A DNA stretch of 63,959 nucleotides, filler included, from Theionarchaea archaeon (GTDB lineage Archaea > Methanobacteriota_B > Thermococci > Methanofastidiosales > SZ-28-30): assembly GCA_018992565.1 (NCBI GenBank). It is 6 parts of 6 records of this genome, joined end to end, with 100 filler letters (N's around TTAATTAATTAA, not from the genome) between each part and the next. Parts side by side here need not be neighbours in the genome. Positions count along the whole stretch, not along the records: positions 7,285 to 37,040 come from JACVGW010000025.1; 5 more parts are not named here. One strand, given 5' to 3'. A model generated the notes under the pieces. The model had not been told where the DNA came from, did no database searches, and saw only the letters and a list, made by a program, of their open reading frames with translations. Shown one piece after another: positions 1 through 63,959 of this stretch (within the stretch, counting starts at the first letter, position 1; each line of letters begins with the position of its first letter). Position numbers and translations under genes: made by a program.

Positions 1-416
1 GGGTTGGTGTCATCAAATCGCAGAATGACAGTGCCATTATACCTCCTGGCATAGTAGTAGTTGAAGTAGAAAGACAGCCCGTGCCCAATGTGGGGCAACC
101 CGTTGGGTTCTGGAGGTAACCTGGTCACGACGTAATCTACATCGGGCAAAGGAGGCAGTTCCCTCTTTTCCTTGACCTCTTTTTCCTGAAAATACTCTGG
201 ATATATCTTGTTTAATTCCGCCTCTTGTTGCTGTTTATTCAACTGGTTAATCTTGGAGACTTCTTCCTGTATTAATTGCACGGTCTTTTTGGGATCTTTT
301 CGAAGTTCTTCACTCTCGCCCATGACTTTCCCCATGACAGCTTTGACAGATGCTGTTCCCTGGTATTCTAAAGCATTCATTAAGGTATATTTCCTGATAA
401 TGGTAAGGGGTTCCAT
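1..416 (-). CDS. gltX: Glutamyl-tRNA synthetase, N-terminal part (runs off window start)
   Basis: Manual translation: [20 protein letters not shown]...[16 protein letters not shown]...LRFDDTNP, with HIGH motif and archaeal N-terminal extension; absent from ORF track. Confidence 0.93.
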
Positions 417-625
417 GAGAATTCTTCTAAGTAAATCTTAAATATGTTACTGTAGGTGCAAATTCAGATGTACCACAAAGAGCTTCAGAGCGCATCCAGG
501 TTTGATAGGGGGCTTCCAGAATTCCAGCAGTACGTGAAGCCTCTAGGAGTCAGATTCAATTAAGTGAAATCATCACACCCATCTGTGACAAGAACATGAT
601 TCTGAAATCCGAGAGAAGTCAGAAG

Positions 626-1216
626 TCAATCCAGGGCACAACTCTCTAGAAAAGCCAAATCCATCCTGACTCTATCGGATGCCACATCACACAGTTTCTT
701 GCTACCATATATTTTCTGTTCTCGATCAGAAACATAGTAGACGACTACATTACAGAGTTCTTCTTGTGCCATTTCAACGGCAGCAGTCAGATCTTCATCT
801 CCACATACCAATACGAACTTGTCCGCAACTTTTTTCCTAGCCATCTTGACCAAGTCTAGTGCCAGACCAACATCGACACCTTTCTGTTCAGGTTTCAGGA
901 ATTCTTTCTTGCAGTGTGGGCATTCACAGGGTTTCGCTTTCACTCTGCCAACATTAAAGAACTCATGATTTCTGAATCTATTGATCGTGTAGAAAAATCG
1001 TTGGGCTCCTTTGTAGTTTTCTTTTTCTTTTTGCGTAGGATTGTCGCCTTGGTAAGGGTAGGCATTGTAGAACTTCGTCCTCAAGTGTATGTCGCTGCCA
1101 ACTATTTTTCCAGATAGCTTTTCTAAGCTCAATTTCTTACCTGTTCTATTTCTAAGATAGTAATTCAGATTATCAAAATATCCTCCATCTACAAGGATAA
1201 CTACCTTTGATGTCAT
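626..1216 (-). CDS. NYN-domain (LabA/DUF88, PIN-like) putative ribonuclease
   Basis: ILVDGGY, EQKGVDVGLALD, GDED acidic motifs; CPHC Zn-knuckle insert; GGAGGG RBS upstream of ATG 1216. Confidence 0.88.
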   Translation of the reverse strand: MTSKVVILVDGGYFDNLNYYLRNRTGKKLSLEKLSGKIVGSDIHLRTKFYNAYPYQGDNPTQKEKENYKGAQRFFYTINRFRNHEFFNVGRVKAKPCECPHCKKEFLKPEQKGVDVGLALDLVKMARKKVADKFVLVCGDEDLTAAVEMAQEELCNVVVYYVSDREQKIYGSKKLCDVASDRVRMDLAFLESCALD

Positions 1217-1240
1217 GACAAATCTCCCTCCATAGACATA

Positions 1241-1302
1241 CCACCGTTCTTTTGGAACGGTGGGTAACAAACCACACTCGCTAATATTGGGTTAACGAGT
1301 GT
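1241..1302 (-). promoter_or_regulatory. Two adjacent RNA hairpins in the 5' leader of the NYN gene
   Basis: Perfect 9-bp stem 1241-1249/1255-1263; 11-bp stem 1274-1284/1292-1302 with one G-U pair that only forms on the minus strand; TATA-like TTATAAA near 1335-1341. Confidence 0.5.
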
Positions 1303-1802
1303 CAACAATACATACTCAAAACGGCAATACAGTCTTTATAAGGTTTTCGGTTCAGAGTCAAGTTTAGGTCTAGGTTCAGAAAAAGGAAATCATCCTTCTA
1401 TTATTCTGAGTCTTACAAGACACATCCGGCTTCGAGTAGTGTCCACCTTTCTTGTAACCTGATGAAGTCACTTTGCCGGTGATCTGGCGAATTCTGATAG
1501 AAGTTCCTCCTCTTGTTGTTGACCTAGAACGATGATTGACAGATTGAGGCGAAGTATTTCCCTTCATCATGTGGAAATCCTTCACTATCAAGAACATTTT
1601 TGATCTCTTTTATCAAATTATGTCATTGATGCCTCTTTCGAAGGGCACAGAATCAAATCCTGTAGGTGTGCTTCAATTCCAGATATTTGTTTAAGGTCGA
1701 AANNNNNNNNNNNNNNNNNNNNNNNNNNNNNNNNNNNNNNNNNNNNNNNNNNNNNNNNNNNNNNNNNNNNNNNNNNNNNNNNNNNNNNNNNNNNNNNNNN
1801 NN

Positions 1803-2716
1803 TCAGATTCGAAGGAATCTCCCTGGAGATTGTACAGTGATTTCAGAATAGTGGGGAAGTGGATTCGTCGTCCCTGGGGAGGAATGTATTCCTTTATCTC
1901 TGAAGAGAAGGTACATAACCCCACCCATTCCCCCAGCTGCAAAGCAACAAAAGAAACCAGCAGGGCAGAATTCACTGCATGCTCCAGTTTTGTCAGATCG
2001 CCCACATTGATCCCCATGATTCTCCCTGTATCCAGCATCAGCACTAATCTCTTGGTTCTTTCTACCTGGTACACTCTGGAAACAGGTTTTCCTTTCTTGG
2101 ATGTTGCTTTCCAGTCTATGGCCCTGTACTCGTCATCCACCTGGTAGTCTCTGAGCATCTCGAATTCTGTCCCCTGTCCATAGATCTTGGCGGGTTTGAT
2201 CCCGGCCAGGTTCAGCATCTGTTTTCTGGACAGAAGATCATACTTTTTCACAGTCTGGACATTGGGATACACCCTGGCATTTTCCTTCATTGGTATACTC
2301 TCGTCAAAAAGCCACAGGCCCAGTCTGCTTCTTCTCCGGACAAAGCAGGTTCCAAACACGTACTCCCCCCGCTCATAGGGGGTGACCCTGTATCTGAGAG
2401 TCCGGGATTCAAAAGGGGGGATCCTGGCTGTGACGTCAGGATGATCACTGGTAAATCCGCAGGGGTACTCATCCTTAATAGTGAGAGTGAGGGGAGCTGA
2501 TGAAGTATTCTCAACATCTAAGGAGACAGGGTTCTCAACCCCGATGGAAAGGACAGGATCGAACCTTCGCTTCACCACAAAGGGCTGTCGATGTGAAATC
2601 AGAAAATCTGCAATAATCACTGCAAGGACTGCAGCATTATAGTAGAGTGCCCCTCCCAGTACTGATATACAGCAACCGAAAGCAAACAGGATCACACATC
2701 TGAAAGAAGGAACCAC
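1803..2716 (-). CDS. DUF58 / vWA-like MoxR-associated protein (3' end lost in gap)
   Basis: GTEFEMLRDYQVDDEYRAIDWKATSK and LMLDTGRIM motifs; directly follows MoxR. Confidence 0.88.
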
Positions 2717-3666
2717 TACCGGGGCACCTCCACCTTCTCCAGGCACTCTGCAATAACTCCATCTGCTGTCAACCCTTCAATTTCTGCTTCAGGTTTCAGG
2801 ATGATACGGTGGCGCATCACAGGGAAGGCCATCTGCTTCACCGTGTCAGGAGTAACAAACTGTTCATCCTGCATGGCTGCAAAACTCTTTGATGTCTGGA
2901 ACAGCACCACGGATGCTCTGGGGCTGGCACCCAGGATAACGTGAGGTGATTCTCTGGTGGCTCTGACAATCCTGGTAATGTACTCCATGACCTCAGGCTG
3001 GATTCTCACCTGGAAGATCTCTTTCCGTAAAGCTGCAATCTGTTCCGGGGTTAAAGTGTAATCAATATTGACTGTTTCCAGGTTGTGATAGTCAAACCCT
3101 CTCTGATAGAGCTGCAGTATGTCAACTTCTTCTTCAAGGTCAGGATAGGGGACTATCAGTTTCATCATGAAGCGGTCCAGCTGGGCCTCGGGCAGGGGAT
3201 ACGTCCCCTCATACTCTACAGGGTTCTGGGTAGCGCACACCATGAACTCGCAGAGAGGATGAGTCACGCCATCAATGGTCACCTGCCGTTCTTCCATAGC
3301 TTCCAGCAGGGCAGCCTGGGTTTTTGGAGGGGCCCTGTTGATCTCATCTGCAAGAAGCAAGTTGGTGAAGATGGGCCCTTTCTTCAGGTGGAAGGTCCCC
3401 GTGTCAAGATCGAAGACATTGGTTCCAATAATATCTGAAGGCATCAAGTCTGGCGTGAATTGAATTCTGCAGAAATCAAGACTCAATATCCGGGACAGAA
3501 CCCTCACCATCAGTGTCTTGGCCGTCCCTGGCACTCCTTCCAGGAGACAGTGTCCCGAAGAAAAGAAGGAAACCAGCAGCAATTCCAGAAGCGAATCATA
3601 TCCCACAATGACTTTATGAAGTTCCTTTTTCATCTGGGTTACCACATCATTAAACACTTTTTTCAC
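2716..3666 (-). CDS. moxR: MoxR family AAA+ ATPase
   Basis: EGVPGTAKT Walker [47 protein letters not shown]. Confidence 0.95.
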
Positions 3667-3669
3667 CTC

Positions 3670-4602
3670 TCACGGCTTCGTAGTGACGTTCTTATACCTA
3701 TGGATTGGTGGGTGCTGACCCTCAATCAGGTCCAGAATCTCCTCCTTCTGTGCCCTGTAATACAGCTCTGCTGCAGAGATCACCAGCTGTGAAGATTGAA
3801 CGCCCCTGGAAGGGCGCGGTCTCGGGTTCCCGAACCGTTTGCCGTAGCTCACCATAAATACAGTTATCACAATGATCAGCTGGATAAAAAAAGAGCTGTA
3901 CCTGGAAGTAAATGCAGTCTTGAGCTTGCTGAGCGTTATCCCCCGCGACTGGTTCACCCGATATAGATGGTACTCGTCAAAATAGACCTTCTGAGAAAGG
4001 GATAGCCGGACCAGGAATATTTCATTATCAGAATGGTTGATGAAGATGTTTTCAACCAGTGAGGTAGCAGTGATGACAACAATTTCTCCCAGCCCGTAGG
4101 GCAGTTCTGCTGCCAGGATGTTGTCATTATCTGCCAGGATGACAGTGGCACCTTCTGCCTTGATGGACTCCCGATAATTCACCCAGAGTGAGCCGACATC
4201 TCTGGTTGACCAGTGATCTCTGGGTCTTATTGAAGATACCCTGCCCTGAGTTGGGGAGATGTCCATCCCGACATCTCGTACGATGTCAGGGGACTCGCTG
4301 AATATGACCAGCCTGTTCCCTTCTTTCACCCAGGTGAGCACATATTCCTTTTCTTCAGGAGCCAGCGGCCGAACAGGATAGATGAGAAGAAGAGTGCCAG
4401 GTTCTAACCTTTCAATCGTGGTTTCAGTCCGTTCCACTTCTGTGTATCGTTCCATGAGCAGGTAAAAGGCCAGAGTTCCCATCTCACCAGGATCTCTTGA
4501 AGAGTGCGTGCTGGCAGGATTGGAGGATCGTTCTGCAATGGTGGCCACTGATACGACACCCACTACAAAGACAAGGAGTGTCAGGACCTGTGCCCACTTC
4601 AT
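3670..4602 (-). CDS. DUF4350-like membrane-anchored protein
   Basis: N-terminal TM, GxMGTLAFYLL, VYFDEYH, C-terminal TM then GKRFG; position in MoxR cluster. Confidence 0.75.
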   Translation of the reverse strand: MKWAQVLTLLVFVVGVVSVATIAERSSNPASTHSSRDPGEMGTLAFYLLMERYTEVERTETTIERLEPGTLLLIYPVRPLAPEEKEYVLTWVKEGNRLVIFSESPDIVRDVGMDISPTQGRVSSIRPRDHWSTRDVGSLWVNYRESIKAEGATVILADNDNILAAELPYGLGEIVVITATSLVENIFINHSDNEIFLVRLSLSQKVYFDEYHLYRVNQSRGITLSKLKTAFTSRYSSFFIQLIIVITVFMVSYGKRFGNPRPRPSRGVQSSQLVISAAELYYRAQKEEILDLIEGQHPPIHRYKNVTTKP

Positions 4603-5159
4603 GACAGTGCCTCCTGAATGTGAGTGAAGGCTTCCACACACTGTGAGAAGTCATTTCCAGTTGCTGGGGTACCGCCGTAGAACACAGTGTCAAAGATATG
4701 GGTTATCCTTTCAAACAGGTCGCTGAATGTATGAGGACGGACCTTCTGCCTGTATTCGTAGTTGGTGAGAGAAGGATGGTACGAAATGACGTCCCTGCTA
4801 TCCAGGAATACAAGGAGTGCCATATACAGAATGCGCACTGCTTCTGCATACTCCTTCTTAGACCCCAGGGTTACCGCTCTCTTGTACAGCCCGTAGTAGT
4901 CCTTCTTTTTTACCAGGATATCTTCTTTTTTCTTCCGGGGAAGGATTATCTTTCCTGATGGCCGGGAAATCCAGGTTGTCACAAAATATATCAGGAGCAG
5001 GGACAGGACGAGAGCGACAATGATCAGCAGTGCTCTGGCAACGGGGAAGGAAAAGAAGGGTGGGTCTTCTGACGTCAGGTACCCGAGCTCTCTCAGAATC
5101 TCCTCCAGATCCTTCTCGATTTCTTCCGGGGTAGGACTACACCATACTTCCATGTACAT
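4599..5159 (-). CDS. DUF4129-like membrane protein
   Basis: TM helix, AVRILY...TNYEY...FDTVFYGG pattern. Confidence 0.75.
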   Translation of the reverse strand: MYMEVWCSPTPEEIEKDLEEILRELGYLTSEDPPFFSFPVARALLIIVALVLSLLLIYFVTTWISRPSGKIILPRKKKEDILVKKKDYYGLYKRAVTLGSKKEYAEAVRILYMALLVFLDSRDVISYHPSLTNYEYRQKVRPHTFSDLFERITHIFDTVFYGGTPATGNDFSQCVEAFTHIQEALS

Positions 5160-5190
5160 CCTCTTCTCTTATCAGTTGATATCCTGTAGG

Positions 5191-6141
5191 TTACAGCACA
5201 GGTTGTGATAGTTGCTGTGTTCTCATCTCCAGATCATACCCCTCTTTTCTCGTCCGCAGGTCAAAGTAGATCAACACTCGAGCACAGTCTGCCATGGGAA
5301 TGAGTAGTCCCTGGGCTACAAGGCCCAGTGCAATGGTCATGACAACCAGAGATCCTTTCATCAAAAACTCCGCGAAGAACGATGTGAGCTGAATGACACT
5401 GGGAATCAGAAAAATGATTATCAAGGCTGCATATATTCTGAAGGTATGCCCTTTTACCATGTTCCAGCTGCGGGTCATTGCTTCAACTATGAAAATCTTT
5501 TCATTGACCATGATGGGATAGGTCGCTGACAGACGAACCCACGCAAATCCCCCAATAAAAGCACCTATTCCTATTGATACTACAATCACGATGACTCCCA
5601 CTATCAGTTCACCTGCGCTGCCTGTAGAAAGTGTGAATGCCACTACAGCGATGGCTGCAGTAACGGGGATTATCATGGCAAGAAGCAGGGCTATCGTTAG
5701 GGCTATGGTGATAAAAACATTGGTTACTCCCAGCCTGAACCAATTCCTCAGGGAGAACCTGTATGCATTTTTCACATCTGCCGTGCCCTCCAGGACGCTG
5801 TCGGAAGCGACTTTGGTGACTGCAGAGAGGGTTACCGGGTATATTATAGCTATCTGAAGAAACGAGAGAAGGATGATAATTGTAGAATACCAGGGAGATG
5901 GGGTCGGAGCGAACTGCTGCTGGACTTGGTAGGCAAAGGGGTCAGTGAACATCTGATACAGCTCCGTAATGCTGTCCTGTCCACCACTTGCAGAGTAGCT
6001 GTAAGCATTCTGCAACAGATAAAACACTGCTAGGGGAAGCTGAGCTGTCACCAGCAGGAGAAAATTCTTTTTATACAGTCTAACAGTGGAATCCAGGAGC
6101 TCACCCAGCCCCATGGGTCGTAAAAACTGATTGCGGTCCAT
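5191..6141 (-). CDS. Polytopic membrane protein (GDPD membrane-domain-like)
   Basis: LRPMGLGELLD start, multiple TMs, YFDLRTRKEGYDL end typical of MoxR clusters. Confidence 0.75.
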   Translation of the reverse strand: MDRNQFLRPMGLGELLDSTVRLYKKNFLLLVTAQLPLAVFYLLQNAYSYSASGGQDSITELYQMFTDPFAYQVQQQFAPTPSPWYSTIIILLSFLQIAIIYPVTLSAVTKVASDSVLEGTADVKNAYRFSLRNWFRLGVTNVFITIALTIALLLAMIIPVTAAIAVVAFTLSTGSAGELIVGVIVIVVSIGIGAFIGGFAWVRLSATYPIMVNEKIFIVEAMTRSWNMVKGHTFRIYAALIIIFLIPSVIQLTSFFAEFLMKGSLVVMTIALGLVAQGLLIPMADCARVLIYFDLRTRKEGYDLEMRTQQLSQPVL

Positions 6142-6170
6142 AAAGTAAGAACCCTTTGAACCATTTAAAC

Positions 6171-6914
6171 TTATGGTTTGTGCCTGTAGTACTTGATGCA
6201 GCTCTTGAGAAAGAGTATGCAGTTCTCTATTCCTCTGGGAGGCTCTATGTGAAGCTTCTCTGCAATTCCGGAGGTAATCTTCGTTGCAATTTCATATGCC
6301 TTGGAAAAGGGGATCTTCTCATATCGAAAAAGAAAGTCTCTCATCAGTTGATATTCTTCGGAGGTGATCTGGTTGAGATACGGGCTCCTGCTGACTGTGT
6401 CGTCATATGATGACTCTCCAAGCTCAAGCTTGTCCAGGCCAACTGCCCTCGTTCTCACAACAATGGTACCTGCTGCATAGTCTCCCAGTCTTTTGGACTT
6501 TGCGTTGAGCATCATGACCACAAATCCTACGAGACATGTACCTGGCCATAAGTCAATATACCGGACAAAATTGCGGGTGAGAGAATCCACAAGGTCTATG
6601 GGAGTGGCATCTTCCTTGATTACTCGCAGCCCTATCATCCTCTTTCCAATAGAGCTGCCATTCAGTGCCAGCTCACTGATGACGAAGTAGCCCCAGGTCA
6701 ACGTTCCAACCACCACATAGATGAGTGCTATAGCGTAGGAAGAGAAGCTTGTGAACCCGAATTGTCTGAGCAAATCCACCGTCACAATCAACCCCATGGA
6801 GGCCAGCAGGATGATGCTATAGTCAACGAGAAAGGCCACACATCGAGAACCTGCCGTGGCAATATCGTAGTACACGGGGACATTCTCTGATGTGGACAGT
6901 GTGAAGTCTTCCAT
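6171..6914 (-). CDS. RDD family membrane protein
   Basis: AGSRCVAFLVD, GSSIGKRMIGLRVI, KRLGDYAAGTIVV. Confidence 0.88.
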   Translation of the reverse strand: MEDFTLSTSENVPVYYDIATAGSRCVAFLVDYSIILLASMGLIVTVDLLRQFGFTSFSSYAIALIYVVVGTLTWGYFVISELALNGSSIGKRMIGLRVIKEDATPIDLVDSLTRNFVRYIDLWPGTCLVGFVVMMLNAKSKRLGDYAAGTIVVRTRAVGLDKLELGESSYDDTVSRSPYLNQITSEEYQLMRDFLFRYEKIPFSKAYEIATKITSGIAEKLHIEPPRGIENCILFLKSCIKYYRHKP

Positions 6915-7022
6915 GAACCTGTTATGGTGTTCAGTTGAAAAAGGTTTTCCTGGCTGTGTGGGCTGGTCCGAATTGTGCATTGTGCAAAAGATACTTATAG
7001 GATTCAGTTGTTTTGCTCTACC

Positions 7023-7184
7023 ATGAACATACAAATAGTCTGGGGTACAGGGAAGGGGACAACTCCCCTGAGCAGTTTTGACCTGGCACTGGCTGAGGCA
7101 GGTATCAGCAACTTTAACCTGATCCCTCTCACCTCTGTGATTCCCAGAGGGGCTACAGTTGAGAAGACTCATGAGTATGTCAAC
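7023..7184 (+). CDS. pdaD: Pyruvoyl-dependent arginine decarboxylase, 5' fragment
   Basis: GTGKGTTPLSSFDLALAEAGISNFNLIPLTSVIP; cut by contig end. Confidence 0.85.
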
Positions 7185-7284
7185 NNNNNNNNNNNNNNNN
7201 NNNNNNNNNNNNNNNNNNNNNNNNNNNNTTAATTAATTAANNNNNNNNNNNNNNNNNNNNNNNNNNNNNNNNNNNNNNNNNNNN
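7185..7284. other. Artificial contig linker (also at 37041-37140, 44284-44383, 51462-51561, 58617-58716)
   Basis: Identical TTAATTAATTAA (stops in all six frames) embedded in N runs. Confidence 0.97.
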
Positions 7285-7345
7285 GGTCCTTTCATCACAG
7301 AACCACGCTACCCACGCACGGGGGAATCCCCAGAAGCAGGTGAAA

Positions 7346-8614
7346 TCAGTAGATTTCATCCTGCTCTTCAATCATGTTTCCAAAGGAAAGGATTTTGAGG
7401 TCAACAGGTTTCTTGACGATATTGCCTATTTTTATCCCCACCAGACGTTCAATCCCTCGTTCTGCAGCAACATCCACGAGCCTCTGAGTAACCACTCCAT
7501 CAAACACCACTATCCTGACATCATCAGTTAGAGATATAGCATCGACCAGGTCTCTTACAGAGACCTTGATCTTTGGAGCATACTTCGCATCCAGGAGGTA
7601 GGCGTCCAGGGTCCCCGGCAGTTTGTCAATGAATTCTTTGAGCCCTTCAAGGCCTTCCGGCTGATTGGGAGGGGGTGGTTCCTCTTTCACTTCTTCTTTC
7701 TGGGATTCTTCTTTCAACTGCTTTTCGAACAGCTCCGTCATGGCCTGCTCTACCGGGATTTTGTTCCTCAGTGCTTTGATAGTCTCTTTCTTGGTCAGGT
7801 CTTCAACCTCTTTACCAGTGGGAGCTCTCGCCACGTAGTCAACTTCGGCAACCTGCATCAGCTCCTTGAAGATCAACTCACCACCTCGATCCCCATCCAC
7901 GAAGCAGGTGACTGTCTTCTCTTTTGAAAGATCAATAATTGTCTTGGGGATGCTGGTGCCTTCCACTGCCACAGCATTTCTAATACCATACCTCAACATA
8001 TTCAGAACATCTGCCCTTCCTTCAACCACAATAATTGCATCAGAATCATCAATGTTAGGCCCTGCTGGTAGGTTGTCCTTGCCGTATTTCGTAATCTCCT
8101 TTATTCGAATTGACTCCTTCACCTCTTCAGTGATCTCCTGAGATTCAGGCAGGACATCAGTAAACATGGACTTGACCAACTGTTTGGCTCTATCAACAAC
8201 ATAGTTTCTCTTAAGGGTCCGGACATCCTCAATCTTGGTGACAGTGATTTTAGCCTCGCAGGGGCCCACCCTGTCAATGGTCTCCAGTGAAGCTCCAAGA
8301 ACTGCAGTCTCGATCTTATCCAGGCTGGATGGAATTGTTATAGAACCCCGGGAACGACCATTACGGGAGTTGACTGTTACACTGATTCTTCCGATTCTCC
8401 CTGTTCTTTGCAGTTCACGCAAATCCAGATCATCTCCCAGCAGCCCTTCTGTCTGCCCAAAAATGGCACCCACCACGTCTGGACGTTCAACAACACCATT
8501 TGCGTCAATTTGTGAGAAAATCAGGTACTTTGTGGTTCCAATATCTGTTCTGGTTCGTTCACCCCCTGCCTTCTTCCGAATAATCTCTCCAATTACAGTT
8601 TTTTGTCTTTTCAT
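7346..8614 (-). CDS. dnaG: Archaeal DnaG-type primase / exosome-associated protein
   Basis: [51 protein letters not shown]...DGDRGG. Confidence 0.96.
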
Positions 8615-8889
8615 AGGATCACCAAATAAGCCAGAACTAGCCTTCTTGCATGGATGAATGATGAACATGAATGTCTGGCTTTTCCAACACTACATCAAAA
8701 AGGGTGGTTTATCTATATAAAGTTTTGCTCTTTTCGATAGGCGGGAAAAGGCGAGGTCTTGCCACAGAGGATTAGTGAGAGAAGCAGGCACTGGCTAGTG
8801 AGAGTTGTCATTCTAACGACAACAAATAGGCCTGCTGGAAAAACCAAACAAAATCATGACAACAAAGGAAGAAAAAGAAGATGAATGAT

Positions 8890-10092
8890 CTATTGGATTT
8901 TAATACTGCCCATTTGAGTGCTGACTTCTATAGAGAGTTTCTCTATAGCTCCTTCCAGGTCAGCGCTCTTGACATGGATATGGTGTCTCCCTGTAGATAA
9001 AGAGGTTAGATCAGAGGCAACAGTGATGGCTCCCATCTGGGTTTCAGCCAGAATTTCATGTGGAATGTTCCTGTCTACATCAATGCTGATACTTCCCATT
9101 TCAGTGTGGGCTGTGTATGTCCCTGCACCTCTCGGGGAGATGTGGATGGATCCGTTTTCTGTTTCCAGAGTTGCTTTCTCAAAAGTCATCTTTCCTCGTA
9201 TTGATCCATTTTCTGTTGCAAGAGTGATGGTAGTCCCTTGTGCATTGAGCAATTCAACTCTCCCATTCTCAGTTGACAGATTCCCTGTCTCTACCTCACT
9301 GTCCTCCACCAGAATCCTTCCATTCTCTGTTACTGCATCCAGGTGAGTGGCTGTCACTCCCTCGCACCCAACCCGCCCGTTCTCTGTCTGCAGGCTGGCT
9401 TCTCCAACTGTGAGTCCTGTGACTGACGCATGTCCATTCTCGCTGCTCACAGTTAGGTCATACACCACAGGATGGGCTCTGGAAAGCATCCCCCCACCAG
9501 TACTGGCAGGCAGGTAGGCAGATATTGAAATGACAGCATTGGTTTCAGGGGCATGCAACTTCAATATGTCCTTCCCATTCTTCAAGTGTTCAAATGGCAC
9601 TACCACGTCTTCCAGTTTCTCTTCTGCCCGTTCCTTGGAGTAGGCGCGCACTTTTTTCGTGACCACGATCTTGTAGGTGTCATTGTCCCATTTTCTCAGA
9701 TCGATATGGCCATTTTCAGTGGAGAACTCTATACCCACCGTGTCTGATTCGAATTCACCTTCAAACACTTCTTCTGCAGAATGGTACACCCCCGATTCAA
9801 AAGAGTCAGGAAATTGCATCGTAATGTGATGAACTTTGTCCATGGCCTTGGATACAGCTGACTCCACCTGGGCAGTGATTCTCTCACCCAGGTCACCCAG
9901 CTCTTCCAAATCCAGTTCCAGCTCCTTCTTGTCTTCAAAGTACTGCTCCTCCAGTTCCTTCAGTTTCTCCTCATATTTCTGTTTCATTTCCTCGAATGTC
10001 TCCTGGGAGATTTCCTGTTTTTCTCGCATCTGCTCCAGATCACGAAGCATAGTTTCATAGCGGTCCATATCCAGTTTTCTCTTGATTCTCAT
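8890..10092 (-). CDS. DUF4097-like beta-strand repeat protein with N-terminal helical module
   Basis: Repeated TENG/TEMG/TQMG strands; charged helical N-terminus; AAGGTGA RBS. Confidence 0.8.
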   Translation of the reverse strand: MRIKRKLDMDRYETMLRDLEQMREKQEISQETFEEMKQKYEEKLKELEEQYFEDKKELELDLEELGDLGERITAQVESAVSKAMDKVHHITMQFPDSFESGVYHSAEEVFEGEFESDTVGIEFSTENGHIDLRKWDNDTYKIVVTKKVRAYSKERAEEKLEDVVVPFEHLKNGKDILKLHAPETNAVISISAYLPASTGGGMLSRAHPVVYDLTVSSENGHASVTGLTVGEASLQTENGRVGCEGVTATHLDAVTENGRILVEDSEVETGNLSTENGRVELLNAQGTTITLATENGSIRGKMTFEKATLETENGSIHISPRGAGTYTAHTEMGSISIDVDRNIPHEILAETQMGAITVASDLTSLSTGRHHIHVKSADLEGAIEKLSIEVSTQMGSIKIQ

Positions 10093-10308
10093 CAGGATCA
10101 CCTTCAGTTACCTTAATTCTTGTTAGAAAAAAGACATATATAAACTTTTTTGAAAGAAAAACGAAAATATTCCTTTAGAAATGAATAAAGATTTGCAATT
10201 TAGCTCTTTTGCGATTTCGCGGTTTTGCATACGAGTCCTTATCTCTGTAATTTCCCGCATTCAACCCAGCACCAAAGACACAAAACCATATATAGGTGGA
10301 TGAGGAGA

Positions 10309-10812
10309 ATGAGCATGCTGGAGATTTTCAAAGCCCTATCAAACCCCTATAGACTGCAGATTGTGGAACTATTGTATGAGCAGGAGCGGAGACCAGATGA
10401 GCTTGAAACCGAACTGGAGATGACCAGGGGAGGGTTGGAGCGCCACCTCAAACAGCTGGTGGACTGTGGGCTGGTGGAAAAGATCAGTTTTATTGAGACA
10501 GGAAGGGCAAAAGTCAAGTATGTGCTTTCTGGTGAAGCACGAGAATTTTATGAAAAAGCACGAACGTTGGTTGAAAAATTCCTGAGAGAGAAGAAGACGC
10601 CGCAGAGCAGGAAAGAGCAGCTTAGAATCTTGGAGACCAGATTGAATACATTATATGAATCTATAGAAGAGATAAATAGACTGCACAAAGACAGTCAAAT
10701 CACTGAGAAAGAGTACATCACAGTCAAAGAAGGGTACCTGAGAGAGTTAATAGAAATAGAAAAGGAGATGTCTCTCCTTCTGCAGTCAGTCAGTGGGGAT
10801 ACCCTCAGGTGA
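10309..10812 (+). CDS. ArsR-family winged-helix regulator with C-terminal helical module
   Basis: IFKALSNPYRLQIVELL...LERHLKQLVDCGLV. Confidence 0.85.
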   Translation: MSMLEIFKALSNPYRLQIVELLYEQERRPDELETELEMTRGGLERHLKQLVDCGLVEKISFIETGRAKVKYVLSGEAREFYEKARTLVEKFLREKKTPQSRKEQLRILETRLNTLYESIEEINRLHKDSQITEKEYITVKEGYLRELIEIEKEMSLLLQSVSGDTLR

Positions 10813-11104
10813 ATCCCAGTCTTCTCTTTGCTTCGTCTGACATTCTTTCAGGGGTCCAGGGAGGATCCCATACCACGTTGACATTAGCTGTTTCCACTCC
10901 GGCGAGAGACTGCAATTTCTGCTTGACATCCCGGGCAATCAGAGAATGCATTGGACATCCGCGAGCTGTCAACGTCATGTCCACAGTTACTGTCTTATCT
11001 TGAATTTCTACGTCATATATGAGTCCCAAATCCACTATATTCACGGGAATTTCAGGATCATAACATTGCTTGAGAGTATTCATGACCTCTTCTTGGGTAA
11101 CCAT
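10805..11104 (-). CDS. Metal-sulfur cluster assembly factor (DUF59/SufT-like)
   Basis: CYDPEIPVNIVDLGLIY, MTLTARGCP, VWDPPWTPERMS. Confidence 0.93.
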   Translation of the reverse strand: MVTQEEVMNTLKQCYDPEIPVNIVDLGLIYDVEIQDKTVTVDMTLTARGCPMHSLIARDVKQKLQSLAGVETANVNVVWDPPWTPERMSDEAKRRLGFT

Positions 11105-11435
11105 AGTGTTCACCTCCCTGGCAGATGTTTTTCAGTTTATAAAGGTATGGCCCATAAAGTATAAGTTCAAGAGGATAAGAGACCCTGAATTAACGGAAAA
11201 CCTGTTGTGGAATCCTGGTTTGAAGCAGTGGGCACGTTTTGTCGTGCGATTTCTATCAGGAAGCCCCTGTGTGGGCATGCAGATCTTTTCCCCATGTGAC
11301 TGCTGACTTTCTTGTCTTCTTATAGCTATATTTAAAACTGTTCCGGATTTCAAACTGATTTTAGAGGCCTTGTATCACCCTCGGTCATTTACAGTGACGA
11401 AAGGTTTATAAATGCTCTCTGTCAAAGAGAATACA

Positions 11436-11924
11436 ATGTTGCACGCATTGCTCATTGGAGGAGTTGTTGCGTGTGTACTGGGTGTGAAAGTACTCTACAG
11501 AGAAAATGGAACCACATTCCGGATGAGATACGCATATCTCCTTAGAAAGAGAAAGGCAGCCTATGATGCCTTTGAAAAACTGACCTCCGGGTATGAGGGA
11601 CTGTGTGTATGTCGGGCGCCTCCCAATGGGAAAACCTATCAGAATACCCTCATTCTGGATGAAAATGGTATATCGTCACATGATTTGGAGAAACTTCTTC
11701 ATTTCATTAATGGATTCGTGAAACCTGGAAACAGGGTGGTGCTCCTGGATTGCCTTGACTATTTTATTGAGGAGAATGACTTTGAAGAGGCAGTGAGATT
11801 CCTTCACTCACTGAAGGATCAAATAGCCCTCAACCAAAGCATACTGCTGGCCACTCTGGACCTTGGCAAGTACCACAAGAGAGAGCAGAGCTTCATTAAG
11901 AGAGAGATGGACAGGATCATGTAA
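11436..11924 (+). CDS. DUF835-like protein (inactive KaiC/RecA-like fold)
   Basis: VVLLDCLDYFIEENDF...FLHSLKDQI pattern. Confidence 0.7.
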   Translation: MLHALLIGGVVACVLGVKVLYRENGTTFRMRYAYLLRKRKAAYDAFEKLTSGYEGLCVCRAPPNGKTYQNTLILDENGISSHDLEKLLHFINGFVKPGNRVVLLDCLDYFIEENDFEEAVRFLHSLKDQIALNQSILLATLDLGKYHKREQSFIKREMDRIM

Positions 11925-12285
11925 GAACGATATACTCTCTCCTGATGAGTTCTTCAATGTTCTCCTTTCCGAATCGCTTAACCATAGTTGCCGCTGGCAC
12001 AGGTTCATGTTCTCTCAAGTGTTTTATCGCTTCTATCTGCTGGGCTGACATGTGAGTGAAGTCTCTGAGATATTCCAGTGATCGTTCTTTACCAGCAATG
12101 GAGAGCGTACACAGGGTCTTCTCTCTGGGCTGGTAGCCCTTCATCCTGAACAGGAGATGACTGATAGCAGCATATGCAACGATTGCAGCTATAATGAGAA
12201 CGATATACAGTGGGTGGGCAGTGAAAAAGTCGAAAATACCTGTCAGTGTGTCCACAACTGTGTCGATAAAAGATTGGATATCCAT
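11917..12285 (-). CDS. Hypothetical membrane protein
   Basis: Clean ORF with one TM segment; upstream TATA-like element. Confidence 0.6.
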   Translation of the reverse strand: MDIQSFIDTVVDTLTGIFDFFTAHPLYIVLIIAAIVAYAAISHLLFRMKGYQPREKTLCTLSIAGKERSLEYLRDFTHMSAQQIEAIKHLREHEPVPAATMVKRFGKENIEELIRREYIVLT

Positions 12286-12425
12286 ACCATCATCAGGGAA
12301 TCCAGAGATATAAAGGTTTCGAAAGCGGGAGGGATAAGAATCCTGGTTGCAGTACACAGGAAATGAGAGGAGAGGTCTTCTTCCTGACATTCAGGAGAGA
12401 GTGATGCTCACCTGCCTGCTGTCTG

Positions 12426-13073
12426 TTAGACGAATACCTTGACGATAACATCTTCTCCCTCATTGAGACCCAATTTCTGTCGTAAGTACACAGGAGCGAT
12501 GATTTCAATGACATTCTTGGGATGGTGGGTCCTCAAGGGAGAGAGAATGGCACCCTGCACTCCGTCGATGGACACCAGATAGCACTTGACAGCGCCGAAG
12601 GTTCTTCCTTCATCTTGAAATCCCTCTATCTTGACATAGGGGCAGTTGTCCAGCATTTCTCTCACCACCAGATCATGTTCTCGTTCAAGGAGAAGGTTCA
12701 ATGTTCCCGGGAAAGGGCGGAACCCCAGTTTCTCCTCAAATTGATCTGTATATCCCTTTCGAGAGATGTAGTAATGGCCCTCCCCCATTCCAGATACCAA
12801 CTGTCCTTTGACTGTCACAGCCTCGCGCTCCTCAAAAATGCCACGCAGCTGGATATAGAACTCTCTGAGCAGGGTTAGCCCTTTTCTGGTCAGCCTGATT
12901 CTCTGTCCCTTAATAGTTCTCTGCCTCTTAATGAGTCCCTTTTTTTCCAGGTCAATGAGTTTCCGTGAGGCAGTCTGTTGAGAGCAGCCCAGTAACTGTC
13001 CTATCTTATGAGTGGTAATTGTTATTCCTTTTGGTCCATTGAGCTTTGCCAGCTCCATGAGGATTTCCAACAT
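12426..13073 (-). CDS. ribK: CTP-dependent riboflavin kinase with N-terminal winged HTH (RbkR-like)
   Basis: SQQTASRKL HTH; GQLVSGMGEGHYY, FPGTLNL, EIIAPVYLR. Confidence 0.93.
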   Translation of the reverse strand: MLEILMELAKLNGPKGITITTHKIGQLLGCSQQTASRKLIDLEKKGLIKRQRTIKGQRIRLTRKGLTLLREFYIQLRGIFEEREAVTVKGQLVSGMGEGHYYISRKGYTDQFEEKLGFRPFPGTLNLLLEREHDLVVREMLDNCPYVKIEGFQDEGRTFGAVKCYLVSIDGVQGAILSPLRTHHPKNVIEIIAPVYLRQKLGLNEGEDVIVKVFV

Positions 13074-13433
13074 GGTGATACCCAATTATGAGTATATATA
13101 AAGATTCTGGATAGAGTGGGTGCGACTGTCTCTACAGACTTCTCCTTTGGAGTGGGTGGGTTCAGAATAGAGCAGGTTCAGTCCCTGCAGTCTCCAATAG
13201 TGAGAGAGAAGAAAGGGAGGAGAGACATGAGAGTTCTGCTTCAGTGGATTTATCCTGCAGAAACATTCAAGAGTGATAGATGCAAGGTAGTACATGGTAT
13301 ATTTGAGAATGATCTCCTTGTCAGTTGTGCACTGTGAGATGTTCCTGCAGATTCGGAAGTGGGATTATTCACAGGTGGAACCCTGGACAGAGGAGCATCA
13401 CAGAACCCGAGACATGTCACAGAGAGTGATACT

Positions 13434-14303
13434 ATGATGATGAACCCTCTTATGATATCTTCACAGGATGAGTATCCTCATGCGCCTTTTGAGAACCCAC
13501 AATGGAGAGAAGGCTATCACTTCAACGCATATGATGAAGATTGCAGAAAGGCCCTGTCCATCAGCATTGGAATCCGTCCCGCCCTGGGGATCAGAGAAGA
13601 AGTGATCTCTCTGCATGGAGACCTTCGCCTGGTGTACGTGGGTGCCAGTACGCTTAAAGAGAACCCACTTGCCTCAGGGACATTCAACATGGAGCCTGTG
13701 GATCCTCTACGATCCTGGAACATTCATATCAATGACTCTTTCCACGACGTGGGGGGAGGCTCCGCAGATTCTCTGCAACAGATGAAGGTTGAGGTAGCGT
13801 TTGAATCAGGAGAGCCTGTCCTTGGGTATTCGACAGATAGAGGAGACCGCTATGAGCAGCCTGGATCTCTTTCAGGAGACATCCACCTGGGACATGAGGA
13901 CATTCCTTTCCGTGGAAGAGGAATGAGAGACCATTCGTGGGAGGTCAGGGACATGTCTGTGTGGAAGGAATGGTATTCACTGATGAGTTGTGCCCCTGGT
14001 ATCACGATGTTCCTCAGCCTATTCAAGAGTGACAGTACTACAACCTGGGAAGGATGGCTGAAAGAAAAAGACTACTCTTATGTGAAGACCCTTGATATGG
14101 TACCGACATTTTCCTCAGGACAGCTCACGCAGTGTCAGGTACAGGCAGGAACTTCAGAAACACAGGTGGATGTTCTCTCTACAGTGCTCTCGCATATCTT
14201 TTTGTCCACAGGAAAACCAGAGTCAACCCTGGAAGAGACTCTGGTCCAGGTGGATGGAGGGTATGGGGTCCTGTGGCACGGGCGAACGCATCTCGTGGAC
14301 TAG
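13434..14303 (+). CDS. Hypothetical protein, probable AttH/lipocalin-like beta-barrel
   Basis: WREGYHFN, RYEQPG, GRGMRDHSW motifs. Confidence 0.55.
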   Translation: MMMNPLMISSQDEYPHAPFENPQWREGYHFNAYDEDCRKALSISIGIRPALGIREEVISLHGDLRLVYVGASTLKENPLASGTFNMEPVDPLRSWNIHINDSFHDVGGGSADSLQQMKVEVAFESGEPVLGYSTDRGDRYEQPGSLSGDIHLGHEDIPFRGRGMRDHSWEVRDMSVWKEWYSLMSCAPGITMFLSLFKSDSTTTWEGWLKEKDYSYVKTLDMVPTFSSGQLTQCQVQAGTSETQVDVLSTVLSHIFLSTGKPESTLEETLVQVDGGYGVLWHGRTHLVD

Positions 14304-14409
14304 CAGGAACAGGAGGCATACAATGCTGTCCCGGGACACGGTGTAACCACAGCCAGAGCAGCACCTCTCACCATCTCAAGGCTTAAAAAGATGGCTACAA
14401 AGAACTGTC

Positions 14410-14901
14410 ATGAATACAGGTACTGTACTGGTGGATGGCATCCCCCTCTCTGTTGTCATGAACGGGAAAATCAAGAAGATTCTCATAGGGGTCCTTCCGG
14501 AGGGTCATCCGTTGACCCCTTCAGAAGAGGCGCAAGGTCTTGCTGAGAGGTTGAAGGCATGGGTTGAGAAAGGAGAAGTCTTCTCTTACCCCTTTGAGGT
14601 TTCAGGGACTCCTTTCCAGCAGGCTGTCTATGAAGCAATCCAAAAAATACCCCGGGGTAAAGTATCTACCTACAAGGGAGTGGCAGAAAAGATAGGGAGT
14701 AGAGCCTTCAGAGCTGTAGGACAGGCGCTGCACTCCAATCCTGTCCCTTTCCTGGTGCCCTGCCACAGAGTCATTGGCTCAGACCGCACCTTGACTGGGT
14801 TTGGAGGTGGGGTGGATCTCAAAAAAAGGATACTGGAACATGAAGGAGTGGAGTTTGAGGGTGGAAAAGTCAAGAAAGCCTACATACTGAAGACATTCTA
14901 G
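14410..14901 (+). CDS. ogt: Methylated-DNA--protein-cysteine methyltransferase
   Basis: GTPFQQAV, IPRGKVSTY, RAVGQA, VPCHRV active site. Confidence 0.95.
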   Translation: MNTGTVLVDGIPLSVVMNGKIKKILIGVLPEGHPLTPSEEAQGLAERLKAWVEKGEVFSYPFEVSGTPFQQAVYEAIQKIPRGKVSTYKGVAEKIGSRAFRAVGQALHSNPVPFLVPCHRVIGSDRTLTGFGGGVDLKKRILEHEGVEFEGGKVKKAYILKTF

Positions 14902-14993
14902 ATAACCGGTCGATATAAGGGTGGGCTCTCAGACCCGATGGCAAATTTGAGAGTCCCGGGCCGCAGGATTGATTCAGTTCCTGCATCTGGAGG

Positions 14994-15383
14994 TCAGGCC
15001 ATTTTCTTGGTAATGTCTATAGCTCCACCACACTGTTCACACTTTATGCGCAATGTTTCAACGCCCTTAATTTTCTTTCTCTTGTAAGGAGCAGTTGTTT
15101 CTCCCTGGGCTCCGCAGTGAGGGCAGGTATATCTGATCTCTGCAGTGAGAGTCTCCTCATACTGCTTCTTGTCCATGGTAAACCCACAGTCTGGACATAC
15201 ATACGTTCTTGCGCGAACTTTAATGTCGCCTGTTTTTTCGTTCCGGGGTTTTCCCATCAATCCCTTTCCGCACTTGGGGCATTCTCTCCTCCTCACCCAG
15301 CATGTAATCTTTCCTCCCTCTTCAAGCTCCCTGTTCGTGAAATACACCAACTCCTCCATACTGTCCGGGTCCTGTAAAGCCAT
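14994..15383 (-). CDS. Small multi-zinc-ribbon protein
   Basis: Four CxxC pairs (CPKC, CPDC, CPHC, CEQC); GAGGTG RBS. Confidence 0.75.
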   Translation of the reverse strand: MALQDPDSMEELVYFTNRELEEGGKITCWVRRRECPKCGKGLMGKPRNEKTGDIKVRARTYVCPDCGFTMDKKQYEETLTAEIRYTCPHCGAQGETTAPYKRKKIKGVETLRIKCEQCGGAIDITKKMA

Positions 15384-15737
15384 TTCATAACACCTCTTTT
15401 TCGGCTGCAGCAGGGTAACTCCTGCTGATGCGCTCGCCTGTAGTGTTCCTTTTTTTCCACACTTTATTAATCTTTTCTTTGTTTTTTCTCTTCTCTTTCT
15501 ATGGGAAGGAATGCACTGGTTGATATCACATGCCAGCAGATACCTTACTGGTATCCCACTAGTGTCATTCAGTTCACGGTGGATAACTATTTAGATCCTG
15601 GAAGATTTTGATGAAAGACTGAAGACTCTTGGTATTTATGATTTTCTGCATCAAGTGGGGGCTACACTGATGATTTAGAGAGAAGATCGGAGCCAGGAAT
15701 TCGAAATATTTAAGTAGTCAGAACAAGAAGAGTGTTC

Positions 15738-16562
15738 ATGTTCATTGTAGGGACATTATATCGTCGCCAGAGTCTACATGAGACATTTGGGGGACAGAAA
15801 CAAGGTGGAATCAGCACTCCTTCGAATCGAAGTCTAGTTTTTCTCTTTTCTTCTCCACGAGCAAGGGAGTTTGGATATGAAGATGGCTGGTCTGAGGAAG
15901 AAGGAGTCTATCTTTATACTGGAGAAGGGCAGCGTGGGGATATGGCCTTTACTCGAGGCAATGCTGCTATTCGAGATCATCAGGACGAAGGAAGAGATTT
16001 ACACCTCTTCGAAGCATCTTCCAAGAAGGGGTTCTACAGATATATTGGTCAGATGCTCTGCATTGGGTATCATGAGCGACAAGGGAAAGACATCACAGGA
16101 AAGGAACGGTCAAAGATTGTTTTTGAATTAATCTCCATTGATACATGTACCGAGGAAATGAATACTGAAATTGAGGAAACCCTCTGGCAAGGGTCTTTAC
16201 AGAACCTTAGAAATCGCGCATTGTCATTTTCCTTCCCTTTAACAGTTAAGCAAAGGCAAATCGAAATATACAATAGAAGCCAAGCAGTCAGAATTTACGC
16301 ATTGAAAAGAGCCAATGGAACCTGCGAGGGATGCGGAAAGAAGGCTCCTTTCCTCAAAGAAGATGGAACCCCGTATTTGGAGGTACATCATCTAAATCGT
16401 CTGTCAGATGGCGGTCCAGATCATCCGAACTCAGTTATTGCATTGTGTCCAAACTGCCATCGGCAAGCCCACTACTCTATCGATAGAACCCTCTTCAATG
16501 CTAGACTAAAGAGAATAGTAGCTGATATCGAAGAGAAATCGATTCGATCTCCTGAAGGATGA
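15738..16562 (+). CDS. SRA-like + HNH endonuclease (candidate type IV modification-dependent restriction enzyme)
   Basis: GGQKQGGISTP...GYEDGW...YLYTGEGQRGDM N-domain; CEGC...LEVHH...GGPD...CPNCH HNH domain. Confidence 0.82.
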   Translation: MFIVGTLYRRQSLHETFGGQKQGGISTPSNRSLVFLFSSPRAREFGYEDGWSEEEGVYLYTGEGQRGDMAFTRGNAAIRDHQDEGRDLHLFEASSKKGFYRYIGQMLCIGYHERQGKDITGKERSKIVFELISIDTCTEEMNTEIEETLWQGSLQNLRNRALSFSFPLTVKQRQIEIYNRSQAVRIYALKRANGTCEGCGKKAPFLKEDGTPYLEVHHLNRLSDGGPDHPNSVIALCPNCHRQAHYSIDRTLFNARLKRIVADIEEKSIRSPEG

Positions 16563-16606
16563 TCAACAGGATGTGCAGGTCACAGACAACTGCAAGAGGC
16601 GCACGA

Positions 16607-18004
16607 TTACGGATACACTACCTTTCCACCCACAATGGTCATTTCAACGTGTATAGATGAGATGTCTGCTTCTCTGGGATCATCTGACAGTACTACAAAG
16701 TCAGCCACTTTTCCCTCCTCTATAGTCCCCTTTATATCCTCCTCAAAAGAAGCATACGCCCCCTCCCGCGTGTACATGGCCAGAGCCTCCATCACTGTCA
16801 GTCTCTGCTCCTCAAAAGGTGCTCGTACTGCCTGTTCAATGCCGTAGAGGGGAGAGAAAGGCATACAATCTGATCCAAATACAATGGGAATTTTCGCCTC
16901 TCTGAGTGTTCTCATCCTATTATCCATTCCGGTGCCGAAGCGATCATCATATAGCCCCCCTGGATGCGACCACTGGAAGAAATTGGGCTGCATGGAAAGA
17001 AGCAATCCCTTCTCCTTAATCCGAGGTATCTGATCATCTCGTACCAGTTCTGCATGCTCAATACGATTCCGGCTTTCCTTTCCAGGCACTGAACATGCTA
17101 TAACCTGTTCAATGGCTCTGTCTCCAATAGCATGAACAACAGTCTGGTTCGGATGCGCTTTCTGTAAAATAGAGGCCAATTCTTCATTTGAGTATACCAG
17201 GAGCCCCTTGTTGTCCTCATTTCTATAAGAGAAGGACAGTGCTGCCGTTTTTGCCCCAATAGACCCGTCAGTGAATATCTTGATTCCTCCCACCCGCAGC
17301 CATTCATTGCCGAATCCGGTCCTCAACTTAATCTGATTCACAGCATCAAGGACTGAAACGGGGAGGTTAACAGAGATGCGCAGCTCTTCACACCTCATCT
17401 TCTGATAGAGCAGAAAGGTTCCAATATCCATGGGGTTATCATGAATCGAGGTGACACCTTCTTTGTGGGCCAGAGCAAGGGCAGTCCTGAAGGCCTTCTC
17501 CGTATCCTGCTCCGCTTTTGTTTCATTGAGACGGAAGAGTTCCTCTTCAAAGAGATAACCCTCTTTTCTGTTGAGTGCCTTCTGTCCTGCAAGATTGAGG
17601 ACAGCTACGTGCCCGTCCACCCGCCTGGCACACACAGGATTCTCAATTCCTGCCAGGTCCTCAGGGGACAGCCAGCGTCTCTCAGGCCACATGCTTTCGT
17701 CCCAGCTGTATCCCAGAACCCACTTGTGCTTTTCCGTTTCGGTGGCCCGCTTTTCCAGCCGCGAGACCGCTTCCTGCAGGTCCCTGGCGTCTGACAAATC
17801 CACATTGGCCAGTTTCATCCCCATGGATACAAAATGGGTGTGGCAGTCAATGAATCCAGGGATGAGGGTTCTCCCTTCCAGGTCAATTTCCTTTGCAGCA
17901 GGGACTTTCTCGAGGGTTTTGATTCTTCCGCTGCGCACAGCAACTGCTTTTGCGCTCTTATCTGTCATGGTGAGTATAGTCCCATTGTGAAGTACAAGGT
18001 CCAT
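16607..18004 (-). CDS. Amidohydrolase 3 family (YtcJ-like)
   Basis: PGFIDCHTH, KIFTDGSIGA, HAIGDRA, RIEHAE, FGSD. Confidence 0.9.
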   Translation of the reverse strand: MDLVLHNGTILTMTDKSAKAVAVRSGRIKTLEKVPAAKEIDLEGRTLIPGFIDCHTHFVSMGMKLANVDLSDARDLQEAVSRLEKRATETEKHKWVLGYSWDESMWPERRWLSPEDLAGIENPVCARRVDGHVAVLNLAGQKALNRKEGYLFEEELFRLNETKAEQDTEKAFRTALALAHKEGVTSIHDNPMDIGTFLLYQKMRCEELRISVNLPVSVLDAVNQIKLRTGFGNEWLRVGGIKIFTDGSIGAKTAALSFSYRNEDNKGLLVYSNEELASILQKAHPNQTVVHAIGDRAIEQVIACSVPGKESRNRIEHAELVRDDQIPRIKEKGLLLSMQPNFFQWSHPGGLYDDRFGTGMDNRMRTLREAKIPIVFGSDCMPFSPLYGIEQAVRAPFEEQRLTVMEALAMYTREGAYASFEEDIKGTIEEGKVADFVVLSDDPREADISSIHVEMTIVGGKVVYP

Positions 18005-18260
18005 AGGTGGACTCTGGCGTACAGGAGATAAAGGTTTGTATCATTCATCAGTAGAGGAATTTCTGTTCTTGTTGTAGCTGGCCCCAGTCAACAACCCTTC
18101 TCTAAGGGAGCTCTGCCACCAGGAAAGCTTCCATGGAGTTTTCACAGGTGGTCAGTAGATCCCGGATTGAATAGAAACCTTTGAATTATTACTATGCACG
18201 CATACAGAATTTGATTTGCTTTACCGAAGTATTTAAATAATAGTTAGGACTAGTCAGTGT

Positions 18261-18743
18261 ATGAACAACACGTCAGTCGGAATCTTGATAATTGGAATTG
18301 CCACACTGATAGGATTCATGATCTTCTCGTTTACGGAAGCCCTCTCAACGATTACCAACAGCATTTGCACTCATGGACCTGACTGCCCCATGTGGGATAC
18401 CATTGATTATCAGACCAATGTCAGCACTGGAATCATGGTTTTCGTAGCTGCACTGGGCCTGTATCTGACTTTTTCTGGGAAAGAACCCCCAGTCCCCCGT
18501 GAGTTCCTTGAGAATCCAGCCACCAAAGGCTACTCAGCAGTGATGAACACACTCAGTAGCGATGAAAGAGCTCTTCTCCAGAAGATTATAGACGCCCGGG
18601 GTGCACTCTTCCAGTCAGACCTGGTGGATGAAACGCAGTTCAACAAGTCGAAAGTCAGTAGACTCCTTGACAGGCTGGAGGGGAAAGCTCTTGTTGAGAG
18701 GAGAAGACGAGGAATGAGTAATATCATCATCCTGAGACACTAG
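18261..18743 (+). CDS. Membrane-anchored winged-helix protein
   Basis: Two TMs around CTHGPDCP; QSDLV...KSKVSRLLDRLE...RRRRGMSN. Confidence 0.75.
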   Translation: MNNTSVGILIIGIATLIGFMIFSFTEALSTITNSICTHGPDCPMWDTIDYQTNVSTGIMVFVAALGLYLTFSGKEPPVPREFLENPATKGYSAVMNTLSSDERALLQKIIDARGALFQSDLVDETQFNKSKVSRLLDRLEGKALVERRRRGMSNIIILRH

Positions 18744-18883
18744 GTGATTGTACAGGTGATGGGGTCTCCTGCGTTCATGTGCAGGTTCCTACCAGGTTTT
18801 TCTCCCCTCGCCCATGGCTCACATGAGGGGCTGCAACTAGTTTCACACAAGAATTCAAGAGCTGTTTCAGCAGCACGAGTCTC

Positions 18884-19765
18884 ATGAACCATGATGGACC
18901 ATTCGTCTCGCAGGTTATAACCATTAACGGCATGCACTGTGCTGAATGCAAGAAGTCAATTGAATCAAAGATCAGGTTGTGCAAAGGTGTGAAGAGTGTA
19001 GAGGTGAACTTGGCTGAGAACAGCGCGTTGATAGTATTTGATGCTGAAGAGACTACTCTGGATGTACTCAGGTCTGAAATAACTTCTCTGGGTTATTCTG
19101 TTGCCGGGGCAGATCATGAGAAGAGTGGAGCAGCAAGAGGGATCGTCTATGGATTGCTCCCCCATACAGGATGTATAGCTTTCATTGCAGCGTCAGTGAC
19201 TGGAGCAACAGCAGCCATGAACTTTCTCAGACCACTGCTGATGAACCCGTACTTCTTTCACCTCCTTGTGGTCATTTCGCTGGGAGCTGCAACCTTTTCT
19301 TCGATTCTGTATCTGAGAAAGAACGGTATTCTCTCCCTTTCAGGAATGAAGAGGAAGTGGAAATATCTCTCCATCATGTACTCATCCACTGCTGGTGTCA
19401 ACATTCTCTTCTTTATGATTGTCTTTCCGCTGCTGGCGCATGCTTCTATCACCGGGCAGGGAATTGGACCAAACAGTGACATTCAGGCTCTCTCTTCTGT
19501 GCGATTCAGTGTCGACATCCCATGTCCGGGTCATGCACCTCTCGTATCTGAGGAGCTGAGCTCACTTCCAGGTGTGATTGCCATACAGTTCGGATTTCCC
19601 CACTATTTTGATGTCGTCTACGACAGTACCAGAACGAGTACTCGGGAACTGCTCTCTCTGGAAGTGTTTAAGGTATATGAAGCTACAGTGGTGGATGGGT
19701 TACAGGATGGGGGGGATACACAGGAATCTGATGAAGACATAATGGAATCATGGTACAGCAACTGA
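18884..19765 (+). CDS. Heavy-metal-associated domain membrane protein
   Basis: GMHCAEC HMA domain, TM region with PHTGC, C-terminal HMA-like domain with CPGH. Confidence 0.8.
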   Translation: MNHDGPFVSQVITINGMHCAECKKSIESKIRLCKGVKSVEVNLAENSALIVFDAEETTLDVLRSEITSLGYSVAGADHEKSGAARGIVYGLLPHTGCIAFIAASVTGATAAMNFLRPLLMNPYFFHLLVVISLGAATFSSILYLRKNGILSLSGMKRKWKYLSIMYSSTAGVNILFFMIVFPLLAHASITGQGIGPNSDIQALSSVRFSVDIPCPGHAPLVSEELSSLPGVIAIQFGFPHYFDVVYDSTRTSTRELLSLEVFKVYEATVVDGLQDGGDTQESDEDIMESWYSN

Positions 19766-19801
19766 GGCTCACAAATAGAGTCTTTATAGAGAGGTGATGA
19801 A

Positions 19802-20290
19802 ATGGAACCTGTTACACAAAAGAAGAACCAGACCCCCAAAGCCCTGAAGTACCTTCTGGGCACAGTCATATGTGCGGGTGTGATACTGCTGGTATATATA
19901 CACCTGTTTGGATCACAGCTTTCACCTGTCACAGATGAATCAGTGAGAATTCCACTTTCCGAACTGTCGGAAGTCGCGCAATGGTATGAATACGATGCAG
20001 GAGGCGTAGTGGTGAAATACTTTGCGGTGAGAGCTGATGATGGGAGTTACAAGACGGGACTCGATGCATGTGACGTCTGCTATGAATCAGGAAAAGGATA
20101 CATTCAGGCAGGATCGTACATGATCTGCAACACCTGTGGAACCCGATATGAGATTTCTGGTCTCGGAACCAGGAATGTGAATCCTGGAGGATGCTGGCCA
20201 GGGTATCTGCCAAGTTACAGAGAGGGAGACTTCCTGATCATCAAATTGCAGGATTTAGAAGAGAGAGCGAACTTCGCCCGGCAGAATTAG
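19802..20290 (+). CDS. DUF2318-like membrane-anchored Fe-S/metal protein
   Basis: DACDVC...GY...CNTC...GGCWP. Confidence 0.82.
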   Translation: MEPVTQKKNQTPKALKYLLGTVICAGVILLVYIHLFGSQLSPVTDESVRIPLSELSEVAQWYEYDAGGVVVKYFAVRADDGSYKTGLDACDVCYESGKGYIQAGSYMICNTCGTRYEISGLGTRNVNPGGCWPGYLPSYREGDFLIIKLQDLEERANFARQN

Positions 20291-20323
20291 GAAAAGGATA
20301 AGAGAAGAAAAAAATAGAGGACT

Positions 20324-21931
20324 TTAATCAAAGTCTTCAGGTCCGCCTCCACCTGGAGGTCCTCTGCCGCCCTTCAGTTCTGAAGCAGCAATAATGTCGT
20401 CAATCCTGAGGATCATGACTGCAGCTTCGGAGGCTGACTTTATGGCCTGCTCTTTGACCTTTCGAGGCTCCAGCACTCCCTCACTGTACATGTCAGCAAT
20501 GTCTCCCTTGAAAACATCCAGGCCGTAGGTTTCTCCTCCCTTTTTGCCGTGCTGTGTTCTCAATTTGACGATCATGTCCACAGGATCCAGTCCTGCATTT
20601 TCGGACAGACTTCGGGGAATTACTTCCATTGCCTCAGCAAACGCTTTGATAGCCAGCTGTTCTCTTCCGCCCACTGAATCAGCATACTCAGCCAGGTTCT
20701 TTTCAAGTTCCATCTCAGCTGCTCCGCCCCCGGCCATGACTCGCGGGTCTTTGGCAACAGCAGCAACCACACTGACAGCATCATGCATGGATCTCTCCAG
20801 GTCCTCTACCACATGCTTCGTGCCTCCACGCAGCAGGACGGTGATTGCCTTGGGGTTAACGCACTTCTCCACAAAGATGAGTTCATCCTTTGCAATCTTT
20901 CGTTCTTCTACCAGGCCTGCCTTGCCCAGGTCTTTCCCGGTTAATTCGTTGACATTGGTGACGACTCTGCTTCCTGTGGCCTTGGCCAGCTTCTCCATAT
21001 CGCTCTTCTTGACTCTTCGCGCTGCCAGGATACCATTCTTGGCAAGATAGTGCTGGGCCAGATCGTCAATGCCTTTCTGGCAGAAGACGACGTTGGCTCC
21101 AGATGCCGCAATCTTGTCAGCCATCTCCTTGAGTATTTTCTCTTCCTGGTCCAGAAACATCTGCAGCTGGTCCGGGCTTGAAATATTAATCTTGGCGTCA
21201 GTCTCTGTCTTTTCCACTTCGATTGCTGCATTAATCAGAGCAATCTTTGCGTTCTCCACCTTCTTGGGCATGCCTGCGTGGACGACTTCCTTGTCAATGG
21301 TGATTCCTTCTATGATCTCAGAATCCTCAAGGCTCCCGCCTTCTTTCTTCTCCAGTTTGATGTCCTCAAGGTTCACTTTTCCGTTCTGTTCCACAGCTTT
21401 CACAGCTTTCACAGCCATCTCAGCCAGGTAGTCTCTTCCCACTTCGGCGCCCTTTCCTGTCAGGGTTGTTACAGCGACTTTCTTGTAGTCTGCATCAGTG
21501 GCCTTGATAGATATCTTGTCCAGGATTTCCTCAGCCTTATCAGCAGCCAGTCTGTACCCTTTGGCTATGACAGTGGCGTGAATCTTCTGGTCCAGGAGTT
21601 CCTCTGCTTTCTTCAGCAGTTCACCAGCCAGAATAGCAGCACTGGTGGTCCCGTCACCCACTTCATTGTCCACAGTCTTGGCCACTTCCACAATCATCTT
21701 GGCCGCAGGATGAGCTATATCCATCTCGTCCAGAATAGTGGCTCCATCATTGGTGATGACCACATCACCCAGTGAATCTACAAGCATTTTGTCCATTCCC
21801 TTGGGTCCCAGTGTGGTTCGCACCGTTTCTGCCACGATTCTGCCTGCCAGAATGTTTATTCTCTGCGCGTCTCTGGCCACAATACGTTGTGTGCCTTCTT
21901 TCATTATTTCGCCTTGTCGAATATCAGCCAT
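20324..21931 (-). CDS. ths: Thermosome (group II chaperonin) subunit
   Basis: [37 protein letters not shown]. Confidence 0.97.
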
Positions 21932-22091
21932 TTTTTATCACCTCTAAAATGTCGTAAAATCGATTACCTTTACTTGTCGTTAGGGTAAGTTATTTATAAA
22001 TCTTTCGGTTCCCCTCTGGTGCTGTTCAGTATGTTCAGTACTATCTCTCTTCTTACTCTGTGGTAGAAATAACTTCGTAAGCCTGCAATCT

Positions 22092-22787
22092 TCAATACCC
22101 CATGAATTGTTCTCTCTTGATATGCTGCAGGGGTACCTTCATCTCCCTGAGCAGCTGCTCCATGGCTTCCACCATGAGGGGTGGGCCGCACACGTACACC
22201 ATTCGCTTCCTGTAGTCTGGAACCTCTTTCTCAATGATAGACACATCAATTCTGCCCGTATACCCTTTCCAGCCTGAGGTGGGGTCACTGAGGCAGTACA
22301 CCACCTTCAGGTTACTGTTCTGCTTCTGGATAGTCTCGAAATCCTCCCTGAACACCAGGTCTTCCTCTGTCCTGCATGCATGGAGGAGCACAGTGTCTGA
22401 AAGTATACCTGTATCATAGCAGTATGTTACCATACTCCTCATGGGGGTGATCCCGATTCCTCCTGCAACCATAGCACTCTTTTCAAACCCCTTTTCAAAG
22501 GTGAACTTCCCAAAAGGCCCTTCTATTCTCACCCAGTCTCCCGGGGAACTGGTTCTCAATGTCGTTGAGTATTCACTGTCAGTCAGTTTCTTGGTGAACT
22601 CCAGGTAGTCTTCAGTGGGGCTGCTGGAGATGGTGAAATGCTTCCGCAGCTCGTCTTCTCCTTTCCGAATAGTGATGAACATGAACTGCCCTGCCTTGTA
22701 GGCGAACTCGGGAGGTTTCACAAATCTGAAGCTCCTGACGTCTGGAGCACGTGGAAGTACCTCTTTGACTTCAGTTTCAAATATCAT
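22092..22787 (-). CDS. FAD/NAD(P)-binding oxidoreductase (ferredoxin reductase-like)
   Basis: YKAGQF, HFTISSSP, GPFGKF, AGGIGITP, YVCGPP. Confidence 0.9.
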   Translation of the reverse strand: MIFETEVKEVLPRAPDVRSFRFVKPPEFAYKAGQFMFITIRKGEDELRKHFTISSSPTEDYLEFTKKLTDSEYSTTLRTSSPGDWVRIEGPFGKFTFEKGFEKSAMVAGGIGITPMRSMVTYCYDTGILSDTVLLHACRTEEDLVFREDFETIQKQNSNLKVVYCLSDPTSGWKGYTGRIDVSIIEKEVPDYRKRMVYVCGPPLMVEAMEQLLREMKVPLQHIKREQFMGY

Positions 22788-23131
22788 GGTATCTTCTCCT
22801 TTATTTCATGCCAGGTCTTCATATACTATCAGTGAGAGATAGCACACGATCCATAAAAAGATATCTATGAATAGAACGGAGGAATATGCTCTGTATGTGT
22901 GCAGGGGGAGCCTTACCCGGTCCTGTGTGTAGCCCTGCCCTGAGGCTTTCAGTTATACAAAAGAATTTAATCTGTGGGCTCAAATCATCCTTCAACTTGA
23001 AATTCCAGATTCTGGCGAAGTTATCATTGCGTATCTTCCCGCTGTCGGATGAAAATTGCCCATTTCTGATCTTTTTTGACCAGTGTGAAGATTTCTAAAA
23101 AGTTATTATTGTCATATGTAAATATCTTTTC

Positions 23132-23146
23132 CGAAAGGTTTATATA
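23132..23146 (+). promoter_or_regulatory. BRE-TATA promoter of the ehb operon
   Basis: CGAAAGG-TTTATATA about 50 nt upstream of first ATG. Confidence 0.65.
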
Positions 23147-23196
23147 TTGATTCTTTGACCTTTAAACAGAAAATGACTCATAGGAAGGGAAAAACC

Positions 23197-23505
23197 ATGT
23201 TCAACCCGATCTATGCGATAGCATACGTGATAGACCTGGTGTACAATATTATAAAGTCAGTGCTTGCAGTGTCTGTTCAGTGCTTGACAGGAAAAATCGA
23301 CCCTGTCGTCATGGAAGTGCCCACTGAATTGAAACGGGAAATCTCTCAGGTTATTCTGGGGAACTCCATTACCCTGACCCCGGGGACCCTGACCCTTGAT
23401 ATCGACCACGAGAAACAGGTCCTGATTGTTGCTGTGTTATCTCCACGCGATCCAAAAGCTGTTATCCCCTTTGAGCCCTTCATCAAAGGGATGCTGGAGG
23501 GATAA
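23197..23505 (+). CDS. ehbA: Energy-converting hydrogenase B subunit, MnhE-like
   Basis: LGNSITLTPGTLTLDID; first gene of operon (letter by gene order). Confidence 0.75.
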   Translation: MFNPIYAIAYVIDLVYNIIKSVLAVSVQCLTGKIDPVVMEVPTELKREISQVILGNSITLTPGTLTLDIDHEKQVLIVAVLSPRDPKAVIPFEPFIKGMLEG

Positions 23506-23506
23506 A

Positions 23507-23767
23507 ATGTACGAATTTGCTCTCTATTTTCTGCTGTTCTCTCTGGGTGTGTCTATCGTTACCGGCATACGTGTGGCTGCTCGTCAGGGATTATACAATT
23601 CTCTGGTGGGAGTGAGCATTGTCATTATTGCTCTGGCTACTGCATTGACAATCATCGGCAAGATTTACGACATACAGTTCTCCAAGGACATTGCACTGTA
23701 CCTTCTGGCTCTGGCCACCATGGGTGCTCTCCTCATCAGTAAGATCATTAAAGGGGAGGGGATCTGA
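23507..23767 (+). CDS. ehbB: Ehb small membrane subunit (MnhF-like)
   Basis: Three TMs, KDIAL motif; letter by gene order. Confidence 0.65.
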   Translation: MYEFALYFLLFSLGVSIVTGIRVAARQGLYNSLVGVSIVIIALATALTIIGKIYDIQFSKDIALYLLALATMGALLISKIIKGEGI

Positions 23768-24039
23768 TGGACTGGGAACTTGTACAGGCAATCCTGTTTG
23801 TCATTGCAGGTATCTTTATTCTCTTTGCCAGCCTGGGGCTGTGGCGATATGGACCGCGTAAGAACGTTGTCTATGCGAGAATACACATTGCAGGAATTAT
23901 TGACCATGCCTGTATTCTCACCATGCTCGTTCTGTGGCAGCCCTTTACTGCCCTGGTGGCTCTGGTGTACTTCATACTGACCCCGGTGGCGTTCCACTCT
24001 ATTGCCAATGCCCTGTATGACAAGGAGGTGACACCATGA
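23767..24039 (+). CDS. ehbC: Ehb membrane subunit (MnhG-like)
   Basis: GLWR...YARIHIAGIID...PVAFHSIANA. Confidence 0.75.
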   Translation: MDWELVQAILFVIAGIFILFASLGLWRYGPRKNVVYARIHIAGIIDHACILTMLVLWQPFTALVALVYFILTPVAFHSIANALYDKEVTP

Positions 24040-24287
24040 TACCTGGATATATGCTCATGGGATATATCTTTATGTTTACTGCCCTTTTCGGCTCTGTACT
24101 GGCTCTGATTCAGCGGGACTTGATGAAATCAGTGATCCTGATTGGACTGGAAGGTCTTGCAGTTGCATTCCTCTTCCAGACATTGAGAGCTCCCGATGTG
24201 GGAATTACCCAGGCAATTCTTGGAGCCGCGCTGCTTCCTGGTATCTTTGCCATAACAGTCTACAAGACAAGGAGGGAGGAAGAATGA
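24036..24287 (+). CDS. ehbD: Ehb membrane subunit (DUF4040-like)
   Basis: RDLMKSVI...APDVGITQAILG. Confidence 0.75.
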   Translation: MIPGYMLMGYIFMFTALFGSVLALIQRDLMKSVILIGLEGLAVAFLFQTLRAPDVGITQAILGAALLPGIFAITVYKTRREEE

Positions 24288-24697
24288 GCCTGGAGACTCT
24301 GTTTCAACCCATGTGCTTTCTGACTGCTGCTGGACTGGTGGTAGTTGGACTGTACGCAGTGATTTTCATGGACAACCTGTTGAAGAAGATCATTGGAGTG
24401 ACCCTCATTTCAGACGGTGTCAACCTTGTCCTGATTACTGGAGGGTTCAACAAGATCGTGGCCATCATCTCTCCTGAACAGGCGGAGAACGGAGTGACAA
24501 GCGTCATATACGAAGGTCTCAAAGAGTATCCAGAGTTTGCAGCCCAGGCAGCGTATCCTCTGCCTTCTGCCCTGGTGCTCACCAGCATTGTTATCTCAGT
24601 GTCTATCTTTGCCATTATGCTGGCTATCGCTATTAAGCTCTACAACCACTACAACTCAATGAGCTGTTCTGTCATCTTCAAGGAGGTGGATGAATGA
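24284..24697 (+). CDS. ehbE: Ehb membrane subunit (MnhC-like)
   Basis: NLLKKIIG...GVNL...PLPSALVLTSIVI. Confidence 0.8.
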   Translation: MSLETLFQPMCFLTAAGLVVVGLYAVIFMDNLLKKIIGVTLISDGVNLVLITGGFNKIVAIISPEQAENGVTSVIYEGLKEYPEFAAQAAYPLPSALVLTSIVISVSIFAIMLAIAIKLYNHYNSMSCSVIFKEVDE

Positions 24698-26184
24698 ACC
24701 TTGATACTATCTTTGTCCCTGCACTACTGGTGGCATTTCCTCTGATTGCAGCCATCTGTCTCAATTTCCTGCACGGAAAGGATAGAGTAGTGAAAGCGGT
24801 TGCTATCATCTCCGTTGTGGTAGTCCTGGTGTTACCCTGGATAACCGATGCTGCAGTGTACTGGTTTGGAGGACATCCCCAGGTGGAGAATGTGACAGGA
24901 GGAACGAATATTGTCCTGTCAAAGCTCAACCTGGCCATTGTCTACAAGTACGCTGCCATACAGAAGCTGTTTATTGCAATCCTGGCTATTCTGGCATCTG
25001 CCGCTGTGTTGATTCACTTCACAGAACGTGTATCAGGCGTGTATGTAGCCATGATCATGCTGGGAGTAGCGTCAACATCTGCTGTCATCATGGCAGACGA
25101 TATATTCAACATCTTCGTCTTCCTGGAGATCCTCACCATATCTCAGGCAGCGCTGGTGATTGCCATCGGGAGTATTCAGGCGTATAAGACTGCCATCAAG
25201 TACCTGATCTTCGGAGGAATAGCAGGTTCTTCAATCCTTCTGGGGATAGCGATTCTCCTGAACAACTACGGTCTCCTGAATGTCAGTGACCTCAACAGGG
25301 CCATCACCCTGGATATTGAAGCAGGCATACCCCATGCTCTGATTGTCGCCTGCGCGTTGATCTTTGTGGGCTGGCTCTTTGAGTCCGGTATGGTCCCGTT
25401 CCACATCATCAAGTCAGATGTATACAGCAAAGCACGACCTTCTGTGGCAGCCTTCATGCAGACTCAGACAAAGTTCGTCCTGGTAGCCCTGTGGGTGGTC
25501 ATTCTTCGACTGTTCTACGGGATATCGACCTTCAATGCACTGGTTCTGGGTGTTGGTATTCTGTCCATGGTGTTTGGTGTGATGATGGCTCTCAAGCAGA
25601 CGGAAATCACCCGTCTCCTGGCATATGTGGCTGTTGCCCAGGCGGGACTGGTGGGAGTCGGTCTGGGAATTGGAACCAGAGCTGCAGTGACTGCGTCCAT
25701 CTTCCATGCAGTCAATGATGCTCTTGCCATGGCCATTTTATTCCTGTCAGTTTCAGTTGTCCTGCACATCACCCATACGGTGGATATGCGCAAGATGGGA
25801 GGGCTCCTGTGGAAAACAGGGTATGTCCCCTTTTTGTGCCTGCTGGGCATCTTTGCTGTCAGTGGTATGCCGCCCTTCAACACCTACCAGAGTGAATTCA
25901 GGATCATTACTGCAGCCTCTACAGCAGGATATCCTGAGCTCTCAGTGCTGATCATTCTCACAAGCATTGCGACCCTGGTGGCCCTGATGAAAGGGTTCTA
26001 CACCATCTATTTGAAGGAAGGTCAGGACTATCTCACAGACAAGGAACTGACACCTGTATCCTACTCCTGGGGAACTGAAGTATTCATGGTACTCCTCGTG
26101 GCCATATGCCTGGCAATTGGACTCACCCCACAGAACGTATTCCCCTATATCGAGCAATTTGTCCAGACCCTGGGGGTGATCTAG
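24694..26184 (+). CDS. ehbF: Ehb ion-translocating antiporter-like subunit (MnhD/NuoL-N family)
   Basis: DIFNIFVFLEI, KYLIFG, GMVPFH, SGMPPFN; many TMs. Confidence 0.85.
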   Translation: MNLDTIFVPALLVAFPLIAAICLNFLHGKDRVVKAVAIISVVVVLVLPWITDAAVYWFGGHPQVENVTGGTNIVLSKLNLAIVYKYAAIQKLFIAILAILASAAVLIHFTERVSGVYVAMIMLGVASTSAVIMADDIFNIFVFLEILTISQAALVIAIGSIQAYKTAIKYLIFGGIAGSSILLGIAILLNNYGLLNVSDLNRAITLDIEAGIPHALIVACALIFVGWLFESGMVPFHIIKSDVYSKARPSVAAFMQTQTKFVLVALWVVILRLFYGISTFNALVLGVGILSMVFGVMMALKQTEITRLLAYVAVAQAGLVGVGLGIGTRAAVTASIFHAVNDALAMAILFLSVSVVLHITHTVDMRKMGGLLWKTGYVPFLCLLGIFAVSGMPPFNTYQSEFRIITAASTAGYPELSVLIILTSIATLVALMKGFYTIYLKEGQDYLTDKELTPVSYSWGTEVFMVLLVAICLAIGLTPQNVFPYIEQFVQTLGVI

Positions 26185-26474
26185 TGTACGAGAAGTTCTT
26201 TGAAAAGCTGAAGCAGGGAGAGGATATTGCAGGTGCCTTCACTGCTGACTTCCAGATGGTTTTACTGATATCTCTGGGCGTGCTCCTGTTCTTTAGGTTG
26301 TTTACCACAGTACGGCTGGCCATCGTGGCATCATTTATTGCATTGTTACTGGTCATACGCGCAATACCACTGGTCTTCAGGGTATCGAAGGAACATTCTG
26401 ATACCTTTGACAGTATGCTGTTCTACTTTGCCCTGGCTATAGGCCTTGTTATCGTCCTACTGGGAGGGATCTAG
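26184..26474 (+). CDS. ehbG: Ehb small membrane subunit
   Basis: GTG start overlapping previous stop; hydrophobic; letter by gene order. Confidence 0.6.
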   Translation: MYEKFFEKLKQGEDIAGAFTADFQMVLLISLGVLLFFRLFTTVRLAIVASFIALLLVIRAIPLVFRVSKEHSDTFDSMLFYFALAIGLVIVLLGGI

Positions 26475-27224
26475 ATGAAGTTCAAAGAAGCCAACCAATA
26501 CCGAAACCTTGCAGCGCTGGCAGCGTTCCTCATCTTCTCTGGAGTAATTCTGCACACATTCTACACTCTGAAGGTCATACCTGGAATTTCATACCTCTAC
26601 AGCCTGATTGCACCGAACATAGCACCCAACGCAGTCACAACAATTGTCTTCGACTTTAGAGGATACGATACACTGGGAGAGACTCTGATTCTCATCACCT
26701 CTGTGATAACAGTCAGCGTGGTCTTTGGACGCGGAGCCTTCATTGAAGAGGAAAAGGCAGAACTCAAGCATGTTGTGCCCACCCCCATCCAATCAGTATT
26801 CGGTGCGCCTGTGATCCTGGTGCTCATGTGCTTTGGACTTCTCCTGATATTCGGAGGACATCTCACTCCAGGAGGAGGGTTCCAGGGTGGATCAGTGCTG
26901 GCAACAGCGTTCTTCATCTCCGTCGTGATCTACGGTGTCAGGAAGAACCCGTTCCACTACAGCCATGATTTCCTCATTGGTATGGAGACATTGGGTGCCC
27001 TCATCTTCCTGCTCCTGGGACTGGCAGGAGTGGCAGTATCAGGGTACTATCTGTACAATGTTGGGGCCAACATCTGGGGATACGGCCTTGTTGATTTCCT
27101 CAGGTACGCAGACCCCACCAATGCAGGAATAGTCCCGTACCTCAATGTGGCTGTTGGACTGGAGGTCTTTGGTTCTCTGAGCGTTGCAGCAGTCTTTCTT
27201 GCGGAGGCGAGAAAACATGATTGA
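26475..27224 (+). CDS. Ehb MnhB-like subunit, apparent EhbH-EhbI fusion
   Basis: PNAVTTIVFDFRGYDTLGE and GGHLTPGGGFQGG motifs in one chain. Confidence 0.8.
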   Translation: MKFKEANQYRNLAALAAFLIFSGVILHTFYTLKVIPGISYLYSLIAPNIAPNAVTTIVFDFRGYDTLGETLILITSVITVSVVFGRGAFIEEEKAELKHVVPTPIQSVFGAPVILVLMCFGLLLIFGGHLTPGGGFQGGSVLATAFFISVVIYGVRKNPFHYSHDFLIGMETLGALIFLLLGLAGVAVSGYYLYNVGANIWGYGLVDFLRYADPTNAGIVPYLNVAVGLEVFGSLSVAAVFLAEARKHD

Positions 27225-27483
27225 CTTCATTGGTGCAGTGGCAGCCTCTCTTGTCCTGGGATTCATCATTGGACTGAAAATCAGGCGACTTCCTGGAATC
27301 CTGTACGTTGTCCTGTTCCTGGTGATTCTGGTGCTGTCCTACTTCGTGGGTGACTACCCCTTCTACATCTTTCAGGTTGGAAAGGAATTGTTGCCCATAA
27401 ACGCTGTGCTCATTACCTCGTACCTGGGGATTGTACTGGGTTCTGTTCTACCTGGAGGAGGTGGTTCTGAATGCGAGGATTGA
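27217..27483 (+). CDS. ehbJ: Ehb small membrane subunit
   Basis: Hydrophobic, GDYPFY motif; letter by gene order. Confidence 0.6.
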   Translation: MIDFIGAVAASLVLGFIIGLKIRRLPGILYVVLFLVILVLSYFVGDYPFYIFQVGKELLPINAVLITSYLGIVLGSVLPGGGGSECED

Positions 27484-27878
27484 TTTCCATAGCTATTAGA
27501 GGTTCGTGGAAGAACCTGAAACGCATCCTCTTCCATTCAGAACGGGTGACCTCCATGGAGATGCGCTATAGAATTCTCTCAGGGCAGGTGACTCTGCCTA
27601 AAACGGTGAATGACCCCATGTGCATCGGGTGCGGTGCATGTGCCAGAATCTGCCCCACCAAAGCCATCACCATGATTGACCTTCCCGAACCCATTCATCT
27701 CACGGAGAAGTACACCAAAAAGCAGCGTCCAGAACTCGACCTGGAGAAGTGCTGCTTCTGTTTCAGATGTCACGACACGTGTCCCATATTCAAACGATAC
27801 AACAGGCCTTCGGCCATACATCCCCGAGAGGTGGGTGACTACTACGAGGATGTTTCAAAATTGCTAGGAGGTGGCTAA
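27471..27878 (+). CDS. ehbL: Ehb 2x[4Fe-4S] subunit
   Basis: [12 protein letters not shown] and [16 protein letters not shown] motif. Confidence 0.85.
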
Positions 27879-28329
27879 GATGTTCAAGGAAGTCTCGCGA
27901 AAAAATGCTGTACATGTCATGCTTGTGTACTCTGGTGGCTGCAATGGATGCGACATTGAAGTGGTCAACTGTGTTCTGTCCCCCTACTACGACATTGAGC
28001 AGTACAAGGTTATGCTCACCTGGAACCCCAGAGAAGCTGATATCCTGCTGGTGACGGGTCCTGTCCTGAAACGAATTGAACCAGCACTCAAGAAGATATA
28101 TGAATCAATTCCAGACCCCAAACTGGTGGCAGCTGTGGGTTCGTGTGCTATCAATGGCAACGTGTTCTTCAACCTGGGAGGGGACCTTGGACCGTCAGAG
28201 GAAGTTGCAGGCCCCCTGGACAAAGTGCTCCCGGTGGCAGCAAAGATACCGGGGTGTCCGCCCCGTCCTGAAGACATCATTTCAGCTGCAGCCTCTGCCA
28301 TTCCCATACTGGCAGAGATGGAGGTGTAA
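27871..28329 (+). CDS. ehbM: Ehb [NiFe] hydrogenase small subunit
   Basis: [35 protein letters not shown]. Confidence 0.9.
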
Positions 28330-28331
28330 CC

Positions 28332-29432
28332 ATGGAAAAAGACAGAGGAGAAGCTGATGTGGAAATTCCCGTTGGGTTAGTACACCCTGCCTTGCTGGAA
28401 CCCTACAGACCCCGCTTTTTCCTGCAGGATGAAGTGGTTACAGACTGTGAAATAACACTGGATGCTCAGCACAGAGGCATTGAGAGGATTATGGAAGGAA
28501 TACCGGTGGACAAGTGCAACATCATTACTGAGAGAATCTGCGGTATCTGCTCCTGTGTCCACCTGTGGAATTCAGTACGGGTGGTGGAAAAGGGGCTCAA
28601 CATTGAGGTGCCGGAAAGAGCTCAGTACATGAGAGTGATCATCAATGAACTGGAGCGGTTGACCTCCCACCTGATCTTCTTTGGACACGCTCTGGAGATC
28701 ATTGGTCATGAAACACTGGCCATGAGAGCCTTCATAGCCCGAGAACCCTTCATGATCATGCTGGGAGAGCTGTCTGGAAACAGGGTTCACTACGCCTGCC
28801 CCATTATCGGAGGGATCAGACCGCGGTGCAACCCCACAGATGACCTGTGCGCCAAGTCGCTGGCCCAGCTGCAGCCTGCAACAGAATACCTCAAAGACTA
28901 TGCAGACCGTATTCTGCAGGACGCCATGGTCATGTCCAGGATCGAGGGAGTTGGAGTCCTCACCAAGGAGGAGGCCATCAAGTACCATGCTGTTGGACCG
29001 ACTGCCCGTGCGTCTGGTGTGTCAAAGGACTGGAGAACAGACATTCCTGACTTCAAGCACTTCGACTGGGATGTTATCGTCCTGGATGACGGTGATGTGA
29101 AGACCAGGGTCGTACAGAGGGTCCTGGAATGCCTTGAGATGCTCAAGATTGTAGAACAGGGATTCAAGAACCTCCCCAAGGGTGAAGTGAGAACCACAGG
29201 CTGGAAACTGGGTAAAATGCCCATTACCACCTGTTACCATGAAGCACCCAGAGGGGAGCTCTATGACTCCTATGGCCTGGATGAAAAAGGAAATGTCAGA
29301 CATTACAAGTGCAGAACCCCCACAGTCACCAACTTAGGGGCCATGGAAGTGGCCTGTCTTGGAGAACATCTCACTGATGCAGTATTGACTCTGGCTTCGT
29401 GCGATCCTTGTCTGTGCTGTACCAACAGGTGA
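28332..29432 (+). CDS. ehbN: Ehb [NiFe] hydrogenase large subunit (group 4)
   Basis: L1 ERICGICS, L2 DPCLCCTNR at extreme C-terminus. Confidence 0.92.
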   Translation: MEKDRGEADVEIPVGLVHPALLEPYRPRFFLQDEVVTDCEITLDAQHRGIERIMEGIPVDKCNIITERICGICSCVHLWNSVRVVEKGLNIEVPERAQYMRVIINELERLTSHLIFFGHALEIIGHETLAMRAFIAREPFMIMLGELSGNRVHYACPIIGGIRPRCNPTDDLCAKSLAQLQPATEYLKDYADRILQDAMVMSRIEGVGVLTKEEAIKYHAVGPTARASGVSKDWRTDIPDFKHFDWDVIVLDDGDVKTRVVQRVLECLEMLKIVEQGFKNLPKGEVRTTGWKLGKMPITTCYHEAPRGELYDSYGLDEKGNVRHYKCRTPTVTNLGAMEVACLGEHLTDAVLTLASCDPCLCCTNR

Positions 29433-29436
29433 TATC

Positions 29437-30450
29437 ATGGACTATGTTAATTTCATCATTTCCACTGTGGTCCTGACCGTTGTAGCACTGTTCTTTGGCC
29501 CCGTCTTTCTGGGAATAGAACGGAAGATACAGGCCAGGATACAGCAGCGTATTGGTCCGCCTATTTTGACTCCAGGAACCTGGTCAATCCTCAAGTTCTG
29601 GAACAAGAAGCCCTTCACACCCAATTCGCCCATGCCTTCCTTGTATCATGCTCTGCCCCCTGTCACCATTGTTGTGGTGCTGGTTATCCTGTGGCTCACC
29701 AGCCCTGAGTGGTGGGGACTTCCCCTGTCCCTGGCCACACTGGTAGCCATTGTGGGCATCATGAAGTTCGAGGAAGTGATGTATGTTGTGATGGGTTCAT
29801 TGTCCAGGTCCATTCTGTCAGTGACCATGCCATATGGAGATGTGGTAAAAGGTGCAGTGACCAAGGCCACCATCAGGCGATTTTTCGAAGGACAGAGTGC
29901 AGTGAGGTTCATCAAGCACATCACCATTGCCTCATTCCCCATCTACATTGCGATCTTCATACCCGTTGTTATTGCGCGGAGCATCTTTGTGCAGGACGTC
30001 GTGTTATACCAGGGATCATTCCTGGATTTACACCCCATCCTGTTCACTGTCCCCGGATTCGTCGGTGCTATCGTGTACTTTGTGGGGTATGTAGCCCAGC
30101 TGAATGACTATCCATTCACCATTGCCAAGGCAAAGGGAGACCTCGTTGAAGGTGCACCTTTAGAGTACGGTGCACATGCCAGAGGGAACTACTACATACT
30201 GCGTGGCGTGTGGATGTTCGTGCTGTCAAGCCTGTTTGTGACGTTATTCTTTGGAATACCGCCTGTCGTGGACTTTTCCAGCATGGTGGGCGTGTCACAG
30301 CTGGTTATGCACGTGCTCCTGACCTTCATGCTGCCAGTTCTGGTATCAGTCCTGTCTGCCTTCGGCCCGATACTGACCTTCAAACAGCTGTATCCAGTGT
30401 CCTTTGGATTCACAGCCATCGGTGTGTTTGGGCTGTTACTGGCCCTGTAG
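29437..30450 (+). CDS. ehbO: Ehb NuoH-like membrane subunit
   Basis: GIERKIQARIQQRIGPP...PFTIAKAKGDLVEG. Confidence 0.88.
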   Translation: MDYVNFIISTVVLTVVALFFGPVFLGIERKIQARIQQRIGPPILTPGTWSILKFWNKKPFTPNSPMPSLYHALPPVTIVVVLVILWLTSPEWWGLPLSLATLVAIVGIMKFEEVMYVVMGSLSRSILSVTMPYGDVVKGAVTKATIRRFFEGQSAVRFIKHITIASFPIYIAIFIPVVIARSIFVQDVVLYQGSFLDLHPILFTVPGFVGAIVYFVGYVAQLNDYPFTIAKAKGDLVEGAPLEYGAHARGNYYILRGVWMFVLSSLFVTLFFGIPPVVDFSSMVGVSQLVMHVLLTFMLPVLVSVLSAFGPILTFKQLYPVSFGFTAIGVFGLLLAL

Positions 30451-30458
30451 GTGATACT

Positions 30459-30737
30459 GTGTGTAAATTCATCTTACCCTCAAAAAAGGTGCAGAATATG
30501 GGTGGGTACATTGTGGAGAACCACTCTGAGTTCCCCTTCAGGGACTTAATAGTGGGAAACCCTACCAATGAAAACGTCAAGCTACCTGTACCCATATACA
30601 CCATGGAAGAAGTAGAACAGATCAAGAACCTGGGTATCGTCACGTACGAGATGCAGGCTGGAGAATCCCTGGTGGAAGCGCTTCAGAAAGTGAAGGACAA
30701 GATTGGCAAGGAACCCAAGAGATCGAACTACTGGTAA
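30459..30737 (+). CDS. ehbP: Ehb subunit P
   Basis: GTG start after AGGTGA RBS; GGYIVE...FPFRDLIVGNPTNENVKLPVPIY resembles EhbP. Confidence 0.8.
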   Translation: MCKFILPSKKVQNMGGYIVENHSEFPFRDLIVGNPTNENVKLPVPIYTMEEVEQIKNLGIVTYEMQAGESLVEALQKVKDKIGKEPKRSNYW

Positions 30738-30961
30738 TTATTCTTCTTCTTTTTTTCTTTTAGCAGTATCAGGAACTGGACGTGAGGAGGGCCTTTTCTT
30801 CAGATCCTTTATAACAATGGTATTATGCCTACTGGACAATGTCGTGGAAGAGGAATTGCCTATATACTATTTTCCACGAATGTGAAAAAAAATCCAGGAT
30901 GCTCTCTCTCAGTGTACTAGAGTGCTACATATATGGGGCAATATTGTATTTTCTCGTAAAA

Positions 30962-30976
30962 CGAAAAGTTTATATA
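30962..30976 (+). promoter_or_regulatory. BRE-TATA promoter of radical SAM/precursor operon
   Basis: CGAAAAG-TTTATATA about 85 nt upstream of ATG 31060. Confidence 0.6.
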
Positions 30977-31059
30977 CCTAGAAAACACATACTTTTCAAA
31001 GTGGAACTTGAGATGTTGTATTGTTTTGACATAAAGCGAAATCTTAGGGAGATGAAGAG

Positions 31060-32484
31060 ATGACCGTGGAAGTGACCTCTATCGGCGATCATGTCAGTAT
31101 AGACGATGATGCCACTCATTTATTGTTCAATACAGCTGATTCAGGATTGTATAGAATAGAACTCATTACCAGAAAACTTTTGGTTCTCATACATGACTAT
31201 GGCATAGAAGCTGCTCGGTCACTCATAAAGGAAGACGATATTGAAAACGTGGCGGAAGAGAAACTTTCAGAACTTAAAGAGAACAAGTTCCTGGACCCAC
31301 TTCCAGAATTTGTTCCCCAGGAGACATCTCCCATCATGTTTGCGTCTCTCAACGTGTCTCATGACTGCAACCTCAACTGCCGCTACTGTTATGGAGGGGG
31401 CGGAACCTATGCAGGAGACCCCTGTCACATGAGTACGGACGTGGGAGAACTGGCTGTTGATCGGCTCTTCGAGTGGTGTGATGATAGCGAACTTCTGGGT
31501 ATCAATTTCTTTGGAGGAGAACCCCTCCTGAACGTGAAATTGATACAGCATCTGGTGTCCTATGCAACTGAAAGAGCACATGCTGAAGAGAAAAAAGTGC
31601 GATTCAGCATGACATCCAATGGCACTCTTTTCACTGACGAGATAGTCGCGTTCCTCAAGGAGAGTAATATAGGAGTGCTGGTGAGCATGGATGGGCCAAA
31701 GCACGTCCAGGATGTCAACCGCCCCTTCAGAAATGGTAAGGGGTCATATGATGTCATTGCAGACCGACTTCAATCCCTCCTGGCTGTCAGGCCTCACCTG
31801 ACTGCCCGTGCAACCCTGACCAAAGATTGTATGTCTCTCAGTACGCTGGTTGATGGGCTCAGAGACGTGGGGTTCACCTATGTACATGTAGAGCCTTTGA
31901 CTCCTTATGAGAACTGCCCATTTGCACTTTCTGAGGAGGATTTTGAAACCCTCAAGGATGAATATGATAAGCTCGGGCATATATTCCTGGAAAATATCCT
32001 GAATGGGACCCCCTTTGGATTCTCAAATATTCTGAGGACCCTGAGTGCTATATACACCTCCGGGGTTCGTCACTATCCATGCGGTGCAGGGAAGAACCTC
32101 ATGGCAGTTGATCCCATGGGTGGAATCTATATATGCCACCGGTTTGTGGGAATGGAAGACTTCTCCATGGGTACCCTGAACGATCCCGATTTTTCTATTC
32201 AAAAGAGACTCCTCCAGGCCCATGTAGATGCGCGAGATGAGTGCAGGAACTGCTGGGCCAGGCACTTATGTGCAGGGAGTTGCTGGTACGATAATTATGT
32301 GTACAGTGGTGCTATTGACAGACCACACAGCCCGAGATGCAGTCTTTTCAAGCATATTGCTGCACTTTCCATGGTTATATTTTCAAAATTACATGAAAAA
32401 GATAAGGCATTACTGGATAAGATGTTCCGGAAGCATGAACCGTCATACAGACGTGGTGAATTTCCGGAGGATGAGAGAACGTGA
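31060..32484 (+). CDS. Radical SAM/SPASM peptide maturase (thioether-forming type)
   Basis: CNLNCRYC, FFGGEPLL, SPASM CGAG...YICHRF...CRNCWARHLCAGSC...C; about 90-aa N-terminal extension (possible RRE). Confidence 0.9.
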   Translation: MTVEVTSIGDHVSIDDDATHLLFNTADSGLYRIELITRKLLVLIHDYGIEAARSLIKEDDIENVAEEKLSELKENKFLDPLPEFVPQETSPIMFASLNVSHDCNLNCRYCYGGGGTYAGDPCHMSTDVGELAVDRLFEWCDDSELLGINFFGGEPLLNVKLIQHLVSYATERAHAEEKKVRFSMTSNGTLFTDEIVAFLKESNIGVLVSMDGPKHVQDVNRPFRNGKGSYDVIADRLQSLLAVRPHLTARATLTKDCMSLSTLVDGLRDVGFTYVHVEPLTPYENCPFALSEEDFETLKDEYDKLGHIFLENILNGTPFGFSNILRTLSAIYTSGVRHYPCGAGKNLMAVDPMGGIYICHRFVGMEDFSMGTLNDPDFSIQKRLLQAHVDARDECRNCWARHLCAGSCWYDNYVYSGAIDRPHSPRCSLFKHIAALSMVIFSKLHEKDKALLDKMFRKHEPSYRRGEFPEDERT

Positions 32485-32497
32485 AGGAGGTGATACC

Positions 32498-32635
32498 ACG
32501 ATACGATTAAATGGAACAAGTGAGCCCCAGCCACCCACGTGCCCGGATGACTACATATGTCCATGGGTTGATATCTGCACTATTGACTTCGACCCCTGTG
32601 CATTTATTGACATCTGCGGAATTGACTACCACTAG
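32498..32635 (+). CDS. Cys/Asp-rich RiPP precursor A1: (M)IRLNGTSEPQPPTCPDDYICPWVDICTIDFDPCAFIDICGIDYH
   Basis: AGGAGGTGA RBS 32485-32493 then ACG; 45 codons; five Cys each followed by Asp at +3 or +4. Confidence 0.85.
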   Translation, partial: TIRLNGTSEPQPPTCPDDYICPWVDICTIDFDPCAFIDICGIDYH

Positions 32636-32650
32636 ACTATTTTTTTTCTT
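32636..32650 (+). terminator. Oligo-T terminator-like tract after precursor A1 (similar tract at 33124-33149)
   Basis: ACTATTTTTTTTCTT immediately after stop codon. Confidence 0.4.
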
Positions 32651-32686
32651 GAATAGTACACAAGGTACAGAGAGGGAGGTGATATG

Positions 32687-32803
32687 ATGATACGATTGAA
32701 TGAAGGAGTGGAAGAAGGAGGCATACATATCTGCCTGATAGACTACGTGCACTGCGATAATATTGATATCTGCATAGTCAAAGACTATGCTGCGCTTGGC
32801 TAG
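32687..32803 (+). CDS. Cys/Asp-rich RiPP precursor B: MIRLNEGVEEGGIHICLIDYVHCDNIDICIVKDYAALG
   Basis: GGAGGTGA RBS, ATG, same MIRLN leader, CLID/CDNID/CIVKD motifs. Confidence 0.85.
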   Translation: MIRLNEGVEEGGIHICLIDYVHCDNIDICIVKDYAALG

Positions 32804-32985
32804 GATTGATCCATGATGTGGCGATCCATCCAGTCAGCACGCGAGGCATGGTATGTCTGGCGAATCCCCGGGTGCTCTTGAACAGGGGTACCGGGAATCA
32901 CGGGATCCAGTGAAGGTCACTTTTATTTTCTTGAACATGCGAATCCTACAGAAACCAGGACGAGAAAATTGAAGGAGGTGATATC

Positions 32986-33123
32986 ACGATACGCTTAAAC
33001 GGAACAAGTGAACCCCAGCCACCCACGTGCCCAGATGACTACATATGTCCATGGGTTGATATCTGCACTATTGACTTCGACCCCTGTGCATTTATTGACA
33101 TCTGTGGAATTGACTACCACTAG
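32986..33123 (+). CDS. Cys/Asp-rich RiPP precursor A2 (peptide identical to A1)
   Basis: AGGAGGTGA RBS then ACG; five nucleotide differences from A1, all synonymous. Confidence 0.85.
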   Translation, partial: TIRLNGTSEPQPPTCPDDYICPWVDICTIDFDPCAFIDICGIDYH

Positions 33124-33324
33124 ACAATTTCTTTTCATTTTTATTTTTTNNNNNNNNNNNNNNNNNNNNNNNNNNNNNNNNNNNNNNNNNNNNNNNNNNN
33201 NNNNNNNNNNNNNNNNNNNNNNNNNNNNNNNNNNNNNNNNNNNNNNNNNGATCTTGAGCTACCCAAAAGTATTTAAGTTCTTGTTCACATGGGAGCGTAC
33301 AAACTCCTCAAGGAGGTGAAAGAA

Positions 33325-35978
33325 TTGAAAGGTAGAGAAGTGACAATACTAGCATTGATACTGATGCTTTGTATGAGCATTCCCGCAGCTTTTTCTGAGA
33401 ACGACAATTTCGGTGTAGACTACAAGTTCACACCTGTCCTGACAGGTGGCATGTGTAGCGGATGTGGTACCTACTTGATTGAGGATACCCAGATCTATTC
33501 TGCTCCAGGAGAACCTCTGGTTCCCTACAGAACTGCCTCGATTCTGTTGCCACAGGGTGCAGAGTTGAAAGATGTCAAGGTTAAGCATGGCAAGCCCATT
33601 GTTATGAAGGGCTATGACCTGCCGTGGGGTCAACCCCCCTGCACATTCAGCGATACCCCAGTAACAGTTGGCAGAAATGAAGAGACGTACAATTCCAACA
33701 GTTTGTACCCCCAGACACTCTTTAAGGTGGTTGGTGTTGAATCTTTCAGAGGATACAGCATTCTGAACCTGCTCCTGTTCCCTGTGCAGTACCAGCCAAA
33801 GTCTGGCACGGTCCACTTCTATCAGAAGTTGACTGTTGAGGTCCAGTTTGGCAAGGGTATGAAGAACAAGCTGTACAGAGGATTGGAGGAAGACAAGGCA
33901 GCTGTTGCTGATATTGTAGATAACATTGACACATTGAATACCTATGAGAGTGGACCAACACCTCTGGCAACTGAAGAATACATCATCATCACCAACGACA
34001 CGCTGGAGTCTACATTCCAGAGTCTGGCAACCTGGAAGGCAGGCTTCGTTGACGGAGCTTCAGTGTATACCGTGTCCTGGATCTCATCAAACTACACTGG
34101 TACTGACACCCAGATGAAGATTCGTAACTTCATCATTGACAAGTACACCAACAATGGTACGCTGTATGTCTTACTTGGTGGTGATACTGGCGTTGTCCCC
34201 TACAGAGGATTCTACGTCAGCACAGGTGGATATACTGACAGCGACATGGCAGCAGACATGTATTATGCTCACCTGGATGGCAGTCACAACTCAGATGGTG
34301 ACTCCCGGTATGGTGAGACTAATGATGGTGTCGACTTCTATGCAGAGGTTGCAGTCGGCCGTGCACCTGTGGACAACACAACAGAAGCCCAGTCGTTCGT
34401 CAACAAGGTCATCGCCTATGAGCAGATGGACAAGCCAGAGAGAGTCTGCCTGCATGAGTCTCGCGTGGGCAGTAACAACAGTCCTGATGCCCGATGCCTG
34501 GCATACAACTGTGATAACTACATCCCCACTGGGTATACCATCGACTACCTGTTCGAAGAAGATGGTAATGTCTCAAAGGCTGACTGGAGAGCAGCATGGG
34601 CAGCTGGTCCTATTGCCGTCGTCCACATTGGACACGGGAACACGACTGTCTACTACATCAACTATGAAGTGGGCGGTACTGTGAGCTGGTATACCACAGA
34701 TGTATCCAGTTTGACCAACACGTTCTACCCATGGACAACCAGTGTGGCCTGTATCTGTGGTGAATTTGAGGCTTCTGACTGTCTGTCTGAATACTACGTC
34801 AAGGATGACTGTGGAGCTATTGGTGCCATCTACAACGACAACTACGGCTGGTTCATGACGACTGATGCCTGTGCATTGAGTGGTGAATTCTGTGAGATGG
34901 AAGTCAGAGCATGCTGGAGCGATGGTTACGAGAAGCTGGGTGACATTCTGAACAGGTCACGATACTACATGGCATCCTCAGCTCAGAGTGATACCTACTA
35001 CAGGTGGTGCTTCTATGAGAGAAACCTCATGGGTGATCCAGAAACCCCCTGTCTGACCAAGAGAGGAGAACAGCATACAGTGACCATCACCAACCCAGCC
35101 GATGGATCAACTGTCTCTGGAACTGTCAGCGTTACCACAAGCACCAACTGCGATGAAGTGAAGTTCTACATCGATGGTNNNNNNNNNNNNNNNNNNNNNN
35201 NNNNNNNNNNNNNNNNNNNNNNNNNNNNNNNNNNNNNNNNNNNNNNNNNNNNNNNNNNNNNNNNNNNNNNNNNNNNNNCTGGGACACCACTGGATACTCC
35301 AACGGCAGCCACACCATCATGGTTGAGGGATACGTGTCTGGTACGTTACAGGACACTGACTCTGTTACTGTCACAGTCAACAATGTCAGTTACTATGTGA
35401 CCATCACCAACCCAGCCGATGGATCAACTGTCTCTGGAACTGTCAGCGTTACCACAAGCACCAACTGCGATGAAGTGAAGTTCTACATCGATGGTACGTT
35501 AGTGAAGGATGATACATCATCACCCTTTGACTACACCTGGGACACCACTGGATACTCCAACGGCAGCCACACCATCATGGTTGAGGGATACGTGTCTGGT
35601 ACGTTACAGGACACTGACTCTGTTACTGTCACAGTGCAGAACCTCGCGTACTACCTTACCATCACCAACCCCTCAGAGGGTGAAGTTGTATCCGGTACTG
35701 TTACAGTAACGACGGATACCAACTGCAGTGAGGTACGGTTCTACATTGATGGTTCGCTTGTAGGAACTGACACTACAGCACCCTTCCAGTACAGCTGGAA
35801 CACCGAGAACTATTCTGACGGTAACCACACTGTAAGGGCTGATGGATACGTGTCAGGTACAATGGAAGCCCAGGACACAGTCACCTGTGAAGTTGACAAT
35901 GGTGGAGAGTGTCTCGGAACTACGCTCGTTTCCTTGCTGGTATTGTTTGGATCTGCAGCATTGTATAGAAGACGCTAA
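33325..35978 (+). CDS. Secreted C25 (gingipain-like) cysteine peptidase with propeptide, Ig-like repeats and C-terminal anchor (spans a gap)
   Basis: TTG start after AGGAGGTGA; signal peptide; YVLLGGD, DMYYA, VAVGRAPV, GHG and SVAC catalytic motifs, NLMGDP; TM+RRR tail. Confidence 0.88.
35080..35636 (+). repeat. Tandem 258-nt (86-aa) Ig-like domain repeat
   Basis: 35080-35178 matches 35397-35495 and 35279-35377 matches 35537-35635; a third diverged unit follows. Confidence 0.85.
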
Positions 35979-36012
35979 ATTCCTTTTTTTTCCTTTTTTT
36001 CCTGTTTTTTCC
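35979..36012 (+). terminator. Oligo-T terminator
   Basis: Successive T-runs directly after C25 stop. Confidence 0.55.
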
Positions 36013-36179
36013 GATTGCCTACCTGTTCAACTTCTCCAAGGTACTCTTTCAACCGTTCCTCTGGAAACATGTCCCGGAAATACGAGTGGTCACACCCCCC
36101 ATGGTCTCACTACTTCTACTGTCAATCCTGCACCTCACAAAGACTACCCATTTTCCATCAGCGGAGTCAGGTTCATGGG

Positions 36180-37040
36180 TTAACCACCCACGATTACGAT
36201 GCAACTGGAAATATCCTTCACATGAAAAATGAAGATTCATCTTCGATCAAAGAAGAATGGAACTACACTTATGATCCTCTGGATAGATTATTAACTGCTG
36301 TAGGTGGACCACCAGGGGAGAATTATTCCTTGAGCTATCTATATGACAGCACAGGAAACAGAACACAGTTGAATAGTACTACCTACACGTACAATGAAAT
36401 GAATGAACTTCTCTCTCTTTCAGACCCTAATGGAAATTCCACCTTCACTTATGACATCTATGGAAATCTGCTAACGAAAGATGATGGCCAGAACCTATGG
36501 GAATACTCTTATGATTATGGAGACAAGTTACAGTCAGTTAAAAAAGATGACGAAGTAATAGAAGAGTACTTCTATGATGGTGACGGAAAGAGGATCAAGA
36601 AGATTGATGCTGAATCTGAAAGGGTCTATATATACAGCGGACTGACCGTATTATATGAGATGAACACTACGACTGACATGGAGGCAGTGTACTTCTACGG
36701 ACCCACAGGGAGAATAGCCAAGAGAGTTAATGATGTAATAGAATACTATAATACAGATCACCTGGGTTCTACCAGACTGGTGACATCAGAAAATGGCGTG
36801 ACAACCGAGGAAATCATGTATAAACCCTTTGGTGAACAGCTCAATGAAACAGAAGAAAGATATACCTACAATCAGAAAGAGTTGGATGAAACTGGTTTTT
36901 ACTACTATGGTGCCCGCTATTATGACCCTGTAATTGGGAGATTCTTGACCAGAGATCCACTAACTGGAGAAAAGGAATCTCCTCAAAGTCTTAATAGATA
37001 TGCATACTGTCTCAACAATCCTCTTACATACATCGATCCT
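36180..37040 (+). CDS. Rhs/YD-repeat protein fragment with Rhs-associated core (5' end unclear, 3' end cut)
   Basis: YTYDPLDRL, YDSTGNR, DHLGSTR, YYYGARYYDPVIGRFLTRDP, NRYAYCLNNPLTYIDP. Confidence 0.88.
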
Positions 37041-37140
37041 NNNNNNNNNNNNNNNNNNNNNNNNNNNNNNNNNNNNNNNNNNNNTTAATTAATTAANNNN
37101 NNNNNNNNNNNNNNNNNNNNNNNNNNNNNNNNNNNNNNNN

Positions 37141-38844
37141 CTCAGTCTCAAAGAGCAGGGTTCCCAATGCATGCAGGGAGTAAAACCAGCCTCGAGTCTG
37201 GTCCAATCCTTCTGAAATGAAATCAGCAGGGAAGCTGTAAGAAAAGACATCCTGATCTTCGAAGGGGTAGTGCCACTGGGCGAAGGGAGCACTTCCTGAA
37301 TCATACCAGCAGTCTATGACATCAGGAACCCTTTTCATGGTTCCACCACACTCCGGACATTTCAAGAGGATATCATCTACATACGGCCTGTGTAAATCCA
37401 GATGTTCAGGGAGTATGGCCCCTTTCTCCTCCAGTTCTTGAACGCTTCCTATACATTCTTTCAGCCCACACTCACACACCCATATTGGTAGAGGGGTTCC
37501 CCAGTATCGCTCTCTGGATAGTGCCCAGTCCCTGACATTCTCCAAGAAATTCCCAAATCTCCCATGCTTTATGTGGGAGGGAGTCCAGTTCACATTCTCA
37601 TTGTTCTGAACCAGTCGGTCTCGTACTTTGGTCATCTCGATGAACCAGCTCTCTCTGGCATAGTACAGCAAGGGGGTATCACACCTCCAGCAGAAAGGAT
37701 ATTCGTGCGTGTAGGGTTCTGTCTTGTACAGTAACCGCCTATCATCCAGCATCTCAAGGATCTTTTCATCTGCGTCCTTCACAAACATGCCGGCAAGTGG
37801 GGTTACCTCGTCTGAGAAGCATCCATCCTCCTTTACAGGCTGACAGAAGGCGATGTCATTCTCTCTGCAGATGACGTAGTCTTCTTCCCCAAAGGCAGGG
37901 GCTGTGTGCACAATGCCCGTACCTTCATCAGTGGTGACAAAATCTCCCAGAATGACAACGTGTCTCTTTCCTTCAGGGTTACAGTAGTCGAAAAGCGGGT
38001 AGTACTTCATTCCTTCAAGGGTCCTGCCTGGAAATTCCTCCAGGATTGTGTAATCTCCTTCTAATATATCCAGGCGGTCTTTGACCAGGATGAGGATAGT
38101 CCCTTCATTATTCACTTTCACGTACGTGTAATCAGGATGTACGGTCAATGCCAGATTGGCAAGTAGAGTCCAGGGCGTTGTGGTCCACGCCAGAAAGTAG
38201 GCAGACTTGTCCTCAGTCATGAATTTGACATACACCGAAGGCTCAGTCACTGTCTGATATCCCTGTGCCATCTCATGGGTGGAGAGAGCAGTCCCGCATC
38301 GGGGACAATACGGGATGATCTTGTGCCCTTTGTACAGGAGGCCTTTGTTCCAAATCTGTTTCAGTGACCACCACACGGATTCCATGTACTCGTTCTTGAG
38401 AGTGACATATGGGTCATCCATGTCAATCCAGAAGGCCATCCTCTCCGTCATGGCTCTCCATTCTTTTTCATAGCGGAACACGCTCTCTTTGCACTTCTGG
38501 TTGAATCTTTCGATTCCGTATTCCTCAATTTCTCTCTTGCTGTTTATGTTGAGTTCTTTTTCCACTTCAAGCTCCACCGGTAACCCGTGGGTATCCCATC
38601 CGCCTTTCCGTTTCACCAGGTATCCTGACATGTGTTTATACCTGCAGAAAGTGTCTTTCATTGCACGTGCCAGAATATGGTGTACACCAGGCAATCCATT
38701 GGCTGTAGGGGGTCCTTCCACGAATATAAAAGGTGGAGCATCTTTTCTTCGTCTTAGACTTTCCAAGAATGTGTCATTTTCTTTCCAGTACTCTAGTATC
38801 CTCTCTTCCAGTTGATTTGGAGAATACTCACCGACTTCTTTCAT
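37141..38844 (-). CDS. ileS: Isoleucyl-tRNA synthetase (3' end cut)
   Basis: EGPPTANGLPGVHH, GWDTHGLPVE, WTTTPWTL, DWALSRERYWGTP, EGLDQTRGWFY. Confidence 0.96.
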
Positions 38845-39076
38845 GTCACCACCTCGAAAAAATGAGTAAGGCTCACGCTACCTGAGAACTCGCTTTTCTT
38901 GCTAGCCGATAAATAAATTCCCCCTTGGGGTCATAGACTTTATTCAGTGAAATCGTTTATAAAGGTTTCGGTTTTGGGTTTTGAGGTTCGGGGTTCGGAT
39001 TTGAGTTCTAATACCGCCACATCCGGCGCCAACTTCCAATTATCATTGTCACACGAGTCTCTATGGGGGATCTACG

Positions 39077-39215
39077 ATATCTGATTTGAGAATGCAAATG
39101 GAGAGATTGCGTAAACCCAGAGAAGATCTTGAATGATCTGAAAGAGAACCCCAGATGTGCTGACTGGTTCAGTGAAATTCGAAGAGAGCGCTTTGCGATT
39201 TGTTGAGCGTCTTTC
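39077..39215 (+). pseudogene. Possible remnant of an archaeal ATPase/DUF234 C-terminus
   Basis: ECKWRDCVNPEKILNDLKE...DWFSEIRRERFAI flanked by stops, no start. Confidence 0.4.
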
Positions 39216-39492
39216 TCTACCAGAACAGAAGAGCGCTTGTGCTTAACTATCAGAGTTCCAGAGAATTCATTTACTGGCTTATATCGCCTACAGGAGGAGA
39301 AGCGAAGGTAGCTCTTCCAGAACCCACCCCGGACGGTTGGGAACAAGGGCGGCTCCTTTCTGTACAAAATGAATGTCTCGGACACTACCTTGTCAGGAAT
39401 TCTCACATTTTGTCATCTTCAGTATTAGGACTTTTTACAATTAAGGAGTTACAGAAAGATTTATATATTAGATGGGAATGAAAAGAAGTATC

Positions 39493-40924
39493 ATGAGATC
39501 GAAGGAGGAGAAGCGAAAGATCGCAGAAAACGCCCCCCAGAGTCTCGGAGCCCTGGGGCAGGACACAGNNNNNNNNNNNNNNNNNNNNNNNNNNNNNNNN
39601 NNNNNNNNNNNNNNNNNNNNNNNNNNNNNNNNNNNNNNNNNNNNNNNNNNNNNNNNNNNNNNNNNNNNAGATGGGAATGAAAAGAAGTATCATGAGATCG
39701 AAGGAGGAGAAGCGAAAGATCGCAGAAAACGCCCCCCAGAGTCTCGGAGCCCTGGGGCAGGACACAGCCAAAAAGATTCTGAGAGGAGCCTTAGAAGATG
39801 CAGATTTCTTCAAGACGTGTCCCCCACTCTTTGTGGGCTGGGAGCTTACCCATGCATGCAACCTGAAATGCCGCCATTGTTACAACGCAGCAGGAAAACC
39901 CGAACCTGATGAACTCACCACAGAAGAGGGATATGCACTTCTTGAACATCTGGCAGACATTGGAACCGTTGGTATGCTCATAGGAGGTGGTGAACCTCTC
40001 CTGAGAAAAGAAGCGTTTGAATGGATTGACTTTGCCACAGAGCACGGGATGAATATTACTATTAACACCAATGGTACTCTCATAGACGCAGGAATTGCTC
40101 AACAGATGAAGGATTCAGGCATCGTCAATACCCAGATCAGTATTGATGGGTTATTCGACATTCATGACGCAATAAGGGGAGTTCCTGGAGCATTTGAGCG
40201 TGCTGCAGAAGCCATCTGGAATCTCTTTGAAGTGGAGATGCCTGTCACTGTAATCACAACGGTGATGCGAAGCAATTACCAGAACATGGGCGATCTCATA
40301 GATTGGCTTCGGGAAGAGTACGGTGGAAAGGTGAACCAGATGTTCTGCCGCGTGAAAATGGTGGGTCGTGCAATGGAGACAGGTGAAATGCTCACGGGCA
40401 AAGAGTATCTGGAGGCCTGCCATGAAATTGCAGACAACTATGGATTTAGTGGAATGTGGAGCTGTATTCCGTATCCCTATTTGATTGATCTCAGGAAGAC
40501 CGGTGATTTCATACGCGGTGTGGTTAAGACACCTCTGGGAGAACGGCTGTACCCTGAAAAGATACGCAGCAGGTTGTTGGGAGAAGAGAATGCGGCAGAG
40601 GTCGTCATGGGTGCTGTGGGTGGAAACTGTAAGGCAGGCACCTACATGGTGAATATTGGCCCCCAGGGGAATGTCTATGCATGCGTTGAGCTGCCTGTAC
40701 TGGCGGGAAATATCAGGGACGCCCCTCTGATAGATATCTGGTATGGGGCCAAGCTATTCAACGATTTGAGAGAAAAAAAGGAGAGAATAGGGGGGAAGTG
40801 CCAGACCTGTTCGTACAAGGAATTCTGTGGAGGAGGATGCAGGGCTGATGCCTACAATTTCTATGGAGACTATCTTGCACCAGATCCCATGTGTATTCCT
40901 CCAGGAGGATGGTATCATGAATAA
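39493..40924 (+). CDS. Radical SAM/SPASM enzyme (PqqE/MftC/Ahb-like); 5' end duplicated across gap
   Basis: WELTHACNLKCRHC, GGGEPLL, CKAG...VYAC...CQTCSYKEFCGGGCRA...DPMC. Confidence 0.88.
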
Positions 40925-41792
40925 AATAGTAGCGTTACTTGGGTTTTACAGAATCCACAGAGTGCTCTTCAACCTGATTTTTTCAGCAATCATCATTGTA
41001 ATCCTTGCCCGAGGAATCCCCGACCTCATTTACCTGGTCATGGGGCCACTATTGTTTGCCCTTGGCCTGTTTAGCGTGGTGGGTGTCAACAATATTAAGG
41101 ATGTGGTGGCAGATCGTATCTCTAAGAAAGGGGATATGCAGTCCTTTAACCCTCTGGCCACCAATGTTTTTACCGTTTCGCAAGCGTGGGCAGCTGCCCT
41201 CACTCCCCTTGTACTGGGGATTGTGTTGGCCTTCTTCCTTAATACAGAAACTTTCATCTTCTTTCTGTTATTTATTGCATTTTCACTCTTCTATGATTTG
41301 TACGGCAAGAAAATCGTCATGGCACCCTTTATCTCGCCTGCGTGTCTAGCATTCTTTATTGTTCTCCTGGGGTTCATGATGAATAGGGAGAGTGATCCCG
41401 TTCTGCCCTACTTGGTCATGATCTTCTACATTTTTATGGTGGTGGGTCAAATTGGCCTGGATATCCTGGACTACGAGGGAGACAAAGCAGCAGGGTATGC
41501 CAGGCTCACCGTTGTATACGGACCAGTGACGGGAGCACGCCTTGCTATTGCTCTCTCTGCTGCTATGCCCCTGCTTACCCTCCTTGCTTACATCCATATT
41601 GGGTTCTGGTGGGTGTCCCTCCCGATAATCGGGATTGCTCTGCTACAGGTCATTCCTGTGGCCCAAAAGTACAACCTGTATGCCAAGGACATTACCGCTC
41701 TCAATGCGAAAGCGGCTCTTTCTGGATTGATGCTCCAGTACCTGGTTATTATGGTTGCATTTGTGGTGGGGTTACGCATCATAGGTGGATAA
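40917..41792 (+). CDS. UbiA-family prenyltransferase
   Basis: NNIKDVVADRISK and DILDYEGDKAAG Asp-rich motifs; multiple TMs. Confidence 0.82.
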   Translation: MNKIVALLGFYRIHRVLFNLIFSAIIIVILARGIPDLIYLVMGPLLFALGLFSVVGVNNIKDVVADRISKKGDMQSFNPLATNVFTVSQAWAAALTPLVLGIVLAFFLNTETFIFFLLFIAFSLFYDLYGKKIVMAPFISPACLAFFIVLLGFMMNRESDPVLPYLVMIFYIFMVVGQIGLDILDYEGDKAAGYARLTVVYGPVTGARLAIALSAAMPLLTLLAYIHIGFWWVSLPIIGIALLQVIPVAQKYNLYAKDITALNAKAALSGLMLQYLVIMVAFVVGLRIIGG

Positions 41793-41793
41793 C

Positions 41794-42594
41794 ATGAAGA
41801 GCCTAGCTGCGATTCTCTTCATTATCGTGCTGGGTGCAGCGCAGGGGAGCTGTTCTGTTCCAGTATGGAACGAGGGAGATACCTGGGTGTGGGAGGTAGC
41901 AGAGCCCGGGATTGGAAAATCGCGGGAAGTCTTTCTCTCAGAGAAGAAGGAAGTCAATTTACTCACCAGTGTAGTCCAGGGGAAGGAATTCATTGAAGGT
42001 GCAGAGTGCTACCACGACTATGAGACGTATGATGGCCATCCTGAATCAGAATACCATTCCTACTACCTGGTTTCGTGCCCTCCCACAGAGCACCACGGCA
42101 TACAGTACGACACCCGGACGAAAAAACCGGTAATGAAGTCAACCATTGACCCCGGGAACTACATCGTCCAGTTCCCCCTGTATGTGGGTCAGACCTGGAA
42201 CGAGAGCTACACCTTTGTGGAGTGGACGTATCAGGAGGAATCCGATGCCTGGACGCAGACTTCTGAAATTGCAGTGGAAATCGAAGCTCATGTAACGGGG
42301 ATCGAGTCAGTGACTGTCCCTGCAGGAACCTTTGAAGCCTATAAGATCGAGGTAATGTACTACACGTTCAAGATGGTAAAATCAATCATCTGGTACTCAC
42401 CGGAGGTCAAGAACTCCATACGGGGGGAGGCCTACGTCATCGAAGACAAGATTCCTCACCTGTACTATGAATACCAACTGGTAGATTACCATCTGGCCCA
42501 GCCATTTCTGCTAGAAATGGGAGTCACAGCTACAGTTATAATCGTTGTAGCTGTATTGGCCTACTATATATACTATAAAAAGAAAAAAAGATAG
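41794..42594 (+). CDS. Secreted protein with C-terminal membrane anchor
   Basis: Signal peptide, ESVTVPAGTFEAYKI...WYSPEV motif, TM plus KKKKR. Confidence 0.7.
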   Translation: MKSLAAILFIIVLGAAQGSCSVPVWNEGDTWVWEVAEPGIGKSREVFLSEKKEVNLLTSVVQGKEFIEGAECYHDYETYDGHPESEYHSYYLVSCPPTEHHGIQYDTRTKKPVMKSTIDPGNYIVQFPLYVGQTWNESYTFVEWTYQEESDAWTQTSEIAVEIEAHVTGIESVTVPAGTFEAYKIEVMYYTFKMVKSIIWYSPEVKNSIRGEAYVIEDKIPHLYYEYQLVDYHLAQPFLLEMGVTATVIIVVAVLAYYIYYKKKKR

Positions 42595-42607
42595 AGGAGT
42601 TGATAAT

Positions 42608-43102
42608 GTGAATCTTGCAATAAGAACCTTGAAGCGCCAGAGAGGGAGAACTGCCCTCACTGTGCTTGGAATTACCGTCGGCGTTCTGGCTTTTGTCATG
42701 CTATCGGCAATAGCTGGCGGGCTAGAATCTGGATTCCAACAGACTATAGAAAAAACAGGAGCAGAATTGACTGTAATGCAGAAAAATGTTGCCAACCCAG
42801 CCATTTCTTTCATAAAAATGGATACAGTACAAGAGATTTCCCAGTGGAGCGAAGTNNNNNNNNNNNNNNNNNNNNNNNNNNNNNNNNNNNNNNNNNNNNN
42901 NNNNNNNNNNNNNNNNNNNNNNNNNNNNNNNNNNNNNNNNNNNNNNNNNNNNNNNACTATGCCATTTCTCCGCATCAGTGTTACTCCCGCCCTGGTTGTG
43001 GAGGCTGTTGTATTTGCCGCTGTAGTTGGTATTCTCAGTGGGCTGCTCCCTGCGCTGCGAGCCATGCGAATGAAGCCCATTGATACCTTGCGGTTTGAGT
43101 AG
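42608..43102 (+). CDS. FtsX/MacB-type ABC permease (middle lost in gap)
   Basis: RTALTVLGITVGV N-terminus; GILSGLLPALRAMRMKPIDTLRFE C-terminus. Confidence 0.85.
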   Translation: MNLAIRTLKRQRGRTALTVLGITVGVLAFVMLSAIAGGLESGFQQTIEKTGAELTVMQKNVANPAISFIKMDTVQEISQWSEXXXXXXXXXXXXXXXXXXXXXXXXXXXXXXXXXXTMPFLRISVTPALVVEAVVFAAVVGILSGLLPALRAMRMKPIDTLRFE

Positions 43103-43113
43103 GAGGGTTCAAC

Positions 43114-43788
43114 ATGTTAACACTAGAAAAAGTAAGCAAGACCTACAATGTGGGTGAAATGCAGGTTGAAGCACTGAAAGATGTTTCGCTGACTGTTAAT
43201 GAAGCAGATTTCATCAGCATAATGGGGCCCTCTGGATCAGGGAAATCGACACTATTGCATCTGATGGGTGCTCTTGATGTTCCTTCGTCTGGTCACGTGT
43301 GTCTTGAGGGGAAGGATCTGTCAACCCTGAAAGAATCAGAGCTCACTGTGATACGACGTACACAGATAGGATTTGTCTTTCAGGCCTTCAATGTAGTTCC
43401 CCAGCTCACAGCTCTGGAAAATGTGGAATTGCCGCTTCGTCCTCACCGCCTGCCCACATCAGAGAAACAGAAGAGAGCAGAAGAGCTCCTGGAAAAGGTG
43501 GGCCTTTCAGCCCGTATGAACCACCTGCCCCGGCAGTTGAGCGGTGGAGAGATTCAGCGAGTCGCAGTGGCCCGGGCACTGGTGAACAGGCCCAAGATCG
43601 TGCTGGCAGACGAACCCACAGGTGAACTGGATTCCAAGACCTCCCTTCAGTTGGTCGAACTCATGAAGAAGATGAAAGAAGAGACCCATACTGCTTTCGT
43701 TATCGTCACCCATGATTTTGCCTTGGGAAAGAAGGCTGAACGGAAGTTGGAGCTAATTGACGGTACCTTGAAGGAAAAGGGGGACTAG
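43114..43788 (+). CDS. ABC transporter ATP-binding protein (LolD/MacB-like)
   Basis: GPSGSGKST, LSGGEIQRV, LADEPTG, VTHD. Confidence 0.95.
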   Translation: MLTLEKVSKTYNVGEMQVEALKDVSLTVNEADFISIMGPSGSGKSTLLHLMGALDVPSSGHVCLEGKDLSTLKESELTVIRRTQIGFVFQAFNVVPQLTALENVELPLRPHRLPTSEKQKRAEELLEKVGLSARMNHLPRQLSGGEIQRVAVARALVNRPKIVLADEPTGELDSKTSLQLVELMKKMKEETHTAFVIVTHDFALGKKAERKLELIDGTLKEKGD

Positions 43789-43790
43789 CA

Positions 43791-44201
43791 GTGGATGTGA
43801 GAAAAGCCTTCATGGATGAATTCGCTGAACTCTCAAAGAGAATTCAGAATAATTCAGTACAGGGGAAAATCCAGATGTTCTTTCGTCTGGAAGAAGAGGA
43901 AGAAATATCAAAGACGGATCTGGCTGAGGCACTGGGAATCAGTGAAGGGACTCTGCTCAATTCCATGGAGAACTTCCTCTTGTATGGAATTGTTGAAGAG
44001 CACGGTGATATCTACGAGTACAGGGGGTACCCCCCTGAATTCAAGGATCTTGTGGCTATGCTTCCTGAAAGAAAGAACAAACTCCAGGCCTCGGTCAATA
44101 CCCTGACCAAGATTGTAGACGAGGCTGAGAGCACCGGAGAGTCAGTGGAAGAGTACCGCAGAGTCATCGCAGACATCAAACGGGATTTTGGTCTTGAGTG
44201 A
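43791..44201 (+). CDS. Putative winged-helix regulator
   Basis: SKTDLAEALGISEGTL HTH-like segment. Confidence 0.6.
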   Translation: MDVRKAFMDEFAELSKRIQNNSVQGKIQMFFRLEEEEEISKTDLAEALGISEGTLLNSMENFLLYGIVEEHGDIYEYRGYPPEFKDLVAMLPERKNKLQASVNTLTKIVDEAESTGESVEEYRRVIADIKRDFGLE

Positions 44202-44408
44202 TCAGATGTTTGGAGTGGAACAGGATTTCAGAGGGAAGGGAAAACTCACAGGGTTAACGCCAGAATCCATGGATAATATCTACNNNNNNNNNNNNNNNNN
44301 NNNNNNNNNNNNNNNNNNNNNNNNNNNTTAATTAATTAANNNNNNNNNNNNNNNNNNNNNNNNNNNNNNNNNNNNNNNNNNNNTAAAACGCTGCACCAAC
44401 CTCATACC

Positions 44409-45521
44409 ATGACATACAAGATTGCAGTTCTGCCAGGTGACGGCATTGGCAATGATGTTATGGATGCTGCCAAAATCGTGCTGGATAAGATCAATCTGGA
44501 TGCAGAATATCTTCATGGAGACGTTGGATGGGAATTCTGGTGTAAAGAAGGTAACCCCCTTCCAGAACGTACCATTACTCTTTTAAAGGAAAGCGACTGC
44601 TGCCTCTTTGGGGCAATCACCTCAAAACCGAAGGAAGAAGCAGCCAAAGAGCTCGCTCCCCACTTGCGTGACAAAGGCCTGTCTTACTACTCCCCTATTG
44701 TGGCCATGAGACAACTGCTTGATCTGTACATAAACATGAGACCCTGCAAGTCCTATCAGGGAAACCCTCTCAACTACAGGGATGATATCGATATTGTGGT
44801 TTACAGGGAAAATACAGAGGGACTTTACGCAGGCGTTGAATTTCATCCAGTTCCTGAACAGGTGAGAACCGCTTTGTCCATTCATCCCAAGATGGCATCC
44901 TTTAAGGAAGTGTCAAATGAGGATATGGCAATTTCCTGCAGGATTTTCACCCGAAAGGGATGTCAAAGGATCGTGAGAGCTGCATTTGAATATGCAGAAA
45001 GGACCGGCAGAAAAACAGTAACAGTTGTGGAGAAACCTAATGTAATCAGGGAAACCAGTGGACTTATGATCCGGGAGGCCAGGACTATTGCACGAGAATT
45101 CCCTGACATTGAAATGTGGGAAACCAACGTCGATGCCATGGCCATGTGGTTGATAAAGAATCCCCAGGATTACTCCGTCCTGGTCACCTCCAACTTGTTC
45201 GGGGATATCGTTTCTGACCTGTGTGCCCAACTGGTGGGAGGTCTTGGATTTGCCTCTGCAGCTAATATGTCAGAATCCTTCGCTGTCTTCGAGCCGACGC
45301 ATGGATCAGCACCCAAATACGCGGGACAGCACAAGGTCAATCCGACTGCTATGTTGCTGGCTGTGAAGCTCATGCTGGATTGGCTGGGAGAAAAGGAGGA
45401 TGCTCGAATTCTGGAGGAGGCCATAGCTGCCGTCATTAAGGAGGGCACGTTCAGGACGTATGACATGGGAGGAACAAGCTCCACTCTTGAAGTAGCTCAG
45501 GAGGTAGCAGCAAAGCTGTAG
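44409..45521 (+). CDS. Isocitrate/isopropylmalate dehydrogenase family protein
   Basis: LPGDGIG, RENTEGLY, NLFGDIVSDL, FEPTHGSAPKYAG. Confidence 0.93.
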   Translation: MTYKIAVLPGDGIGNDVMDAAKIVLDKINLDAEYLHGDVGWEFWCKEGNPLPERTITLLKESDCCLFGAITSKPKEEAAKELAPHLRDKGLSYYSPIVAMRQLLDLYINMRPCKSYQGNPLNYRDDIDIVVYRENTEGLYAGVEFHPVPEQVRTALSIHPKMASFKEVSNEDMAISCRIFTRKGCQRIVRAAFEYAERTGRKTVTVVEKPNVIRETSGLMIREARTIAREFPDIEMWETNVDAMAMWLIKNPQDYSVLVTSNLFGDIVSDLCAQLVGGLGFASAANMSESFAVFEPTHGSAPKYAGQHKVNPTAMLLAVKLMLDWLGEKEDARILEEAIAAVIKEGTFRTYDMGGTSSTLEVAQEVAAKL

Positions 45522-45614
45522 CCTGGAGGGCTGAAACGTATCAATATGCAGGAAGGAATCTGAGGGAACAGAAGAGTTATATATGCTAACCATGAGGACT
45601 ACCTGGTGATAAAC

Positions 45615-47576
45615 ATGTGGATACTTGCACCGATAACTTCGGTTATTGCACTGGTCTTTGCCAGTGTCATCGCATACAGAATCATGAAATTAGATCCTGG
45701 TACTGAGAAAATGAAGGAGATCTCAGAAGCGGTCCACCACGGAGCTATGACCTTCCTTAATAAGGAATACAAGTTCTTGGTCATATTTGCTGTGTTGGTT
45801 ACTGCTGCTATTGCTCTCACCATTAATTGGGAAACTGCAGTTTGTTTTGCTGTAGGAGCTCTGTTCTCTTCACTCTCTGGTAATATTGGCATGCGGATTG
45901 CCACCGCTGCCAATGCCAGAACTGCCCAGGCTGCAAAGAGCAGTATCACAGCTGGACTCAGAGTGGCCTTCAACTCTGGAACAGTTATGGGGATGTGCGT
46001 GGTAGGGCTCGGCCTCCTGGGAGTGAGCATGTTCTATTATATCTTTGGGAATCCAGATATCATCTACGGGTTTGGATTTGGAGCATCCTCTATCGCCTTG
46101 TTTGCCCGAGTAGGGGGTGGCATCTACACGAAAGCAGCGGATGTAGGCGCTGATCTTGTAGGGAAGGTGGAAGCGGGCATCCCTGAAGATGATCCTCGAA
46201 ACCCCGCTGTCATTGCAGACAATGTGGGAGACAATGTGGGAGATGTGGCTGGCATGGGTGCAGATTTGTTTGAATCCTATGTAGATTCCATTATCGCTGC
46301 CATGGCCATAGGTGCAGTAATGGCAGTGACCCTCGAGGTAGTACTCCCCCTTCAGATTGCTGCAATCGGTATTCTTGCTTCTGTGGCGGGAACCTTCTTC
46401 GTGTCTACATCGGGAGAGAATTTGCATGCAGCACTCAATAGAGGGATTTTTGCTTCAGCCATCCTCATGGCACTGGGAACCTTTGGACTTATCTATTTCA
46501 CAGGTAACGACATGGGGATCTTCGGTGCCACTGTGGCAGGCCTGATTGCCGGTGTTGTGATTGGGCTGATAACTGAATACTATACTGCAGACAATCGTCC
46601 CCCCGCCCAGGGAGTGGCCTCTGCCTCAGAAACTGGTCCTGCAACAAATATTATTGCGGGTATCTCACTGGGTATGCAGAGTACCGTGGTACCTGTTCTG
46701 GCAGTATGTGCTGCAATCTTGATTGCATACTACTTTGCTGATCTATATGGAATTGCAATTGCTGCTGTGGGAATGTTATCAACCCTGGGAATCACGCTGG
46801 CCACCGACACATATGGTCCTGTGGCCGATAATGCAGCAGGGATTGCAGAAATGGCCAAGATGGGAAAAGATGTAAGAGAGCGAGCAGAAGCGCTGGATGC
46901 AGTTGGAAACACGACTGCTGCCATTGGCAAGGGATTTGCCATCGGTTCTGCAGCTCTGACAGCACTTGCCCTGTTCAGTGCATATGGAACAAAAGTGTCC
47001 CAGCTGGGAGGTGCTCCCTTCAGCATTGACATTACCCAGCCTTCGACGGTGGTGGGATTGTTCATTGGAGGACTCCTGCCCTTTGTGTTTTGCTCCTTCT
47101 CCATATCTGCTGTGGGTAGAGCTGCCTTTGACATGGTCAAGGAAGTAAGGAGGCAGTTCAAGGAAATCCCCGGCCTCATGGAAGGGACTGCAAAGCCAGA
47201 TTACAGTACGTGCGTGTCCATCTCAACAGGGGCTGCCCTGCGTGAAATGCGAATCCCGGGCATCCTGGCAGTATTATCTCCTGTGGTAGTGGGAGCGTTG
47301 CTGGGCGCTGAAGCCCTGGGTGGATTACTGGCAGGGTCTGTAGTCACAGGATTTCTGCTGGCTGTATTCATGGCGAATTCCGGTGGAGCCTGGGATAATG
47401 CAAAGAAATATATAGAAAGAGGCAACCTAGGAGGTAAGGGCTCAGCACCCCACAAGGCTGCTGTTGTTGGAGACACAGTGGGAGACCCTTTCAAAGACAC
47501 ATCAGGTCCCTCGCTGAACATACTTATCAAATTGATGTCCATTGTGGCTCTGGTCTTTGCCCCCTTGTTCGTGTGA
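45615..47576 (+). CDS. hppA: Membrane-bound K+-dependent (probably Na+-translocating) pyrophosphatase
   Basis: [34 protein letters not shown] (Ala indicates K+-dependent), [10 protein letters not shown]. Confidence 0.95.
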
Positions 47577-47580
47577 TTGT

Positions 47581-48132
47581 ATGTACAAAAAAGTGATATT
47601 ACGAGATGTCGTTCGAGTGCCTCCTGCCAGATTCGGCGAGAATCTGAAGGAGGCAATCATTTCCATTTTGCGGGAAAGCTTTGCTGGAATCTGGAAGAAA
47701 GACCTGGGCCTAGTCCTTGCCATCATTGAGGTGCACAAGGTTGGCTCAGGCAAAGTAATCCCTGGAGATGGTGCAGCATACTATGATGTAGAATATGAGG
47801 TTCTGGCCTACGACCCAGTGATGCATGAAGTCGTGGAAGGGGAAATCGCAGAAATCCTAGAATTTGGTGCTTTCATCAGACTGGGTCCTGTGGATGGATT
47901 GGTTCATGTTTCCCAGATAACCAATGACTTCATCAGCTTTGATTCCAAACAGAGAACGCTGGCTGCCAAGGAAAGCGGGAGAATTCTCAAAGAAGGAGAT
48001 AGAGTACGGGCCAGAATCGTGACTATATCCAAGAAAAAAGATGGCACAAAGATTGGACTGACACTGAGGCAGCCAGGATTAGGCAAGATTCAGTGGATAC
48101 AAGAAGACTTGAAGAAAGAGGAGAGCGCATGA
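47581..48132 (+). CDS. rpoE1: DNA-directed RNA polymerase subunit E'
   Basis: [17 protein letters not shown]1 domain [21 protein letters not shown]. Confidence 0.95.
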
Positions 48133-48305
48133 AAGTATGTAGGGAATGTCACAGAATCTTGGAAGGAAATGTGTGTCCAATTTGTAAGACATCACATCTC
48201 ACAGATGACTGGAGCGGATTGGTGATTATCTTTGATCTCGAATCTCAGATCGCCAAGAGCCTCAACATAACTCATCCTGGGAAATATGCACTTCGGGTCA
48301 GATAA
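48129..48305 (+). CDS. spt4: Transcription elongation factor Spt4 (RpoE'')
   Basis: CRECH...CPIC...WSGLVII...PGKYALRVR. Confidence 0.95.
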   Translation: MKVCRECHRILEGNVCPICKTSHLTDDWSGLVIIFDLESQIAKSLNITHPGKYALRVR

Positions 48306-49002
48306 ATGAAGATGACGCAGCAAGCATGGGAAAAAATGCAGGAGCGCATTGGACTTCTCATTACAGGAGAGATTCCAGAACCATACAAAACCCTGAAAGG
48401 GATGCTCGCTGGTGAGAAAGTGATCGCAATAGGAGATGTGGTGGCTGAGAACATGCTGAAGGTGGGTATTGAACCTGACATGATTGTCGTGGACGGCAAG
48501 AGCATGAGAACTAACCGCATGAAGAAAATAGAATGTGATATCACAGTGAAGAATCCTGCGTCAGAGTTGACAGAAGAACTGATTTCAGCGGTAAGGAAGG
48601 GTTACAAGAGAATTTTCGTGGAAGGGGAAGAAGACCTGGCTGCACTCCCCGCAATACTGTATGCAGAGTCCAACACGCTTGTTGTGTACGGGGTGCCTTC
48701 GGAAGGCATTATGGTTATCAGACCCACTGAAGAAAACAAGNNNNNNNNNNNNNNNNNNNNNNNNNNNNNNNNNNNNNNNNNNNNNNNNNNNNNNNNNNNN
48801 NNNNNNNNNNNNNNNNNNNNNNNNNNNNNNNNNNNNNNNNGCACTCCCCGCAATACTGTATGCAGAGTCCAACACGCTTGTTGTGTACGGGGTGCCTTCG
48901 GAAGGCATTATGGTTATCAGACCCACTGAAGAAAACAAGCAGAAAGTGAAAGACGTACTTGCCCTTTTTGAGAATGGAGAGACGACTCGACTTTTTGATT
49001 GA
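48306..49002 (+). CDS. DUF359 GTP-dependent dephospho-CoA kinase (gap with duplicated flanks inside)
   Basis: IGDVV, VDGK, VKNPA, VEGEEDLAALP, YGVP; conserved position after spt4. Confidence 0.88.
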
Positions 49003-49076
49003 TAATCCCGTCTTTCTGTAGTTTGAGTAGAAAGGGTTCCGGAGGAATGCCAACCCTTACTCAAATCATCTGTATT

Positions 49077-49508
49077 CTAGTACCGCCTTCTGCCTCCAAA
49101 AAAGAGACCAGTAAGAATATCTTTTCGTGATCCCAGGGTCAGATTTCGCGTGAAGCTTCTGCTCTCCTCATATGTGAGTTTATCACTGCCGGCCTGAACC
49201 CCTTCCCTCCAAATCTGGAGTCCTTCCTCAACTTCTACAGTGTAGACCGGAATCTTCTTTTTCTCAGCATACTCCAGAACTGTCCAGACGCTGACGGTGT
49301 ACTTGCCTTCCAGGGAGACTCCCACCACTGCGTGACAATCAATCACTTCCTGTTTCCAGTTTCGTATCCTTTCTGAACTGAGTCTGGAAGGAGAAAGTAT
49401 CTTTACATCTTCTCCCAGCTTGGATTTGATCATTTCTTTTACCGATTCTTCGGTCCGGGAATTATAAGTAATGGGGGGGAGCATTAGGTAAATCATTCTC
49501 TGTTGCAT
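49077..49508 (-). CDS. Hypothetical protein
   Basis: 143-aa ORF with typical composition. Confidence 0.6.
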   Translation of the reverse strand: MQQRMIYLMLPPITYNSRTEESVKEMIKSKLGEDVKILSPSRLSSERIRNWKQEVIDCHAVVGVSLEGKYTVSVWTVLEYAEKKKIPVYTVEVEEGLQIWREGVQAGSDKLTYEESRSFTRNLTLGSRKDILTGLFFGGRRRY

Positions 49509-50295
49509 TAGCTTCGCTTACAATCGAATGATTAAAAAGGTTTCGTATTAGATGAGCCCACATTTCAGTTTTCTGAGATTCCATGAACATTTTGGGTCCC
49601 ACCTGCAAGCGAGAGTGACAGCGATGGCTAGACACACCTCCAAGAAAGCATAGATCAATCTGAGGAACCTCTTCCTGAAGCTCAGCGTATTAAAGGAGAA
49701 AAAGACATCATTCGTTGTTAAAGGGGGAAACCCCATCATTCATTACATCTAATCTGTCATCAGTAGACCTCTCAGCAAAAAATCTGGCGAGAGTACATTA
49801 ATTTTGTCATAATAAACATAAAGAGAATTATTCTGATTATAATAAGCTATGGTTTAACTACAGAAAGAAAAAAAGTACAAAGACTTCTTTATCTACTTTT
49901 AAGCCCATCAATGTGAATTTAAACAAGAATAAAATATCAATTATATTTTTCACAATCTCCCAAATTTAATTCTTGCAGGAATTTTGGTCAAAAGGAGAAA
50001 TCACGCTGTTCAGCAGAAATCAAGAACGTGTGCAACTGAAAAATCCACTAATCCGTATTCTGAGAAATAGGAAAAATCATAAAGAATTCTTCTGTTAAAG
50101 AGTTGGAGTCTTCTTTTTTCCAGAAATTCAGTCATCTTTAATATCATAATATAAATCTGGAAATTATAAAAGGACAGTACAACTACCGATAATGTAGATA
50201 AAAGGTTAATAATAGATCATTGGTAATCAATACCCAAAAGTTTATATACCCAAATGAGAAAGAGAAGTAAATCACTATAAAGGAGGTGACAAGAT

Positions 50296-51461
50296 ACGAA
50301 AGGTAGAATAGGGATAACACTTGTTCTCACGATACTACTGAGTTTGAGTATGTCTACAGTTTACTCCGAAAATGATTCCTTCAGCGTGGAGTATCACTTC
50401 ACTGCCACTACTGCCACAGATGCCTGCGGTTCCTGGATGATTGATGGTACTATTACACAGGAAATTGCAGGAGAGCCCATGGTTCCTTACTACCCTGCAA
50501 GCATCCTTTTGCCGCAGGATTCAGAGATAAAAGACGTCAAGGTGAAGACCAGTAATCCAGTGATCCAAACAGGAGTGGAACTGCCATGGGGCCAGCCGCC
50601 CTGCACATACAGTGATGAACCAGTGAAAGTCGGCAGAAATGAAGAGGTCTATGGCTCTGATAACCTGTACCCTACAACAGAGTTCGAGGTTGTGAGTATA
50701 GAGTCTTTCAGAGGATTCCAGATACTCCTGGTTAACCTGTACCCTATCCAGTATCAGCCAAAGTCAGGAGCCATAAAATTCTATGAGACCATGACAGTGG
50801 ATGTGAAATTCGGAAAGGGTATGAAGAACAAGCTGTATAGAGGGCTTGGTGAAGACAAAGCTGAGATCTCTGGCATGGTGGACAACCCTGAAATGGTCGC
50901 CACGTACGAGGATGGAGCAGTGCCGTTATCGACCTACCAGTACATCATCATCACCAATGACACTATGAAGTCAACCTTCCAGACACTTGCCAATCACAAA
51001 GCCCACTATGTAACAGGAGCAGCTGTCTATACTGTATCATGGATTTCATCCAATTACACAGGAAGGGATACCCAGGAGAAAATCAGGAACTTCATCAAAG
51101 ACTACTACACCAATTGTGGTACGCGGTATGTGTTACTGGGTGGCGATATCAGTGCAGTCCCCTACAGAGGCTTTTATGTGAGTACAGGCGGATATACTGA
51201 TTCTGATATGCTGGCCGACATGTACTATGGTCACCTGGATGGCACGTGGAACACTGACAATGACAGCCGCTGGGGCGAATCAGGAGAAGAAGACTGGTAT
51301 GCTGAAGTGGCTGTTGGAAGAGCACCAGTGGAAAGCACTACAGAAGCATCAAACTTTGTGAACAAAGTCATCAACTACGAGCTCGCCGCGAAACCCAAGA
51401 AAGTCCTCCTGCACCAATCCCGAATCGCATCCGGAAACTCCCCCGATTCACGGTGCCTGGC
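50296..51461 (+). CDS. Second C25 family peptidase paralog (3' end cut), probable ACG start
   Basis: Strong similarity to 33325 gene (LPWGQPPCT, GKGMKNKLYRG, YRGFYVSTGGYTDSDM); RBS 50281-50289 then ACG-KGR and signal peptide. Confidence 0.85.
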
Positions 51462-51564
51462 NNNNNNNNNNNNNNNNNNNNNNNNNNNNNNNNNNNNNNN
51501 NNNNNTTAATTAATTAANNNNNNNNNNNNNNNNNNNNNNNNNNNNNNNNNNNNNNNNNNNNGGG

Positions 51565-51660
51565 TCACGGGTTGGGTCTGTCAGGACATTCGATAAACCT
51601 GGGCATGCACTCAGTGGGGCGGTATAACCCAGATCCGACCAGTGGTTTTTCCCATTTCAT
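51565..51660 (-). CDS. Short peptide MKWEKPLVGSGLYRPTECMPRFIECPDRPNP, candidate RiPP precursor
   Basis: AGGAGGTGA RBS before ATG; WxxP leader-like motif; two Cys; lies in radical SAM island. Confidence 0.6.
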   Translation of the reverse strand: MKWEKPLVGSGLYRPTECMPRFIECPDRPNP

Positions 51661-51934
51661 TATATCACCTCCTGTGAATAACAGTCCATAAAGGATCCTC
51701 TGCAACTGCAAGATCTGCTCTCTATAGTGAAATAAGTAGTTTTCGCGGACTAAGAATGCGAGGTTTGTGGAATTTTTCAAAGAAATTCTCATATTAATTG
51801 AGAGAATGGTCTTCGTGGATCAGGTATGCGGCCCTGACGGATGATGACAACTACTGTGACAAAGGATGTGAGAAGGGGACAGAGCCCTGACCGAAGTAGA
51901 GCAGTCTTTTTAAGTGGCAATCGGAACTGATAGC

Positions 51935-53497
51935 ATGCGCCTTGCCCTGGTATTTCCTCCTTCCATGCCACCTACGTCTCCACCGTGTGGCATAGCCTAT
52001 CTGAAAGCATACCTGGGAACAGGGAAGGCCTTTGACTTGAACCTTGATTATCACAGTATCCTCATAGATAAAGCACAAAAAGGAGAATTGCCTCCTGTGG
52101 TGTACTGTGAAAGTCCAGAGGATGTAAGAGAAGCTGCCAGGTTCCTCAAGGATTCAGATGCCTTCTTTGATATTGAGGAGTACAACAGGTATATGGCCAC
52201 TTTCTATGACTTTTTCAACAACGTATATCCTCCTTTACAGAGAGCGTGTATGAAGTATCTTGAAGGATCTGCAGGTAGTTGGATGATGTCCTTTCTTGAT
52301 GAATTGACGTCCCCCATAAAGAGATACCATCCAGATGTTGTGGGACTGTCCCAGATGGTCTTTCCTCAGCGTGAGATCTGTATGGCTCTGGCCAGCTACC
52401 TGAAACATGAAGAGTACCATGTAATACTGGGTGGAGCTTCCTTGTGGCACAATCCGGAGAAATATCTATCCTGTAAGAAGTGTGACGTCTCTGAAGTCTT
52501 TGATGCAGTTTTCTATGGAGAAGGTGAGCTGGCCCTAAGGGCATATCTCGATGAAGAAGACCTGGGGAAAATACCCGGTATCGTCTACAAGAAGGGAGCT
52601 GTCATCAGGAATGAGAAAAAGAACCTTGTGGACCTGGATGGTATCCCCTGCCCCGATTACAGCGATTTTCTCTTGGAACAGTATTACACTCCGGAGATTG
52701 TCCTGCCAGTGCTCACGTCACGGGGGTGCTACTGGAAACGGTGCACGTTCTGCACTCACCATAGATCTTATACAAGATACAGAGAACAGTCTATTGGAAA
52801 GGTGCTTTCTGATCTCAAGGAGCTGCAGCATAGACACGGAACATCCCATTTCTTGCTGGCAGACGAAATGGTACATCCACATAGATACAACGAGTTATCT
52901 CAATGCATCATCGAGAGTGGGCTGGATATCAGGATGTACTCAGAGGCAAAGCCCACAAGAGAGTTCACAGGACCACTGTTGGAAGCAATGTATGCAGCAG
53001 GAGTAAGGGCACTGTTGTGGGGAGTGGAATCTGGGACACAGCGCATTCTTGATCTTATGGACAAAGGAATTTGTGTACATGACGTTGAGAAAGTATTGGA
53101 AGCCAGCCATGAAGCGGGAATATGGAATATGGTGTTCATGATCATCGGATATCCCACCCAGACCTGGGAAGAATCTGAACAGGATATTGCTTTCTTACAG
53201 AGGAATGCTCCCTTCGTTTCCACAGTCACAGGCTCGGAGTTCAAGCTCGAAGAAGGTTCCCGCATGTATGAGGCACCTCAGGATTATGGCATCAAAGAGG
53301 CTGGACCAGGAGGAGAATTCTCTCCTGTCTGCCAATATATCCCTGAACACCCACTTGAGAATGCAGATCTTCTTTCTAAGAAGTATGAGGTTGAATTTGT
53401 GGTCTTATCCAGAGGCTCGTGGTATTTTGCCAGAATGAGGGATCACATGCTCCTCTTTGCTGATAGAATGAGTAAGAACCCCCTCAAGAGCCAGTGA
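51935..53497 (+). CDS. B12-binding radical SAM protein
   Basis: LVFPP...PPCGIAYLKAYL, ILGGA, GEGE, SRGCYWKRCTFC, GVESG. Confidence 0.88.
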   Translation: MRLALVFPPSMPPTSPPCGIAYLKAYLGTGKAFDLNLDYHSILIDKAQKGELPPVVYCESPEDVREAARFLKDSDAFFDIEEYNRYMATFYDFFNNVYPPLQRACMKYLEGSAGSWMMSFLDELTSPIKRYHPDVVGLSQMVFPQREICMALASYLKHEEYHVILGGASLWHNPEKYLSCKKCDVSEVFDAVFYGEGELALRAYLDEEDLGKIPGIVYKKGAVIRNEKKNLVDLDGIPCPDYSDFLLEQYYTPEIVLPVLTSRGCYWKRCTFCTHHRSYTRYREQSIGKVLSDLKELQHRHGTSHFLLADEMVHPHRYNELSQCIIESGLDIRMYSEAKPTREFTGPLLEAMYAAGVRALLWGVESGTQRILDLMDKGICVHDVEKVLEASHEAGIWNMVFMIIGYPTQTWEESEQDIAFLQRNAPFVSTVTGSEFKLEEGSRMYEAPQDYGIKEAGPGGEFSPVCQYIPEHPLENADLLSKKYEVEFVVLSRGSWYFARMRDHMLLFADRMSKNPLKSQ

Positions 53498-53552
53498 TGG
53501 TACTGAAAAGAATGAATGCGACTCCAGAGTGCATCACTTTTTCCCCCAGAGA

Positions 53553-54887
53553 TTATGTGCCGAAGAGTCCAGGATCTATTTCTTTCAATTCACTAGCCAG
53601 GAAATCAGCACCGGAACCACGAATAATACCCTCATTCACCCACTTTGCCAGAGTCGTTCTGGCCAGCATCCCTCTTACAGTATGTAAAGTTGCAGCTTTC
53701 AGTAATCGCTCTATGACCAGAGGGTGTTGCCTGAAGTGATTTGTATAGACTGCTGCTGCCTCTTCTGCCCAGGGTTCAGGTTCACCTCTCCCTTTCTCCA
53801 ATGGGGTCCCCGGAAGCGGCTGAAACGGTACGAATTGAGCAGCATCCACTCCCACCTTCACTGCCAGTTCCACACATCTTTCTCGAGCCTCTTCCGGTTC
53901 CCCAGGTAGCCCTGTTATAAAAGATGCCATGGTGAAGATGCCTGCTTTCCTCAAAGCATCACATGTACGCCGATGATCTTCAAATGAGATGGGTTTCCCA
54001 ATATAGTGAGCCAGATCAGGTTCTAGTGTTTCAATACCGATGCCTGCCCTGAGAAAATGTGCACGAGCCAGTGAAGGAATAAGGTCGGGATCTCTCATGA
54101 GATCGTCTGTCCGAGCAGAAAAGTAGAAAAACAAGGGCAAAGGCCCTTTTTCAAGGAGTTCACAGATCTTAATAGCACGAACCGGGTCTACCGTGAAATT
54201 ATCATCCACAATATGAATGATGGTAGCTCCTCGTGTAACGAGCTTCTGGATATCAGTGACCACCACTCCAGGAGAACGTGCCCTCCATATACCATTATAA
54301 AACCGACTGGCCTCACAGAACAGACACTGGTACGGGCACCCCCTGCTGGTCTCCACCAGAGCAATCCCTTCAGGAGGAGGTCCCTGTAAGTCCCTTGCAG
54401 GTTCCAAGAGACTATCCAGCGGCTGGATCAGGGGACGTGAAGGTGTTTTCACCACTGAACCTTCTCTAAGGAACGCCAGCCCTTTGACAGAGTCAGATAT
54501 CCCTTCTCTCAAAATCTCTGCAAAAGTCTCTTCTCCTTCTCCACATACTACAGCATCTGCTCCAGCCTCCAACAGCGGACGTGGCAGCATGGTAGCTCCG
54601 TGGCCACCTGCCACAATGGCACAGGTACCCCCGGCTTCTCTCAAAGCTTTCACAAAGACTGCAGTAGGCTCCACAGAGGTCACCCCCATGGTGGTAACCC
54701 CAATGACATCCGGACATGTCTTTAGAACTGCTGATACAGCCTTTTCAACGTGGTAGTCTGTCATGTCCAGAATCGCTATCTCTGCACTATCCCTGACTCC
54801 TGCAGCCAGAACAGCCAGACTGAATGTGCCAAAATTAAGCCGTGATTCTTCGGGAGGCTTCACCAGTGTAGCCTTCAGGCCCATCAC
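53553..54887 (-). CDS. B12-binding radical SAM protein (class B methyltransferase-like)
   Basis: VAGGHGAT, GEGEETF, ETSRGCPYQCLFC, DDNF, GIET. Confidence 0.88.
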   Translation of the reverse strand: MMGLKATLVKPPEESRLNFGTFSLAVLAAGVRDSAEIAILDMTDYHVEKAVSAVLKTCPDVIGVTTMGVTSVEPTAVFVKALREAGGTCAIVAGGHGATMLPRPLLEAGADAVVCGEGEETFAEILREGISDSVKGLAFLREGSVVKTPSRPLIQPLDSLLEPARDLQGPPPEGIALVETSRGCPYQCLFCEASRFYNGIWRARSPGVVVTDIQKLVTRGATIIHIVDDNFTVDPVRAIKICELLEKGPLPLFFYFSARTDDLMRDPDLIPSLARAHFLRAGIGIETLEPDLAHYIGKPISFEDHRRTCDALRKAGIFTMASFITGLPGEPEEARERCVELAVKVGVDAAQFVPFQPLPGTPLEKGRGEPEPWAEEAAAVYTNHFRQHPLVIERLLKAATLHTVRGMLARTTLAKWVNEGIIRGSGADFLASELKEIDPGLFGT

Positions 54888-56086
54888 AGGTCACCCAGAT
54901 GAATTCCAGCCAGCTCTACCAATCTTTCGGGTGCCTCGTCCCGCAACGTCTGGGCCAGCCATACTGCAGCTTCACAATCTGCTCTGACCAAGCCACAGTA
55001 ATCAGGAGACGGTTCACCATTCCTGTAGAACAGCAGTTGAGAACACGCAAAGCATGGACCTCCACACAGGGGCGCGGCCCAGCACTTCCCGCATGTCTCT
55101 CGAGCATCATAAGGCCTGCCAGCAGTTAGAGCAAATTCACGAGTTCTTTCTCGGCCAATCCCATGAGTGAGGTCTCCGAGTCTGTACTGGTCAAGACCTA
55201 CAAACCTGAAACAGGGATAAAATTCTCCATGAGGACCCACAGCCAGAAAATTCCGCCCTGCTCCACAGGGAACTCTGCTGATTCCAAATCCCAGTACTCG
55301 TTGCAGCTTTTTCATGAACCTGATGAGCCGGGGCATGGATTCACCTTCTGCAATTCTTTTCACGTACTCAGCAACGAATCTTTTATAGTTTAAAATATCC
55401 TCCTCATCCAGGGACAGGTTCGAGGGATACTCCACTGCTACGGGGACCAGTTCAATATTCTGCACTCCTAGGGCACTGATTGCATAGAAAACTTCTGCAG
55501 GATCAGTCTCATGGCAGAGCACTGATGTGGTACTGAAAGAGGGTATATCACACAGGGCTCGCACATAATTCTCAATTCTCTCATAGGTTCCCCTCCCCTG
55601 GCGGTCTTTCCTGTTGTGGTTGTGGATGCGGCTGTTCCCGTCCAGGCTGATCTTTATCACCCAGTTATCTTCTCTCAGCCAGTTCACAACCTCCCCTGTA
55701 AAGGCGGTTCCATTGGTGGTCAGATGAAGGGATATCCTGGTCGATTCAGTGCTGGCTTCGTACTCTCTGGCCCTCCGGCCTATAGTCCTCACTGCAGAAG
55801 GGTTCAATAATGGCTCTCCACTCCCCACATGAATGGACAAGACTCCGGAAGACCAGGAGAAGAAAGAATCGAGTGCTTTCTCCAAGATAGTATTAGAAAT
55901 GACTGCTCTCTGGGGCATCGTACTGCTTTCGGCACAGTAGATACAGTTCATATTACAGGTTCCCGATACATCAAGGGCAAGGGAAGTCACAGGAAAGTCT
56001 CTCTCAATAAAAGAGGGTGGTTCCACTACTGCAGGATCAAATACCACATCAGAACCCAGGAATTCGAATCTATGTTGTTCAGTCAT
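54884..56086 (-). CDS. Radical SAM/SPASM peptide maturase
   Basis: CNMNCIYC, GSGEPLL, CGAG...YPCFRF...CGKCWAAPLCGGPC...C. Confidence 0.88.
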   Translation of the reverse strand: MTEQHRFEFLGSDVVFDPAVVEPPSFIERDFPVTSLALDVSGTCNMNCIYCAESSTMPQRAVISNTILEKALDSFFSWSSGVLSIHVGSGEPLLNPSAVRTIGRRAREYEASTESTRISLHLTTNGTAFTGEVVNWLREDNWVIKISLDGNSRIHNHNRKDRQGRGTYERIENYVRALCDIPSFSTTSVLCHETDPAEVFYAISALGVQNIELVPVAVEYPSNLSLDEEDILNYKRFVAEYVKRIAEGESMPRLIRFMKKLQRVLGFGISRVPCGAGRNFLAVGPHGEFYPCFRFVGLDQYRLGDLTHGIGRERTREFALTAGRPYDARETCGKCWAAPLCGGPCFACSQLLFYRNGEPSPDYCGLVRADCEAAVWLAQTLRDEAPERLVELAGIHLGDL

Positions 56087-56115
56087 GGGGATCCCTTCTC
56101 ATTTTCGTCTCTTAT

Positions 56116-57498
56116 TCACGTTGAGGACTGTTCTCTATCTTTAATTCCTGCCAAATACAGTAGATCTGCTGGGTTATCATAAAACTCTGCGAATATTCTC
56201 AAAGCAAGGTCACAATTGGCACGAGTCAACTCACATTCATCCTCACCACACACGTGGAGCATGGCGGGACACCCTCCTCCGCACAGAGGTAAAGCCCAGC
56301 ATTCCTCACATTCTGCGCGGGGTCCATGTGCTTCTGCCCACTTCCTTCCCTGTTCCACCCAGGTTTGGGGAGGATCATCAATGTTTCCCAGTTCTGTGCC
56401 AGGCGCACCTGCCAGTAGAACACAGGGGAGAACAGTTCCATCTGCTGAAACACCGAAGCTCCATTGAGCAGCTCCACAAAAGGAGACTCGCTGTGTCTTT
56501 TTCAGGAGCTGGAGTACTCTCTGGTTGAATCGATCATCTTGTGGTGGAACTCCTCTCTTCAACCCCTCAATAACAGAATCTGCCACTTCGCCAAGATGGG
56601 CAATATACTGCTCTTTCTCTTTCTCGTTGAGCATCAACGGGTGGTCTTCAGGAAGCCTCACTGCCTGTGCCTTGATCAGGTCCACATCAATTGACCTCAG
56701 GTATGTCTCAGCCTCCTGCAGCGTCCATCCCCGTCTTACCACAGCAGAGCCTCTTACCAGGAGCTTTGGAGGTTGGCGCAGCCTTTCCAGAAATTGCATG
56801 ACCATCCCATGGGTGGGCCCGCCCTGTTTAGTCTTTCGCATGGTATTATGGGCTTCTGCAGGACCATCAATGCTTAAGACGATGCTGAATTTTCCCTCCC
56901 TCAAAACAGTGAATACCTCCTCGTTGACAACAGTCCCATTGGTAGTTATAGCAAAAGTGAACATTCCATCATATTCCTGGGCAGCTTCAACAGCAGCTCT
57001 CATTGCCTTCACATTCAGCAGAGGTTCGCCGCCGTAGAAGTGGATGCAGAATTCTCTCACCCAGGGGAGAGCTTCAGGCAGCACATGAATCAATCGCCGG
57101 GCATGGTCAGGTGATAAATAGAGCACCCTGTCTTCATCATAGCCGAATTGCCCTTCGTCCACAAAGCAGTACTCACACGCCAGATTACAGGTCTGGCTGG
57201 CATTAACCAGGATTTCCACAGTGTCAGATGCTGGATTTACCTCCGCAGTAGAATCCGAACTGAAACAAGAAGAAGAAAAGAGCCCCTTTCTGTACAAGGA
57301 ATCTTTTACCCGTTCCACATGGGTGGATTCCCATCCCAGAGAGGAGCCCGCACGAAACACGTCCATTTTCTGGCACGTTTCCAGGTATATTGCTTCCTCT
57401 GGATCTACAGGTACCACGTCAACAGTTGATGAGCGGAAAGCGTACCAGGAGCCTTTGTGCTCAAAGACATGTAGGGGTCCTGTACCTGTAGAATGCAT
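56116..57498 (-). CDS. Radical SAM/SPASM peptide maturase with N-terminal extension
   Basis: CNLACEYC, FYGGEPLL, CGAA...LPC...CEECWALPLCGGGC. Confidence 0.88.
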   Translation of the reverse strand: MHSTGTGPLHVFEHKGSWYAFRSSTVDVVPVDPEEAIYLETCQKMDVFRAGSSLGWESTHVERVKDSLYRKGLFSSSCFSSDSTAEVNPASDTVEILVNASQTCNLACEYCFVDEGQFGYDEDRVLYLSPDHARRLIHVLPEALPWVREFCIHFYGGEPLLNVKAMRAAVEAAQEYDGMFTFAITTNGTVVNEEVFTVLREGKFSIVLSIDGPAEAHNTMRKTKQGGPTHGMVMQFLERLRQPPKLLVRGSAVVRRGWTLQEAETYLRSIDVDLIKAQAVRLPEDHPLMLNEKEKEQYIAHLGEVADSVIEGLKRGVPPQDDRFNQRVLQLLKKTQRVSFCGAAQWSFGVSADGTVLPCVLLAGAPGTELGNIDDPPQTWVEQGRKWAEAHGPRAECEECWALPLCGGGCPAMLHVCGEDECELTRANCDLALRIFAEFYDNPADLLYLAGIKDREQSST

Positions 57499-57516
57499 AG
57501 TATACTGCACCTGGAA

Positions 57517-57711
57517 TCAGCAAATGCCGCAGGGGCCGGGACCATACGCACATAGCAGCTCATCAGGGGCCTTAGCCACCTGAGTGTTAATGCCCTTGAC
57601 TGCAGCCAGAACGTAGGTTCTCATGTTCTCATCCACGTCAGCATTGCCTTCTTCCAGAGATCTGCGGAAGGCTGGATCAGTTAGAGCCTTCAGGATCAAC
57701 TCTCTTTCCAT
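57517..57711 (-). CDS. NHLP-like RiPP precursor with Cys/Gly/Pro-rich C-terminal core
   Basis: ELILKALTDPAFRRSL leader; ends LLCAYGPGPCGIC; GAGGTGA RBS; TTATATAA box at 57817-57824. Confidence 0.82.
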   Translation of the reverse strand: MERELILKALTDPAFRRSLEEGNADVDENMRTYVLAAVKGINTQVAKAPDELLCAYGPGPCGIC

Positions 57712-57946
57712 CTTATCACCTCTTCGTTCAAGTTCCTCTGTGTGTTAGAACCTGAATCAGGGTTCACTCAGCAGTTCTACCTGCAGGAATCCTGTTCCTT
57801 TCTCTTCGGTTGCCACTTATATAAGCCTTTTCCTTTTTCCTGCAGTGAATTCTTGATTTTTATAGATACCCACTAGAAATGAGAGTTATCTCATATTATT
57901 GCAGTAAAAGTTGTCCGATTCTCTCTATCGGATACAGGAAAAGCAA

Positions 57947-58616
57947 TCAGTGTGTGACAAGCTGTAACGTCTCAAGAATGAAGAGTGCGTCCTCAAGAAA
58001 CGAGTTGGGACATCCTTGATCTTCCAGGTAGGAGAGAAGATATTCCCTGCCCACTCGCAATTGACATGCTTCCAGAATAGCAGCTTTCACCCGGTCCAGT
58101 GACAGACTCTTTTCACCTGTGAAGACATAGGGTGTTTGACCGTACGAGAAGAGTGTTACCTGGGTTACTCCTGGAAGAGCGTCACCTGTCTTCAGTTCTC
58201 CCGTGTAGAACAGGGGGGGTGCTTTCTCATCCAGTCGAACCTGCATCTCCAGGTTACTCTTTCCTCCGTAGGTATATACCCACTCCAGGAGAGGAATAAC
58301 TCTGGAAAGGTAAGGATATTCCCGTTTTAGAGTACAGAATTCTTCATCAGTATATCCCCGTGGAGATATACAATGAGAACACTCCCTTCTGACCGCGCAC
58401 ATGTCACAGCCTCTCTCCTCTTCTCGTCTCCTGATGAGGGAAGAAACAGCATTGCGCAGAATTGTTATATCCTCCCCCACCCTTCCAATACACACTCCAT
58501 GGAAGCACGATTTCACCGCAGTCCCTTCAATTACCAGAAATCCTCTTTCCATGGATGGACATAATGTATTTCCCCAGGTACATGCATCTACAATCAGTTT
58601 TGGCAGCTCATCTCCG
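57947..58616 (-). CDS. C-terminal fragment of a probable radical SAM protein (SPASM-like Cys cluster plus helical tail)
   Basis: Frame open to contig edge: IVDACTWGNTLCP...SCFHG...CDMCAVRRECSHC...FC. Confidence 0.65.
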
Positions 58617-58716
58617 NNNNNNNNNNNNNNNNNNNNNNNNNNNNNNNNNNNNNNNNNNNNTTAATTAATTAANNNNNNNNNNNNNNNNNNNNNNNNNNNN
58701 NNNNNNNNNNNNNNNN

Positions 58717-59148
58717 CTGGCTGCTGTCATTATATCAAGCTGCATAGGACAGGAAGAGTTTACAGTCACTGATATCACATTCTGTAATGCTGAACCATTT
58801 GAACGCTCTTACAACATTAATCCGGATGCTTTCTACACAGCCCGTGACATTGTATGGATATATGTGGAGGCTTTTCGGTTTACATCCTTGGAAAGAGGAG
58901 AAGGATATATATCCTGCTTTGATGCCACAGTGGAAGTCTTCGACGCACAGGGCGTCTCGCAGGGAGATGTGATTCAGTCTATTGAAATACCATCAGATAC
59001 AGAGCCTTCCTTCGTGTGGTTTAAGTTCTGGATTGATACAATAGACCTTAATGAAGGGATATACACAGTAGTTGTGACCATTACAGATGCAATATCCGGA
59101 GAGAGGGCGGCAACAGAGGGCACTTTTTCGGTAGTGGGTACGTCCTGA
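58717..59148 (+). CDS. Lipoprotein, 5'-truncated
   Basis: LAAVIISS-CIG lipobox-like sequence in frame upstream of track ORF 58864. Confidence 0.65.
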   Translation: MAAVIISSCIGQEEFTVTDITFCNAEPFERSYNINPDAFYTARDIVWIYVEAFRFTSLERGEGYISCFDATVEVFDAQGVSQGDVIQSIEIPSDTEPSFVWFKFWIDTIDLNEGIYTVVVTITDAISGERAATEGTFSVVGTS

Positions 59149-59152
59149 GTAG

Positions 59153-60532
59153 TCATCTCCCTATGACATGGACATCCTCTATTCGCAGTGATGGAAGGAC
59201 TGTATTCTCATACTGCTTGCTGTCGTTTCCCACGTCAGAAATCCTGGTTAGCCAATCAAATGCGACTCCGGAGATCATGCCCTTCACGGGATGCTGTATT
59301 TCTCCATTCCTGATGGCGAATGCTTGAGATAGTTGTGCACTGATCACGCCAGATCCAGCTTGAGGAAATCCAGCCATGGATTCCACCAAGACCCCTTGTG
59401 AGACCTCGGAGACAAGCTCATCCCGCGATTTCGTTCCTGGATGAACCACCAGGTTTGAACAGTAAATCTCAGGCCCTGTACGGTATCCATATCCAATAGT
59501 ATTTCGAACAGTATCAAATCCCTTAGAATATCGAGATGCATTGCCTGTATTTTCCATAGCGAGGGCATGCGCAGACCAGGCATTGTGCAGGTATGATGTT
59601 AGTATCCCTTCGTTCACTACTGGAGCCTCCCCAGACGGATACCCTTCATCATCGAACTTGCGTGAAGAAAATCCATTTCTCAACACTCCATTATCGCTGA
59701 TGCTCAGGAATGGACTTGCTACAGAAGAACCCAGCTTACCTGTCCAGAAAGAACGCCCTGTCATTACTGAGTCTCCCCGCAATGCATCAACAAGGACTTC
59801 TGCCAGCTGGTAGTCCCCTGCCTCCGGAGCCAGAATCACTGTGGTAGTTCCTGTTTCAACTGGTTGAGGATGAAACATCTGTATAACCTTCTCTCCCACT
59901 GACTCTCCCAATGATTCAGGGGAAATGGCTGCCGTGCGGCTACATTCATAATCAGAGCAGATTCCAGTGACTTCATCACCTGATTCACCTACTCCTCCCA
60001 GATATATGGTTGCCCTGGTTCCTTGTTCCTCACCATCAATTCCCAGAGAAGACACCACCCCTCGCCAGCCGCTCGTGAACATGATGACACCACTCTTGAC
60101 ACGCACCCTTGGATCTATCCCTTCTGCTGCAGCCAAGGCCCTGTGGGCGATATCTACTGTCTCCTCTCCGGTAATCTGCTCAATTCTTTTATCATACACA
60201 TCCTGGACAACTGGATAGCTACCTGGTTCAGGCAAGACAAGCCCGGGCAGTACAGAACTCACCCTAGACATGCCAGCTGCCATGTCCCCAGCTTTCATAA
60301 TAGCCTCTTCTGTCATGACATTTGTGCAGGCATATCCTGCTCTGCCGTCCTCCACAACCCGTATTCCCACTCCAGAGTCTTTCTGGCTGGTTTGAGTGAG
60401 TAGTATGGAATTCCTGATAGACACTTCAATAGTCTTTTCATACGTAAAGAAAGCTTCAGCTGCCACGCCTTTTTTCTCCAGGTATCGAACAGTCCTTGAA
60501 CACAATTCACGCAATACATTCCATTCTTCCAT
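59153..60532 (-). CDS. pmbA: TldE/PmbA family protein
   Basis: GVGIRV, FDDEG, TGNA; no HExxxH; paired with TldD. Confidence 0.88.
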   Translation of the reverse strand: MEEWNVLRELCSRTVRYLEKKGVAAEAFFTYEKTIEVSIRNSILLTQTSQKDSGVGIRVVEDGRAGYACTNVMTEEAIMKAGDMAAGMSRVSSVLPGLVLPEPGSYPVVQDVYDKRIEQITGEETVDIAHRALAAAEGIDPRVRVKSGVIMFTSGWRGVVSSLGIDGEEQGTRATIYLGGVGESGDEVTGICSDYECSRTAAISPESLGESVGEKVIQMFHPQPVETGTTTVILAPEAGDYQLAEVLVDALRGDSVMTGRSFWTGKLGSSVASPFLSISDNGVLRNGFSSRKFDDEGYPSGEAPVVNEGILTSYLHNAWSAHALAMENTGNASRYSKGFDTVRNTIGYGYRTGPEIYCSNLVVHPGTKSRDELVSEVSQGVLVESMAGFPQAGSGVISAQLSQAFAIRNGEIQHPVKGMISGVAFDWLTRISDVGNDSKQYENTVLPSLRIEDVHVIGR

Positions 60533-60535
60533 GGG

Positions 60536-61924
60536 TTAACCTCCACTTCCTCCTACCATAATGTGACACCTGATAGCGGGGACCATACGTCCCTGAACAG
60601 CAAATTGATACTTCCCACATGCACCAGGGCGCAGTACAGGCGTATCGCTCACTGCGTCAATGGTCCTGAATACCTCAATGGCGTTTCCAGCTACATTTGC
60701 TCCTCGGAACTCCTCCGTGAGCTCTCCTTTTCTAATTGCCTGAGCACTCTGAAATCCAAAGGTGAAATCAGCATTAGAATCTGCCTGCCCTCCAAACGTG
60801 CCTTCCAGAAATAATCCGTCGTCAACGGTTTCAATCATTTCTTCAACAGCATACTCCCCAGGTTCAATGCCAATGTTAGTCTGCCTGATGAGGGGCTCGA
60901 CGCTGTAATCCCAGGCATGTGCATTTCCTGTGGGCTGGACTCCTGCAGCTGAAGCACTTTCCCGGTCATGCATGAATGATTTCAGGACTCCCTTTTCTAT
61001 CAAGGTAGTGCGGGTGCAGGGCGTCCCTTCATCATCATAGAAGGAAAATCCCAGCCCTCCTGGTATATGTCCATCATCGTAGATAGTCACTAATTCAGAA
61101 CACACAGGTCTATCGAGTTGAGTCCCAAATCCTCCTCCTGCCATGGCCAGGTCTGCCTCCAGGGGATGGCCAATCGCCTCATGGAGGAGAGTGGCGCACA
61201 ACGTAGGATCAATAATCACACGGGCCATGCCCGAAGGCGGGGTTCTGGCATCCAGCAGATGCACAGCCTTTCTTGCCACCGCTTCGCCCAGTTCTTCAGG
61301 CGAGGTCCTGTCGAAGATTTCCCACCCCCCAGCATGTCCCACATTATCAGAGGCGGGACATACAACACCATTGCGCCTGGCCACCACATTCACAAACAAC
61401 ATGACTTTGGTGATATGCTGAGAAATGCGCGACCCTTCTGAACTGGCAAAATACCTGTGATCTTCCATACTAATGTAGGTTACTCTACAGTCCTTGATCT
61501 CTGGTCCTGCACTCAGTGCACTCCTGCAGGCCCTCAAAGGGATATCAACTATCTCTTCGGCAGAATCGCAAGGAGAAACCTTCACTGGAGCATAAAGCGT
61601 GTCAACAACCGCATTCTGCGGCTGAATGTCAGCACTTCCCTGGGAAACCTGTGAAATAGCTCTGCTCAGGTCTGCAGCTTCCCTGGCTACACGTTCCACC
61701 TGACGTGCCTCACAGGTATTGGACGAACTGAATCCCCAGCATCCATTCTCCACGCGGCTTCTAGCCCCTACACCCTGAGCAGTAAGTGTGGAAAACTGCT
61801 GAACCACATTATTCTTGACAGCACATGCAATCACCTTCCGCTTCTGGCCACGGATTTGTAGCAAATGCTCAGGACGAGAACAGGTATCGATGCAACGTTC
61901 CAAAATGTCCAACATGCATGTCAA
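60536..61924 (-). CDS. tldD: TldD family metalloprotease
   Basis: LLHEAIGHPLEAD, YDDEG, TGNA, RQTN, CGK. Confidence 0.92.
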   Translation of the reverse strand: MTCMLDILERCIDTCSRPEHLLQIRGQKRKVIACAVKNNVVQQFSTLTAQGVGARSRVENGCWGFSSSNTCEARQVERVAREAADLSRAISQVSQGSADIQPQNAVVDTLYAPVKVSPCDSAEEIVDIPLRACRSALSAGPEIKDCRVTYISMEDHRYFASSEGSRISQHITKVMLFVNVVARRNGVVCPASDNVGHAGGWEIFDRTSPEELGEAVARKAVHLLDARTPPSGMARVIIDPTLCATLLHEAIGHPLEADLAMAGGGFGTQLDRPVCSELVTIYDDGHIPGGLGFSFYDDEGTPCTRTTLIEKGVLKSFMHDRESASAAGVQPTGNAHAWDYSVEPLIRQTNIGIEPGEYAVEEMIETVDDGLFLEGTFGGQADSNADFTFGFQSAQAIRKGELTEEFRGANVAGNAIEVFRTIDAVSDTPVLRPGACGKYQFAVQGRMVPAIRCHIMVGGSGG

Positions 61925-62029
61925 CTCCTGATTCTCTCTCCCTTTGAGGGTTTATATAGGTTGAGTTGATGTCTCCTTCTCTAGCGAGGGCGTCACAATA
62001 TTTATATATCTGTCTTCATGATTGTGATA

Positions 62030-62185
62030 ATGAATCCAAAGCGGATGTACCCAATGGGAAATTTGACACCAGGGGGAACAGATCTTGAACCTCAATCACA
62101 ACAAACACTGAACCCTTCCGGGACATGCGAAAACTGGGCGTGGTTGTGTGGTGCTATTTCTCTTGGCGGGGCAGGTGATGTCTGA
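62030..62185 (+). CDS. Possible 51-aa leaderless peptide coupled to UbiA gene
   Basis: ATG about 22 nt after TTTATATA (62001-62008); TGA overlaps UbiA ATG (TGATG). Confidence 0.35.
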   Translation: MNPKRMYPMGNLTPGGTDLEPQSQQTLNPSGTCENWAWLCGAISLGGAGDV

Positions 62186-63156
62186 TGTCTTTTTCAAGCT
62201 ACCACTTTCTCTACCATGGCCAATCTGCGTTGGGGCTTCTTGAAGATTTGCGATTCGACTACGCTGTAGTTTCATCTGCACTAATCCTGGTGGGATTCTT
62301 CTGGAACCATCTACAGGGGTTTTCATGGCAGGTTGTCATTCTCGTAGTTAGCGTGTTTTGCGGTAACGTGTTTATGTTTGTGGTCAACGATTATTTTGAT
62401 GCCCCTCATGATCTCAGAGACCCTACCAAGGGGACCAGAAACGTGTTCTGCTCAGAGCGATACCGGCAGTTTGGAATTGCTGTCCTCTATACTAGCTCTG
62501 GAGTCAGCTTGGCACTGGCAGCCTCTATAACATGGGCTGTCTTTGTACCCATTCTGCTGCTTAACGTACTTGCCCTGCTCTATTCTGCGCCGCCAGTAAG
62601 GCTGAGAGATCGTATGTACTGGGACTGGATCTTCGTTTTCTTCTGGAAAGGTCTGATCATAGCTGCAAGCTACCTCTACTTTCTCGGAGTGAGATTCACT
62701 ACAGAGCCATTTGTGTGGGGCAGCTTGTTCATTCTTCTGTTGATCAGTCTCCACGGGCAGATGGATAATCAGATACGCGATTTCCATGTGGACAAAGTCA
62801 GCAGTGCGTCTCATACTGTCCAGAAACTGGGTCGGAATACATCACATATCCTGAAAGTCATGCTCCTGGTGTTCTTTTTTGGATTTAGCATCCTGTTTTG
62901 CAGTTTTTTCAATCTGTATGTCACAGCAGCCTTAATATGTGCCAATCTCTCTCTGTACTACTTCGCACATCCAGAAAAGTATTCTCACGTCATGGACTTC
63001 GCTCATATCTGGATCATCGTCATGTTCTTGGAGCATTTCATGGGGAATTTCAGCCCTCAGCAGCACGTGCTCTTTTCAGGATGGATCGTTATCATGACAG
63101 GTCTAGCACTTGTTCACGTAAAGCGTACGAATCTGTTCAACAGTGAACTGGGCTGA
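62185..63156 (+). CDS. UbiA-family prenyltransferase
   Basis: NDYFDAPHD, YSAPPVRL, NQIRDFHVDK; multiple TMs. Confidence 0.85.
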   Translation: MSFSSYHFLYHGQSALGLLEDLRFDYAVVSSALILVGFFWNHLQGFSWQVVILVVSVFCGNVFMFVVNDYFDAPHDLRDPTKGTRNVFCSERYRQFGIAVLYTSSGVSLALAASITWAVFVPILLLNVLALLYSAPPVRLRDRMYWDWIFVFFWKGLIIAASYLYFLGVRFTTEPFVWGSLFILLLISLHGQMDNQIRDFHVDKVSSASHTVQKLGRNTSHILKVMLLVFFFGFSILFCSFFNLYVTAALICANLSLYYFAHPEKYSHVMDFAHIWIIVMFLEHFMGNFSPQQHVLFSGWIVIMTGLALVHVKRTNLFNSELG

Positions 63157-63466
63157 ACATCAATATATCAGATATAGACTTCCGGAGGATGATTCATGCT
63201 CCTCTTTTCTTTTTTCCTTTCCCTAAGAAGCACTCTAGTTGCTTCGCGCCCATTTCCAAGAGCTCCCTCTATTCTGCCCCTCTTCTTACCCTATTTCTCA
63301 TGTATCTTTCATCGGTACGTTTGGACTGCCTGGAGGACTACCTGTCTTACCGAAACATATATAAGACAGATGTGCAAAACAGTATCGGCTACTATGAGCC
63401 GTAGTATGATTCTGACATGTGGCTGCTACAGCGAGGTGCAAGAACTCGAAAAAGGAGACGAGGATC

Positions 63467-63959
63467 GTGGGAAAAGCCAGTGATCTGGAAGATGCTCTGA
63501 AAAGACTGGAACAGAGAGAGAAAAAGATCAGGGAACGAGCAGGAGCCCTGGGAATTCATTTTAGAGATGAATTTTCAGACCTCAGAGAAGCTGTTGCAGA
63601 CATATCTGGAGACCATCCTGGTAGTGAAAGAGTCTCCGAGGGCAAACAGGCTTCGCGTAGAGAGACAGGCGGGGTAAGGGATTTGCAAGAGCTTCTTTCT
63701 GATGCCATGGAGTTCTACAATGCCCTTGCAACGTACGATGGGACACGGGCCAAGAGACTGTACGCGGAGCTCTTGAGAAGACAATTGAACCTTCCCGAAG
63801 ATACAGACTACACTCAGAGAATGAAAATTGAAGAATACCTCGTTAAGATCGGAAAAGAAATCCAGAAAGAGGAAGAAGGGAGTGTTGAAGCTCATGTTCA
63901 GTCATATCCGCTGCCACCAGTCCAGGAAGAGGAACCCAGCCCCGGAGATGAGGTGTATG
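63467..63959 (+). CDS. Hypothetical protein, runs off window end
   Basis: Manual translation from GTG: MGKASDLEDALKRLEQREKKIRERAG..., open to the end. Confidence 0.6.
   Translation, partial: MGKASDLEDALKRLEQREKKIRERAGALGIHFRDEFSDLREAVADISGDHPGSERVSEGKQASRRETGGVRDLQELLSDAMEFYNALATYDGTRAKRLYAELLRRQLNLPEDTDYTQRMKIEEYLVKIGKEIQKEEEGSVEAHVQSYPLPPVQEEEPSPGDEVY

What the first reader, a model, noticed from the sequence alone, without database searches (positions are those of the whole stretch)
31060..33149. Candidate archaeal ranthipeptide system: SPASM maturase plus three hidden Cys/Asp precursors
Seen: immediately after the radical SAM/SPASM gene are three small ORFs, each with a GGAGGTGATA RBS and a shared (M)IRLN leader. 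Every Cys is followed by Asp at +3 or +4: CPDD, CPWVD, CTID, CAFID, CGID in the 45-aa peptide (two copies) and CLID, CDNID, CIVKD in the 38-aa peptide. None is correctly called in the ORF track. Known: PapB-type SPASM enzymes form Cys-to-Asp thioethers on CX3D motifs (freyrasin), and QhpD makes Cys-Asp/Glu links. Inference: a polycyclic thioether RiPP family with alternating CX2D/CX3D rings; I know of no described archaeal example. The gap right after copy 3 may hide more precursors.
Basis: partly seen in the sequence, partly recalled or inferred. Interest (0 to 1): 0.9.

Follow-up and report, generated by a model that had tools for sequence, protein, structure and literature searches.

The report
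Archaeal thioether-peptide gene cluster, ACG starts
An uncultured sediment archaeon carries a radical-SAM enzyme followed by three tiny cysteine/aspartate-rich peptide genes that most likely give a multi-ring thioether peptide of a known kind, and two of the three genes have ACG where the start codon should be.

Summary
Window 31060-32484 encodes a 474-aa radical SAM/SPASM enzyme. Three small genes follow it, each behind a 9-nt GGAGGTGAT site that is the exact complement of this genome's own 16S rRNA 3' end. All 13 of their Cys have Asp at +3 or +4.

The enzyme belongs to the ranthipeptide-maturase superfamily. It scores about 295-309 bits on the nif11-rSAM, QhpD, PapB and SCIFF models, below every curated cut-off, and only 97 bits on sulfatase maturase. 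With 13 full-length relatives it forms its own clade.

The peptides are a conserved family with an invariant R-L-N leader motif. In 15 members, 64 of 68 Cys have Asp/Glu at +3/+4. They sit beside an intact orthologous enzyme in L014. In the 34 genomes of the order they occur only in this genome.

Most likely product: peptides with 3-5 adjacent Cys-to-Asp thioether rings, made PapB-style. This is inferred, not shown.

- Copies 1 and 3 have ACG, not ATG, at the start position, as do both L014 peptides.
- Copy 2 and an N-extended copy 1 already exist in public protein sets.
- An archaeal ranthionine-forming enzyme (CrpC, 2026) and predicted archaeal ranthipeptide clusters are in print.

Verdict: a new member of a known kind, with an unusual conserved ACG start.

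The parts
30962..30976 (+). Possible archaeal promoter: a purine-rich BRE-like stretch plus TTTATATA, about 85 nt upstream of the enzyme's ATG
   Evidence: Read directly. The archaeal BRE/TATA consensus is recalled, not tested.
31060..32484 (+). Radical SAM/SPASM peptide maturase, 474 aa, an unnamed clade of the ranthipeptide-maturase superfamily
   Evidence: NCBIfam: nif11-rSAM 309, QhpD 297, PapB 296, SCIFF maturase 295 bits, all below their cut-offs; sulfatase maturase 97 bits. Pfam Radical_SAM and Fer4_12. CteB E 2e-63.
31060..31314 (+). N-terminal domain (about residues 1-85), probably the leader-binding RRE
   Evidence: The AF2 model has pLDDT 76-88 here, with four strands then three helices. 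Only CteB and TigE alignments reach into it; model 9..325 aligns to CteB 2..329 at Z 13.9. Pfam gave no PqqD/RRE hit.
31366..31389 (+). CX3CX2C motif (Cys103, Cys107, Cys110) for the SAM-binding 4Fe-4S cluster
   Evidence: Invariant in 14 of 14 aligned orthologues. Aligned to the same motif of CteB.
32080..32340 (+). SPASM region with seven Cys (341, 359, 395, 398, 404, 408, 427) for two auxiliary clusters
   Evidence: All seven are invariant in 14 of 14 orthologues and aligned to Cys of CteB. The Pfam SPASM model itself scores only 14.7 bits, below its 21.5 cut-off.
32486..32494 (+). Shine-Dalgarno site GGAGGTGAT of copy 1
   Evidence: It is the complement of the genome's own 16S 3' end.
32498..32635 (+). 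Precursor copy 1, 45 codons from ACG, with five Cys-x2/3-Asp motifs. An alternative in-frame ATG lies at 32471.
   Evidence: P0150 is the public 54-aa call from ATG 32471. Contigs of runs X5 and X9 cover the ACG with no differences listed.
32640..32647 (+). T8 run after copy 1, a possible archaeal terminator or pause site
   Evidence: Read. The function is inferred.
32675..32683 (+). Shine-Dalgarno site GGAGGTGAT of copy 2
32687..32803 (+). Precursor copy 2, 38 aa (39 aa from the first ATG at 32684), with three Cys-x2/3-Asp motifs and GG before the core
   Evidence: Its relatives are P0126, P0127 and P0133.
32974..32982 (+). Shine-Dalgarno site GGAGGTGAT of copy 3
32986..33123 (+). Precursor copy 3, 45 codons from ACG, the same peptide as copy 1. 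There is no canonical in-frame start after the stop at 32932-32934.
   Evidence: Contigs of runs X1, X5 and X9 cover the ACG.
33150..33249 (.). Scaffold gap of 100 N, with unknown content
   Evidence: In one search, contigs of other runs continue for up to 255 unlike letters behind 33149 and 214 before 33250, and no contig bridges the gap.
33289..35400 (+). Peptidase C25 gene with a signal-like N-terminus (N run inside). It is a neighbour and is not shown to belong to the system.
   Evidence: Pfam Peptidase_C25 154.7 bits. The genome has 12 C25 genes. Only this one shares a contig with an rSAM/SPASM-motif ORF. It is absent from L014.

Best explanation
This is a ranthipeptide-type RiPP system of an uncultured archaeon of the class Thermococci in the GTDB sense (Methanofastidiosia/Theionarchaea-like). 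The three small genes encode precursors with a very short leader: Met, one variable residue, then Arg-Leu-Asn and about 6-9 spacer residues. The core is made of back-to-back Cys-x2-Asp and Cys-x3-Asp units.

Proposed steps, all inferred:
1. The enzyme's N-terminal RRE-like domain binds the R-L-N leader.
2. The core is threaded into the radical SAM active site.
3. A substrate Cys thiolate binds the open iron of auxiliary cluster I.
4. The 5'-deoxyadenosyl radical removes a hydrogen from a side-chain carbon of the Asp (or Glu) three or four residues downstream.
5. An S-C thioether (ranthionine) forms, with loss of 2 Da per ring.

Repeating this gives five adjacent small rings in the 45-aa peptide and three in the 38-aa peptide.

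Translation of copies 1 and 3 most likely starts at ACG. A 9-bp pairing to the 16S 3' end probably helps initiation there.

Shown here: gene structure, enzyme family placement, conservation of the peptide family and its motif, and co-occurrence of enzyme and peptides. Inferred: binding, the chemistry, the carbon attacked, ACG initiation, and the biological role. The role is unknown; signalling or antagonism are guesses.
For: **Enzyme.**
- It has the CX3CX2C motif plus seven SPASM Cys, all invariant in 14 of 14 orthologues.
- It scores 295-309 bits on the four thioether-maturase models (nif11-rSAM, QhpD, PapB, SCIFF), against 97 bits on sulfatase maturase and 85 bits on the CrpC family TIGR04463.
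- CteB is the top hit by sequence, Foldseek and VIA.
- Four of CteB's six catalytic-proximity residues are identical here: F151, T185, S209 and H360. The other two are Y111 and R361, and both are conserved in the clade. This maps the residue list in PMC10288494 onto the alignment. The A2 alignment is and the profile counts are.

**Peptides.**
- 64 of 68 Cys in 15 members have Asp/Glu at +3/+4.
- R, L and N of the leader are invariant.
[quoted passage not shown] PapB accepts spacings of 0-6 residues and does not process the reversed Asp...Cys order. A conserved leader Asn has been proposed to be needed for RRE binding (PMC9413430, abstract and passages).

**Linkage of enzyme and peptides.**
- L014 holds an enzyme 62% identical, followed at once by two peptides of the family and then ABC transporter genes.
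- Seven pairs of enzyme and peptide records share a contig length. Six are other metagenome contigs. The seventh pairs the window's own enzyme (P0001) with P0150.
- In the 34 genomes of the order, peptides are found only in G000, the one genome with the intact enzyme.

**Selection.** The 5 of 5 differences between copies 1 and 3 are synonymous.

**Start codon.**
- ACG sits exactly where copy 2 has its second ATG, 7 nt after GGAGG. This holds in 4 of the 5 family genes whose DNA I could read.
- Two of those four have no canonical in-frame start.
- Contigs from other runs show the same letters.
Against: - No chemistry, expression or binding data exist.
- The enzyme is below the curated cut-off of every named family. 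The Pfam SPASM model is below its threshold.
- No RRE was found by sequence. The AF2 model is poor overall, with mean pLDDT 59.9.
- Neighbourhood was seen directly in only one other intact locus (L014). The other co-occurrences rest on equal contig lengths.
- No protease or exporter can be tied to the cluster in this window.
- ACG is a weak initiator in studied systems (recalled). Copy 1 has an alternative upstream ATG. Copies 1 and 3 could therefore be poorly expressed or not expressed.
- The acceptor carbon cannot be told from sequence. GggB and QmpB, which resemble ranthisynthases, make alpha-carbon links (PMC10288494 passage).
Confidence: 0.7

Rival explanations
1. The same enzyme-precursor pair makes a different cross-link: alpha-carbon thioethers (a sactipeptide), or another radical modification of the Cys/Asp core.
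For: Sequence alone cannot fix the carbon attacked. GggB and QmpB look like ranthisynthases but make sactionines (PMC10288494 passage). The enzyme reaches no family cut-off.
Against: An acidic residue is conserved at +3/+4 of 64 of 68 Cys. That points to recognition of a side chain, as in PapB and QhpD. The best-scoring families are all non-alpha thioether maturases. The catalytic-proximity profile is close to CteB's.
Confidence: 0.12
2. Only copy 2 (ATG) is a working precursor. Copies 1 and 3, and both L014 peptides, are silenced by loss of the start codon (ATG to ACG) and are on their way to decay.
For: ACG is not a standard start. Many relatives in protein sets begin with Met. No RNA holder or protein data exist.
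Against: All 5 differences between copies 1 and 3 are synonymous. Both L014 paralogues, which differ widely from each other, keep full Cys-Asp/Glu patterns and the perfect RBS with ACG at the same spacing. L014 would then have no working precursor beside an intact enzyme.
Confidence: 0.13
3. The small peptides are not substrates of the enzyme. They are free metal-binding or Fe-S-binding Cys/Asp peptides, or non-coding repeats, and the enzyme acts on something else.
For: Cys/Asp-rich peptides can bind metals. The genome holds 51 ORFs with rSAM plus SPASM-like motifs, so lying next to one of them is not rare in itself.
Against: Neither is found alone in the 34 genomes of the order, except that G004 keeps a truncated enzyme with no peptides. 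The leader-plus-core layout and the invariant leader Asn are RiPP-like.
Confidence: 0.05

Closest known systems
PapB / PapA (freyrasin) of Paenibacillus polymyxa, NCBIfam NF047865
   Same: Both are radical SAM/SPASM maturases with a precursor made of repeated Cys-Xn-Asp/Glu units. The Cys comes before the acid, and the leader has a conserved Asn (PMC9413430). The PapB model covers enzyme residues 96-422 at 296 bits.
   Different: The score is below the 340-bit cut-off. The rings here would alternate x2 and x3 spacing and lie directly adjacent (D-I-C). The leader is only about 12-14 residues. The host is an archaeon, and ACG sits at the start position in some genes.
QhpD / QhpC (quinohemoprotein amine dehydrogenase maturation), TIGR03906
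   Same: The model aligns almost end to end, residues 12-456, at 297 bits. It is the best-scoring model for the orthologue P0013, at 313 bits.
   Different: The score is below the 453-bit cut-off. The substrates here are 38-45-aa free peptides, not an enzyme subunit. None of the neighbouring genes scanned with Pfam was a dehydrogenase of that kind.
CteB / SCIFF peptides (thermocellin), TIGR03974, PDB 5WGG/5WHY
   Same: It is the closest solved structure (E 2e-63; Foldseek E 5e-19; VIA Z 13.9). The domain order is the same: N-terminal domain, rSAM core, SPASM.
   Different: The score of 295 bits is below the 425-bit cut-off. The peptides gave no NCBIfam match at E 0.1, which leaves them outside the SCIFF peptide model if the library holds one. 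The catalytic-proximity pattern is Y..HR against F..HQ in 93 of 120 listed homologues. In the quick tree the 14 archaeal enzymes and the 38 SCIFF-type enzymes sit on opposite sides of branches with 100% support.
CrpC / CrpA of Methanococcus voltae, TIGR04463 (PMC13692751)
   Same: It is an archaeal SPASM radical SAM enzyme shown to install ranthionine links. One of its modified motifs is Cys-x-x-Asp (CAVD).
   Different: It is a different enzyme family (85 bits against a 525-bit cut-off). Its substrate is a 28.8-kDa repeat protein with a 47-residue N-terminal recognition region, not a 38-45-aa peptide.

Membership tests
Ranthipeptide biosynthetic system (class level) | Radical SAM enzyme with CX3CX2C and a SPASM domain carrying seven Cys | tested here: met
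   Cys103/107/110 and Cys341/359/395/398/404/408/427 are invariant in 14 of 14 orthologues and aligned to those of CteB.
Ranthipeptide biosynthetic system (class level) | Enzyme groups with the QhpD/PapB/SCIFF-type thioether maturases, not with sulfatase maturases or other SPASM enzymes | tested here: met
   295-309 bits on the four models, against 97 bits (sulfatase maturase) and 64 bits (mycofactocin). CteB is the top hit in the PDB.
Ranthipeptide biosynthetic system (class level) | Leader-binding RRE domain in or beside the enzyme | tested here: inconclusive
   The N-terminal 85 residues fold as strands plus three helices with pLDDT 76-88 and align with the N-terminal part of CteB. Pfam found no RRE. 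The complex prediction could not be run.
Ranthipeptide biosynthetic system (class level) | Cys-rich precursor peptide encoded next to the enzyme and conserved with it | tested here: met
   Three precursors in the window, two in L014, and matching contig lengths for six more metagenome contigs. Within the order, peptides occur only where the intact enzyme is.
Ranthipeptide biosynthetic system (class level) | Thioether from Cys sulfur to a non-alpha carbon of the acceptor | not testable with these tools
   This needs mass spectrometry and NMR of the modified peptide.
PapB family (NF047865) | Score at or above the curated cut-off of 340 bits | tested here: not met
   296.4 bits. The orthologue P0013 scores 286.5.
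PapB family (NF047865) | Precursor with repeated Cys-X3-Asp/Glu motifs | tested here: inconclusive
   The motifs are present, but they alternate with Cys-X2-Asp. In the 45-aa peptide two of five are X3; in the 38-aa peptide two of three are X3.
QhpD (TIGR03906) | Score at or above 453 bits, and a quinohemoprotein amine dehydrogenase gene context | tested here: not met
   297 bits. The scanned neighbours are hydrogenase, peptidase C25, Big_7 and RHS genes.
SCIFF system (TIGR03974 maturase) | Maturase at or above 425 bits, and a SCIFF-type precursor | tested here: not met
   294.6 bits. The three peptides match no NCBIfam model at E 0.1.
nif11-like peptide rSAM maturase (TIGR04064) | Score at or above 518.7 bits, and a Nif11-type leader | tested here: not met
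   309.2 bits. The peptides have no Pfam or NCBIfam match. Their leader is about 12-14 residues.
Anaerobic sulfatase maturase (TIGR03942) | Score at or above 349 bits | tested here: not met
   97 bits. anSME E 1e-10 against CteB 2e-63.
CrpC family (TIGR04463) | Score at or above 525 bits | tested here: not met
   84.9 bits.

The most novel reading that the evidence does not exclude
In these archaea ACG is a selected, working initiation codon for RiPP precursor genes. Either initiator tRNA reads it directly, with a maximal 9-bp Shine-Dalgarno pairing making up for the mismatch, or it is changed to AUG in the RNA. The peptides it launches would be a new, very compact 'ladder' type of ranthipeptide: adjacent 4- and 5-residue Cys-Asp rings behind a leader of about a dozen residues.
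Probability: 0.4. Interest if true: 0.65.

Novelty: new member of a known kind. Interest (0 to 1): 0.5.

Why it matters
- It gives a defined enzyme clade and a precursor family for small ranthipeptide-type products in an uncultured archaeal lineage. I found no archaeal small-peptide product of this class in print. The nearest case, CrpC, modifies a 28.8-kDa protein.
- The short leader and tightly packed Cys-x2/3-Asp rings would make a compact scaffold. They would also provide a natural test of how small a ring such enzymes make.
- The ACG at the start position explains why gene callers miss or mis-start these genes. If ACG works as a start codon here, that bears on start-codon rules in archaea and on how RiPP precursors are mined.

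Tried and rejected
- **Complex prediction of enzyme plus peptide.** The calls were 45, 53, 56, 59, 61, 64, 66, 68, 71, 72, 75, 77, 80, 83, 84, 85, 87, 89, 91, 93, 95, 99, 101, 104 and 106. The job never ran, so leader binding is untested.
- **RNA evidence.** No RNA holder was listed among 22 runs. Expression and C-to-U change at ACG could not be examined.
- **Locus searches.** The single-protein scan of metagenome contigs found no relative. The genome-contig scan gave only L013. The profile scan kept 80 loci; only L014 is an orthologue, and the other 79 are 29-39% identical.
- **Longer peptide forms.** The search for longer or mis-started forms (106-2000 aa) found none.
- **P0129.** This 1988-aa hit to the peptide profile is a tandem-repeat translation without the motif layout. 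I dropped it.
- **Structured RNA.** Rfam found no match in 30700-33300. The 146-nt spacer after copy 2 folds no better than shuffles, z -0.43.
- **C25 peptidase as the leader protease.** Rejected as unsupported. The genome has 12 C25 genes, and only this one shares a contig with an rSAM/SPASM-motif ORF. It is absent from L014.
- **RRE by sequence.** Pfam on the N-terminal 95 residues gave no RRE hit.
- **Tree.** The careful search did not finish in two 300-s runs. Only the quick tree is reported.
- **Literature on ACG initiation in archaea.** Searches returned nothing relevant. What I say about ACG efficiency is recalled.
- **PapB and QhpD residues.** The main text of PMC10288494 does not give their residues at the six catalytic-proximity positions. 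Its supplementary figures, which I did not open, may hold them.
Full report
**What is there.**

Window 31060-32484 (+) is an open frame of 474 aa. Three small genes follow on the same strand:
- Copy 1: 32498-32635.
- Copy 2: 32684 or 32687 to 32803.
- Copy 3: 32986-33123.

Each is preceded by GGAGGTGAT. That 9-mer is the exact complement of the 3' end of this genome's own 16S rRNA. It occurs only 60 times in the 2.8-Mb assembly.

Copies 1 and 3 encode the same 45 codons, TIRLNGTSEPQPPTCPDDYICPWVDICTIDFDPCAFIDICGIDYH as translated. Copy 2 encodes MIRLNEGVEEGGIHICLIDYVHCDNIDICIVKDYAALG. All 13 Cys have Asp at +3 or +4. A tblastn of the peptides against the whole assembly finds only these three loci; every other hit has E of 0.07 or worse.

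Copies 1 and 3 differ at five bases, all third-position and synonymous. Random placement of five changes gives that result with a probability of 0.0003-0.001. The similarity between the two copies ends just upstream of the ribosome-binding site and just after the stop codon. The frame is therefore under selection as a coding sequence.

**The enzyme.**

Pfam finds Radical_SAM and Fer4_12. The SPASM model is below its threshold, at 14.7 against 21.5 bits. NCBIfam scores are as follows:

| Model | Bits | Curated cut-off |
|---|---|---|
| nif11-like peptide rSAM maturase | 309 | 518.7 |
| QhpD | 297 | 453 |
| PapB | 296 | 340 |
| SCIFF maturase | 295 | 425 |
| Anaerobic sulfatase maturase | 97 | about 349 |
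| CrpC family TIGR04463 | 85 | 525 |

The enzyme therefore belongs to the thioether-maturase superfamily but to none of its named families.

The closest solved structure is CteB at E 2e-63; anSME is at 1e-10. The CX3CX2C motif and the seven SPASM Cys are invariant in 14 of 14 aligned orthologues and line up with those of CteB.

CteB has six catalytic-proximity residues: F112, F152, T186, S210, H363 and Q364 (PMC10288494, passages). Through the alignment they map to Y111, F151, T185, S209, H360 and R361 here. Four of six are identical.

For positions 1, 2, 5 and 6, the 120 listed homologues split as follows:

| Profile | Count |
|---|---|
| FFHQ (the CteB type) | 93 |
| YFHR | 19 |
| FFHR (P0008, one of the 14 aligned orthologues) | 1 |
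| FFPR | 1 |
| Incomplete | 6 |

Of the 14 aligned orthologues, 13 are YFHR and P0008 is FFHR. An Arg next to the active site would suit a carboxylate acceptor, but that is my speculation. I could not read PapB's or QhpD's residues at these positions.

A quick maximum-likelihood tree covered 59 of the 120 homologues: rows 1-14, 20-60, 73, 84, 95 and 111. The fragments P0015-P0019 were left out. It puts the 14 archaeal enzymes in one group (SH-aLRT 100, stem length 1.04). That group is separate from the 38 SCIFF-type rows (SH-aLRT 100). The careful search did not finish.

The AF2 model is poor overall (mean pLDDT 59.9). Residues 1-80 have pLDDT 76-88 and form four strands followed by three helices. 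Only the CteB and TigE alignments extend into this domain: model 9..325 aligns to CteB 2..329 at Z 13.9 and rmsd 16.7 over 295 residues. anSME aligns only from residue 91. This fits a leader-binding RRE, but Pfam finds none by sequence.

**The peptides are a family that travels with this enzyme clade.**

- In the big protein set, 18 of the 120 listed homologues are 55-83% identical to the enzyme (P0002-P0019). The next best is 39%.
- One orthologous locus could be read as DNA. In L014 the enzyme is 62% identical. It is followed at once by two small genes with the same ribosome-binding site and an E-R-L-N leader. Their cores are rich in Cys-x2/3-Asp/Glu. An ABC ATPase and two membrane proteins follow.
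- Profile searches with the peptides found further members of 37-60 aa, most beginning M-x-R-L-N.
- In an alignment of 15 members, R, L and N of the leader are invariant.
- 64 of 68 Cys have Asp or Glu at +3/+4. The four exceptions have Asn at +4 (twice), Asp at +5, or nothing. None of 2000 shuffles reached 64; the mean was 20.5 and the maximum 32. Related sequences are not independent, so this shows conservation, not a probability.
- Seven pairs of enzyme and peptide records share the same longest-contig length: 126747 (the window's own enzyme P0001 with P0150), 66006, 13843, 8467, 44963, 51579 and 12094. That suggests the same contigs but does not prove it. The 13843 set has two 47-aa peptides and one 37-aa peptide, the same make-up as the window.
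- Among the 34 genomes of the order, the enzyme is found at E of 1e-90 or better in 2: G000 and G004. Among the 133 genomes of the class it is also found in 2. The peptide profile hits 1 of 34, G000 only.
- G004 holds a relic. Enzyme residues 1 to about 356 run in frame, at P-C-G-A-G-K, into the Walker-A region of an ABC ATPase. The result is one 616-aa ORF without the SPASM part and without peptides. This fits the gene order enzyme, peptides, ABC transporter seen in L014.

**The start codon.**

In copy 2 the second ATG lies 7 nt after GGAGG. Copies 1 and 3, and both L014 genes, have ACG at exactly that place. That is 4 of the 5 family genes whose DNA I could read.

- Copy 3 has no ATG, GTG or TTG between the in-frame stop at 32932-32934 and the ACG.
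- The first L014 gene has none after its in-frame stop either.
- Copy 1 has an in-frame ATG at 32471, used in a public annotation (P0150, 54 aa). A GGAGG abuts that ATG with no spacer, and copy 3 does not share the extra residues.
- The second L014 gene has a GTG nine codons upstream (P0121).

In the whole genome, GGAGGTGAT-N3-ACG occurs only at these two genes.

Contigs from other public runs carry the same letters. X5 and X9 cover the copy 1 start. X1, X5 and X9 cover the copy 3 start. No differences are listed anywhere in 32300-33149. One X1 contig does carry a single unlisted difference somewhere in 32608-33063. An assembly error is therefore unlikely.

Most relatives in protein sets begin with Met. 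The family thus uses ATG in some lineages and ACG in at least two. The synonymous-only divergence of copies 1 and 3, and the intact motifs of the two L014 paralogues, argue that ACG genes are still translated. Direct initiation at ACG helped by the 9-bp pairing is my preferred reading. It is an inference. No RNA run was available to test expression or editing.

**Surroundings.**

- Upstream (24284-30450) are genes of a membrane-bound hydrogenase/Mrp-type complex.
- A TTTATATA box with a purine-rich stretch lies at 30962-30976 (the consensus is recalled).
- T-rich runs follow copies 1 and 3.
- After copy 3 comes a 100-N gap. Contigs of other runs continue for up to 255 unlike letters behind 33149 and 214 before 33250, and none bridges the gap. 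At least about 470 bases are unseen there, and more precursors or other genes cannot be excluded.
- The next gene is a secreted-looking peptidase C25. I do not count it as part of the system. The genome has 12 such genes, only this one shares a contig with an rSAM/SPASM-motif ORF, and L014 has none.

**How it most likely works.**

The comparison is with PapB. [quoted passage not shown] Its leader Asn has been proposed to be needed for RRE binding (PMC9413430, abstract and passages). The comparison is also with CteB and CrpC, where a substrate Cys is thought to bind the open iron of auxiliary cluster I (PMC13692751, section 14).

I propose that the N-terminal domain holds the R-L-N leader. The enzyme then makes one thioether per Cys to the Asp three or four residues downstream. 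That gives five adjacent rings in the 45-aa peptide and three in the 38-aa peptide. All of this is inferred. Leader removal, export and function are unknown here. L014 suggests export by an ABC transporter.

**Comparison and novelty.**

The system works like PapB/freyrasin and QhpD/QhpC but is a member of neither family, because their cut-offs are not met.

Archaeal precedent exists:
- CrpC of Methanococcus voltae installs ranthionine links, one of them at a Cys-x-x-Asp motif (CAVD), on a 28.8-kDa protein (PMC13692751; abstract and sections 8, 12 and 14 read).
- A genome-mining survey lists ranthipeptide clusters among predicted archaeal RiPPs (PMC12144867, passage).
- A 2026 study calls ranthipeptides 'only recently reported in archaea' and reports expression in an Alkanophagales genome (PMC13635244, passages).

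My searches turned up no description of this peptide family, of this enzyme clade, or of a characterised small archaeal ranthipeptide. The library lacks most subscription journals, and I opened no supplements.

I rate it a new member of a known kind. The conserved ACG at the start position is the one feature a specialist might not expect.

**Limits.**

- There is no expression, binding or chemical evidence.
- Only one intact orthologous locus was seen as DNA.
- The structure model is weak.
- The complex prediction could not be run.

Noticed in passing
L013 4001-5851 (= G004:C2, also L002): This is a relic of the same system. The orthologous enzyme (55-57% identical over residues 3-358) runs in frame, at P-C-G-A-G-K, into the Walker-A region of an ABC ATPase, giving one 616-aa ORF (P0019). 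The SPASM domain and any precursor genes are missing. It looks like a deletion between two similar G-A-G-K stretches.
   Followed up: partly
whole genome G000 (and G001, G002 of the same genus): The genome is very rich in radical SAM/SPASM enzymes. 51 ORFs of at least 300 aa carry CX3CX2C followed by CX2CX5CX3C in 2.8 Mb. The protein search listed 40 matches each in G000, G001 and G002, against 1-4 (one genome 0) in the 37 other genomes whose rows are listed.
   Followed up: partly
window 39671-41792, 50344-61924 (beyond contig C86): A second RiPP-like region follows. It holds a SPASM rSAM next to a UbiA prenyltransferase (39671-41792) and a partial peptidase C25 (50344-51513). A 31-aa ORF sits behind GGAGGTGAT on the minus strand (51660-51565, MKWEKPLVGSGLYRPTECMPRFIECPDRPNP). 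Four radical SAM genes, one with a B12-binding domain, lie at 51914-57510, and a TldD/PmbA pair at 59153-61924.
   Followed up: no
G000:C105, about 100 nt after the ORF at 4058-5423: Another small Cys-containing ORF lies behind a GGAGG site, just downstream of a different rSAM/SPASM-motif gene. It starts at GTG and is 54 aa. It may be another precursor.
   Followed up: no
proteins P0149 and P0127 (contig length 51579): Both peptides of this contig begin M-R-L-N. They lack the usual first residue, as if the gene caller had started at the second codon. The first codon there may also be non-canonical. The DNA could not be fetched.
   Followed up: no
G000, 12 places: The genome has twelve peptidase C25 genes. 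Seven lie within about 450 bases of a contig end, perhaps because shared repeat domains break the assembly.
   Followed up: partly
window 24284-30450: A membrane-bound NiFe hydrogenase/Mrp-like gene set lies directly upstream of the cluster on the same strand. It includes NuoK-, NuoL/M-, MnhB-, ferredoxin-, NuoB-, NuoD/NiFe- and NuoH-like genes.
   Followed up: no
window 32853-32972: A 39-aa ATG ORF lies in the spacer between copies 2 and 3 and ends 14 nt before the ACG of copy 3. There is no evidence that it is a gene. If translated, termination there could feed re-initiation at ACG.
   Followed up: no

Follow-up and report, generated by a model that had tools for sequence, protein, structure and literature searches.

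Two of the three small precursor genes in a peptide-modification cluster of this uncultured Theionarchaea archaeon from sediment carry ACG at the position where their paralogue has ATG. We put at roughly 70% the probability that these two copies, copies 1 and 3, are functional, encoding a Cys/Asp-rich precursor of a predicted thioether-type radical SAM/SPASM maturase, and that they use a non-canonical start. In this lineage of archaea, some proteins probably begin at ACG, and their genes would escape gene finders. Positions refer to the window, the whole 63,959-nt stretch of DNA that was analyzed, and all features given below lie on its plus strand.

The precursor genes and their start contexts

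The maturase (31060..32484; 474 aa; Pfam Radical_SAM, 1.2e-15, and Fer4_12) stops at TGA 32482-32484, 13 nt upstream of the copy 1 ACG. Its best NCBIfam matches are rSAM_nif11 (309.2 bits; cut-off, 518.7), QhpD (297; 453), the PapB-type ranthipeptide equivalog NF047865 (296.4; 340), and the SCIFF maturase (294.6; 425), all under the curated cut-offs. Directly downstream, the type A precursor carries the motifs CPDD, CPWVD, CTID, CAFID, and CGID and the type B precursor carries CLID, CDNID, and CIVKD; a repeated Cys-Xn-Asp substrate is thus encoded beside the enzyme, as is required of a PapB-type system.

Copy 1 (type A; 32498..32635) is preceded by a Shine-Dalgarno (SD) site at 32484..32494 that reads AAGGAGGTGAT and holds a 10-nt run matching AGGAGGTGATC, with the end of GGAGG 7 nt 5' of the ACG. 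Its start context is AAGGAGGTGATACC ACG ATA CGA TTA AAT, with ACG at 32498-32500 and ATA at 32501 as candidate starts, and its 45 codons, which end at TAG 32633-32635, encode (M/T)IRLNGTSEPQPPTCPDDYICPWVDICTIDFDPCAFIDICGIDYH. The T8 tract that follows at 32640..32647, read from the sequence, is possibly an archaeal oligo-T terminator. In copy 2 (type B; 32684..32803), the SD site at 32674..32683, GGGAGGTGAT, is followed by ATG ATG ATA CGA TTG AAT, with the two ATGs, at 32684 and 32687, 4 and 7 nt past GGAGG; the product is MMIRLNEGVEEGGIHICLIDYVHCDNIDICIVKDYAALG and the stop is TAG 32801-32803. Copy 3 (32986..33123) duplicates type A, and its 45-aa peptide is identical to that of copy 1. The letters of its SD site (32972..32982) are those of copy 1, and its context reads AAGGAGGTGATATC ACG ATA CGC TTA AAC, with candidate starts at ACG 32986-32988 and ATA 32989.

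Counted from GGAGG, the ACG of copies 1 and 3 sits at 7 nt, the position of an ATG in copy 2. The original prediction had aligned the three starts in just this way, and our base-by-base reading agrees. A codon listing likewise bears out what it had said of copy 3: the frame is closed upstream by an in-frame TGA (32932..32934), and neither the 17 upstream nor the 45 coding codons include ATG, GTG, or TTG. Near its start, the near-cognate codons in frame are ATT 32968, ATC 32983, ACG 32986, and ATA 32989. We rejected a start farther upstream with readthrough of TGA 32932, as the ORF at 32806-32913 is closed by a second in-frame stop. The frame of copy 1, taken by itself, does have canonical codons upstream, the nearest being ATG 32471, whereas that of copy 3 has none. 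We did not keep ATG 32471 as a start of copy 1: it lies 5' of the SD site and within the 3' end of the maturase gene, and copy 3 reads ACG there, followed by a 1-nt gap.

The bases themselves are secure. Half or more of the words sampled from 32300-33149 are present in 20 of 22 listed public runs, from seven studies; the listing included no RNA run. Contigs were obtained from four runs, one of which may be the source of the window, and those from three studies give the ACG bases of copies 1 and 3 on which the original prediction depended. The X4 and X5 contigs span 32300-32575, including the copy 1 ACG, with no other letters, and contigs of X1, X4, and X5 span 32608 (X5, 32587) to 33063, including the copy 2 ATG and the copy 3 ACG, with 0 or 1 other letter; the contig of a further run, X8, covers 33075-33149 only, away from the ACG sites. 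Sixteen N runs break up the window, a gapped scaffold, and one of them, at 33150, adjoins copy 3; this is what could speak for a sequencing or assembly error or for a strain variant mis-scaffolded as copy 3. We regard the chance of either as negligible: both ACG sites recur in contigs from three studies, copy 2 is joined to copy 3 on a single contig in each of X1, X4, and X5, and copy 3 has diverged flanks of its own. Moreover, depth over the stretch common to copies 1 and 3 is about twice that of the unique parts, which fits a true two-copy repeat.

Copies 1 and 3 differ at 5 of 135 coding bases, all in third positions and all synonymous (pS, 0.18; pN, 0). The probability that five of five random changes would be synonymous is about 0.0003 to 0.003, for a test that rests on five substitutions only. 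The flanks are roughly as diverged as the synonymous sites, with four differences in the 11 columns 5' of TGAAGGAGG and nothing alignable farther upstream; the 14 nt TGAAGGAGGTGATA plus ACGATACG are unchanged. These patterns indicate that the ACG-bearing copies are under purifying selection, and both copies look translated. As duplicates that go back to a single ancestral ATG-to-ACG event, they count as one case rather than two.

Outside the window, the peptide family was found on one metagenome contig, L024, and nowhere else. The L024 maturase is 72% identical to that of the window, both of its precursors read GGAGGTGATAAG ATG ATG, with ATG at the position of the window's ACG, and all Cys and Asp core positions of type A are kept. 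L024, the only ATG-bearing relative, has a maturase gene with an internal deletion and a frameshift. No Pfam or NCBIfam model matches the peptide family. Among 5.8 billion called proteins, the window's own included, none of 24 to 79 aa resembles the peptide, which fits the original expectation that gene callers overlook such genes. A peptide profile run over 132 genomes of the class gave nothing convincing (best E, 0.006), and a single peptide searched against one of the genomes, G001, reached an E of 0.18. The maturase had matches at an E of 1e-40 or better in 17 of these 132 genomes, with identities of at most 37% when G001 is set aside. A contig search with the maturase yielded one locus, L001, at 55% identity; it has no precursor, and its frame runs from rSAM into an ABC ATPase, so it is uninformative.

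Candidate ACG starts in other genes of the lineage

Two C25-family peptidase genes lie in the same window. Paralogue 1 (33325..35165; Pfam Peptidase_C25, 5.2e-45), interrupted by an N run at 35179, probably starts at TTG 33325, 8 nt past GGAGG; the ORF listing places its start at ATG 33289, 5' of the SD. Paralogue 2 (50296..51461), which ends at the N run at 51462, has ACG 50296 as its candidate start, 9 nt past the GGAGG of an SD site at 50280..50289 (AAGGAGGTGA). The TGA within that site, at 50287, is an in-frame stop two codons before the ACG, and between it and the conserved KGR there are just CAA, GAT, and ACG. The signal-like N-terminus of paralogue 2 aligns with that of paralogue 1 from residue 2, and starting at the first canonical in-frame codon, TTG 50344, would cost the KGR and this hydrophobic segment. 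Among 13 C25-family genes examined, starts are TTG in five, ATG in five, and ACG in two, and one gene is fused and has no N-terminal start; where paralogue 2 has ACG, 10 paralogues thus carry ATG or TTG. The two ACG genes are paralogue 2 and its orthologue in G032, another species, 87% identical; the ACG start is therefore conserved across species.

A further case is a PrpD-like gene of 464 codons in G032, with ACG 7 nt past GGAGG. Seven homologous loci were found, and in all five with an N-terminal alignment the ACG position holds ATG. In the precursors, C25 paralogue 2, and the PrpD-like gene alike, a codon one base from AUG occupies the spacing of real starts, and for each of the three the ACG aligns with the canonical start of homologues.

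We scanned the window for codons 7 to 9 nt behind an SD run of 9 to 10 nt that open an ORF of at least 35 codons. ATG was found in this setting at 14 of 2,484 occurrences, GTG at 3 of 1,985, TTG at 2 of 1,987, and ACG at 3 of 969, a count that includes the duplicate copies 1 and 3 and so a single evolutionary event twice; ACG is the rarest non-stop codon with any match, and its placement exceeds what chance would give. We also collected orphan strong-SD slots, defined by SD runs of 7 or more, from the window, G032, and a further relative, G033 (n = 70). ACG fills five of them (0.58 expected; P, 0.0003), an enrichment that is soft in that two of the five slots are orthologues of each other and two, in a G032 MatE gene and a G033 thiolase-like gene, are unvalidated. 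ATA also fills five (1.14 expected; P, 0.006), whereas a control genome from the same class gave 0 of 41 over 400 kb. Three candidates were discarded: the G032 MatE gene (ACG at C7:120478) has a plausible ATG 19 codons farther on, still ahead of the MatE domain; the G033 thiolase-like gene, whose ACG is spaced at 10 nt, has a canonical start 9 codons into the frame; and ATA 57118 of the window overlaps a longer opposite-strand ORF. ATA-start candidates at 7-nt spacing comprise two genes of G032, for a glycyl-radical-activase-like rSAM and a Yip1 protein, and two of G033, for an ABC ATPase and ribosomal protein L18e. Behind SD runs of at least 7, G032 has 58 canonical starts, 37 of them at a spacing of 7 nt, 8 at 9 nt, and 5 at 10 nt; in the window, 4 of 7 are spaced at 7 nt.

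The anti-SD sequence of the lineage is our assumption, taken from general knowledge together with the SD-motif enrichment seen here; an SSU search gave no match in G032 and a match covering positions 4-825 only in G033. Neither tRNA genes nor Rfam matches turned up anywhere in the window. In the relatives G032 and G033, a search with one pattern, GGGCTNNTAACCC, found no initiator-like tRNA (three G:C pairs in the anticodon stem) with anticodon CGT; it returned CAT-anticodon tRNAs nearly identical to that of control genome G107. The use of ACG seems to belong to how this lineage translates its genes, not to the peptide cluster. The original prediction had added that near-cognate starts might tune precursor dosage, and as a special explanation this is weakened because ACG also sits at the start of C25 paralogue 2 and of the PrpD-like gene.

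Proposed initiation at ACG and its alternatives

Of the original prediction, near-cognate initiation itself stands as the best-supported reading of the comparative evidence, namely, the purifying selection, the conserved SD, the alignment of ACG with ATG or TTG, and the independent ACG-start genes of the lineage. From these we infer that ribosomes start at ACG and insert Met, at low efficiency. The mechanism that we favor, as likely to be right, is weak Met-tRNAi initiation at ACG (or at the adjacent ATA) enabled by a very strong SD. The SD, with 10 to 11 nt complementary to the 3' end of 16S rRNA, would park the archaeal 30S initiation complex such that ACG, at the modal spacing of 7 nt, comes to lie in the P site. 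Met-tRNAi would then pair with ACG despite the middle-base mismatch, giving M-I-R-L-N-G, or might slip by one codon to ATA, giving M-R-L-N-G. Per mRNA, the ACG copies would yield much less than copy 2 with its ATG, and the lineage would carry ACG, and probably ATA too, at the start of a small share of its SD-led genes. A model published for Pyrococcus abyssi has the initiator tRNA scan P-site triplets locally on SD-led mRNAs (PMC6237735). Counting against an ACG start, the same paper reports that aIF1 destabilises complexes on non-AUG mRNA, and in E. coli ACG initiates at about 0.1 to 1% of AUG (bioRxiv 10.1101/063800). Termination-reinitiation was considered as well, since the TGA 13 nt 5' of the ACG ends the maturase gene in copy 1 and a 39-codon ORF (32853-32972) in copy 3. 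C25 paralogue 2 lies behind a promoter-like AAAAGTTTATATA without such an upstream gene, and coupling therefore cannot be the general cause.

The true precursor start could instead be ATA (32501 and 32989), with ACG as the last spacer codon. All three copies retain ATA, and the codon aligned with it in L024 is the second ATG, from which the same product, MRLNG, would be made; the lineage has the ATA candidates at 7-nt spacing in G032 and G033 described above; and AUA, at 1 to 2% of AUG, outdoes ACG in E. coli (bioRxiv 10.1101/063800). Nevertheless, we think this unlikely. The precursor ATA lies 10 nt past GGAGG, a spacing used by 5 of the 58 canonical G032 starts versus 37 at 7 nt, and it is ACG that lines up with the 7-nt ATG of copy 2. 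In the C25 and PrpD-like genes, moreover, ACG is followed by AAA or AAC rather than ATA, so that ACG can stand alone.

Copies 1 and 3 might also be start-loss alleles, untranslated and silent or decaying, with copy 2 alone feeding the maturase. That ACG is derived, because the relative L024 has ATG, would agree with such a loss, as would the poor performance of ACG as a start in E. coli (bioRxiv 10.1101/063800) and the absence from the protein collection of any called protein resembling the peptide. Decay is nonetheless hard to reconcile with five of five differences being synonymous while the flanks diverged similarly to synonymous sites, with Cys/Asp core positions all kept relative to L024, with an intact SD in both ACG copies, and with a sequence that is stable in assemblies of several studies. 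Furthermore, ACG opens a two-species peptidase gene of at least 388 codons and the 464-codon PrpD-like gene, which cannot be dead, and we consider silent copies distinctly improbable. The recurrence of ACG at the starts of unrelated genes is the pattern expected if mRNA C-to-U editing turned ACG into AUG before translation, and this would mark an undiscovered archaeal editing system. Editing would leave the ATA-start candidates of the lineage unexplained, no mRNA C-to-U editing is known in archaea and none emerged from literature searches directed at start codons rather than at editing, and we hold it to be highly improbable.

If archaeal ribosomes naturally use ACG, and AUA, with a strong SD, then the prokaryotic start set of NCBI table 11 is incomplete and gene callers truncate or miss genes: here, RiPP precursors would be missed outright, and the signal peptide would be cut from a secreted protease. 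Genome mining for modified peptides hinges on tiny precursor genes, and this cluster has three precursors, of which one is apparent. Within one operon-like cluster, a paralogue with ATG stands beside two with ACG, all behind identical ribosome-binding sites, which would constitute a natural experiment on how start-codon strength sets the ratio at which two peptides are made. Archaea initiate translation with a simpler relative of the eukaryotic machinery, and conserved natural ACG starts would offer a probe of how aIF1 and aIF2 police the codon-anticodon match.

Comparison with known systems

The maturase resembles PapB, SCIFF, and QhpD enzymes (NF047865, TIGR03974, and TIGR03906) in matching these models over nearly their full length (E, 1e-87 to 1e-92); it differs in scoring below all the curated cut-offs. 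Ranthipeptide substrates follow a Cys-X3-Asp motif rule, and the precursors described here, with repeated Cys-X2-4-Asp, resemble them, although they are archaeal and have a very short N-terminal leader, (M)(I)RLN.

Our literature search found no report of an ACG start in archaea. In plant organelles, the only setting from which such editing of mRNA start codons is known so far, C-to-U editing turns ACG into AUG at some start codons, and the genomic ACG at the start position of several genes is a likeness; unlike the situation described here, that system needs organelle editing factors, and editing does not account for the ATA candidates. Near-cognate initiation at ACG occurs in eukaryotes and their viruses, e.g., for AAV VP2 and Sendai virus C', where the codon is likewise one base from AUG and the initiator Met-tRNA decodes it at a reduced yield. 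Near-cognate data for yeast CYC7 are cited in PMC4705826, and aIF1, aIF1A, and aIF2 are homologues of eukaryotic initiation factors (PMC6237735). The eukaryotic cases depend on scanning and a Kozak context and serve as alternative isoform starts, whereas in the genes described here an SD duplex lies at a fixed spacing of 7 to 9 nt and ACG is the sole start.

The rare bacterial starts AUU, AUC, AUA, and CUG of NCBI table 11 are also SD-led weak codons that yield an N-terminal Met; ACG is, to our knowledge, not among the start codons of that table. When all 64 codons were measured in E. coli, ACG gave full-length GFP with an N-terminal Met, as an engineered 0.1 to 1% event rather than a conserved natural start (bioRxiv 10.1101/063800). 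Ribosome profiling of Haloferax volcanii placed about 30% of putative alternative initiation sites at near-cognate codons, which the authors set aside to limit false positives; these sites hint that archaeal ribosomes can start there (PMC7261190). The mRNAs of Haloferax are mostly leaderless, whereas the case made here is one of evolutionary conservation in SD-led genes.

Precursor starts in the maturase cluster

A radical SAM/SPASM peptide maturase (31060-32484; Pfam Radical_SAM, 1.2e-15) is followed directly by three small genes encoding Cys/Asp-rich peptides and then by a C25-family peptidase gene. The top NCBIfam matches of the maturase are the nif11-peptide, QhpD, PapB (ranthipeptide), and SCIFF maturases, at ∼295 to 309 bits each, and its scores fall under the curated cutoffs of every one of these models. 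Copies 1 (32498..32635) and 3 (32986..33123) encode one identical 45-residue peptide, (M/T)IRLNGTSEPQPPTCPDDYICPWVDICTIDFDPCAFIDICGIDYH (type A), and copy 2 (32684..32803) encodes a shorter relative, MMIRLNEGVEEGGIHICLIDYVHCDNIDICIVKDYAALG (type B); all are on the plus strand. An N-terminal (I)RLN motif is common to the three peptides, as are repeated Cys-X2-4-Asp units. Thioether-forming SPASM enzymes use units of this type as cross-linking substrates, and those of the precursors are candidates for this kind of modification by the maturase.

The original prediction placed ACG exactly where the paralogue has ATG, and this holds: GGAGGTGAT precedes the start position in all three copies, and the ACG codons at 32498 (copy 1) and 32986 (copy 3) stand opposite the second ATG of copy 2 (32687). 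We likewise confirmed that copy 3 has an in-frame TGA upstream (32932) and a frame without any ATG, GTG, or TTG; an in-frame ATG of copy 1 (32471) lies upstream of its Shine-Dalgarno (SD) site and is absent from copy 3. The prediction proposed checking the bases against sequencing data, and contigs from public runs reproduce both ACG sites. The stretch is present in 20 of 22 listed runs from seven studies; contigs cover copy 1 in two of the four runs examined (no differing letters) and copy 2 through copy 3 in three of the four (zero or one differing letter), with the caveat that the window sequence may itself derive from one of these runs. Read depth is ∼2× over the part common to copies 1 and 3, indicating that copy 3 is a genuine second copy rather than a strain variant.

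The precursor family had no match among called proteins of 24 to 79 amino acids and, across the 132 class genomes searched, nothing convincing (best E value, 0.006); within those searches, it was seen solely in the window cluster and on metagenome contig L024. A 55%-identical maturase from an uncultured Thermococci archaeon (L001:4001-5851) has no precursor gene nearby; its single open frame runs from the radical SAM domain into an ABC-transporter ATPase and may be a product of chimeric assembly or of a deletion. About 45 to 60 nt upstream of copies 2 and 3 and of the second L024 precursor, a T-rich tract leads into TTGAA (window 32640-32660, TTTTTTTTCTTGAATAG; 32920-32940, TTTTATTTTCTTGAACATG; L024 4180-4200, TTTTTTCTTTTTGAAGG) and may combine a terminator with a promoter. 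The window sequence is a scaffold broken by 16 runs of N; besides five interrupted blocks of 44 N, 12 bases, and 44 N (7185-7284, 37041-37140, 44284-44383, 51462-51561, and 58617-58716), there are six plain 100-N scaffold gaps.

Ancestral state and selection on the ACG copies

L024 carries the same cluster, and its maturase matches that of the window at 72% identity across 348 residues. The two precursors there share the sequence GGAGGTGATAAG ATG ATG AGG TTG AA, the first ATG at the position of the window ACG and the second at that of the window ATA; ACG is the derived state. The L024 maturase (2800-2960) lacks residues 42 to 100 of the window enzyme and changes frame there, and the cluster may be damaged or misassembled; both precursors keep ATG ATG.

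Over 135 coding bases, copies 1 and 3 show five differences, each a third-position synonymous change (pS, 0.18; pN, 0), an outcome that for five randomly placed changes has a P value of 0.0003 to 0.003, depending on the assumed transition bias. About 25 nt of the maturase 3′ end were duplicated with the gene and, being non-coding there, have accumulated three mismatches and a 1-nt gap across 11 aligned columns, and divergence is seen in the 3′ flank as well. The 14 nt TGAAGGAGGTGATA followed by ACGATACG are unchanged. Drift is thus comparable at synonymous sites and in the flanks, with the peptide and its ribosome-binding site kept, and we infer that this pattern is the product of selection on a translated gene. 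Under gene conversion, those synonymous differences would have vanished too.

ACG and ATA start candidates elsewhere

We scanned for SD runs of at least 7 nt without a canonical start 4 to 12 nt downstream in any frame; each such orphan slot had to open an ORF of at least 100 codons with no canonical codon upstream in frame, a length below which the precursor genes fall, so that they are uncounted. Canonical-explained SD sites, orphan slots, ACG slots, and ATA slots numbered 150, 42, 3, and 2 in the related genome G032 (727 kb), 65, 20, 1, and 2 in the related genome G033 (382 kb), 21, 8, 1, and 1 in the window (64 kb), and 99, 41, 0, and 0 in G107, a control genome of the same class (400 kb). 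ACG occupies 5 of 70 orphan slots versus 0.58 expected from trinucleotide frequencies (P = 0.0003), and ATA occupies 5 of 70 versus 1.14 (P = 0.006), but the count is soft: one pair of the ACG slots belongs to orthologous genes, and for two others a later start is available, at a plausible ATG 19 codons further on in a MatE gene and 9 codons further on in a thiolase-like gene, which makes them doubtful. Three independent ACG events are solid: the precursor pair, a C25 peptidase, and a PrpD-like gene. ACG is not limited to precursors, which changes its interpretation.

The peptidase is the second C25-family gene of the window (50280-51461), with an ACG start candidate at 50296 in the context AAGGAGGTGA CAA GAT ACG AAA GGT AGA. 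A TGA within the SD site is in frame, leaving just three codons before the conserved Lys-Gly-Arg and hydrophobic N terminus, and ACG is the sole near-cognate among them. A start at the first canonical codon, TTG 50344, where the automatic ORF listing begins the gene, would remove the signal-like segment. The G032 orthologue (87% identical) keeps CAA GAT ACG, and the two window paralogues (61% identity) align from residue 2. Among 13 family genes from the window, G032, and G033, the start position holds TTG in five, ATG in five, and ACG in two; the thirteenth is part of a longer fused frame and has no N-terminal start. At codon 14 (50335), the window gene has ACG and the orthologue (L045) has ATG, so the same T/C difference is also seen at an internal Thr/Met position. 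For the first paralogue (33325..35165), the ORF listing gives a start at ATG 33289, whereas TTG 33325 is favored by both an SD site at 33312 and the family alignment (window 33289-33327). This lineage has an expanded C25 family, with eight matches in G032 and three in G033 (L045-L055); in the remaining 130 class genomes, there is no match at an E value of 1e-20 or better.

The PrpD-family gene of G032 (L077:319-1710, plus strand; G032:C5:19618) has Pfam domains from residue 8 and reads GGAGGTGAGTTA ACG AAC ACG ATA TCG, behind 48 open codons without a canonical start. Seven homologous loci were compared; five gave an N-terminal alignment and two gave none at the thresholds used, and all five have ATG GAA TCN opposite ACG AAC ACG. 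In GTTAACG, ACG shares its A with a TAA in another frame, an arrangement resembling the TAATG overlap of stop and start codons, and the gene may be translationally coupled to its upstream neighbor.

Four ATA candidates all lie in the register 7 nt past GGAGG: a glycyl-radical-activase-like radical SAM enzyme (L059:17551-18432, minus strand) and a Yip1 protein (L069:7898-8563, minus strand) in G032, both in the identical context AGGAGGTGGTACC ATA, and ribosomal protein L18e (L147:470-826, plus strand) and an ABC ATPase (L147:11992-12708, minus strand) in G033. By domain logic these starts look real: the CxxxCxxC motif of the activase-like enzyme lies upstream of its first canonical codon, and starting L18e or the ATPase at a canonical codon would yield a truncated protein.

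Initiation, alternatives, and known archaeal starts

Of 58 canonical G032 starts, 37 have a distance of 7 nt from GGAGG and 8 a distance of 9 nt; the ACG spacing is 7 nt in the precursors and the PrpD-like gene and 9 nt in the peptidase. At ACG starts, the SD run measures 10 nt (precursors), 9 nt (peptidase), or 8 nt (PrpD), and it measures 8 nt at both G032 ATA genes and both G033 ATA candidates; runs of at least 8 nt precede just 22 of 58 canonical G032 starts, near-cognate and canonical sets both being ascertained at runs of at least 7 nt. The ribosome-binding sites of near-cognate starts are strong. In the model for SD-led archaeal mRNAs as outlined in PMC6237735, the SD duplex prepositions the complex and the initiator tRNA samples P-site triplets. 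A long duplex could hold the complex in place long enough for Met-tRNAi, which might then accept ACG or AUA in spite of the single mismatch. The original prediction also pointed to the initiator tRNA: the G032 and G033 genes hardly differ from their control-genome counterpart, and one search pattern turned up no CGT anticodon on an initiator-like stem in these relatives, so that a dedicated initiator tRNA for ACG is not supported there. Output from ACG starts should be low; in Escherichia coli, ACG yields 0.1 to 1% of AUG output, with N-terminal Met (bioRxiv 10.1101/063800). That two ACG copies of peptide A and one ATG copy of peptide B fit a set A/B ratio is speculation.

Among the alternatives to an ACG start, initiation of the precursors at the adjacent ATA is the least improbable, though we regard it as unlikely; that codon would lie 10 nt from GGAGG, a spacing used by 5 of 58 canonical G032 starts. 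Silencing of the ACG copies through start loss is less probable still, being contradicted both by the selection signature and by long, conserved genes with an ACG start. C-to-U editing of the mRNA start would restore AUG but leaves the ATA candidates unexplained, and we give it little credence. An assembly error is refuted by the run contigs matching both ACG sites, and its probability is negligible.

Full-text literature searches returned no report of a natural archaeal ACG start. Ribosome profiling of Haloferax volcanii placed ∼30% of putative alternative initiation sites at near-cognate codons, which its authors set aside (PMC7261190), and a Methanosarcina mazei study, in its account of start codons, gives only ATG, GTG, and TTG plus 5% CTG (PMC11456600). 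A practical consequence of near-cognate starts is that gene callers can miss RiPP precursors. The present case adds the contrast of ATG and ACG paralogues inside one cluster and the ATA start candidates.

Follow-up and report, generated by a model that had tools for sequence, protein, structure and literature searches.

The systems closest to the locus described here are the ranthipeptide/SCIFF maturases. By their NCBIfam and PDB descriptions, PapB, CteB (PDB 5wgg/5why) and QhpD are the enzymes of thioether maturation for freyrasin, thermocellin and QhpC, respectively. HxsB/HxsC and SynChlorMet ScmE/ScmF are, judging from their NCBIfam names, paired SPASM systems. A further point of reference is the NHLP/proteusin class (TIGR03793), polytheonamide-type pathways with a radical SAM epimerase and B12 C-methyltransferases. 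For archaea, one report gives ranthipeptide- and sactipeptide-type clusters as already predicted across the domain (PMC12144867), and another characterises CrpC of Methanococcus voltae, a radical SAM/SPASM enzyme with an RRE which installs ranthionine-type thioethers on CrpA, the product of the neighbouring gene (PMC13692751). A first-pass annotation of the present DNA, which called the pathway undescribed in archaea, was thus too general; what stands is that we found no published description of the four-gene cassette PRE-SPA-SPB-B12a.

The window, i.e. the whole stretch of 63,959 nucleotides that was analysed, comes from Theionarchaea archaeon (GCA_018992565.1), an uncultured archaeon living in sediment, and consists of MAG contigs strung together by N/TTAATTAATTAA linkers. 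The cassette is found on a contig of 7,055 bp (positions 51562-58616 of the window), so that the TldD/PmbA genes at 59153-61924 are neighbours only in the joined sequence. All four genes are co-oriented on the minus strand. The precursor gene, PRE (57517-57711, 64 aa; homologues, alignments, RNA-library contigs), has exactly the leader and tail quoted in the first-pass annotation, and is followed after 6 nt by SPA (56116-57510, 464 aa; family scans, alignment, model and tree), a CteB-like radical SAM/SPASM maturase with a predicted RRE-like domain at its N-terminus. After a gap of 29 nt comes SPB (54884-56086, 400 aa; family scans, alignment and tree), a second, paralogous maturase without an N-terminus of RRE length. 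The GTG start of B12a (53553-54887, 444 aa; family scans, alignment and model), a radical SAM protein with a cobalamin-binding domain and class B fold, overlaps the stop codon of SPB by 4 nt. The tandem SPASM enzymes, the overlap and the common orientation had all been noticed before, and the reading as a peptide-plus-maturase operon built from radical SAM enzymes only is borne out by this gene content. On the contig we detected neither a YcaO nor a lanthionine synthetase nor a C39 domain, in agreement with the first-pass annotation, and Peptidase_C39 (PF03412) has no match in the whole 88%-complete genome.

Upstream of the precursor, the promoter suggested earlier was located as a BRE/TATA-like box, AAAGGCTTATATAAG (57816-57830, minus strand), and a similar box is found 5' of the precursor in six aligned archaeal relatives. 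A Shine-Dalgarno-like sequence, GAGGTGAT (57715-57722, minus strand), three nucleotides ahead of the ATG, is invariant in 7/7 archaeal upstream regions. RNA-library contigs from four runs in two studies span 57347-57785 including the precursor gene, one of them stopping at 57785, downstream of the promoter box; as such libraries can contain DNA, these contigs are not proof of transcription.

The order of the cassette is conserved. SPA, SPB and B12a follow the precursor in 18 of the 22 loci that have a precursor detected by phmmer and at least 4 kb of downstream sequence, and SPA is located directly 3' of the precursor, adjacent and co-oriented, in 35 of the 40 loci whose downstream sequence runs to 600 nt or more, in bacterial as well as archaeal lineages. 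About 13 distinct lineages are left when near-identical loci are collapsed by eye. The four-gene locus is not a product of chance, since each of its genes has strong homologues and these keep the same order. Lack of conservation of the peptide together with the enzymes had been put forward as a finding that would count against the operon; the peptide is co-conserved with them, and the objection therefore does not hold. The cassette also occurs in records from Smithellaceae, Chlorobium ferrooxidans, Rhodocyclaceae and Clostridia, the majority of the loci with a named organism are bacterial, and within the host class it is carried by 2/133 genomes. PRE-SPA-SPB-B12a is a conserved cassette, nearly unaltered from one locus to the next, that is scattered in bacteria and archaea and is not confined to the latter. 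No other gene family recurs beside it across lineages.

We consider it most improbable that the small ORF is no substrate and merely adjoins three radical SAM genes whose products act elsewhere, be it on a lipid, on a cofactor or on a different protein. Many archaeal B12-binding radical SAM and SPASM enzymes do serve lipids and cofactors, and the SPA profile matches about 39 places in the host genome, but the adjacency and co-orientation across both domains, the tight gene spacing and the RRE-like, peptide-binding domain modelled for SPA all argue against such an arrangement.

The precursor leader begins ELILKALTDPAFRRSL and carries the motif A-L-T-D-P-x-F-R-x-x-L, as in NHLP/proteusin precursors; the tail is LLCAYGPGPCGIC. 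When 20 family members were scanned against NCBIfam, NF038399 matched 19, TIGR03793 16 and TIGR04509 13, with best E-values among these relatives of 1.5e-7 for NF038399 and 3.6e-4 for TIGR03793. In Pfam, Frankia_peptide matched 16 and the nitrile hydratase alpha family (NHase_alpha) 14 of the 20. None of the family members scanned exceeded the curated cut-off of an NHLP-clan model, and the only clan match of the window's precursor, to NF038399, scored 16 bits (E 0.0097) against a cut-off of 40. The NHLP-like leader of the first-pass annotation is thereby retained as a distant clan member, with resemblance at clan level only, and given up as a member of any curated family. The leader also resembles lantibiotic-type leaders. 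Unlike NHLP/proteusin systems, the aligned precursors have no double-glycine site ahead of the conserved Cys, and the cassette is without a C39 transporter; B12-binding radical SAM enzymes in the cluster are a feature in common with them. In the alignment a 12-residue segment of the bacterial leaders is missing from the archaeal ones.

Within the tail, Cys54 is the sole invariant residue (20/20 aligned precursors, and 31/31 in another alignment). It is found in the context D-E-L-L-C in the window's precursor and D-x-L-L-C in the family, the Asp four residues ahead of the Cys being nearly invariant among the 20; in CX3D-type precursors the Asp comes after the Cys. Residue 56 varies (Y, N, S, P, C, I and others); Tyr56 is thus not conserved, and the term 'Cys/Tyr peptide' had to be abandoned. 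The window's precursor has three Cys in its 64 residues, all in the tail. Many relatives have one or two, and single-Cys tails such as IFCIIDDDDKPVLA are frequent; locus L052, with a tail of this type, still has SPA, SPB and B12a. In Cys54 the precursor has the Cys donor that is obligatory in the modified region of ranthipeptide/SCIFF precursors. It differs from these in having one conserved Cys, no CX3D repeat and no six-Cys pattern (SCIFF peptides having six Cys in about 45 residues), and in its leader, which is NHLP-clan-like and not of SCIFF or PapA type.

A Radical_SAM domain was detected in SPA, SPB and B12a. The CX3CX2C motif begins at C108 in SPA, leaving about 100 aa ahead of it, and at C44 in SPB. 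Both enzymes show the full SPASM pattern GX4C...CX2CX5CX3C...C (TIGR04085 in SPB: 52.5 bits, cut-off 27), and the CX3CX2C and SPASM cysteines are invariant in the alignments of both, the latter across 18 aligned SPA sequences. The best NCBIfam families of SPA and SPB are the PapB ranthipeptide maturase (154.8 and 199 bits, cut-off 340), the nif11-peptide radical SAM enzyme, QhpD (108.4 and 158.6 bits, cut-off 453) and the SCIFF maturase (127.7 and 152.1 bits, cut-off 425); with scores so far under the equivalog cut-offs, the kinship is clear at superfamily level and does not extend to family level. CteB (5wgg) is the closest solved structure for both, with E-values of 1.3e-27 (SPA) and 2.7e-35 (SPB). 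The SPA model (pLDDT 86.8) aligns with CteB over 456 columns at a TM score of 0.71-0.78, and its residues ~13-74 are predicted to form three strands and three helices resembling an RRE, a domain likewise found at the N-terminus of CteB.

SPA and SPB fall into two separate orthologue groups, each with 100% SH-aLRT and with broadly matching internal groupings, and appear to be an old paralogous pair. The cassette has two obligate SPASM paralogues, where ranthipeptide/SCIFF systems have one, plus an obligate B12-binding radical SAM enzyme. Two SPASM-type genes side by side near a small peptide gene are also seen in HxsB/HxsC and ScmE/ScmF, but the precursors and partners differ there, and the matches are weak (HxsB 72-83 bits, cut-off 370; ScmE 54.5 bits against the L002 orthologue of SPB, cut-off 400). 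The CrpC/CrpA system (TIGR04463) is similar in being an archaeal RRE-containing radical SAM/SPASM enzyme acting on a neighbour's product; it differs by its large cysteine-rich repeat protein substrate, its single enzyme and the absence of a B12-binding radical SAM protein (PMC13692751), and TIGR04463 matches SPB only weakly (55.9 bits, cut-off 525).

B12a has the class B architecture, with an N-terminal B12-binding domain (Pfam, 55.2 bits, cut-off 32.1) and a Radical_SAM domain (79 bits) whose CX3CX2C residues (C184, C188 and C191) do not vary among 16 orthologues. The best structural matches of its model (pLDDT 92.3) are TsrM, MgmA, CysS and TokK, and the non-methylating AprD4 and OxsB are equally close in fold. 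Radical SAM enzymes with a B12 domain are not always methylases, as seen from AprD4, OxsB and ThnL, which according to PMC9407657 forms a thioether. Neither BchE (129.6 bits, cut-off 481) nor ApyD (123 bits, cut-off 750) is reached by B12a. As no curated equivalog cut-off is reached by SPA, SPB or B12a, family chemistry cannot be transferred to them with confidence, and the cross-linking and methylation proposed in the first-pass annotation are a matter of family resemblance.

We find it probable, from sequence and model comparison, that the cassette encodes a variant, ranthipeptide-like form of thioether RiPP maturation, focused on a single Cys and combined with B12-dependent C-methylation. 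The archaeal promoter would drive the precursor within one operon for ribosomal peptide maturation. A leader of about 50 residues would serve to dock the peptide to its maturases, the likely site in this lineage being the RRE-like domain of SPA, and the short tail would supply the single invariant Cys54. SPA and SPB would most likely use Cys54, together with any second or third tail Cys, for thioether cross-links whose other end is a carbon, in the side chain or the backbone, of a residue nearby, while B12a would most likely attach one or more C-methyl groups.

A proteusin-like pathway, at which the first-pass annotation hinted, would assign other roles, with one or both SPASM enzymes as epimerases or C-C/ether cross-linkers and the B12-binding enzymes as PoyB/C-like C-methyltransferases working on aliphatic tail residues. 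Here the NHLP-clan leader would fit, as would the two SPASM enzymes kept even with single-Cys tails and the weaker yet significant NCBIfam matches to cyclophane-, ether- and epimerase-type SPASM families. We hold it improbable, as SPA and SPB alike have thioether formers as all four of their top-scoring families and as their best solved structure, the sole invariant tail residue is a Cys, and no epimerase is among the best 25 of 67 NCBIfam matches for SPA or the best 25 of 60 for SPB. TIGR03975, the RiPP maturation radical SAM C-methyltransferase family, is the best family of B12b, a second B12-binding radical SAM gene described below, but at 156 bits (and 41.5 for B12a) remains below its cut-off of 281.85.

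Neither a protease nor an exporter is conserved alongside the cassette in any of the lineages, and this, together with the missing C39 peptidase, would agree with a small protein that is kept whole inside the cell, its C-terminal Cys motif being cross-linked or methylated in place as in QhpC (by QhpD) or CrpA (by CrpC), perhaps giving a redox, metal-binding or cofactor-like module. The 'leader' is conserved over its full length across phyla, with sometimes just 1-4 residues past the Cys, QhpD is among the top families of both SPASM enzymes, and in one database protein (P0031) a membrane-protein body is followed, in a single fusion, by four leader-plus-tail units in tandem. An archaeal SPASM enzyme cross-links a whole protein by thioethers, according to PMC13692751. 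We still judge the intact protein unlikely, though less so than the proteusin-like pathway, because NHLP-clan and lantibiotic-type leaders are normally cleaved off, hypervariable tails with additional orphan precursor copies in the same genomes (L005/L011, L012, L019) are usual for diversifying natural-product cores, and the genes for RiPP leader peptidases and exporters are often located at other genome sites.

Within the favoured thioether-type maturation, two thioether synthases for one thiol are odd, and one SPASM enzyme may therefore do something else. With tails of only 1-4 residues past the Cys, the target may lie in D-x-L-L-C itself and not in a 'core'. It is conceivable, if somewhat doubtful, that the cassette represents an undescribed family of RiPPs or modified small proteins in bacteria and archaea, with the single invariant Cys as target in place of a variable core. 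Since members with one Cys retain both SPASM enzymes, CteB-like and distinct from each other, as well as the B12-binding radical SAM enzyme, at least one of the three would then have a reaction new for its family; this could be a second cross-link other than a thioether, a modification of the thioether once formed, or B12-dependent chemistry at the Cys or beside it. If so, few known small peptides would be as densely modified as the Theionarchaeal version, in which an 11-residue tail comes with three B12-binding radical SAM genes.

In this lineage the cluster reaches past the limits first drawn on both sides, and the single B12 radical SAM gene noted there becomes three. B12b (51914-53497, plus strand), a convergent lineage accessory, likewise follows B12a in L013 and L017 and not in L002 or L015. 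Upstream of the precursor, the 3' fragment of a third such gene (57947-58616, minus strand; ~790 aa when complete) is an open frame cut by the contig end. Both may add further modifications to the peptide. Only the C-terminal domain of the third is present, which belongs to no known family and has the Cys motif CX2CX6CX2C; the C-termini of the 798-aa (L013) and 790-aa (L017) B12-binding radical SAM proteins, encoded upstream of the precursor there, are homologous to it.

The cassette is a real, conserved and uncharacterised peptide-maturation unit, and all parts named in the first-pass annotation are present on the minus strand as described. The ORF of the 64-aa precursor (57517-57711) is followed after 6 nt by the start of SPA, a radical SAM/SPASM protein of 464 aa (56116-57510), and 29 nt after SPA by that of SPB, a second such protein of 400 aa (54884-56086). 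The start of B12a, a B12-binding radical SAM protein of 444 aa (53553-54887), overlaps the SPB stop by 4 nt. A TATA-like promoter box, AAAGGCTTATATAAG (57816-57830), lies upstream of the precursor and recurs before the precursor in six archaeal relatives, and GAGGTGAT, directly before the precursor ATG, is invariant in 7 of 7 aligned archaeal sequences. An Rfam scan of the window gave no match.

The window consists of several MAG contigs chained by linkers of 44 N, TTAATTAATTAA and 44 N (7185-7284, 37041-37140, 44284-44383, 51462-51561 and 58617-58716) and also contains scaffold gaps of 100 N (at 1703, 33150, 35179, 39569, 42856 and 48741), so gene adjacency across linkers or N runs is not real. 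The cassette is located on a single contig of 7,055 bp (C90, 51562-58616). A TldD/PmbA pair (59153-61924), tried as a candidate leader protease, was dropped as context, as it sits on the next contig behind a linker and cannot count as a cassette neighbour. The host assembly has 2.8 Mb in 154 contigs and is 88% complete. The genome is archaeal, since a split RpoA2 subunit is present with 494.7 bits, where the family cut-off is 420.65; in this test 14 of 14 control genomes matched somehow, only 4 of them above the cut-off. The database copies closest to the peptide are labelled Theionarchaea and Candidatus Methanofastidiosia.

The precursor family is real but rare. A word-indexed search with the peptide returned 30 relatives, and a precursor profile found 104 sequence clusters at E <= 0.001, 62 of them at E <= 1e-10, among 1.84 billion representative proteins. 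Scans of genome and metagenome collections gave 8 and 51 loci, respectively, and the window proteins were compared with every ORF of these loci. Three loci (L001, L010 and L011) were left out of the counts because they duplicate the window contig, L002 and L005. Ten loci with a partial or weak precursor match were also kept out, two of which (L058 and L060) have the three enzymes as well.

Where phmmer detected the precursor and 4 kb or more of sequence follow it, SPA, SPB and B12a come in that order in 18 of 22 loci; where 600 nt or more follow, SPA comes directly after the precursor in 35 of 40. The peptide is thus conserved together with the enzymes, one of the two points on which the first-pass annotation had let its reading depend. 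The four exceptions among the 22 are three orphan extra precursors (L005, L019 and L027) and one locus with SPA and SPB without B12a (L007). Some loci are near-copies of each other (L003/L036/L038/L043/L044 and L028/L030), and after merging these about 13 independent lineages remain by our own grouping. A joint tree of 18 SPA and 18 SPB sequences shows two groups, each with 100% SH-aLRT, and the main sub-groups are mirrored in both halves. This means that the SPA/SPB duplication predates the spread of the cassette and that both genes travel together. When 241 flanking ORFs were compared all against all, no further family proved common to different lineages; sharing was seen only among near-identical loci, and lineage-specific flanking genes include a Lon-like protease (L028/L030) and an ABC ATPase (L025/L005). 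The genomes of relatives contain extra precursors, two or three copies each with only one beside enzymes (L010, L011 and L012 in G033, a genome of the same genus; also L019 with L015), and the orphan copies have differing tails (ILCANTTCKEVMA, ILCMPPPDTPAIC).

On its own, the window peptide only just matches the NHLP-clan model NF038399, with E 0.0097 (16 bits, where the cut-off is 40). For 20 family members, NCBIfam reports NF038399 in 19 (best E 1.5e-7), TIGR03793 in 16, TIGR04509 in 13 and nitrile hydratase alpha in 9, and Pfam reports Frankia_peptide in 16 and NHase_alpha in 14. The proposed 'NHLP-like' leader therefore stands at clan level across the 20 members, and the peptides fall into none of the curated families. 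In the ESM Atlas, the clusters nearest to the precursor are lantibiotic-type precursors with scores of 0.79-0.86, below the level that counts.

In the aligned family members the leader residues A9, L10, P13, F15, R16 and L19 are invariant, Cys54 is likewise invariant, and Asp50, four residues before it, is nearly so. The tails beyond this Cys vary widely. LLCANGGPCGIA occurs most often, LLCA(Y/N/S/P)GPGPCGIC is the archaeal form, others are CACSVTAVPTVRKKA, IFCIIDDDDKPVLA and IFCVQPANPGGPYYA, and in some members the post-Cys region has only one to four residues. Since the archaeal form alone has Y, N, S or P at position 56 and the tails vary, Tyr56 is not a conserved target, and the Cys/Tyr peptide initially pictured keeps only its Cys54 as an invariant residue. 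A PlpX-like splicease acting on an A-Y-G motif was dropped as a general mechanism because Tyr56 is not conserved.

New peptide chemistry comes mainly from radical SAM/SPASM enzymes and B12-dependent radical SAM enzymes, and to our knowledge almost nothing is known experimentally about the archaeal products of such enzymes. Using Pfam and NCBIfam, Radical_SAM was found in SPA, SPB and B12a, with B12-binding above cut-off in B12a and SPASM above cut-off in SPB. Both SPA and SPB carry CX3CX2C and the full GX4C...CX2CX5CX3C...C pattern. The CX3CX2C and SPASM-pattern cysteines are invariant in the SPA orthologues, as are the core motif cysteines in the SPB orthologues. The best NCBIfam families for both proteins are PapB ranthipeptide maturase, nif11-peptide maturase, QhpD and SCIFF maturase, all well below the equivalog cut-offs, and in the June 2026 release no equivalog model covers any of the four cassette proteins.

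CteB is the best solved relative of both SPA and SPB. Superposition of an AlphaFold model of SPA (mean pLDDT 86.8) on this structure extends over the full length of SPA and gives a TM of 0.71-0.78. The radical SAM motif is preceded by about 100 residues in SPA and by 43 in SPB. Residues 13-74 of the SPA model form three strands followed by three helices, the layout of an RRE peptide-binding domain. This N-terminal extension is absent from many bacterial SPA orthologues, so leader recognition cannot rest on it everywhere. For B12a, the model (pLDDT 92.3) resembles TsrM, MgmA, CysS and TokK, all cobalamin radical SAM enzymes, and just as closely the non-methylating AprD4 and OxsB. A complex prediction for SPA and SPB, run without controls, scored 0.11 against a mark of 0.32, which counts neither for nor against a complex.

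The most likely mechanism is that the leader docks the peptide on the enzymes, that the CteB-like SPA/SPB pair would use the invariant Cys to form thioether cross-links, and that B12a, a cobalamin enzyme, would add methyl groups; the extra B12-binding radical SAM enzymes of the host lineage may decorate the product further. In CteB-type enzymes this Cys reportedly ligates an auxiliary cluster. Three points speak against a simple 'ranthipeptide plus methylation' reading. Two different SPASM enzymes are kept even where there is one thiol, as in loci with a single-Cys tail of the IFCIIDDDDKPVLA type and all three enzymes (e.g. L052), and the post-Cys region can be nearly absent. In addition, neither a protease nor an exporter travels with the cassette across lineages among the 241 flanking ORFs, and a C39 peptidase is absent from the 88% complete host genome. 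These three points would also suit a modified small protein, a less probable reading, and one cassette enzyme may do new chemistry. The modified small protein is suggested as well by a database representative of 769 aa (P0031), predicted to be a membrane protein, in which four complete leader-plus-tail units in tandem make up the C-terminal third, three ending in LLCA[NH]GGPCGI[GA] and the last in LLCANGGPCGMFKPGL. Either this protein is a precursor with several units, or it hints at a role of the unit as a protein domain. Under the thioether mechanism, the biochemical question is why two different thioether-type enzymes and a cobalamin enzyme are used for one conserved Cys.

The cassette is probably expressed. 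Sixteen DNA runs contain most of the stretch, and four metatranscriptome runs from two studies contain 5-10% of its words. RNA-library contigs cover 57347-57785, which takes in the precursor with its 5' untranslated region and ~165 nt at the start of SPA, and one more piece covers 53561-53745; other cover of the enzyme genes is absent beyond the SPA start, which is no sign of silence. At 57785, 31-45 nt past the TATA-like box in the downstream direction, one contig gives way to adapter letters. This cover fits a strongly transcribed precursor, given that RNA-library contigs cannot give level, strand or ends and that DNA can contaminate RNA libraries. Contigs from two libraries of different studies (X17 and X20) end within 4 nt of each other, at 57347-57351, about 165 nt into SPA. 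The DNA runs contain nearly the whole stretch, and the shared stop hints weakly that a transcript ends or is processed behind the precursor; no oligo-T tract or hairpin near 57347-57351 was obvious by eye.

Named records with the cassette include ones from Smithellaceae, Chlorobium ferrooxidans DSM 13031 (L006), Rhodocyclaceae, Clostridia, Anaerolineales, Aminicenantes and an 'uncultured Thermococci archaeon' MAG, and protein labels add Nitrospirae and the archaeon Candidatus Pyrohabitans (Hydrothermarchaeota). Within the class of the host the peptide was found in only 2 of 133 genomes, both of one genus, and in 0 of 99 higher-quality genomes. The distribution is patchy and common to both domains, the cassette is not an archaeal invention, and an archaeal speciality is not borne out. 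The cassette is compact (four genes), rare, strictly co-conserved, found in distantly related anaerobes and apparently transcribed in sediments. It is directly testable, as Chlorobium ferrooxidans DSM 13031 is a cultured carrier and the genes are small enough for heterologous co-expression.

Besides not being restricted to archaea, the cassette is not the first such cluster predicted there, and the description 'undescribed in archaea' went too far. Genome mining has counted archaeal ranthipeptide and sactipeptide clusters (PMC12144867), and a characterised SPASM enzyme from archaea forms thioethers in a cysteine-rich protein (PMC13692751). No description of the cassette itself was found in the literature, supplementary tables aside (those of PMC12144867 could list the locus). 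The tail motifs LLCANGG, GPCGIA and GPCGIC have 0 occurrences each in the literature searched, and ELLCA occurs only in unrelated words.

The host lineage has an enlarged cluster. A second B12-domain radical SAM gene, B12b (527 aa, 51914-53497), is convergent to the cassette and scores best with the RiPP C-methyltransferase family TIGR03975 (156 bits, cut-off 281.85). Two close relatives, L013 (with a 94% identical precursor) and L017, likewise have this convergent gene after B12a, and L002 and L015 do not. No convincing small ORF was found upstream of 51914 as a second precursor for B12b. Upstream of the cassette precursor, a 201-aa ORF runs off the contig without a start. In L013 and L017 the gene before the precursor encodes a B12-domain radical SAM protein (798 aa and 790 aa), and the ORF is homologous to the C-terminal portion of these two proteins; it is therefore the tail of a third B12-binding radical SAM gene cut by the assembly. 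Farther upstream in L013 (1-3750), on the longer contig of this closest relative, there are a 413-aa radical SAM gene and a 467-aa B12-domain radical SAM gene on the opposite strand, and this neighbourhood has seven radical SAM genes within 13 kb.

SPASM-type maturase-like genes are very strongly expanded for a 2.8-Mb archaeon, which points to peptide modification as an important and so far unstudied side of Theionarchaea biology. In the host genome, 39 places match the SPA profile at E <= 1e-10, including the window ORF at 31060-32484 (+). Many of these matches come in tandem, as paired radical SAM genes of 440-560 aa (contigs C13, C30, C52, C64, C105, C128, C154 and C29). A second, related cluster without SPB is found on another host contig (L065 on C59, 4703-7847). 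Its precursor-like ORF (6113-6574), on the minus strand, has an NHLP-like stretch and ends in KLPIVPIFCAAY. An SPA paralogue (4703-6100), which scores 244 bits with the SPA profile, comes directly after this ORF, and a divergently oriented B12-domain-like radical SAM gene (6519-7847) flanks the pair.
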